Shown here piece by piece: positions 1 through 20,000 of a stretch of DNA of 20,000 nucleotides. Made by a program: the position numbers and the translations under genes. This DNA comes from an uncultured virus (IMG/VR IMGVR_UViG_3300025390_000006). Lineage: Duplodnaviria; Heunggongvirae; Uroviricota; Caudoviricetes. The notes below the pieces were generated by a model. It saw only the letters and a program-made list of their open reading frames with translations. It was not told where the DNA came from and searched no databases. Numbering within the stretch: the first letter of the stretch is position 1; every line of letters begins with the position of its first letter. The DNA lies in the IMG/VR virus record IMGVR_UViG_3300025390_000006; one strand, written 5' to 3'.

Positions 1-1287
1 ATGCTCCTTATGAAAAAGGGCATTGAGAAAGGCGAATCATTCTTGCAAAGCCGTTACGGTCGTAAACTATATTCGCAGATTAAGTCGGACAACATCAACG
101 ACTTACAAGCGGCTCATAAGTCTTTGACTGATCCCAACAATACCAAAAAGGATAGCGCGTTTATCGCGAAGAATATTCTTATGGGGTTAGCAAGGGCTGG
201 AACCCGCGTCGGCGCTACAGCTATGGGTCGCAAAGAAGGCGGTCGCGTAGGTTACGATGAGGGCGGTGACGTTCGTTCGGGCGATAGCGTTGGTGGATAT
301 AAAGGTGATACGGGCGGGTCCAGTGGTGATTCGGGCGGGAACGATAACGTCCGCGCCGATACCGTTTCGCAATCACAACAAGCATCCAGCGATGCACAGG
401 CGGCGGCTAATGACAGGGCTAACAGTCAAGATGTAAGTAAGTTTGCATTTGGTAAGGGCTTTGATACATCCGGCGGTGATTCGGGTGGGCCATCTATGGG
501 TTCACTCCCATCTGGGGCGGCAACCGCCAATGTTCCAACCCCGCACTTGGATTACGTCAATAAGATCGTCGACTCCATGCAGGGGCCGGAAAGTTCGTAC
601 GGACAAAATACGTACAATATGGGTTCGGGTGCATTTGGTCCTTGGGGCTTAATGCCTAAAACCGCTGTGGATCAATTAACTCAGTTGCACCCTGAGTACT
701 TAAATGAAGCGACAGGGACGGTTAACCCCGGAGACGTTGCAAGTGGCGGATTGAATACCAGCCAAGATCCTTCTGGCGTCTCTAACTCCACCCTCCTTCG
801 CAATATTGTGACGAATCAGGATTTGCAACGGGAATTGGTTACCAATTTAACGAACCAGAACATGCAGACGCTTGCGTCCAACGGATTTGCGACAACCCCC
901 GGTAACATTTACGCCGCTCATATGCTGGGTGTAAACGACGCGATGAAACTATTGCGCTCTGATCCATCCGCCGGGATTGAAAGCACGGGGGTTAACCCGA
1001 AAGCGATCAAGAGCAATAAATTGGATGGTATGACGGTATACGATTTCCTTAATCATACACAAAATCTAATGGCACAGGCCCCTACGGCTCCCATAGCCCC
1101 AACCGCTGGACGTACTTTCCAGAACAAGGGCGGTCGTGTTCAACGGTCCACTGGCGGTCGTATTCCTGAAATGGATAAGATCTTTAAGAGTGCGAAACGG
1201 GAATTGGACGGCCAAACTCAAAAAATGCTTCACATGCATGATGATGCAATCGTCAATGCTTTAAGAATTGCCCAACGTAGGGTATAA
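1..1287 (+). CDS. Virion-associated protein with lytic transglycosylase (SLT-like) domain; may extend 5' of the window
   Basis: 428 aa ORF; SLT-like motifs PESSYG, GAFGPWGLMPKTA, IYAAHMLG; Gly/Ser-rich linkers; repeated xGGR(V/I) motifs; upstream of lysis genes. Confidence 0.7.
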   Translation: MLLMKKGIEKGESFLQSRYGRKLYSQIKSDNINDLQAAHKSLTDPNNTKKDSAFIAKNILMGLARAGTRVGATAMGRKEGGRVGYDEGGDVRSGDSVGGYKGDTGGSSGDSGGNDNVRADTVSQSQQASSDAQAAANDRANSQDVSKFAFGKGFDTSGGDSGGPSMGSLPSGAATANVPTPHLDYVNKIVDSMQGPESSYGQNTYNMGSGAFGPWGLMPKTAVDQLTQLHPEYLNEATGTVNPGDVASGGLNTSQDPSGVSNSTLLRNIVTNQDLQRELVTNLTNQNMQTLASNGFATTPGNIYAAHMLGVNDAMKLLRSDPSAGIESTGVNPKAIKSNKLDGMTVYDFLNHTQNLMAQAPTAPIAPTAGRTFQNKGGRVQRSTGGRIPEMDKIFKSAKRELDGQTQKMLHMHDDAIVNALRIAQRRV

Positions 1288-1317
1288 TATCGTTGATTTT
1301 TCTGGAAAGGGTTTAAG

Positions 1318-2160
1318 ATGGGCGGATATATGAATGGTGGCGGTTATGGTTATCCCCCTCCCAATTCTGGGTATGGATATATGCCTGACCTCCAAGGTAA
1401 TACGGCAGTCCCGCAAAGCAACGCGGCGCAAAATATACAAGCGAATCAGAACGCACAAACGGTCGTCCCAAATGGCGCGAATACTCAATATACGGGAGGG
1501 TTAAATTATGGCCCTAACCCGTACATGTATAGCGGCCAAGGTGGTTATGGTGGCTACGGCGTCATGCAGGGGTATAATGGGTATAATATGCCGCAAGGTG
1601 GTCCGCAGGGGCGGGATTTCTTTAAACAATTGTTAAGTACCCTCCAAGGGCTAAATACCAACACCACAAATCAACCCGCTACCCCAACTCCACCGACTAC
1701 TCCGACAGATCCTAATGCTGCGTTGATAACCAGTGCATATCAAAAGGATTTTGGCCGCGCTCCTGATGCGGCTGGTCTTGCTTATTATCAGCAGCAATTG
1801 GCTCAACATCCAGAATATGCCAACAATTTAAACGCAATTATTGGTGGTGGTGCGGCGGCTGGTAGTGCTGATTATAATGCTTATAACGCTAATAATTTAC
1901 CGACAGAAATGGGTGGTAACAAAGGAAGCTTTGGACCCGCAACATCTTCGGATGCATTGCCAGCAGTAAACCCCGTTACGGTTGGTGGGACAACGTACAA
2001 TCCAACGATACCGTCGGGCGTTGGTGCTGGGTATATAAATAACTTGAACGCCGCCAATGCTAATCCTCAAATAGCCTCCGCTTTGGCTGGAGCGGTCAAT
2101 GCGGGTATTCCCGGATTTAACGTTGTTAAGACTGGCGGTCGTATTAAATACAAGTATTGA
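1318..2160 (+). CDS. Low-complexity G/N/Y/P-rich putative virion protein with DUF4214-like segment
   Basis: ALITSAYQKDFGRAPDAAGLAYYQQQL resembles DUF4214; ends KTGGRIKYKY; purine-rich SD-like stretch (GGAAAGGG) upstream. Confidence 0.55.
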   Translation: MGGYMNGGGYGYPPPNSGYGYMPDLQGNTAVPQSNAAQNIQANQNAQTVVPNGANTQYTGGLNYGPNPYMYSGQGGYGGYGVMQGYNGYNMPQGGPQGRDFFKQLLSTLQGLNTNTTNQPATPTPPTTPTDPNAALITSAYQKDFGRAPDAAGLAYYQQQLAQHPEYANNLNAIIGGGAAAGSADYNAYNANNLPTEMGGNKGSFGPATSSDALPAVNPVTVGGTTYNPTIPSGVGAGYINNLNAANANPQIASALAGAVNAGIPGFNVVKTGGRIKYKY

Positions 2161-2180
2161 TTTGATTGGGGATTTACTGA

Positions 2181-2648
2181 ATGGACCCGTTTACCCTTAT
2201 AGCGGGCGCTACCGCAATCTATAACTCCATTAAGTCCGCCGTTGATTCGGGTCGGGACATGATGGAGACTGCGGAGAAGGTAAGCAATCTATTTAGCAAA
2301 GTTGGTCAAATTGTTACGGTAACCTCTACGCCGCATAAGAAAAAACTATTCCAAAGCCAAGCGGATTATGAGGCGGAGGCGGTAAAACGCTACGCTGTTA
2401 AAGCTAAAGCACAGGATATGCAGCTTCAGGTAAAGAACATGTTCGTGGGCCAATATGGTCCCGCAGCATGGGAAGGCATCCAACGTCAAGTCATTGAAAT
2501 GCGGAAAGAGGCGGCCCGTCAAGCTGCTGCCGCGTTAAAAGAACAGGAAGAAAACCGTAAGGATTTAATTATGGTTAGCAGTATCGTTGGATTTTTGGTA
2601 TTAGGTATAGGCGCAATCGGCATCTTTTTAATGTTAACGGTGAAATAA
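2181..2648 (+). CDS. Phage hypothetical protein, coiled coil with C-terminal TM helix
   Basis: 155 aa ORF, GGGGA SD, MDPFTLIAGATA start, hydrophobic C-terminus. Confidence 0.7.
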   Translation: MDPFTLIAGATAIYNSIKSAVDSGRDMMETAEKVSNLFSKVGQIVTVTSTPHKKKLFQSQADYEAEAVKRYAVKAKAQDMQLQVKNMFVGQYGPAAWEGIQRQVIEMRKEAARQAAAALKEQEENRKDLIMVSSIVGFLVLGIGAIGIFLMLTVK

Positions 2649-2649
2649 C

Positions 2650-2874
2650 ATGCTTCAAGCTCTTAAACATATGTTCACTGGGGTGGACAACATGACTTGG
2701 GACATTGGCCGCATCTTATGGGCTAAAATGTCCTTTGTTTACTGCGCGGTTACCGCATATCAGGCGGTGATTCATGGGAACTTTGACCCTCAAAACTGGG
2801 CTATCGGCGCTTCCGCTATCCTTGCTGGCGGCGGTGGTGGGTTAGCACTAAAGTCTAAGACGGAGCCATCGTAA
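2650..2874 (+). CDS. Putative holin (two TM segments)
   Basis: 74 aa, two hydrophobic stretches, first gene of the translationally coupled lysis cluster. Confidence 0.55.
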   Translation: MLQALKHMFTGVDNMTWDIGRILWAKMSFVYCAVTAYQAVIHGNFDPQNWAIGASAILAGGGGGLALKSKTEPS

Positions 2875-3131
2875 TGTTCTTCCTACTCCTTAATCCTTGG
2901 GTGCGTAATGCCGCAATCGCCGTTGGGATAAGTGCCGCACTTATTCTGGGCTATGCATACTGGGCGGGCCATGAAAAGGCTATAGGGGCCGCCAATGAGC
3001 GGGCGCAGGAAGAGGTCATAGCGATTCAGCATGAGCAGAAGGTCGATGCGGAGGCGGTTAAAATAGACCAGTCTGTCTCTCAGGATAATACCCCTCAGGA
3101 TACCCTTCAGAAACAATGGAGCCAACCATGA
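2874..3131 (+). CDS. Putative i-spanin (Rz-like)
   Basis: N-terminal TM followed by helical hydrophilic domain; TAATG overlap upstream, ATGA overlap with a lipoprotein gene. Confidence 0.65.
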   Translation: MFFLLLNPWVRNAAIAVGISAALILGYAYWAGHEKAIGAANERAQEEVIAIQHEQKVDAEAVKIDQSVSQDNTPQDTLQKQWSQP

Positions 3132-3325
3132 AGCGGATTTTTATATTGGTATCGATATTACCTATGGCGGCCTGTATGCCTAAGCCAGAGACTAAGATTG
3201 TAGATACATCCTGCAATTGGGTGAAGCCTATTTATGTCAGAAAAACTGATACTTTATCTAACAAAACGGCATCGGAAATCTTGTCCCATGACGAAAAATG
3301 GAAGCAGTTCTGCGGGAATAAATAA
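3128..3325 (+). CDS. Putative o-spanin lipoprotein (Rz1-like)
   Basis: MKRIFILVSILPMAAC signal peptide ending in a lipobox-like Cys; SCNWVKPIY...EILSHDEKW..FC pattern. Confidence 0.7.
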   Translation: MKRIFILVSILPMAACMPKPETKIVDTSCNWVKPIYVRKTDTLSNKTASEILSHDEKWKQFCGNK

Positions 3326-3837
3326 TGAAAGATAATTTTGAGCAGTGTTTAGCCCTTGTTCTTAAGGAAGAAGGGGGCTATGTGAATGATGCACGTGATC
3401 CGGGGGGCCGGACAAACCACGGCGTTACTCAAAAAGTCTGGGAAGATTGGGTCGGTCATCCGGTGACGGAGATGGACATGATGAACTTGACGATTCAGGA
3501 TGTCGCCCCCCTGTACAAAAAGAACTACTGGGATAAGATAAATGGCGACTCACTTCCTCTTGGCATTGACTATGCCACTTTTGATATGGCTGTTAATAGC
3601 GGGGTAAGCCGTGCGGCAAAAACCCTCCAGCAGATATGCGGTGTGGGTCAAGACGGACAAGTCGGGCCAGAAACAATTGCTGCTGCTGAAGAGGCAAACG
3701 GTCGTGAAACTGCAACGCGAATCTGCGAAGCCCGGTTAGCTTTCCTACAAGGACTTCCTACGTGGCCCACTTTTGGAAAAGGTTGGGGCGGTCGCGTATC
3801 AAGGGTTGAAAATATAGCGTTTCGTATGGTAGAATAA
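3325..3837 (+). CDS. Endolysin, glycoside hydrolase family 108 with C-terminal PG-binding domain
   Basis: EGGYVND.RDPGGRTNHGVT catalytic motif, FDMAVNSG, FGKGW..RV. Confidence 0.92.
   Translation: MKDNFEQCLALVLKEEGGYVNDARDPGGRTNHGVTQKVWEDWVGHPVTEMDMMNLTIQDVAPLYKKNYWDKINGDSLPLGIDYATFDMAVNSGVSRAAKTLQQICGVGQDGQVGPETIAAAEEANGRETATRICEARLAFLQGLPTWPTFGKGWGGRVSRVENIAFRMVE
3806..3835 (+). promoter_or_regulatory. Putative sigma70 promoter in the 3' end of the endolysin gene
   Basis: TTGAAA (3806-3811), 18 nt, extended -10 TGg-TAGAAT (3827-3835). Confidence 0.5.
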
Positions 3838-3839
3838 GA

Positions 3840-3917
3840 GGTACCGTGGTTTTTCCTTCCCACGGTATCCTCCCTGACTTGGGGCCGATCAGTTTCGGGG
3901 CTGGTCGGCCTCCTTTT
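3840..3917 (+). ncRNA. Candidate ~78 nt sRNA with CU-rich (anti-SD-like) loop and linker
   Basis: Hairpin GGTACCGTGG/CCACGGTATC with TTTTTCCTTC loop, CCTCCC linker, terminator hairpin; promoter immediately upstream. Confidence 0.4.
3881..3917 (+). terminator. Intrinsic terminator at the convergence of late and leftward transcription
   Basis: GGGGCCGATCAG / CTGGTCGGCCTC stem (with G-U pairs) followed by CTTTT. Confidence 0.7.
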
Positions 3918-4227
3918 CATTACAGATTGTTATAATGTATTTACAACTTTGAACTACGGGGAGATTGCTCCCGTTGCTTTTGTAAATCCTCTCACTGTCA
4001 ATCCATTGTAACTCTTTTAGCCCTTTTAAAGCGCGAATCACCACCGCCCGATTCGTGAAAGTAGCCTCCGCAATTTCATCCAATGTAGCTACAAAATGCT
4101 TTGGGCCGTAATGATCCAAAATACGAAGCATCATTATCTGCTCCCTCATTCGGGCATTGCTGGTCCAAATCACCGTTTGGATCATCTCCATTATTGTGGG
4201 CGGGGTGCGACTAACACTGGCGTTCAT
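3889..4227 (-). CDS. Winged helix-turn-helix protein
   Basis: ATLDEIAEATFTNRAVVIRALKGLKELQWI is wHTH-like; start uncertain (4227 follows a GGGG SD). Confidence 0.65.
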   Translation of the reverse strand: MNASVSRTPPTIMEMIQTVIWTSNARMREQIMMLRILDHYGPKHFVATLDEIAEATFTNRAVVIRALKGLKELQWIDSERIYKSNGSNLPVVQSCKYIITICNEKEADQPRN

Positions 4228-4447
4228 CATCATCCCCATCAAGAGACATGTGAATTTCCCTTCGTTTGAATGTCAGATTGGTCTGCGCCCTAACATCCGG
4301 GTTTGCATACGTCCAAATTTCACCCGTGTTATCTTGTACGCACACCCATAGAAGGTGATGCTCTTCGCCGTAATCAATCACAAAATGCGCTAAAGCTGGA
4401 CCTTTTGGGGTTAGCATTGGTAAAGTTGGTCTGAGTTGCAAAATCAA
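4211..4447 (-). CDS. Phage hypothetical protein
   Basis: 78 aa, coupled to upstream gene; TPKGPALAHFVIDYG...GEIWTY pattern. Confidence 0.7.
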   Translation of the reverse strand: MILQLRPTLPMLTPKGPALAHFVIDYGEEHHLLWVCVQDNTGEIWTYANPDVRAQTNLTFKRREIHMSLDGDDDERQC

Positions 4448-4770
4448 TGTGTTTGCTCCTTACCGCTTTCCAGAAGGTGCTTTAGATAATCTTGAACAAT
4501 ACCTTTAACTTTTCGGAGGGTTGTTTCTAATGTGTTATCTTCAAGAACTTCGCGGTTCATCATGCAAGTAATGAGCATGAGGGATATGGAATGGATGATG
4601 ATCGCATCCGACATTTTATCGGTCACCTTCCCATCCTTCACCATCTCCATGACCGATTCGTTAATCGCGAAGGATAGCTTATCCGCCAATGGAAAGGCAT
4701 GATCGTAGATGTTTTCTAACGGATTTTCTTTCGCGTTAGGGTCAAAATCGTCTGGTAATATGAGTGCCAT
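4444..4770 (-). CDS. Hypothetical protein
   Basis: 108 aa ORF in a tightly packed operon with overlapping stop/start. Confidence 0.7.
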   Translation of the reverse strand: MALILPDDFDPNAKENPLENIYDHAFPLADKLSFAINESVMEMVKDGKVTDKMSDAIIIHSISLMLITCMMNREVLEDNTLETTLRKVKGIVQDYLKHLLESGKEQTH

Positions 4771-5030
4771 TAGTTAATTCCGTCCATGTTAATTGGGAAA
4801 TGTTTATGGTTTTTTATAAAATCTTGTGCTTCTTCTAACGTTTCAAATGTTGCGATAGATTCATACGTTAAGAAAAAGTCTTCCCACCGTTTTACTCTAA
4901 AACCAATTTCTTTCTTTTCTGGCCTACCATTTCGGTCATATGTAGTTACTTGAATGGCATCAATTATCCATTTTGGGTTCCTCCAAGACAACCTCACTAA
5001 TGGCCTCATTAAAGCGTAAAAAAATTCCAT
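4770..5030 (-). CDS. Hypothetical protein
   Basis: 86 aa ORF, TAATG overlaps on both sides. Confidence 0.65.
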   Translation of the reverse strand: MEFFYALMRPLVRLSWRNPKWIIDAIQVTTYDRNGRPEKKEIGFRVKRWEDFFLTYESIATFETLEEAQDFIKNHKHFPINMDGIN

Positions 5031-5377
5031 TACTCATCTCTCCTAACTACGGTTCCGTCTAATTTTCGCTTGAATGCAGATTTTTTACCAAAAGGTAAGG
5101 GCGTCCTTGATACATGACCTCCAAGGTGACGCGCTTCGCGCCTCTTAGCCTTTGCAATTTGACCCACGTCATCAGACGTTTTTGTTCGATGACATTTAAT
5201 ATGGGCCAGTTCCCAGTTAGCCTCAGCATCTTCCCCGCCCATCGCAAGAGGAATTCTATGCTCCAACTCCCAAGCTTCTCCAACATTAATTTTACCCCCA
5301 CATATGTGACACAGGCCGCCCCGTGATTGGAACAGGGCTACCCGTTTCTTCGTTGATATTGACGCTCTTTTTACCAT
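5030..5377 (-). CDS. HNH endonuclease
   Basis: CHICGG...LEHRIPLAMGG...N..LAHIKCHRTKT. Confidence 0.88.
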   Translation of the reverse strand: MVKRASISTKKRVALFQSRGGLCHICGGKINVGEAWELEHRIPLAMGGEDAEANWELAHIKCHRTKTSDDVGQIAKAKRREARHLGGHVSRTPLPFGKKSAFKRKLDGTVVRRDE

Positions 5378-5643
5378 GGCATGTCGTCATTGAGCGAATC
5401 TTTAACTGATGGTTTTGCCTGTTGTGGCTTAGGGAATGATCCCTTTGACTCAGGCGGCTTAACTTCATCACCCATCCGTCCACCAAGGAAATTATTGCCG
5501 TTCTTGGAGGTCTTATTCCAAAACGCCAATTCATAATCTTTCCCTTCAATATGAATGGACCCCCGCCAATCTGGCTGGCTATCCTTGGTCTTACGATCAT
5601 TCGCGAACAACGTTGCGTCGCCATGCTTCTTTTCATACGCCAT
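5371..5643 (-). CDS. Putative ssDNA-binding protein (DUF736-like)
   Basis: LFAN.RK...QPDWRGSI.....YELAFW and acidic tail LNDDMPW; start MAYEKK after GGAG. Confidence 0.7.
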   Translation of the reverse strand: MAYEKKHGDATLFANDRKTKDSQPDWRGSIHIEGKDYELAFWNKTSKNGNNFLGGRMGDEVKPPESKGSFPKPQQAKPSVKDSLNDDMPW

Positions 5644-5644
5644 T

Positions 5645-6097
5645 TTACTTACTCCATAAGTCAACAATGTTAAAACCAATCATCTTCTCCACCTCATGGA
5701 GGAGTTCATACTGGTTGATTTCTGGTATTACTTCTTCCGTTATTACGTCCAAAGAACTCTCAAAAAACTTTCGGAACTCTTCTTGATCCATTGCGTTAAA
5801 ACTAATGGATCTTGCAACCCACCAGACCTTATCGTCATGGAACCGAACTTCCTCCACATACCCAAGGCGGATCTTCAACCAAAGTAGTAGCTGTTCCGGC
5901 TTACGGTACGTTTCGTGGTTCTCACAAATCTTCTGAATCAACGCCCAGAAGAACCTATGTTGTTTTGAACTACGGGGCCGTGTGATCGTCACGGATAAGT
6001 CTTTCCCCGTAGGGAACTCAGCCAAAGCCTCTTCGTCCACTAAGGAGCAAGGTTCCAGCTTGTTCCCATTGCGGCGGACATAAATGACTTCAGCCAT
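5645..6097 (-). CDS. NinB/DUF1367-like recombination accessory protein
   Basis: RPRSSKQHRFFWALI and SISFNAMDQEEF motifs; adjacent to ERF. Confidence 0.7.
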   Translation of the reverse strand: MAEVIYVRRNGNKLEPCSLVDEEALAEFPTGKDLSVTITRPRSSKQHRFFWALIQKICENHETYRKPEQLLLWLKIRLGYVEEVRFHDDKVWWVARSISFNAMDQEEFRKFFESSLDVITEEVIPEINQYELLHEVEKMIGFNIVDLWSK

Positions 6098-6722
6098 TGC
6101 CTTTCAATTCGTCCCTGCGTAACTTATAATAGTCTTGCAATTCTTTGCGGTGACCGGGGAGAAGCATCGCAATTTTGTCTTTGTTCTCCGTCGCCCACTC
6201 CGTTAATTGCTGTTGGTTTTCGCAGAAATCCAATACACCCTTAATGACTTCCATTAGTTTGGTGCTATCGTCTGGCGTAAGACCCGGCTCCATTTGCTTT
6301 GGCGCAGCCTTAGCCTTTACAGCGGTCGTATCAGCCGCCTGAGCAGCATTGCCGTCATCATCATCCTCACCCGCGACACCCACCAAACCAAATAGCGAAT
6401 AGCGGCGGGCATAGGTCATCGCTGACCCCATCTCCTGCGGGCGACCAAGGCCACCTACCGGATAGTCCGATTCAAGCCACTGTCCAGATTTATGAACGAT
6501 ACGGGTGTTAAGGATAATGATTCCATCCATTACGGACGTACCTTGAACGAATGCCAACCCGTGCTTTGCGTAGCATTCACGGATCGCATCCAGACCGTCA
6601 GAGAGGTCCACGTAGCGGGATTTAAAGTGTGGGTTGATCTTGTTCTTAGGCGGGTTCTTTAACGCCCCCTGTGCGGCTGCTAAGGCCGTGGAGAGGTGTT
6701 CAATGCTTTCACTTGTCTTCAT
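6090..6722 (-). CDS. erf: ERF-family single-strand annealing protein
   Basis: NPHFKSRY, HKSGQWL, QEMGSAMTYARRYSL...GEDDDDG signature. Confidence 0.92.
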   Translation of the reverse strand: MKTSESIEHLSTALAAAQGALKNPPKNKINPHFKSRYVDLSDGLDAIRECYAKHGLAFVQGTSVMDGIIILNTRIVHKSGQWLESDYPVGGLGRPQEMGSAMTYARRYSLFGLVGVAGEDDDDGNAAQAADTTAVKAKAAPKQMEPGLTPDDSTKLMEVIKGVLDFCENQQQLTEWATENKDKIAMLLPGHRKELQDYYKLRRDELKGNG

Positions 6723-6733
6723 AATCTTTCCTT

Positions 6734-6982
6734 TCAGTGTGCTTTTTTTCTGTCTGGGTTACCAGTTACTTCGTATAGTATTGCGCGGGCGTGTCCGTCC
6801 GCGATCTCAATTTCCCTTGGGGCGGAGGGGTTCTGCAATTGCTTCGCAAGTTCAGGTAGGAGTTCCGCCAACCTATCCCTTATGAATTGCCCCTCATCCG
6901 CCGCGACTAAAGGATGAACTTCAATTTGGAAACCATCTGTCATCATGTGGATTTCCAATATTAAGACGCTTTCTTCGCGCAT
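6734..6982 (-). CDS. Hypothetical protein
   Basis: ORF fills the gap; likely start MREES at 6982, just after the upstream stop. Confidence 0.6.
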   Translation of the reverse strand: MREESVLILEIHMMTDGFQIEVHPLVAADEGQFIRDRLAELLPELAKQLQNPSAPREIEIADGHARAILYEVTGNPDRKKAH

Positions 6983-6983
6983 A

Positions 6984-7310
6984 TTAATCGCCTTCCTTAA
7001 ATACGGGCGTTGGCGGATCGCCAAAACATTTTTTTTCCCATTCAACTCTTCTTTTTAACCAATCCGCTTCTTCCTGCATAAAGACTGAATAAGATTTTTT
7101 TGCAGAAAGCCAGAAGTGACGGGGTACGTTTGGGCAAATTCTTTCCAATTCACGTATAGTTTTGGCAAGGCGTATACCATGCTCAATGAGATGTTCGGAC
7201 CATCCCATTCCCCGCTCAATTTCATCTGCGGCGGCATGATAAATTGCATCTGATTTTACGCCACCCACTTCCCAATCACCAAGTTCGCGCAATCGGTTTA
7301 CAATATCCAT
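6984..7310 (-). CDS. MDIVxRLR...AADEIER family small protein (isolated paralogue of the 13-14.7 kb array)
   Basis: MDIVNRLREL...HAAADEIER N-terminus and KEGD C-terminus match the array consensus. Confidence 0.7.
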   Translation of the reverse strand: MDIVNRLRELGDWEVGGVKSDAIYHAAADEIERGMGWSEHLIEHGIRLAKTIRELERICPNVPRHFWLSAKKSYSVFMQEEADWLKRRVEWEKKCFGDPPTPVFKEGD

Positions 7311-7311
7311 T

Positions 7312-8094
7312 TCAATCCCCCTTCAATCTTAACGCACCCCGCTTATCGCGCTTGATGCTGACACCGTATCCATACGCTTCCGCCATATCTTCCTCCATCA
7401 GACCCTTCAGGCCAGAGGCGGCTTCATCGTACATTTTCTTACCCGCTGAGTTTAACTGCAACTGATTCGCGAAGTTAGCCCACGCATTGTTGCCCGTCAT
7501 ATCAACGCGGCGCACCGCATCTACCGGAGGCCGTACGGTAATTGTAACTGGCGGGGTGCCATTTTTGACACAATCCCAAAAGCGTTTTTCCGCGTCAATC
7601 AAGATATCCGCGTATATCGCATCAAGGTTTATGTCGTACTTCTCCCACTTATGGTTGCCGTAAAAGACGGATAGGACAGCCTTCTCCACGCCGCACACCA
7701 GCATGTTATGCGTTAGCTGGGGATAGTAGCGGTCCATAATTTCGTCGTCCTTAGAGAACGCAGAAACGTGTTTAGCTTCAAAAACGGTGAGGCCGTCGTC
7801 TGTGAGTCCATCAAGGGTGCATCCCATGAAAGAGTGAGATAAACTAATCTTTTGGGTACCGTTATCCGTAACATGACGACCCGTCTGCTTTGTAAACCAC
7901 TGTATGTTAAAAGGTTCTGTAAAAACTCCCATCTGTACTGGAAGTGCGTCGGACAGATCATGGTCTTCTGCTTTCCCTCTTTTTATTTTCCATAATTCAA
8001 AAATACGTTCTTCATCACCTCCCATGATTGTGTTTGCATCTGACCCGCCCAATAGTTTTGAGCGGAACTCTTTCTGTTCCTTCGTAAGTGCCAT
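7312..8094 (-). CDS. YqaJ-like (lambda Exo-type) recombination exonuclease
   Basis: LGGSDA, GCTLDG, FEAKH, YYPQLTHNM motifs; upstream of ERF. Confidence 0.9.
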   Translation of the reverse strand: MALTKEQKEFRSKLLGGSDANTIMGGDEERIFELWKIKRGKAEDHDLSDALPVQMGVFTEPFNIQWFTKQTGRHVTDNGTQKISLSHSFMGCTLDGLTDDGLTVFEAKHVSAFSKDDEIMDRYYPQLTHNMLVCGVEKAVLSVFYGNHKWEKYDINLDAIYADILIDAEKRFWDCVKNGTPPVTITVRPPVDAVRRVDMTGNNAWANFANQLQLNSAGKKMYDEAASGLKGLMEEDMAEAYGYGVSIKRDKRGALRLKGD

Positions 8095-8122
8095 TTTTAT
8101 CTTTCCCGTTGATAGTGAGAGG

Positions 8123-8151
8123 AATTTCCCACTGATTCGCTATTATGTCAA
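8123..8151 (-). promoter_or_regulatory. Putative promoter of the recombination operon containing a TGATTCG (GANTC) site
   Basis: Minus-strand TTGACA (8151-8146), 17 nt, weak -10 GAAATT; TGATTCG at 8133-8139. Confidence 0.5.
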
Positions 8152-8158
8152 CTACTAA

Positions 8159-8635
8159 TTATAGTTCTATAAATTCACCTAAATTAAAGGTGCAGAAGTA
8201 TGCTTTCTCAGTATCACCGCGTTCGCTGTCAGTAACATCTCTGGATGTCCATTGATCCATCGTATCTGTTTTAACAACAAATGCATGTGTCCTATCTTTA
8301 TTAACGATGAAGTACGCAAATGCATTTACGCGATGCGTTTTGTGTACCTCATTGATAAGGACTGACTTGAAGGGGTAATCTGACACAGATGTAAAGCTAT
8401 GCTTCGTTCCCTTTACCTCAATGATAAAATCATTACCACTGGCGGTATGACAAATAATGTCACCCTTATCGACATACTCAGCGGACTTCGTCACATTAGG
8501 TGCTAATTCCATTGATGGAATGGTTACCCCAAGGCCCTTTTCCCGCCAGATATATTCCGCGACTTTGAAAACAGCCGCCCGTGAATTTTGGAAGCGCTTT
8601 GTAAAAACCGCCCATTCCCGTTCGCTTTGTCTCAT
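8159..8635 (-). CDS. Putative PD-(D/E)xK fold protein
   Basis: DKGDII....FIIEVKG motif. Confidence 0.55.
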   Translation of the reverse strand: MRQSEREWAVFTKRFQNSRAAVFKVAEYIWREKGLGVTIPSMELAPNVTKSAEYVDKGDIICHTASGNDFIIEVKGTKHSFTSVSDYPFKSVLINEVHKTHRVNAFAYFIVNKDRTHAFVVKTDTMDQWTSRDVTDSERGDTEKAYFCTFNLGEFIEL

Positions 8636-9114
8636 GCGTAAGCCTTTCTATTTGGAATTGTGTAAATACGGAAATGATACGGACACCATGATTTGCTTGG
8701 GACTACGGGATGCCCGCAGTACAGCGTATCCATGTGCTTTATTGGCCCCACAATAGCCCTACATTCAAAATACCGCAGGTTGTCCAATGTTTTATTGAGC
8801 GGGACGAAGTTTTCATCTTTGTGCGTCTCAAAGGTCTTTATCGGCGGTAAGCGAACTGGCTTAGGGTTCTTTATATTAAAGGAAGCACCCTTCCTTTTCT
8901 CCCTCTCTTTTCTGGGTAGTGCATGCGGCAACTGCTCCTTGGGGAGTGTCCTTTGCAGGAGTGGTATCCCCTTCCGATGACATATACCGATAACGGAGTT
9001 TTTATTCCGCCCCACTAATTCAAGCGCGATGTTCTTCGCGGAGTATCCTTTGGAGGCTAAGTCCGATACGAACTTAATCTCCTCCCATGTCCAAGGTTTT
9101 ACTTGTTGTACCAT
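8632..9114 (-). CDS. gcrA: GcrA-like cell cycle regulator
   Basis: N-terminal WT.EEI...GYSAKNIA.EL.GRNKNSVIGICHR; C-terminal L...ECR..VG...YCG.......WCPYH; start at 9114 after AACGGGG. Confidence 0.85.
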   Translation of the reverse strand: MVQQVKPWTWEEIKFVSDLASKGYSAKNIALELVGRNKNSVIGICHRKGIPLLQRTLPKEQLPHALPRKEREKRKGASFNIKNPKPVRLPPIKTFETHKDENFVPLNKTLDNLRYFECRAIVGPIKHMDTLYCGHPVVPSKSWCPYHFRIYTIPNRKAYA

Positions 9115-9138
9115 TTTCAATTTCCCCGTTATTGATGC

Positions 9139-9172
9139 TTGACAGATAAACATACAGTTGATAAGTTGTCAA
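9139..9172. promoter_or_regulatory. Overlapping divergent promoters between gcrA and the cro-like gene
   Basis: TTGACA(9139)-17-TAAGTT(9162) on +; inverted TTGACA at 9172-9167 on -. Confidence 0.6.
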
Positions 9173-9190
9173 CATAGTTTGGAGAAACAA

Positions 9191-9466
9191 ATGGTTCATA
9201 TGATTGCACAACGGGTAATTAAGAAGCTGGGCGGCCCCCGCGTCGTTGCGGATATGTTAGCGATGTCTACACAAGCGGTATACAAATGGACGTGGCCTAC
9301 GGAGAAAGGTGGGACGGGTGGTTTCATCCCAGCCCGCCGCCAGATCGAATTAATGGTTGCGTCAAAGCAACGTGGGATTATCTTAACCAAAGACGATTTT
9401 TTCCCGAAGGATGCCGATGATGCCGCCGAAATACAAAGTGAGCCCCAAGGCCGACCGCACGTTTGA
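9191..9466 (+). CDS. Cro-like HTH regulator
   Basis: VIKKLGGPRVVADML......VYKW.....GGTGG.IP pattern; GGAG SD. Confidence 0.75.
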   Translation: MVHMIAQRVIKKLGGPRVVADMLAMSTQAVYKWTWPTEKGGTGGFIPARRQIELMVASKQRGIILTKDDFFPKDADDAAEIQSEPQGRPHV

Positions 9467-9821
9467 TGGGATTACGTTTGACTCAAAGGGTGAGGCCAAG
9501 CGTTATCTTGAACTGAAACTGGCGGAAAAGGGTGGTTTGATTCAGGATCTGCAATTGCAGTATGGATTTGATGTGTACATTAATGATCAGAAATATTGTA
9601 CATACACTTGCGATTTTTCGTACATTGATACGAAAAGTGGGAAAGTGATTTACGAAGAGGTAAAATCAACGGGGTCGGTCAAAGATGCGGCATATCGTCT
9701 CAGGAAGAAAGCCGCCGAATTGTACCACGGGGTCAAGATTACGGAATACCTTATTGGATGGAATCCGAAGTTGACCCGAAAGAAGAAACGGGTTAAAAAG
9801 ATAAGCAGCCCCGACGACTAA
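9417..9821 (+). CDS. DUF1064 family putative endonuclease
   Basis: DGITFDSKGEAKRY.EL, Y.CDF.Y, EEVK, Y.L.KK; start could be 9411/9417/9420. Confidence 0.85.
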   Translation: MMPPKYKVSPKADRTFDGITFDSKGEAKRYLELKLAEKGGLIQDLQLQYGFDVYINDQKYCTYTCDFSYIDTKSGKVIYEEVKSTGSVKDAAYRLRKKAAELYHGVKITEYLIGWNPKLTRKKKRVKKISSPDD

Positions 9822-9946
9822 TCGGGACTGCTCTAATGGGTGACGGCCCTGCAAGGCCTAATCCTCAAACTTGGTCGTCGCGGAAGTTCAGGACTGTTCC
9901 CCATATAGTCCAAAAACGACCGCCTTACAATAGGTAGTAGGTCGTT

Positions 9947-10864
9947 ATGTCTTTCCAATCTATGGCTTGGGCCACATCTCAGAAATTAGAACGTGCAACT
10001 GATAAGTACTTGCTTATCATGCTTGCAAATTACGCCAATTCCGATGGCGAATGCTACCCATCTATTGAACGAATCAGTGAAGACACCGCCATGGATCGTA
10101 AGACCGTGATGAAGTGTTTTGCGAATTTGATTGAATTGGGATTGATCGTTGACACGGGAAAACGTGTTGGGGCGCGGAAAAATACTAAAGTAGTTCGCTT
10201 AAATGCTAACCACTCAACAAGTACCGTTTTTCCCACTGACACATCCCAAAATTGGTACAGTAACCTATCAGGGAACCAAGATACAACTCCTACGGAGTTG
10301 GAAGATCCACTACTTAGCATTTTTGACACTCCCGAAGAGCCGCCAGTAAATAACACCAAGGCATTCTGGGATCAGGCGGTGGGAATGCTAATATCGTTAG
10401 GGGTCGCAAAGGCTACCGTAAACTCATTCGTTGGCCGCTGTCTCAAAATGACGGGGCAAGATGAAGAAAGGGTAATGGATGCAATTCAGGCGGCTGTAGA
10501 TGCGGAGCCGCACGATGCCATCCCGTACATCGTCGCCATCTTAGGAGGCGGCAAAAAGAAATCTAAAACTGCGAAGGAAAAGGAAATTGAGGATGCATTC
10601 GCAAGACTTGAAGAAGCAAGCGAAAGGAGAAAAGCGAAGTGGAGGGAGCAATACGGCACAGAATACGGAATTATCCCTGACGCCGGAACAGGCGGTCAGA
10701 AAAATAATGAGGTGCTACAACCTCAACCACATCCCGAATCCATCCCTGATGATGGAGAACGCGGCGGAAGCGTTAGGAAAGTTCCCGCCAGAAGTCCTGC
10801 AACGGTTGTCAGACCCAGCAGAGGGTATTTTAGCGAAGGCGAAATTTCCCCCGACGATTTCTGA
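9947..10864 (+). CDS. Phage replication initiator-like protein with N-terminal HTH
   Basis: MSFQSMAWA...KYLLIMLANYAN..GECYPSIERISEDT.M.RKTV...L.ELGLI (HTH_36-like). Confidence 0.8.
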   Translation: MSFQSMAWATSQKLERATDKYLLIMLANYANSDGECYPSIERISEDTAMDRKTVMKCFANLIELGLIVDTGKRVGARKNTKVVRLNANHSTSTVFPTDTSQNWYSNLSGNQDTTPTELEDPLLSIFDTPEEPPVNNTKAFWDQAVGMLISLGVAKATVNSFVGRCLKMTGQDEERVMDAIQAAVDAEPHDAIPYIVAILGGGKKKSKTAKEKEIEDAFARLEEASERRKAKWREQYGTEYGIIPDAGTGGQKNNEVLQPQPHPESIPDDGERGGSVRKVPARSPATVVRPSRGYFSEGEISPDDF

Positions 10865-10919
10865 ATTGGTGTCGGAGGCGGAAAGCTACATGAAACGTAT
10901 AAGCAAGAACTTTGTTTAA
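10653..10919 (+). CDS. Conserved-looking replication-associated protein overlapping the initiator C-terminus
   Basis: L.KFP.EVL.RLSDP..GI....KFPPTISEL motif; start ambiguous (TTG 10587, ACG 10653 after GGAGG, ATG 10707). Confidence 0.6.
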   Translation, partial: TAQNTELSLTPEQAVRKIMRCYNLNHIPNPSLMMENAAEALGKFPPEVLQRLSDPAEGILAKAKFPPTISELVSEAESYMKRISKNFV

Positions 10920-10931
10920 CAGGAGAGTAAA

Positions 10932-11294
10932 ATGGATATGATGAAGCAGAAGACCGAAAGTGGAATTGTTGAAGAGGTACTATCCTCCCGCGAAAAAAAT
11001 TATGGGCCATTTCGGGATGTAGCGAAAACAACGCAAAATTTTAAGAAAATTTTATACGAATCCAAAAATTGGAGGCACCTATCTGATTCTCATAAGGAGG
11101 GGTTAGAGATGATCGTAAATAAAATTTCGCGGATGTTAAATGGTAACCATAAATATCTTGACAACATTATTGACATCATGGGATACTCCGCATTATTAAA
11201 GCTGGATATTGAGGAAAGGGAACTTGACAGGGTAAAGCAGGATATCGTTTCCCAAATGCCCGCCGCCAACGTTCCACAATTTATTAAGAGTTGA
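10932..11294 (+). CDS. DUF6378-like protein
   Basis: R..NYG.F, EGLEMI..KISR.LNG, DI.GYS.L; AGGAG SD. Confidence 0.75.
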   Translation: MDMMKQKTESGIVEEVLSSREKNYGPFRDVAKTTQNFKKILYESKNWRHLSDSHKEGLEMIVNKISRMLNGNHKYLDNIIDIMGYSALLKLDIEERELDRVKQDIVSQMPAANVPQFIKS

Positions 11295-11295
11295 A

Positions 11296-11841
11296 ATGAG
11301 AAAAAAGAGAAAACAAAAGTGGGAAAATCCTACAGGTACAAGGACATATAACGCTTGGAAATCAATGAGAAATCGTTGCGATCCAAATTCAAAACATGTT
11401 TCAAAAGATCGGTATGTTGGTTTGGGCTATTGCCCTGAATGGGAAAGCTACGACAAGTTTTTCCAAGATATGGGACCACGCCCAGAGAGAACGTCATTAG
11501 ACAGGATTGATAACACTAAAGGATATTATCCTGAAAATTGTCGTTGGGCTTCCATGAAAGAACAAATGCGTAATAGGTCGGATAACAGATTAATCACGCA
11601 CAATGGGGAAACCCTACCATTATGTGATTGGGCTGAAAAATTAGGAATACGGGCGGACACACTTTGGAGGCGTTTAATTCGTATGCCGCCCGAAGAAGCT
11701 TTAGTTTCAGGAGATTTAAGGGATTACATAAAATGGGAACATGGGACAAGGGTATGTTATGAGCGGCATAAATGCAGATGTACTGCTTGTAAAAATTATA
11801 ACGCAGAAAGAGCCAGAGAATATCGCAGGAGGCAAAAATGA
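11296..11841 (+). CDS. HNH-type homing endonuclease-like protein with C-terminal Cys/His module
   Basis: TYNAW.SM..RC, C.EW..Y..F..DMG.RP, SLDRIDN.KGY.PENCRWA; HGT..CY....CRC..C. Confidence 0.8.
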   Translation: MRKKRKQKWENPTGTRTYNAWKSMRNRCDPNSKHVSKDRYVGLGYCPEWESYDKFFQDMGPRPERTSLDRIDNTKGYYPENCRWASMKEQMRNRSDNRLITHNGETLPLCDWAEKLGIRADTLWRRLIRMPPEEALVSGDLRDYIKWEHGTRVCYERHKCRCTACKNYNAERAREYRRRQK

Positions 11842-12218
11842 TTGATCTTTCAAAAGTTAACAATGAAGATTTAATTAATGACACTTTAGTCAAACTATCA
11901 GCAGATGAACGTCAGGCTGCAATTGATGCAGGAATTACAATTGAGGAGTATGCGAAGGAAAAAGCCCTTCATATTATTGGTTTGCGGAAATCCAAATTTG
12001 AATGGAAAACAATGGATACGGCTCCCAAAGACCGCATGATATTATTGGGCGGCAGGGATGAAGAGGGCAATGGCTGGGTAGAGACTGGCTATTGGGAGCC
12101 TTACGATATGTGGCCGGAGGATTCTGGGGCGGAAGGTGCGAAGCCTGATGCAGAATGGTCATGGGGCGTTTGGTTTGCTCCTAAATGGTGGATGGAATTA
12201 CCGGAGTTACCGAAATGA
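11838..12218 (+). CDS. DUF551-like protein with N-terminal helical module
   Basis: WKTMDTAPKD...P.WWMELPELP. Confidence 0.7.
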   Translation: MIDLSKVNNEDLINDTLVKLSADERQAAIDAGITIEEYAKEKALHIIGLRKSKFEWKTMDTAPKDRMILLGGRDEEGNGWVETGYWEPYDMWPEDSGAEGAKPDAEWSWGVWFAPKWWMELPELPK

Positions 12219-12439
12219 CTGACACCCCACATTATGTGACGCCTGAAGAGGCTGAAAAAATGGGATGCTGCATGAGTATGAATAGGCCAGAATTTGCTGC
12301 TTCATGTATTGGCAAAACGTGCATGGCTTGGCGGTGGGTTAATTTAATTAAAGAAGTAAAAGATACAGACGATTGCGTGATACGCGAAGGACTATTTAGT
12401 ACAACCCACGGCTATTGCGGGATGGTGCGTCATGACTGA
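12215..12439 (+). CDS. Cys-rich phage hypothetical protein
   Basis: ATGA overlap; TPEEA...CC...CIGKTCMAWRW...HGYCG. Confidence 0.75.
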   Translation: MTDTPHYVTPEEAEKMGCCMSMNRPEFAASCIGKTCMAWRWVNLIKEVKDTDDCVIREGLFSTTHGYCGMVRHD

Positions 12440-12644
12440 TTGGCAACCAATAGAAACCTGCCCAAAAGATGAATGGGTATTAGTTTGTGAACCCGGCTGT
12501 CATCTTATGGTTGCCAAATGGATTTACGCAGACCAATGGCAATATGCCCAAATTGATGATCCTAAATTTTATTTAAGTTGCCGCCCTACCCATTGGATGA
12601 TGTTGCCCATATGTCCTGCTGATTGGGAGGGCGGTCATGACTGA
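12432..12644 (+). CDS. DUF551-like protein
   Basis: MTDWQPIETCPKD...PTHWMMLP. Confidence 0.8.
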   Translation: MTDWQPIETCPKDEWVLVCEPGCHLMVAKWIYADQWQYAQIDDPKFYLSCRPTHWMMLPICPADWEGGHD

Positions 12645-12924
12645 CATGGAACGAATAGCCGATTTACTTTTACCCCGTGTTCGGGGGTTGGAAATTGAAA
12701 TACTGAAGCCTGTATACCCTGATGTATATACCAATTTGGATTTGATTGAAGATAATCTGGTTGTAATCGTTCAGACATCTGAAGACCCATTATTGATACA
12801 GGGTTATACGATTTTGTTTAAATCAGAAGTGGAAGACGGCACTTGGAAAGATGTGGTTGTGCAAAGGATAAAGGATAAATTTAAACTTCTGGCGGCGTGG
12901 AAGAACGGGGAAACGGTGCAATGA
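12637..12924 (+). CDS. Hypothetical protein
   Basis: GGAGG SD, ATGACTGA overlap, 95 aa. Confidence 0.7.
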   Translation: MTDMERIADLLLPRVRGLEIEILKPVYPDVYTNLDLIEDNLVVIVQTSEDPLLIQGYTILFKSEVEDGTWKDVVVQRIKDKFKLLAAWKNGETVQ

Positions 12925-13040
12925 GAAAGTGGATAGTCCGCCATGAACGGGACGGCGACAACATATCTGCGCTGTGGGAAAACGAAGACGGCGACAGGTG
13001 GTATGTGCAGGTTGTTATTAACGGGGAGGTGCAGTGGTAA
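12921..13040 (+). CDS. Small hypothetical protein (39 aa, not in the ORF track)
   Basis: MRKWIVRHERDGDNISALWENEDGDRWYVQVVINGEVQW; ATGA and TAATG overlaps fill the gap exactly. Confidence 0.7.
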   Translation: MRKWIVRHERDGDNISALWENEDGDRWYVQVVINGEVQW

Positions 13041-13336
13041 TGGATATTGTTGAACGGTTGCGGCGCATAAATGCTTTTCTTCATGTCACAGAAGACGAGC
13101 CAGAATATGATTACAAACTTTCGTATGAAGCCGCCAATGAAATTGAACGGCTGCGGGGTTCATATGAAGACTGCATCAATGCTGTTGATACTATAATCAA
13201 TGACGGAATGACTGAGCCAGCAAAATTTGCCAAAATTCAATATAGTGGGTTTACCGCGTATAACTACATGATTGCAATGGCGGAAGATATAAAAGATGAA
13301 ATTAAAAAACGGGCCGCACTAAAGGAGGGTGAGTGA
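13040..13336 (+). CDS. Array cassette 1, MDIVERLR family
   Basis: MDIVERLR...EAANEIERLR...AALKEGE. Confidence 0.8.
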   Translation: MDIVERLRRINAFLHVTEDEPEYDYKLSYEAANEIERLRGSYEDCINAVDTIINDGMTEPAKFAKIQYSGFTAYNYMIAMAEDIKDEIKKRAALKEGE

Positions 13337-13536
13337 TGGATATTGTAGAACAATTACGCAAAAGCGCAAATACTGTTTACTCCCAAGATGGCTATACGTT
13401 TCGCCTTGGATTGCAGAACGAAGCCGCCAATGAGATTGAACAATTGCGGGATGCTTTGCGATGGGCTTTGCCTTATGTAAAAAACGATGAAAGAGTTAAG
13501 GCTATTGTTCTCGCTGCACTGAAGGAGGGTGAGTGA
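13336..13536 (+). CDS. Array cassette 2, MDIVERLR family
   Basis: MDIVEQLR...EAANEIEQLR...AALKEGE. Confidence 0.8.
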   Translation: MDIVEQLRKSANTVYSQDGYTFRLGLQNEAANEIEQLRDALRWALPYVKNDERVKAIVLAALKEGE

Positions 13537-13730
13537 TGGATATTGTAGAACGGTTAGAAGAGCATCTGCGTTTTAATGGCAAAGATCAGTTATCCCGTGA
13601 TGCAAAAAGCGCGATTGAACGGTTGCGGGAAGCGTTACGTTATATTTTAACGCACTGCGAATCTGATAGCCCACCGAATGCCAAAGCACTTATACTTTTT
13701 GTCAACAACGCACTGAAGGAGGGTGAGTGA
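13536..13730 (+). CDS. Array cassette 3, MDIVERLR family
   Basis: MDIVERLE...AIERLREAL...ALKEGE. Confidence 0.8.
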   Translation: MDIVERLEEHLRFNGKDQLSRDAKSAIERLREALRYILTHCESDSPPNAKALILFVNNALKEGE

Positions 13731-14050
13731 TGGATATTGTTGAACGGTTGCGGGATCGTAAAGAAACAATTATTGGGTGGGTTGTTAATTTTGATACATG
13801 TGAAGCCGCTGATGAAATTGAACGGTTGCGGGAAGCGTTAAATATTTTCATGGCGGTAGACCCCGATAAGACCAGCAACTGGTTGTATAAGCGGGAAAAA
13901 GCAGAAGCACTTGTCAAGGAATCCTTGTCAACTGGTAAGCAATTCTTACAAGTTTGGCCGTGGAAATGCCCTATCGGAAAAACAGATTGCAATGAAAATT
14001 GTGGAAGATATGGTTGGGCAATTAGCCCGTGCCGCACTGAAGGAGGGTGA
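13730..14050 (+). CDS. Array cassette 4, MDIVERLR family with Cys-rich tail; reads the end repeat out of frame
   Basis: MDIVERLR...EAADEIERLREAL...WPWKCPIGKTDCNENCG...RTEGG. Confidence 0.75.
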   Translation: MDIVERLRDRKETIIGWVVNFDTCEAADEIERLREALNIFMAVDPDKTSNWLYKREKAEALVKESLSTGKQFLQVWPWKCPIGKTDCNENCGRYGWAISPCRTEGG

Positions 14051-14053
14051 GTG

Positions 14054-14128
14054 ATGTCAGACCATGCGATTGAATTTATATGCAATACGGTTTTCTGGAT
14101 AGTTCTTGTATATTTATGGTTTCGTTGA
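14054..14128 (+). CDS. Array cassette 5, unrelated 24 aa hydrophobic peptide
   Basis: MSDHAIEFICNTVFWIVLVYLWFR between two junction repeats; SD and ATG supplied by the repeat. Confidence 0.6.
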   Translation: MSDHAIEFICNTVFWIVLVYLWFR

Positions 14129-14141
14129 AGGAGGGTGAGTG

Positions 14142-14399
14142 ATGGATATTGTAGAACGGTTGCGGCAAGAAATTGCTGGGTACACAGACGGCCCAATTGA
14201 GGCGGCTGAAGCAACGATGCATGAAGCCGCCGATGAGATTGAACGGCTGCGCATTAATATGTATCAAGCAATGCATCATGCTGCTGAAATTTGGAAGGAA
14301 AATGGGAAAAAATTAGACGACCAACTTGGCGTTGTTGCTTTGATATTAGCCAATGGATTAGGCATTATCCCTGACGCCGCACTGAAGGAGGGTGAGTGA
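14142..14399 (+). CDS. Array cassette 6, MDIVERLR family
   Basis: MDIVERLR...EAADEIERLR...AALKEGE. Confidence 0.8.
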   Translation: MDIVERLRQEIAGYTDGPIEAAEATMHEAADEIERLRINMYQAMHHAAEIWKENGKKLDDQLGVVALILANGLGIIPDAALKEGE

Positions 14400-14683
14400 T
14401 GGACATTGTTGAACAATTACGCAAATGTGCAAATACTATTTACCATCAAGATGGTTACACGTTTCGCCTTGGATTGCAGAACGAAGCTGCCGATGAGATT
14501 GAACGGTTGCGGCAAGCATTACAATTAATTGCGGATCATCCCGTTGAACAATCTGGGCAATGGCAGGTTGGTGCAAAAGAAATGCAAAATATAGCTAATT
14601 CCGCGTTAAAAGATCCTGCCGCCTTGGGCTATGGGATCGTTAAAAAAGTATTGAAAGATCATGGTCTTTGGGAGGGTGAGTGA
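14399..14683 (+). CDS. Array cassette 7, MDIVERLR family
   Basis: N-terminal 38 codons nearly identical to cassette 2; ends WEGE. Confidence 0.8.
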   Translation: MDIVEQLRKCANTIYHQDGYTFRLGLQNEAADEIERLRQALQLIADHPVEQSGQWQVGAKEMQNIANSALKDPAALGYGIVKKVLKDHGLWEGE

Positions 14684-14925
14684 TGTGTAACAGAAAGGGC
14701 GAACCCATGACGGGATACCAAAGCAAGAAGCTATCGGCGGAAATCCGGTGGCTGGGGCCGTACCCGCCTAATACCCGCCATGCTGATCCTGAGACGATGG
14801 ATCATATCATTGACCTGCGTAAGAAATTGGCAGAGGCGGAAAGGCAGCGGGACAACGCATTGGACAGGGTCGTGTTCATGCAAAAGAAGGTGGCGGAAAT
14901 GAAGGAGGCTCTGGGCTTAAAATGA
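14683..14925 (+). CDS. Hypothetical coiled-coil protein
   Basis: Starts at the last junction repeat (alternative start MTGYQSKK at 14707). Confidence 0.7.
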   Translation: MCNRKGEPMTGYQSKKLSAEIRWLGPYPPNTRHADPETMDHIIDLRKKLAEAERQRDNALDRVVFMQKKVAEMKEALGLK

Positions 14926-15017
14926 CCAGTCTGACTACTTTAGCCGCGTTGTTTTACGTGGCGCATACGTTCTGTTGTTTTGTTTTGCTGTGCGTTTTAA
15001 TGTGGAGGAATGGATAA
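14922..15017 (+). CDS. Small hydrophobic peptide (31 aa, not in the ORF track)
   Basis: MTSLTTLAALFYVAHTFCCFVLLCVLMWRNG; ATGA and TAATG overlaps; AAGGAGG upstream. Confidence 0.55.
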   Translation: MTSLTTLAALFYVAHTFCCFVLLCVLMWRNG

Positions 15018-15217
15018 TGGCTTTTATGAACAAGAGAAGTAAAAGTGGAAGGAGGGGTGGTGGCAGTGGAACATCAAGGATTGAGATGCCAATGGTGCGT
15101 TTGGTTTCCGCTAAACAAGAACGGCGGATAGAAAAGATACGGGCGGCATTTCAGCCTGAAGCTAAACCGAAGGTAACATTACCTAAATTTTCATGGGACA
15201 AAAAAGATGACGAATAA
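15017..15217 (+). CDS. Basic hypothetical protein
   Basis: GGAGG SD, MAFMNKRSK...KVTLPKFSW. Confidence 0.7.
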   Translation: MAFMNKRSKSGRRGGGSGTSRIEMPMVRLVSAKQERRIEKIRAAFQPEAKPKVTLPKFSWDKKDDE

Positions 15218-15416
15218 CGAATTAGAGGCGGCATTACAGGAAGCAATCGCGTTGATTGCAATAGCGGTTCATATGGCGAACGATCCTGAAGATCGGTTAC
15301 AGTTTAAGGAAAAGTGGATCAATAAGGCTAACGAAGTAGTTCGGGGATATTTTGATTATGTCAAACGTGAGGCAGATAGCGCAGAAACACGGCATCAGGA
15401 TTGGATCGGAGACTAA
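15207..15416 (+). CDS. Hypothetical protein
   Basis: 69 aa helical ORF overlapping both neighbours. Confidence 0.6.
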   Translation: MTNNELEAALQEAIALIAIAVHMANDPEDRLQFKEKWINKANEVVRGYFDYVKREADSAETRHQDWIGD

Positions 15417-15669
15417 GGCGGCGCAAAAGACAATTTGCCCAAAGTGCAGCAGTAAACGGGTTCACGCATACGATCATTGCCTATCGGTAAGGATTGACGC
15501 TACGGGTATAGGGTGGCGGTGCTTTCATTGCGGGTGGACAGGCGGGGAAATGACGGATGCTTTCAGAACTTCATCAAAAATGGTTGGAAAAACGCGGGAT
15601 CAACATCAACACCGCGATCCATATGGGGACTTACTCAGGAAGGCGCGGGCCGGATGGGCAGGTCGTTAG
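15358..15669 (+). CDS. Stand-alone primase-type zinc-binding domain protein
   Basis: CPKCS..R......CLSV........WRCFHCGWTG, like the ZBD of gp4/Twinkle-type primases. Confidence 0.8.
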   Translation: MSNVRQIAQKHGIRIGSETKAAQKTICPKCSSKRVHAYDHCLSVRIDATGIGWRCFHCGWTGGEMTDAFRTSSKMVGKTRDQHQHRDPYGDLLRKARAGWAGR

Positions 15670-17047
15670 TCATCCTGAAGGGGATGTCTTGTGTTTTCCG
15701 TTCATCAAGGACGGGGAAATAGTCGGCCACAAATACAGGGGGCCGAAAAAGTCATTTTGGCAACAAGCAAACGGAAGGAAACAGTTTTACAATGCGGACA
15801 TTCTCACAGACCCTGCGCTACACGACGGAAGCGTTTCCCTTGTTATTACTGAGGGAGAGGTTGACGCACTGGCGGTGGCAACTGCCGGATACCCATATGT
15901 TGTCTCCGTCCCAGACGGTGCGCCGCCTCCCCGTGACGCGGATGGACGGCTCATTGTCGTTCCACGGACAACAGATGATATCGTACCAGATGCCGATACA
16001 AAATTCGGATACATCACCGCCGACTGGGAAAGCCTTACGAAGATCCGTCGGATCATCATAGCGGTTGATAACGACGATGCGGGGCGGCGGTTAGGGGATG
16101 AACTTGTCCGCCGCCTTGATCGGGTTCGGTGTTCGTTTGTAACGTTTCCCGAAACCTGCAAAGATTTTAATGAGGTTTTGGTAAATCACGGTTCTGATAC
16201 CGTGCGGGAAATTATAGGGGCGGCAAAACCTTATCCGGTTGATGGGGTTTACAAGCTATCGGACTTTCCGCCTGAGGAGCCGATTACAACCTACACAACG
16301 GGTTGGGGTTCATTGGATCAGTATATCCGCCCATATTTAGGGGCGTTTATGGTTGTGGGTGGGTTTCCGGGGCATGGTAAATCAACGTGGACGCTCCAGT
16401 TCGCCGCTAACATGGCAAGGTTGCACGGTTGGGGGGTTGCGGTTGCATCCTTTGAAATGAAGGTTGTCCCGTATGTCACTGACACCCTCATGTCCACGTT
16501 TCTGCAAGGTCCGATTAAGTTTGCGGCTCCGGTTAACCGTAAACGGGCGGTTGAGTTCGTTGAGGATCGGTTTACGTTTATCGCGCCGGAAAAAGGGGAT
16601 AGTGACACGGATCATGACATTGATTGGTTGATTGACCGGATGCAGGTTGCGGTTATCCGTGGCGGTTGCAAGATGGTTTTGATTGATCCGTTTAATGAGA
16701 TTGAGCAGAATAAAAAGCGGGATGAAACCACAACCGAATATATCGGGCGGGCGATTAGGAAGCTGAAGGCGTTCGCAATGCAATATAATGTGTTGGTCTG
16801 CGTTGTGGCTCATCCGACCAAGGGTTCCGCCCATTTGGATAGTGCCGATTTGGGGTTATACAATATCGCGGACAGCTCACACTTCGCAAATAAGGCGGAT
16901 ATCGGGCTTATTATCGGTCGGGTTGGTGATCCGAAGGTTGATGTCATAACGGGGATTTACATTAAAAAAATCAGGTATCAACCAGACGCTGGCACGTTGG
17001 GTGAGGCTTTTTTAACCTTTGACAAAAGTACGCGGTTGTTTTCTTGA
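15557..17047 (+). CDS. Primase-helicase (TOPRIM + SF4/DnaB-like, Twinkle/T7 gp4-type) lacking the N-terminal Zn finger
   Basis: VITEGEVDAL, VSVPDGA, AVDNDDAG, KDFNE; Walker A GFPGHGKS; Walker B LIDP; VAHPTK. Confidence 0.92.
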   Translation: MLSELHQKWLEKRGININTAIHMGTYSGRRGPDGQVVSHPEGDVLCFPFIKDGEIVGHKYRGPKKSFWQQANGRKQFYNADILTDPALHDGSVSLVITEGEVDALAVATAGYPYVVSVPDGAPPPRDADGRLIVVPRTTDDIVPDADTKFGYITADWESLTKIRRIIIAVDNDDAGRRLGDELVRRLDRVRCSFVTFPETCKDFNEVLVNHGSDTVREIIGAAKPYPVDGVYKLSDFPPEEPITTYTTGWGSLDQYIRPYLGAFMVVGGFPGHGKSTWTLQFAANMARLHGWGVAVASFEMKVVPYVTDTLMSTFLQGPIKFAAPVNRKRAVEFVEDRFTFIAPEKGDSDTDHDIDWLIDRMQVAVIRGGCKMVLIDPFNEIEQNKKRDETTTEYIGRAIRKLKAFAMQYNVLVCVVAHPTKGSAHLDSADLGLYNIADSSHFANKADIGLIIGRVGDPKVDVITGIYIKKIRYQPDAGTLGEAFLTFDKSTRLFS

Positions 17048-17104
17048 AACCGTTATTGTATGGTTAAGACAAGGCTCCCGTTCGTCTCCGGCGGTTGTAG
17101 CTTG

Positions 17105-17147
17105 GGGCGGTTGGCTTTCATCCCCGTTGTGCCGACCGCCCTTTTTT
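17105..17147 (+). terminator. Intrinsic terminator after the primase-helicase (possibly the 3' end of an sRNA)
   Basis: GGGCGGTTGGC / GCCGACCGCCC stem, 15 nt loop, T6. Confidence 0.7.
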
Positions 17148-17167
17148 ATGTTTAACCTATTGCAAAA

Positions 17168-17199
17168 TAAAGAAAAACCGGATAGGTTAGTATCCGGTT
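17168..17199 (-). terminator. Intrinsic terminator for the leftward genes
   Basis: AACCGGATA / TATCCGGTT stem with T-rich tail on the minus strand. Confidence 0.7.
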
Positions 17200-17233
17200 C
17201 TTTGACATTGTGAAGTATGTTTCGGGGTGCGGG

Positions 17234-17464
17234 TTATAGGTTACCGCTCCGGTTCATAGGGTTGTAACCCGTTGGGTTAGGTTCGGGGTTCGGTTTAGGT
17301 TCAAGTTTAATTATTATTTCGGTTACGCGATCAATGATCGGGTTGTCGTAAGTGTCAAAGGTTGACAGGCGGTCAAATAACGCATGAACCGCCGTTTCAT
17401 CTGGCGCGTCAATTTCGTAGGTTTTAGTGCCTGAAAATTCAACGGTTACGGTAAATTGTGGCAT
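17234..17464 (-). CDS. Hypothetical protein
   Basis: MPQFTVTVEFSGTKTYEIDAPDE after GGGAGGGG SD. Confidence 0.7.
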   Translation of the reverse strand: MPQFTVTVEFSGTKTYEIDAPDETAVHALFDRLSTFDTYDNPIIDRVTEIIIKLEPKPNPEPNPTGYNPMNRSGNL

Positions 17465-17477
17465 GGTTTCCCCTCCC

Positions 17478-18221
17478 CTATGCGTTATGGGTTTCATAAT
17501 TGCGGATAACAAAACCGGATTGATCCCGTTTCGCTTTATGACCTTTGGGGGATAATCCAACAATAACACCCTTTGGATCAAGAAACCGTAAATCATGCTT
17601 ATCCCCGTCAATAACGGGATAACCTAAATACGTTTCCGGTAAACCGTGATCGAAAATGGCGGCAACATTGACCCCCCGTGCCAATAGCGCCCGCGCAATC
17701 GGTTCGTTTGTTTCTGATAGGCTGAAGGTTAAATGGTAATTAGGCGGCAATTTCCGGTTAAATCGGTTAGGGTTCTTTGTATAATCCAGAAATGGGATAG
17801 CAGGGAAAGCTTCCATAATATTGCGATAGGTTAAACCGTTAACCGTAACCGCAACCCCTTCGTAAGCGATATCCGTTGAACCGTTAGGGCGGATTGCGGG
17901 TTTTAAACCGTCTTTTTTAGCGTTATCGATTAGTTTTTGAACGTGATAGGCGAATTCTTGCATATATTCGGAACGGTATTTCATAAAGAAAACCATTTTG
18001 CGCTTGCGGCTATCCCGTACGGTTTCCGACATTGCAGCTTGTCCGGAATGTTCACCTAAGCATAACGCAATGCATCCGGCGCTTGCGTGTGAACAAAGGT
18101 TTCCGACACCGCCCGATTTATGAGGCGCACCGTAATTTATCCCGTTAAGATAACCGTATGAATTCGCCTTAACCGCTTTCGGACTATCCACCGAAAGAAA
18201 CCGTTTGAATTGAATTTTCAT
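17478..18221 (-). CDS. Gp88-like protein (Cys-triad, radical-SAM-like family)
   Basis: NLCSHASAGCIALCL, RPNGSTD, FLDYTK, NYHLTFS, DGDKHDLRFLD. Confidence 0.8.
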   Translation of the reverse strand: MKIQFKRFLSVDSPKAVKANSYGYLNGINYGAPHKSGGVGNLCSHASAGCIALCLGEHSGQAAMSETVRDSRKRKMVFFMKYRSEYMQEFAYHVQKLIDNAKKDGLKPAIRPNGSTDIAYEGVAVTVNGLTYRNIMEAFPAIPFLDYTKNPNRFNRKLPPNYHLTFSLSETNEPIARALLARGVNVAAIFDHGLPETYLGYPVIDGDKHDLRFLDPKGVIVGLSPKGHKAKRDQSGFVIRNYETHNA

Positions 18222-18264
18222 TTAAACCCCCGTTTAAATTGGATCAGGATTGATCCTACTGATA

Positions 18265-18439
18265 AGCATAATTGCGAATTAGTGAAAAGCAAGCGAAAAA
18301 TGTTATTGAAGTGAAAAAATTTTATCTTTTTCACTGATAAGCAAAAAAGCGATTTAATAGGCGGTTTATGCTTTATAATATATAGGCGAAAATTAATTTC
18401 AATTTACCGCTTGCAATCAACAAAAAATTGATTTACAAA
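18265..18439. promoter_or_regulatory. AT-rich divergent promoter region
   Basis: + strand TTGCAA(18411)-17-TACAAA(18434) overlapped by inverted repeat AATCAA-N7-TTGATT; - strand TTGCTT(18292)-16-TATGCT(18270). Confidence 0.55.
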
Positions 18440-18479
18440 AAATACGCGCAATAACGCGCTACATAAACGGGGGTTTATT

Positions 18480-19313
18480 ATGAACGATATGTCTTACAAC
18501 CAGAACCGATTTGCTACAGATACGGCTATTCGCTTGCCAAGCGCAACCTACGCGGAGTGTCCGCACAATAGCCGGACAGATAAATTCCGTCATATCCCGA
18601 CTTTTGAGATTGTGGACATTATGAAAAACGCGGGCTTCGTTCCAGTCCGCGCAAGCGCAAGAAACGTTCGCAATCCGGACAAGCAAGGTTTTCAAAAGCA
18701 CGTTATCCGCTTTCGTCGTGAACAAGACGCGGATTTACGTCTGGCAAGAGTAGGGGAAACGGTTTCGGAGATTGCATTGCTAAATGCTCATGACGGAACA
18801 AGCGGACTAAACCTTATACCCGCCTTAATGCGTTTAGCGTGTTTAAATGGTTTAGTGATACAGGATGAAACCCTTGGCAAAATCTCAATTCCGCACCGTG
18901 GCGCTAATATCGCGGATCGGATTATTGAAGGTTCATATTCTGTGATTGAGCGGGCGGATCAAGGTGCGATTGCAGCGATTGAGTGGTCAAAGGTTAACCT
19001 ATCCCCTGAAAAAGCGCTTGAATTTGCGGATCGGGCGCTTTCGATTAAATATGTTACCAAGGCGGGAGAAAATCGCGACGACATTTGTCCGATTGAACCG
19101 CTTCACTTGCTACGTCCGCGTCGATATGGCGACAATGGCGCTGATTTATGGAAGACGTTCAATCGCGTTCAAGAGAATTTAATCAAAGGCGGACAAGGCG
19201 GACGGATCGGCGATAAATTCCGCTCCAGCCGCGCCGTAAAGAGCGCTGAAAAAGATATCACGCTAAACGCTGCGCTATGGGGCTTGGCGAAAGAATATGC
19301 TTTAGCCGCTTAA
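18480..19313 (+). CDS. DUF932 (DUF945) family phage/plasmid protein
   Basis: F..IPT..IV, FQKHVIRFR, LLNAHDGT, RLACLNGLV, LWKTFNRVQENLIKGG, LN.ALW.LA. Confidence 0.88.
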   Translation: MNDMSYNQNRFATDTAIRLPSATYAECPHNSRTDKFRHIPTFEIVDIMKNAGFVPVRASARNVRNPDKQGFQKHVIRFRREQDADLRLARVGETVSEIALLNAHDGTSGLNLIPALMRLACLNGLVIQDETLGKISIPHRGANIADRIIEGSYSVIERADQGAIAAIEWSKVNLSPEKALEFADRALSIKYVTKAGENRDDICPIEPLHLLRPRRYGDNGADLWKTFNRVQENLIKGGQGGRIGDKFRSSRAVKSAEKDITLNAALWGLAKEYALAA

Positions 19314-19339
19314 AGCGGGGGATAAAATAAATTGAGATT

Positions 19340-19363
19340 AGGGGGGAATTTCCCCCCTTTTTT
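19340..19363 (+). terminator. Intrinsic terminator
   Basis: AGGGGGGA-att-TCCCCCCT followed by a T-run. Confidence 0.8.
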
Positions 19364-19364
19364 A

Positions 19365-19393
19365 TTGAATTGTTAATCAAATCAATTTATTCT
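19365..19393 (+). promoter_or_regulatory. Putative sigma70 promoter
   Basis: TTGAAT-17-TATTCT. Confidence 0.6.
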
Positions 19394-19439
19394 CTTTCTT
19401 GTCGGAATGATCCGACGATATCAGAAACGGGGGTTTCTT

Positions 19440-19712
19440 ATGAATAACGCAATTGAATTGCTACAGTCTGAATTGAGCGCCGTAATTGCTTTAAATGCAA
19501 AGCTTGAAGCTAAGATAGCCGCCTTGGTATGGAAGGCGGACGATTGCGGCGATATAGTCCGCGCCTATCGCTTTAAGTTTAACAATAAGCGGGGACTTGT
19601 TGAAGTGTATACAAATAAGACGCGGCTATTTTATGCGGGTAAAGAATATGCTCCGGAACAAGCGCCGTCTGACATGATAGCCGCTGCGATACAAGCTGAT
19701 CCGGAATTTTAG
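19440..19712 (+). CDS. Hypothetical protein
   Basis: MNNAIELLQ start after GGGGG SD; own promoter and terminator. Confidence 0.7.
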   Translation: MNNAIELLQSELSAVIALNAKLEAKIAALVWKADDCGDIVRAYRFKFNNKRGLVEVYTNKTRLFYAGKEYAPEQAPSDMIAAAIQADPEF

Positions 19713-19769
19713 GGTCCGCAATGGCTTAAGGCGGCCATATAGTAAGACAAGAATATAAGGGGATTTAGG

Positions 19770-19797
19770 GGGGAGATTGTATCTCCCCTTTTCTTTT
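19770..19797 (+). terminator. Intrinsic terminator
   Basis: GGGGAGAT-tgt-ATCTCCCC followed by TTTTCTTTT. Confidence 0.75.
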
Positions 19798-20000
19798 ATC
19801 TGATAGCAGGGGAATTGAGGCGCTGATAGCAATAGGCTGAAATATAAGGCAGAAAGCCCTTTTCTTCTTACAGGGGTAGGGGTCTGCCGTGATGATACAA
19901 AATGCTAATCACTGGCACGCTTCCGTGGTGTGCAATTTGTATAAGTAGTGAGCCGTCAAGGATCATTTATGCTAATCAGTGAAGTAAGCAATAATGCTAA

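Follow-up and report, generated by a model that had tools for sequence, protein, structure and literature searches.

It has long been asked how phages gain and reshuffle the many small uncharacterised genes that they carry. Integron arrays are made of serial, promoterless small genes in the same orientation, whose number and order vary among relatives, and integrons involve IntI, attI, attC hairpins and circular cassettes. Nearest to the locus analysed here are three phage systems, namely the shuffling of promoter-early stem-loop (PeSL) cassettes, the start-associated sequences (SAS/ESAS) of Cluster K mycobacteriophages and the boundary sequences of lambdoid phages. The PeSL cassettes of T4-type phages are reportedly also treated by Comeau et al. 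in 2014. In the accessible part of Arbiol et al. 2010 (PMC2839356), PeSLs are transcriptional units with a sigma-70-like promoter and a terminator stem-loop, for which mini-circles have been shown. In the accessible part of Pope et al. 2011 (PMC3203893), SAS have a consensus of 5'-GGGATAGGAGCCC, and ESAS add 17-bp inverted repeats at about half of the sites. Lambdoid phages carry short conserved boundary (linker) sequences at module junctions, as cited in the part of PMC3029335 available to us. Clear examples of this linker model of mosaicism are few, since most mosaic junctions lack a conserved boundary sequence.

The window (the whole stretch of phage DNA that was analysed, 20,000 nt) contains seven exact matches to the sequence GGAGGGTGAGTGATG, at 13324, 13524, 13718, 14042, 14130, 14387 and 14671. 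All are on the + strand, with the positions and spacings (200, 194, 324, 88, 257 and 284 nt) that a sequence-only reading of this DNA had given. A search allowing up to two mismatches still returned just these seven copies, and the expected count is 0.01 (200 shuffles, none of which gave seven). Every copy sits at a gene junction, at a stop/start overlap, with GCACT(G/A)AA upstream in five of the seven and GA(T/C)ATTGT downstream in five of the seven. GGAGGGTGAGTGATG is the core of a linker of ~26 nt, GCCGCACTGAAGGAGGGTGAGTGATG, whose left arm extends up to ~33 nt in relatives. The linker contains TGA in two of the three frames, a GGAGG ribosome site and the next ATG; the GGAGG Shine-Dalgarno (SD) core lies 7 nt upstream of the ATG, which overlaps the stop (TGATG). 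The linkers, with their matches to the consensus, are as follows.

13313..13338, + strand, linker 1, GCCGCACTAAAGGAGGGTGAGTGATG: P1 end, SD, TGA/ATG overlap and P2 start; 25/26
13513..13538, + strand, linker 2: P2/P3 junction; 25/26
13707..13732, + strand, linker 3: P3/P4 junction; 24/26
14031..14056, + strand, linker 4: read in a different frame in P4 (stop 14048-14050), starts the 24-aa peptide gene; 26/26
14119..14144, + strand, linker 5: left half non-coding (after the peptide-gene TGA), starts P5; 21/26
14376..14401, + strand, linker 6: P5/P6 junction; 26/26
14660..14685, + strand, linker 7: core only, with the upstream tail ...LWEGE, starts the unrelated gene 14683-14925; 18/26

The repeat had been read as ALKEGE-stop, SD and ATG-MDIVE, and it does encode these. 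The copy said to be read out of frame is that at 14042, whose first TGA closes the gene 13730-14050, and the copy said to follow a stop is that at 14130, preceded by TGA at 14126-14128. The linker is not the general ribosome site of the phage, since the remaining same-strand gene starts in the window match it at 5-15 of 26 positions (8 of 26 for the gene at 12921). A near-identical record (G001) has the same seven copies. The genes of the array are listed here.

13040..13336, + strand, P1: 98-aa MDIVE-type gene with a degenerate upstream linker (10/26)
13336..13536, + strand, P2 cassette: 66 aa, MDIVEQLRK...ALKEGE
13536..13730, + strand, P3 cassette: 64 aa
13730..14050, + strand, P4 cassette: 106 aa
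14054..14128, + strand, cassette for a 24-aa hydrophobic peptide (MSDHAIEF...)
14142..14399, + strand, P5 cassette: 85 aa
14399..14683, + strand, P6 cassette: 94 aa
14683..14925, + strand, final linker-preceded gene: 80 aa, non-MDIVE

Both the linker and SAS, as far as the accessible part of PMC3203893 describes the latter, are short asymmetric repeats with an SD core a few nucleotides before mostly ATG starts. Both keep a single orientation, are restricted to the non-structural region and precede genes of different families, and the upstream stop codon sometimes lies within the repeat. Here all seven copies are on the + strand within 13.3-14.7 kb, and in relatives they stand before unrelated genes. 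The SAS consensus and host phylum differ from those of the linker (GGAGGGTGAGTGATG), and neither that consensus nor flanking inverted repeats of the ESAS kind were found at the linker in the window. A stop/start overlap is built into nearly every linker copy, unlike SAS, and mosaic breakpoints are not reported in the portion of Pope et al. 2011 that is accessible. On this comparison the linker is an analogue of SAS and not a member.

With PeSLs, as portrayed in the accessible text on them, the linker has in common short conserved motifs repeated among small non-essential ORFan genes in hyperplastic regions, motifs that bound the insertions, deletions and replacements distinguishing close relatives, and a proposed shuffling by recombination between motifs. 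Repeats bounding indels among small ORFans are likewise found here, from the comparison with one relative (L096) and from breakpoint enrichment. Whereas the PeSL is a transcriptional unit, the linker is a translational one (stops, SD, start) that overlaps coding sequence, and no circle of the PeSL kind turned up here in the Logan contigs of 4 runs. Neither the promoter/terminator scan nor junction folds revealed a promoter and terminator stem-loop in the repeat: between 9000 and 17500 there are 10 promoter-like sites (14.6 expected) and 9 terminator-like sites (8.1 expected), none of them at the junction core. The lambdoid boundary sequences, as far as the source goes, resemble the linker in that homologous recombination at short conserved inter-module sequences leads to mosaicism, and here too both partners of a mosaic junction carry a short conserved sequence. 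Set against them, the linker marks almost all junctions of the array, and genes themselves contain a second kind.

Database searches gave few leads. A blastn search of 12600-15300 against 50,697 GenBank phage records returned no match, and the 23-mer GCACTGAAGGAGGGTGAGTGATG is missing from bacterial and archaeal genome contigs (0 matches), so that no prophage or host lead was obtained. No Pfam, PHROGs or PADLOC family was assigned to the cassette proteins; P6 has a marginal match to PF13446 (E 0.0093), short of the curated cut-off, and the ESM Atlas placed cassette proteins in unnamed clusters, with a weak Ead_Ea22 match (score 0.81). Rfam gave 0 matches at E ≤1 in 12000-15600, and a literature search for the motifs DIVERLR, EIERLR and ALKEGE found nothing relevant.

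Among IMG/VR phages the linker is widespread. The 23-mer occurs in 34 stretches, 25 of which hold 2-7 copies of the 15-mer core, and the 17-mer AAGGAGGGTGAGTGATG occurs in at least 134. A set of 117 related stretches, none contained in another, has 170 exact copies of AAGGAGGGTGAGTGATG on the + strand, together with 62, 32, 27 and 41 copies with 1, 2, 3 and 4 mismatches; the - strand has 3, 0, 1, 2 and 4 copies with 0-4 mismatches. As each of these stretches was selected by holding one exact copy, exact matches make up roughly 53 of the 215 copies that were not selected. The claim that the core is invariant thus stands inside this genome, with its seven exact copies, and falls across the population, where many copies carry 1-4 mismatches. 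The linker-bounded genes of relatives include zinc-ribbon-like CxxC proteins, hydrophobic peptides, the MKTDYEKLQ family and a putative methyltransferase, and the linker, even the tail AALKEGE, is common to unrelated genes.

Constraint at the DNA or RNA level, as had been proposed, is borne out by these unrelated flanking genes, by retention of the repeat where it is non-coding or in another frame, and by its third codon positions, which are conserved no less than the first and second at 180 junctions whose neighbour pairs are all distinct. Positions -23 to -15 (GCCGCACTG), which were not part of the junction search pattern, show a conservation of 0.59-0.94 across the same junctions. In P4 a 1-nt deletion near 14015, relative to L166 and L107, causes the gene to read the linker out of frame; in those two relatives the linker is retained although it follows a TAG stop. 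Orthologous comparisons suggest little extra constraint on the linker, its mismatch being 8-12% against 7-13% for gene bodies in 16 homology blocks that span a junction.

The reading we lean towards is that a group of freshwater phages uses a portable linker between the genes of its accessory ('hyperplastic') early region, and that this linker doubles as a patch for exchange of whole genes. The linker would close the upstream frame and offer an SD and an overlapping ATG to the next gene, so that any ORF between two linkers could be translated by coupling, its own promoter or ribosome site being unnecessary. Many unrelated genes are flanked by this one sequence, so that it could also serve as a homology patch, at which co-infecting phages would swap whole genes. 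The structure of the linker, its place between unrelated genes, the cassette variation and the breakpoint clustering are observed, whereas translational coupling and homologous recombination are inferred from them.

In 45 stretches (44 contigs) of IMG/VR phages we found 193 cassettes in 130 families. The linker-separated small genes of relatives are unrelated and their orders differ: the 12 families seen at least three times have 45 distinct neighbours among 51 on the right and 40 among 47 on the left. When relatives were compared, as the earlier reading had asked, cassette number, order and content varied, with changes starting and stopping at the repeat, an outcome in favour of that reading. 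Breakpoints, defined as the unique ends of blastn blocks (≥100 nt, ≥85% identity), cluster at the junctions: 60% of 478 left block ends lie within -45..+5 of a junction ATG and 42% of 522 right block ends within -5..+45 (null 12-13% in each case). In breakpoint histograms the exchange points are scattered over the linker arms, with no one fixed position. The clearest single case is the relative L096, in a junction type known from one contig. To the right of junction 13718 it matches the window with 100.0% identity over 6,291 nt (13710-20000), to the left with 86.6% identity (12397-13351), and the intervening 13352-13709, comprising the two cassettes P2 and P3, is missing from it. P2 is 96.6% identical in L063, between other neighbours there, and P3 97% identical in L022, again with different neighbours. 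We consider the linker to be rather probably the place where these phages swap genes. Breakpoint clustering is no proof that the linker causes the exchange, since illegitimate recombination followed by selection also gives breakpoints at gene boundaries.

A second, in-frame linker lies inside the MDIVE-type genes. The sequence-only reading mentions neither this linker nor the reuse of the core by unrelated phages (below) nor the PeSL and SAS analogues. The internal linker has no start codon and encodes EAADEIERLR, a motif that some proteins carry as a stack of two or three; the window holds six copies (repeat family D2), 69-100% identical.

13127..13165, + strand, internal linker in P1 (EAANEIERLR)
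13420-13458, + strand, internal linker
13599-13637, + strand, internal linker
13802-13840, + strand, internal linker
14223-14261, + strand, internal linker
14483-14521, + strand, internal linker

Homology blocks break here as well as at the junction linker, with 187 of the 495 block ends off junctions falling at the internal linker. The halves of 64 MDIVE cassettes fall into 30 N-module and 36 C-module clusters, which are joined in 48 combinations. Of the modules that recur, 10 of 12 N modules have at least two different C partners, and 9 of 16 C modules at least two different N partners. The window gives several examples. The two halves of P1 match different relatives (N half 95.8% to L114, C half 96% to L043), the N half of P3 is fused to a different C half in L093, and P6 and P2 have a common N module (87% nucleotide identity over 150 nt, repeat family D3) and different C modules. 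Many database homologues of P5 cover just 42-52% of it, at 74-97% identity. These patterns suggest that the N- and C-terminal halves of MDIVE proteins recombine combinatorially at the internal linker, where the EAADEIERLR-coding patch would permit the same exchange for halves as the junction linker for whole genes, with a combinatorial family of small helical proteins as the outcome.

The window also encodes candidate enzymes for such exchange, whose identities, as previously assigned at 6090-8094, were confirmed by Pfam and PHROGs.

6090..6722, - strand, ERF-family single-strand annealing protein, candidate recombinase
7312..8094, - strand, YqaJ/RecE-like exonuclease

According to the accessible part of PMC3945230, an Erf/Exo pair matches lambda Red in recombining diverged sequences, and a minimal pairing segment of 23-27 bp is quoted for Redbeta. 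Exact identity between pairs of window junctions has a median of 23 nt and reaches at least 23 nt in 11 of 21 pairs. ERF and YqaJ are, on these literature values, plausible exchange enzymes. The MKTD cassette brings its own left arm, and the shared core there is just 15-17 nt, which is short for annealing-based recombination.

The strongest competing explanation treats the repeat purely as an element of translation or regulation, a 'start-associated sequence', with the shuffling as incidental mosaicism that respects gene boundaries. It could be an optimised ribosome site with a stop/start overlap, or a site for a phage or host factor co-regulating early small genes. GGAGG at a fixed distance from the ATG, the nearly single orientation (170 exact copies on the + strand, 3 on the -) and the weakly folded junction RNA, which suits initiation, all fit this account. 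So does restriction of the repeat to the non-structural small-gene region, a restriction shared with the Cluster K SAS as far as PMC3203893 is accessible. It also draws on phages unrelated to this one (L081, with 10 sites, L113, L082, L042 and L089), in which the same 15-mer stands at serial gene junctions, with no extended linker arms and no detectable protein homology to the window. This reuse suggests that translation is probably the main force shaping the linker core. Conservation upstream of the SD, however, extends over at least 9 nt (GCCGCACTG) and often ~18 nt (AGCCCGTGCCGCACTG), which ribosome binding does not need; the internal block shows the same breakpoint clustering though it has no start; and the switch from 100% to 86.6% identity in L096 falls at the linker. 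As a full account we regard it as somewhat doubtful.

An extension of the exchange-patch reading, which we put forward as possible but tentative, is that linkers may persist by making genes portable, as a 'plug-and-play' standard in which one universal junction supplies stops in two or three frames, an SD and a start, with internal linkers for halves; the reuse of the 15-mer would then reflect a shared standard and not convergence. If so, any ORF could be expressed in any phage using the standard, and the phages would hold a rapidly evolving stock of small early proteins, perhaps serving in host takeover or counter-defence, common to backbones as far apart as 44% ERF protein identity.

The relatives are all known from metagenome assemblies, and chimeric joins are possible at repeats of 25-55 nt. 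Short-read mis-joins of co-occurring strains at the linkers might therefore mimic diversity of order, an artefact that we judge to be improbable. Several IMG/VR contigs do end within the array (L026 and L031 stop at the P4 internal linker). The Logan contigs of 4 public runs, of the 24 runs with the phage, were compared with the window. They break right at the repeats (pieces 13322-13542, 13526-13739 and 13710-14058), and within one run they continue in several ways at 14056 and at 13801-13839. Neither a circle nor a clean deletion junction appeared in the contigs of these 4 runs, whose joints are short-sided with unknown intervening letters, and joints that 'go back' are better read as other chimeric cassettes. 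Branching of the graph nevertheless itself needs molecules in the sample with the same linker and different neighbours. Arrangements also recur across samples: L055 includes stretches of two further contigs from other samples, the L017 order is seen in three contigs, and the same multi-cassette orders come from different samples (families 0-5-1 in L022 and L165; 65-0-66-67 in L066 and L078). Shared cassettes are, moreover, 2-15% divergent between contigs and sit in distant backbones; cassettes of L093 have 93.5-96.2% nucleotide identity to the window, against 44% and 54% protein identity for ERF and YqaJ. Among them is the 24-aa peptide cassette (family 6, in 3 stretches), at 93.5% nucleotide identity.

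Simple paralogy, in which a tandem gene family with conserved termini and ordinary SDs yields the repeat, is very improbable. Five of the seven genes directly after a repeat copy, and P1 before the first copy, are indeed MDIVE-type paralogues with three motifs in common, and P2 and P6 are 87% identical over 150 nt. This account is contradicted by the linker around non-homologous genes (the 14054 peptide, the 14683 gene and those of relatives), by its retention where non-coding or out of frame, by the varying gene order among relatives and by third codon positions that are not relaxed.

The sequence-only reading had described an integron-like platform, which is not supported here. Neither Pfam nor PHROGs found an integrase or other site-specific recombinase in the 29 ORFs scanned in the 20-kb window, the sole hint being a marginal match to phrog_24671 (E 4.5e-4) over 25 residues of an HNH protein. 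No attC-like hairpin was seen, the seven junction folds having z of -2.4 to +1.6 and six being no better than shuffles, and of the two inverted repeats in 12500-15500 neither is at a junction. The array, which is without IntI and attI/attC hairpins and in which exchange appears homology-driven, is not an integron. A hairpin over the SD (GCCGCA...TGCGGC) was considered for the RNA and rejected, as the junction folds give it no support. That an unrecognised recombinase acts on the repeat in a true site-specific system is extremely unlikely, for all its cassette-like architecture, its core exactly identical within the genome and the cassette block on the opposite strand of the L078 backbone, which simple direct-repeat exchange does not explain, because no recombinase gene and no hairpin or inverted-repeat site is found in the window and the breakpoints fall also at the internal linker and spread over the linker arms.

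Nearly every junction of this accessory region thus carries a linker to which breakpoints map, and the same logic applies within genes, with whole genes and half-genes as interchangeable parts. The region lends itself, as a natural system, to measuring how ERF-type recombinases drive exchange at homology patches of 15-35 nt, and to asking whether translation signals double as recombination signals. It is likewise a source for mining combinatorial small early proteins, and the dual-frame-stop/SD/start linker is a compact design to couple arbitrary ORFs in synthetic operons. For the host, the GcrA-like gene is the only indication, and it hints at an alphaproteobacterium. The predicted structure of P5 is all-helical, though uncertain (pLDDT 70, pTM 0.44).

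The 15-mer GGAGGGTGAGTGATG, core of the linker between the array genes, occurs in seven exact copies in the 20-kb window, all on the plus strand and every one at a gene junction, in the number and at the positions that the sequence-only reading had proposed. Allowing up to two mismatches gave no further site for the 15-mer, with 0.01 matches expected by chance. In its commonest frame the repeat reads ...A-L-K-E-G-E-stop; the following ATG overlaps the stop (TGATG) and has GGAGG 7 nt upstream, and the gene that it opens usually starts MDIVE. TGA is present in two frames of the repeat (GGAGGG-TGA-G-TGA-TG). Copies had also been described as read out of frame or following a stop, which is right for the copy that ends P4, the MDIVE-type gene at 13730-14050, and for the copy at 14130, respectively. 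The 14130 copy comes after the TGA of a 24-aa peptide gene, and its left part is therefore non-coding. P4 terminates at the first of the two TGAs. One base near 14015 is missing from it in comparison with two related stretches, L166 and L107; because this loss removes their TAG stop, P4 reads through the linker out of frame, and its ORF is closed by the linker's first TGA, 30 nt past the lost TAG. P4 is an example of the two-frame stop as a safety net. Where an MDIVE cassette has GTTGAAC after its start, the third frame too is closed by a TGA, located 9 nt inside the following gene, so that some junctions stop all three frames. Window sites of this type are:

13037-13075, GTTGAAC-type MDIVE site
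13727-13765, GTTGAAC-type MDIVE site
14139-14177, GTTGAAC-type MDIVE site

The window content is phage DNA, with the array placed between replication genes, within a series of small plus-strand genes. NinB, an O-like replication initiator, an HNH endonuclease and an endolysin are encoded along with:

6090-6719, minus strand, ERF
7312-8091, minus strand, YqaJ/RecE-like exonuclease
8632-9150, minus strand, GcrA-like cell-cycle regulator (PF07750, E 2.7e-12)
15557-17044, primase/helicase

The GcrA-like gene hints at an alphaproteobacterial host. Between the 26-nt linker GCCGCACTGAAGGAGGGTGAGTGATG and the remaining plus-strand gene starts only 5-15 positions agreed, and the linker is therefore specific to the array rather than the phage's ordinary ribosome site. 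Directly upstream of the array, a 39-aa gene (MRKWIVRHE..., 12921-13040) has a degenerate linker with ~8/26 matches, and its homologue at L028:3974 has a perfect linker in front, a difference that suggests gain or decay of linkers where the array ends. Between 9000 and 17500, promoter-like sites showed no excess (10 against 14.6 expected) and terminator-like sites numbered 9 against 8.1 expected. No Rfam family matched the array region (12000-15600), and the junction RNA has no stable fold, six of seven folds being no better than shuffles. The six MDIVE-type proteins belong to no Pfam, PHROG or PADLOC family. For one of them, P5 (14142-14399), 88 relatives were found, all from metagenome sources and none with an informative name or Pfam domain; its predicted model is all-helical with modest confidence (pLDDT 70).

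GenBank phages contained nothing similar to the array, and the 23-mer that includes the MDIV start was absent from 185,579 prokaryote genomes, none of which could be named as host by this sequence. In IMG/VR the 23-mer was found in 34 stretches, 25 of them with two to seven core copies, and a 17-mer in at least 134. Among the matches listed, 117 stretches (841 kb) were left after contained ones were dropped. On their plus strand the 17-mer had 170 exact sites and 62, 32, 27 and 41 with one to four mismatches, respectively; on the minus strand the counts were 3 exact and 0, 1, 2 and 4, placing nearly all sites on one strand. Each stretch had been retrieved through one exact copy, and once these copies were discounted about a quarter of the remaining sites were exact. 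The core, described from the window as invariant, is so there (7/7 identical) but not in the population, and the window with its seven identical copies is the uniform end of the range.

This linker also stands in front of many unrelated genes in the relatives, among them an 82-aa MKTDYEKLQ family, Cys-rich proteins, several hydrophobic peptides and a putative methyltransferase, and many of these share the AALKEGE tail. Cassette order was compared among relatives, as the sequence-only reading had suggested, in 45 stretches from 44 contigs that had at least two sites, of which at least two with extended context; the 72 of 117 stretches excluded were mostly 617-nt fragments or unrelated phages. 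At ≥70% identity over ≥80% of length, their 193 cassettes fell into 130 families, 100 of them singletons. Right neighbours were distinct in 45 of 51 cases and left neighbours in 40 of 47 for the 12 families seen at least three times, and gene order is therefore not fixed. Hydrophobic peptides 24-37 aa long are the products of several cassettes (MSDHAIEF..., MEIGTNLAQ..., MADKHLVAC...), and the MEIGTNLAQ cassette occurs twice within one array in L063. The hydrophobic peptide cassettes are:

14054-14128, in the window
families 6, 8, 10, 18 and 23, in the relatives

The ends of homology blocks (≥100 nt, ≥85% identity) were located by all-versus-all blastn of the 45 array regions, with self-hits removed, each end counted once per position and an end discarded if a region edge lay within 15 nt. 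Left ends (n=478) lay within -45 to +5 of a junction ATG in 60% of cases against 12% under the null, and right ends (n=522) within -5 to +45 in 42% against 13%; stricter thresholds gave 66-67% and 45-53%. Of 495 ends located elsewhere, 187 were at the internal linker, ~30 nt inside MDIVE genes that encode EAADEIERLR. With order variable and homology ends clustered at linkers, the cassette reading is supported in an evolutionary sense.

Over 6,291 nt, window positions 13710-20000 and L096 have 100.0% identity; to the left of the junction there, the identity is 86.6% (12397-13351), and L096 is without cassettes P2 and P3 (window 13352-13709). P2 occurs in L063 at 96.6% identity and P3 in L022 at 97%, in each case with other genes adjoining. 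P1 divides at the internal linker: its N half matches L114 at 95.8% identity and its C half matches L043 at 96%. Such half-genes recur in many pairings: among 64 complete MDIVE-type cassettes, N modules form 30 clusters and C modules 36, and 48 combinations of the two occur. More than one C-module partner was seen for 10 of 12 recurrent N modules, and more than one N-module partner for 9 of 16 recurrent C modules. For many P5 relatives in the protein database the match was confined to the first 42-52% of P5 (74-97% identity); one C module is combined with at least eight different N modules in an alignment of P5-like proteins, and some proteins carry a third module stacked between two EIERLR motifs. 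Compared with L093, the cassettes have 93.5-96.2% nucleotide identity and the ERF and YqaJ proteins 44% and 54% identity, a contrast that indicates transfer between distant backbones.

Across 180 junctions with distinct neighbour pairs, GCCGCACTG at -23 to -15 was conserved although outside the search pattern, its third codon positions equally with the first and second. The 33-34 identical nucleotides (T)AGCCCGTGCCGCACTGAAGGAGGGTGAGTGATG close different genes in many stretches, and in L166 and L107 they are located after the TAG stop. By these comparisons, the linker is more conserved at the nucleotide level than a Shine-Dalgarno (SD) sequence would require. Two results count against a constraint beyond SD. 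In 16 junction-spanning homology blocks, linker mismatch (8-12%) was about that of gene bodies (7-13%). Moreover L081, a 53% GC phage, has 10 consecutive junctions (3642-6872) with GGAGGGTGAGTGATG or a variant with up to two mismatches, and the same 15-mer stands at serial junctions in L113, L082, L042 and L089; these five have no detectable protein homology to the window and no linker arms. Upstream genes in L081 mostly end ...EGE-stop, with nothing conserved beyond the core. Two readings fit such junctions: convergence on an optimum for coupling, or a common exchange standard. In our reading, translation (SD, spacing, stop/start overlap) is the chief influence on the core, and the arms are homology travelling with the cassettes.

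Homologous exchange at linkers, which would shuffle the cassettes, is the most likely mechanism, with the phage ERF/YqaJ as candidate enzymes. It is consistent with the evidence in PMC3945230 that homologies can be short and diverged and still be recombined by Erf/Exo pairs, and with the 23-27 bp quoted there as the minimal pairing segment of Redbeta; the exact identity between window junction pairs has a median of 23 nt (range 15-36) and reaches at least 23 nt in 11 of the 21 pairs. One caveat weighs most: the relatives are all short-read assemblies and could contain chimeric joins at repeats. The region is present as Logan contigs in 24 freshwater metagenomes, and in the four compared with the window the contigs end at repeats, with several alternative continuations at 14056, 14024 and the internal linker of P4 and no clean deletion or circle. 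However, arrangements recur in stretches from different samples, shared cassettes diverge by 2-15%, and distant backbones carry them, which lowers the chimera risk without removing it.

The array works like the PeSL cassettes described for T4-type phages, in which ORFan genes are rearranged through recombination at repeated regulatory motifs, but the linker is without the PeSL promoter and terminator (PMC2839356). It also resembles the start-associated sequences reported in Cluster K mycobacteriophages, SD-containing repeats before non-structural gene starts, from which it differs in sequence and in its demonstrated link to mosaic boundaries (PMC3203893). Mosaicism through 'short conserved boundary sequences' is a model that most junctions are usually said not to fit (PMC3029335), and the array is an unusually complete case of it. 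The array is not an integron, and the proposed 'integron-like platform' is not supported: there was no integrase among 29 window ORFs scanned, no attC-like site in the window and no circle in the Logan contigs. The cassette protein motifs found no mention in open-access full-text literature. The in-frame internal linker and the dual-frame-stop design are new; the system is otherwise of a kind already known.

One relative, L078, has two linker arrays on opposite strands (1550-2526, minus; 7316-8017, plus). In the minus-strand array a putative methyltransferase (NPPF motif) stands with an MKTD gene, an MDIVE gene and a gene for a hydrophobic protein, and their order matches that in L066 (families 65-0-66-67). 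Cassette blocks are present in both divergent operons, and exchange between direct repeats alone is an insufficient explanation.
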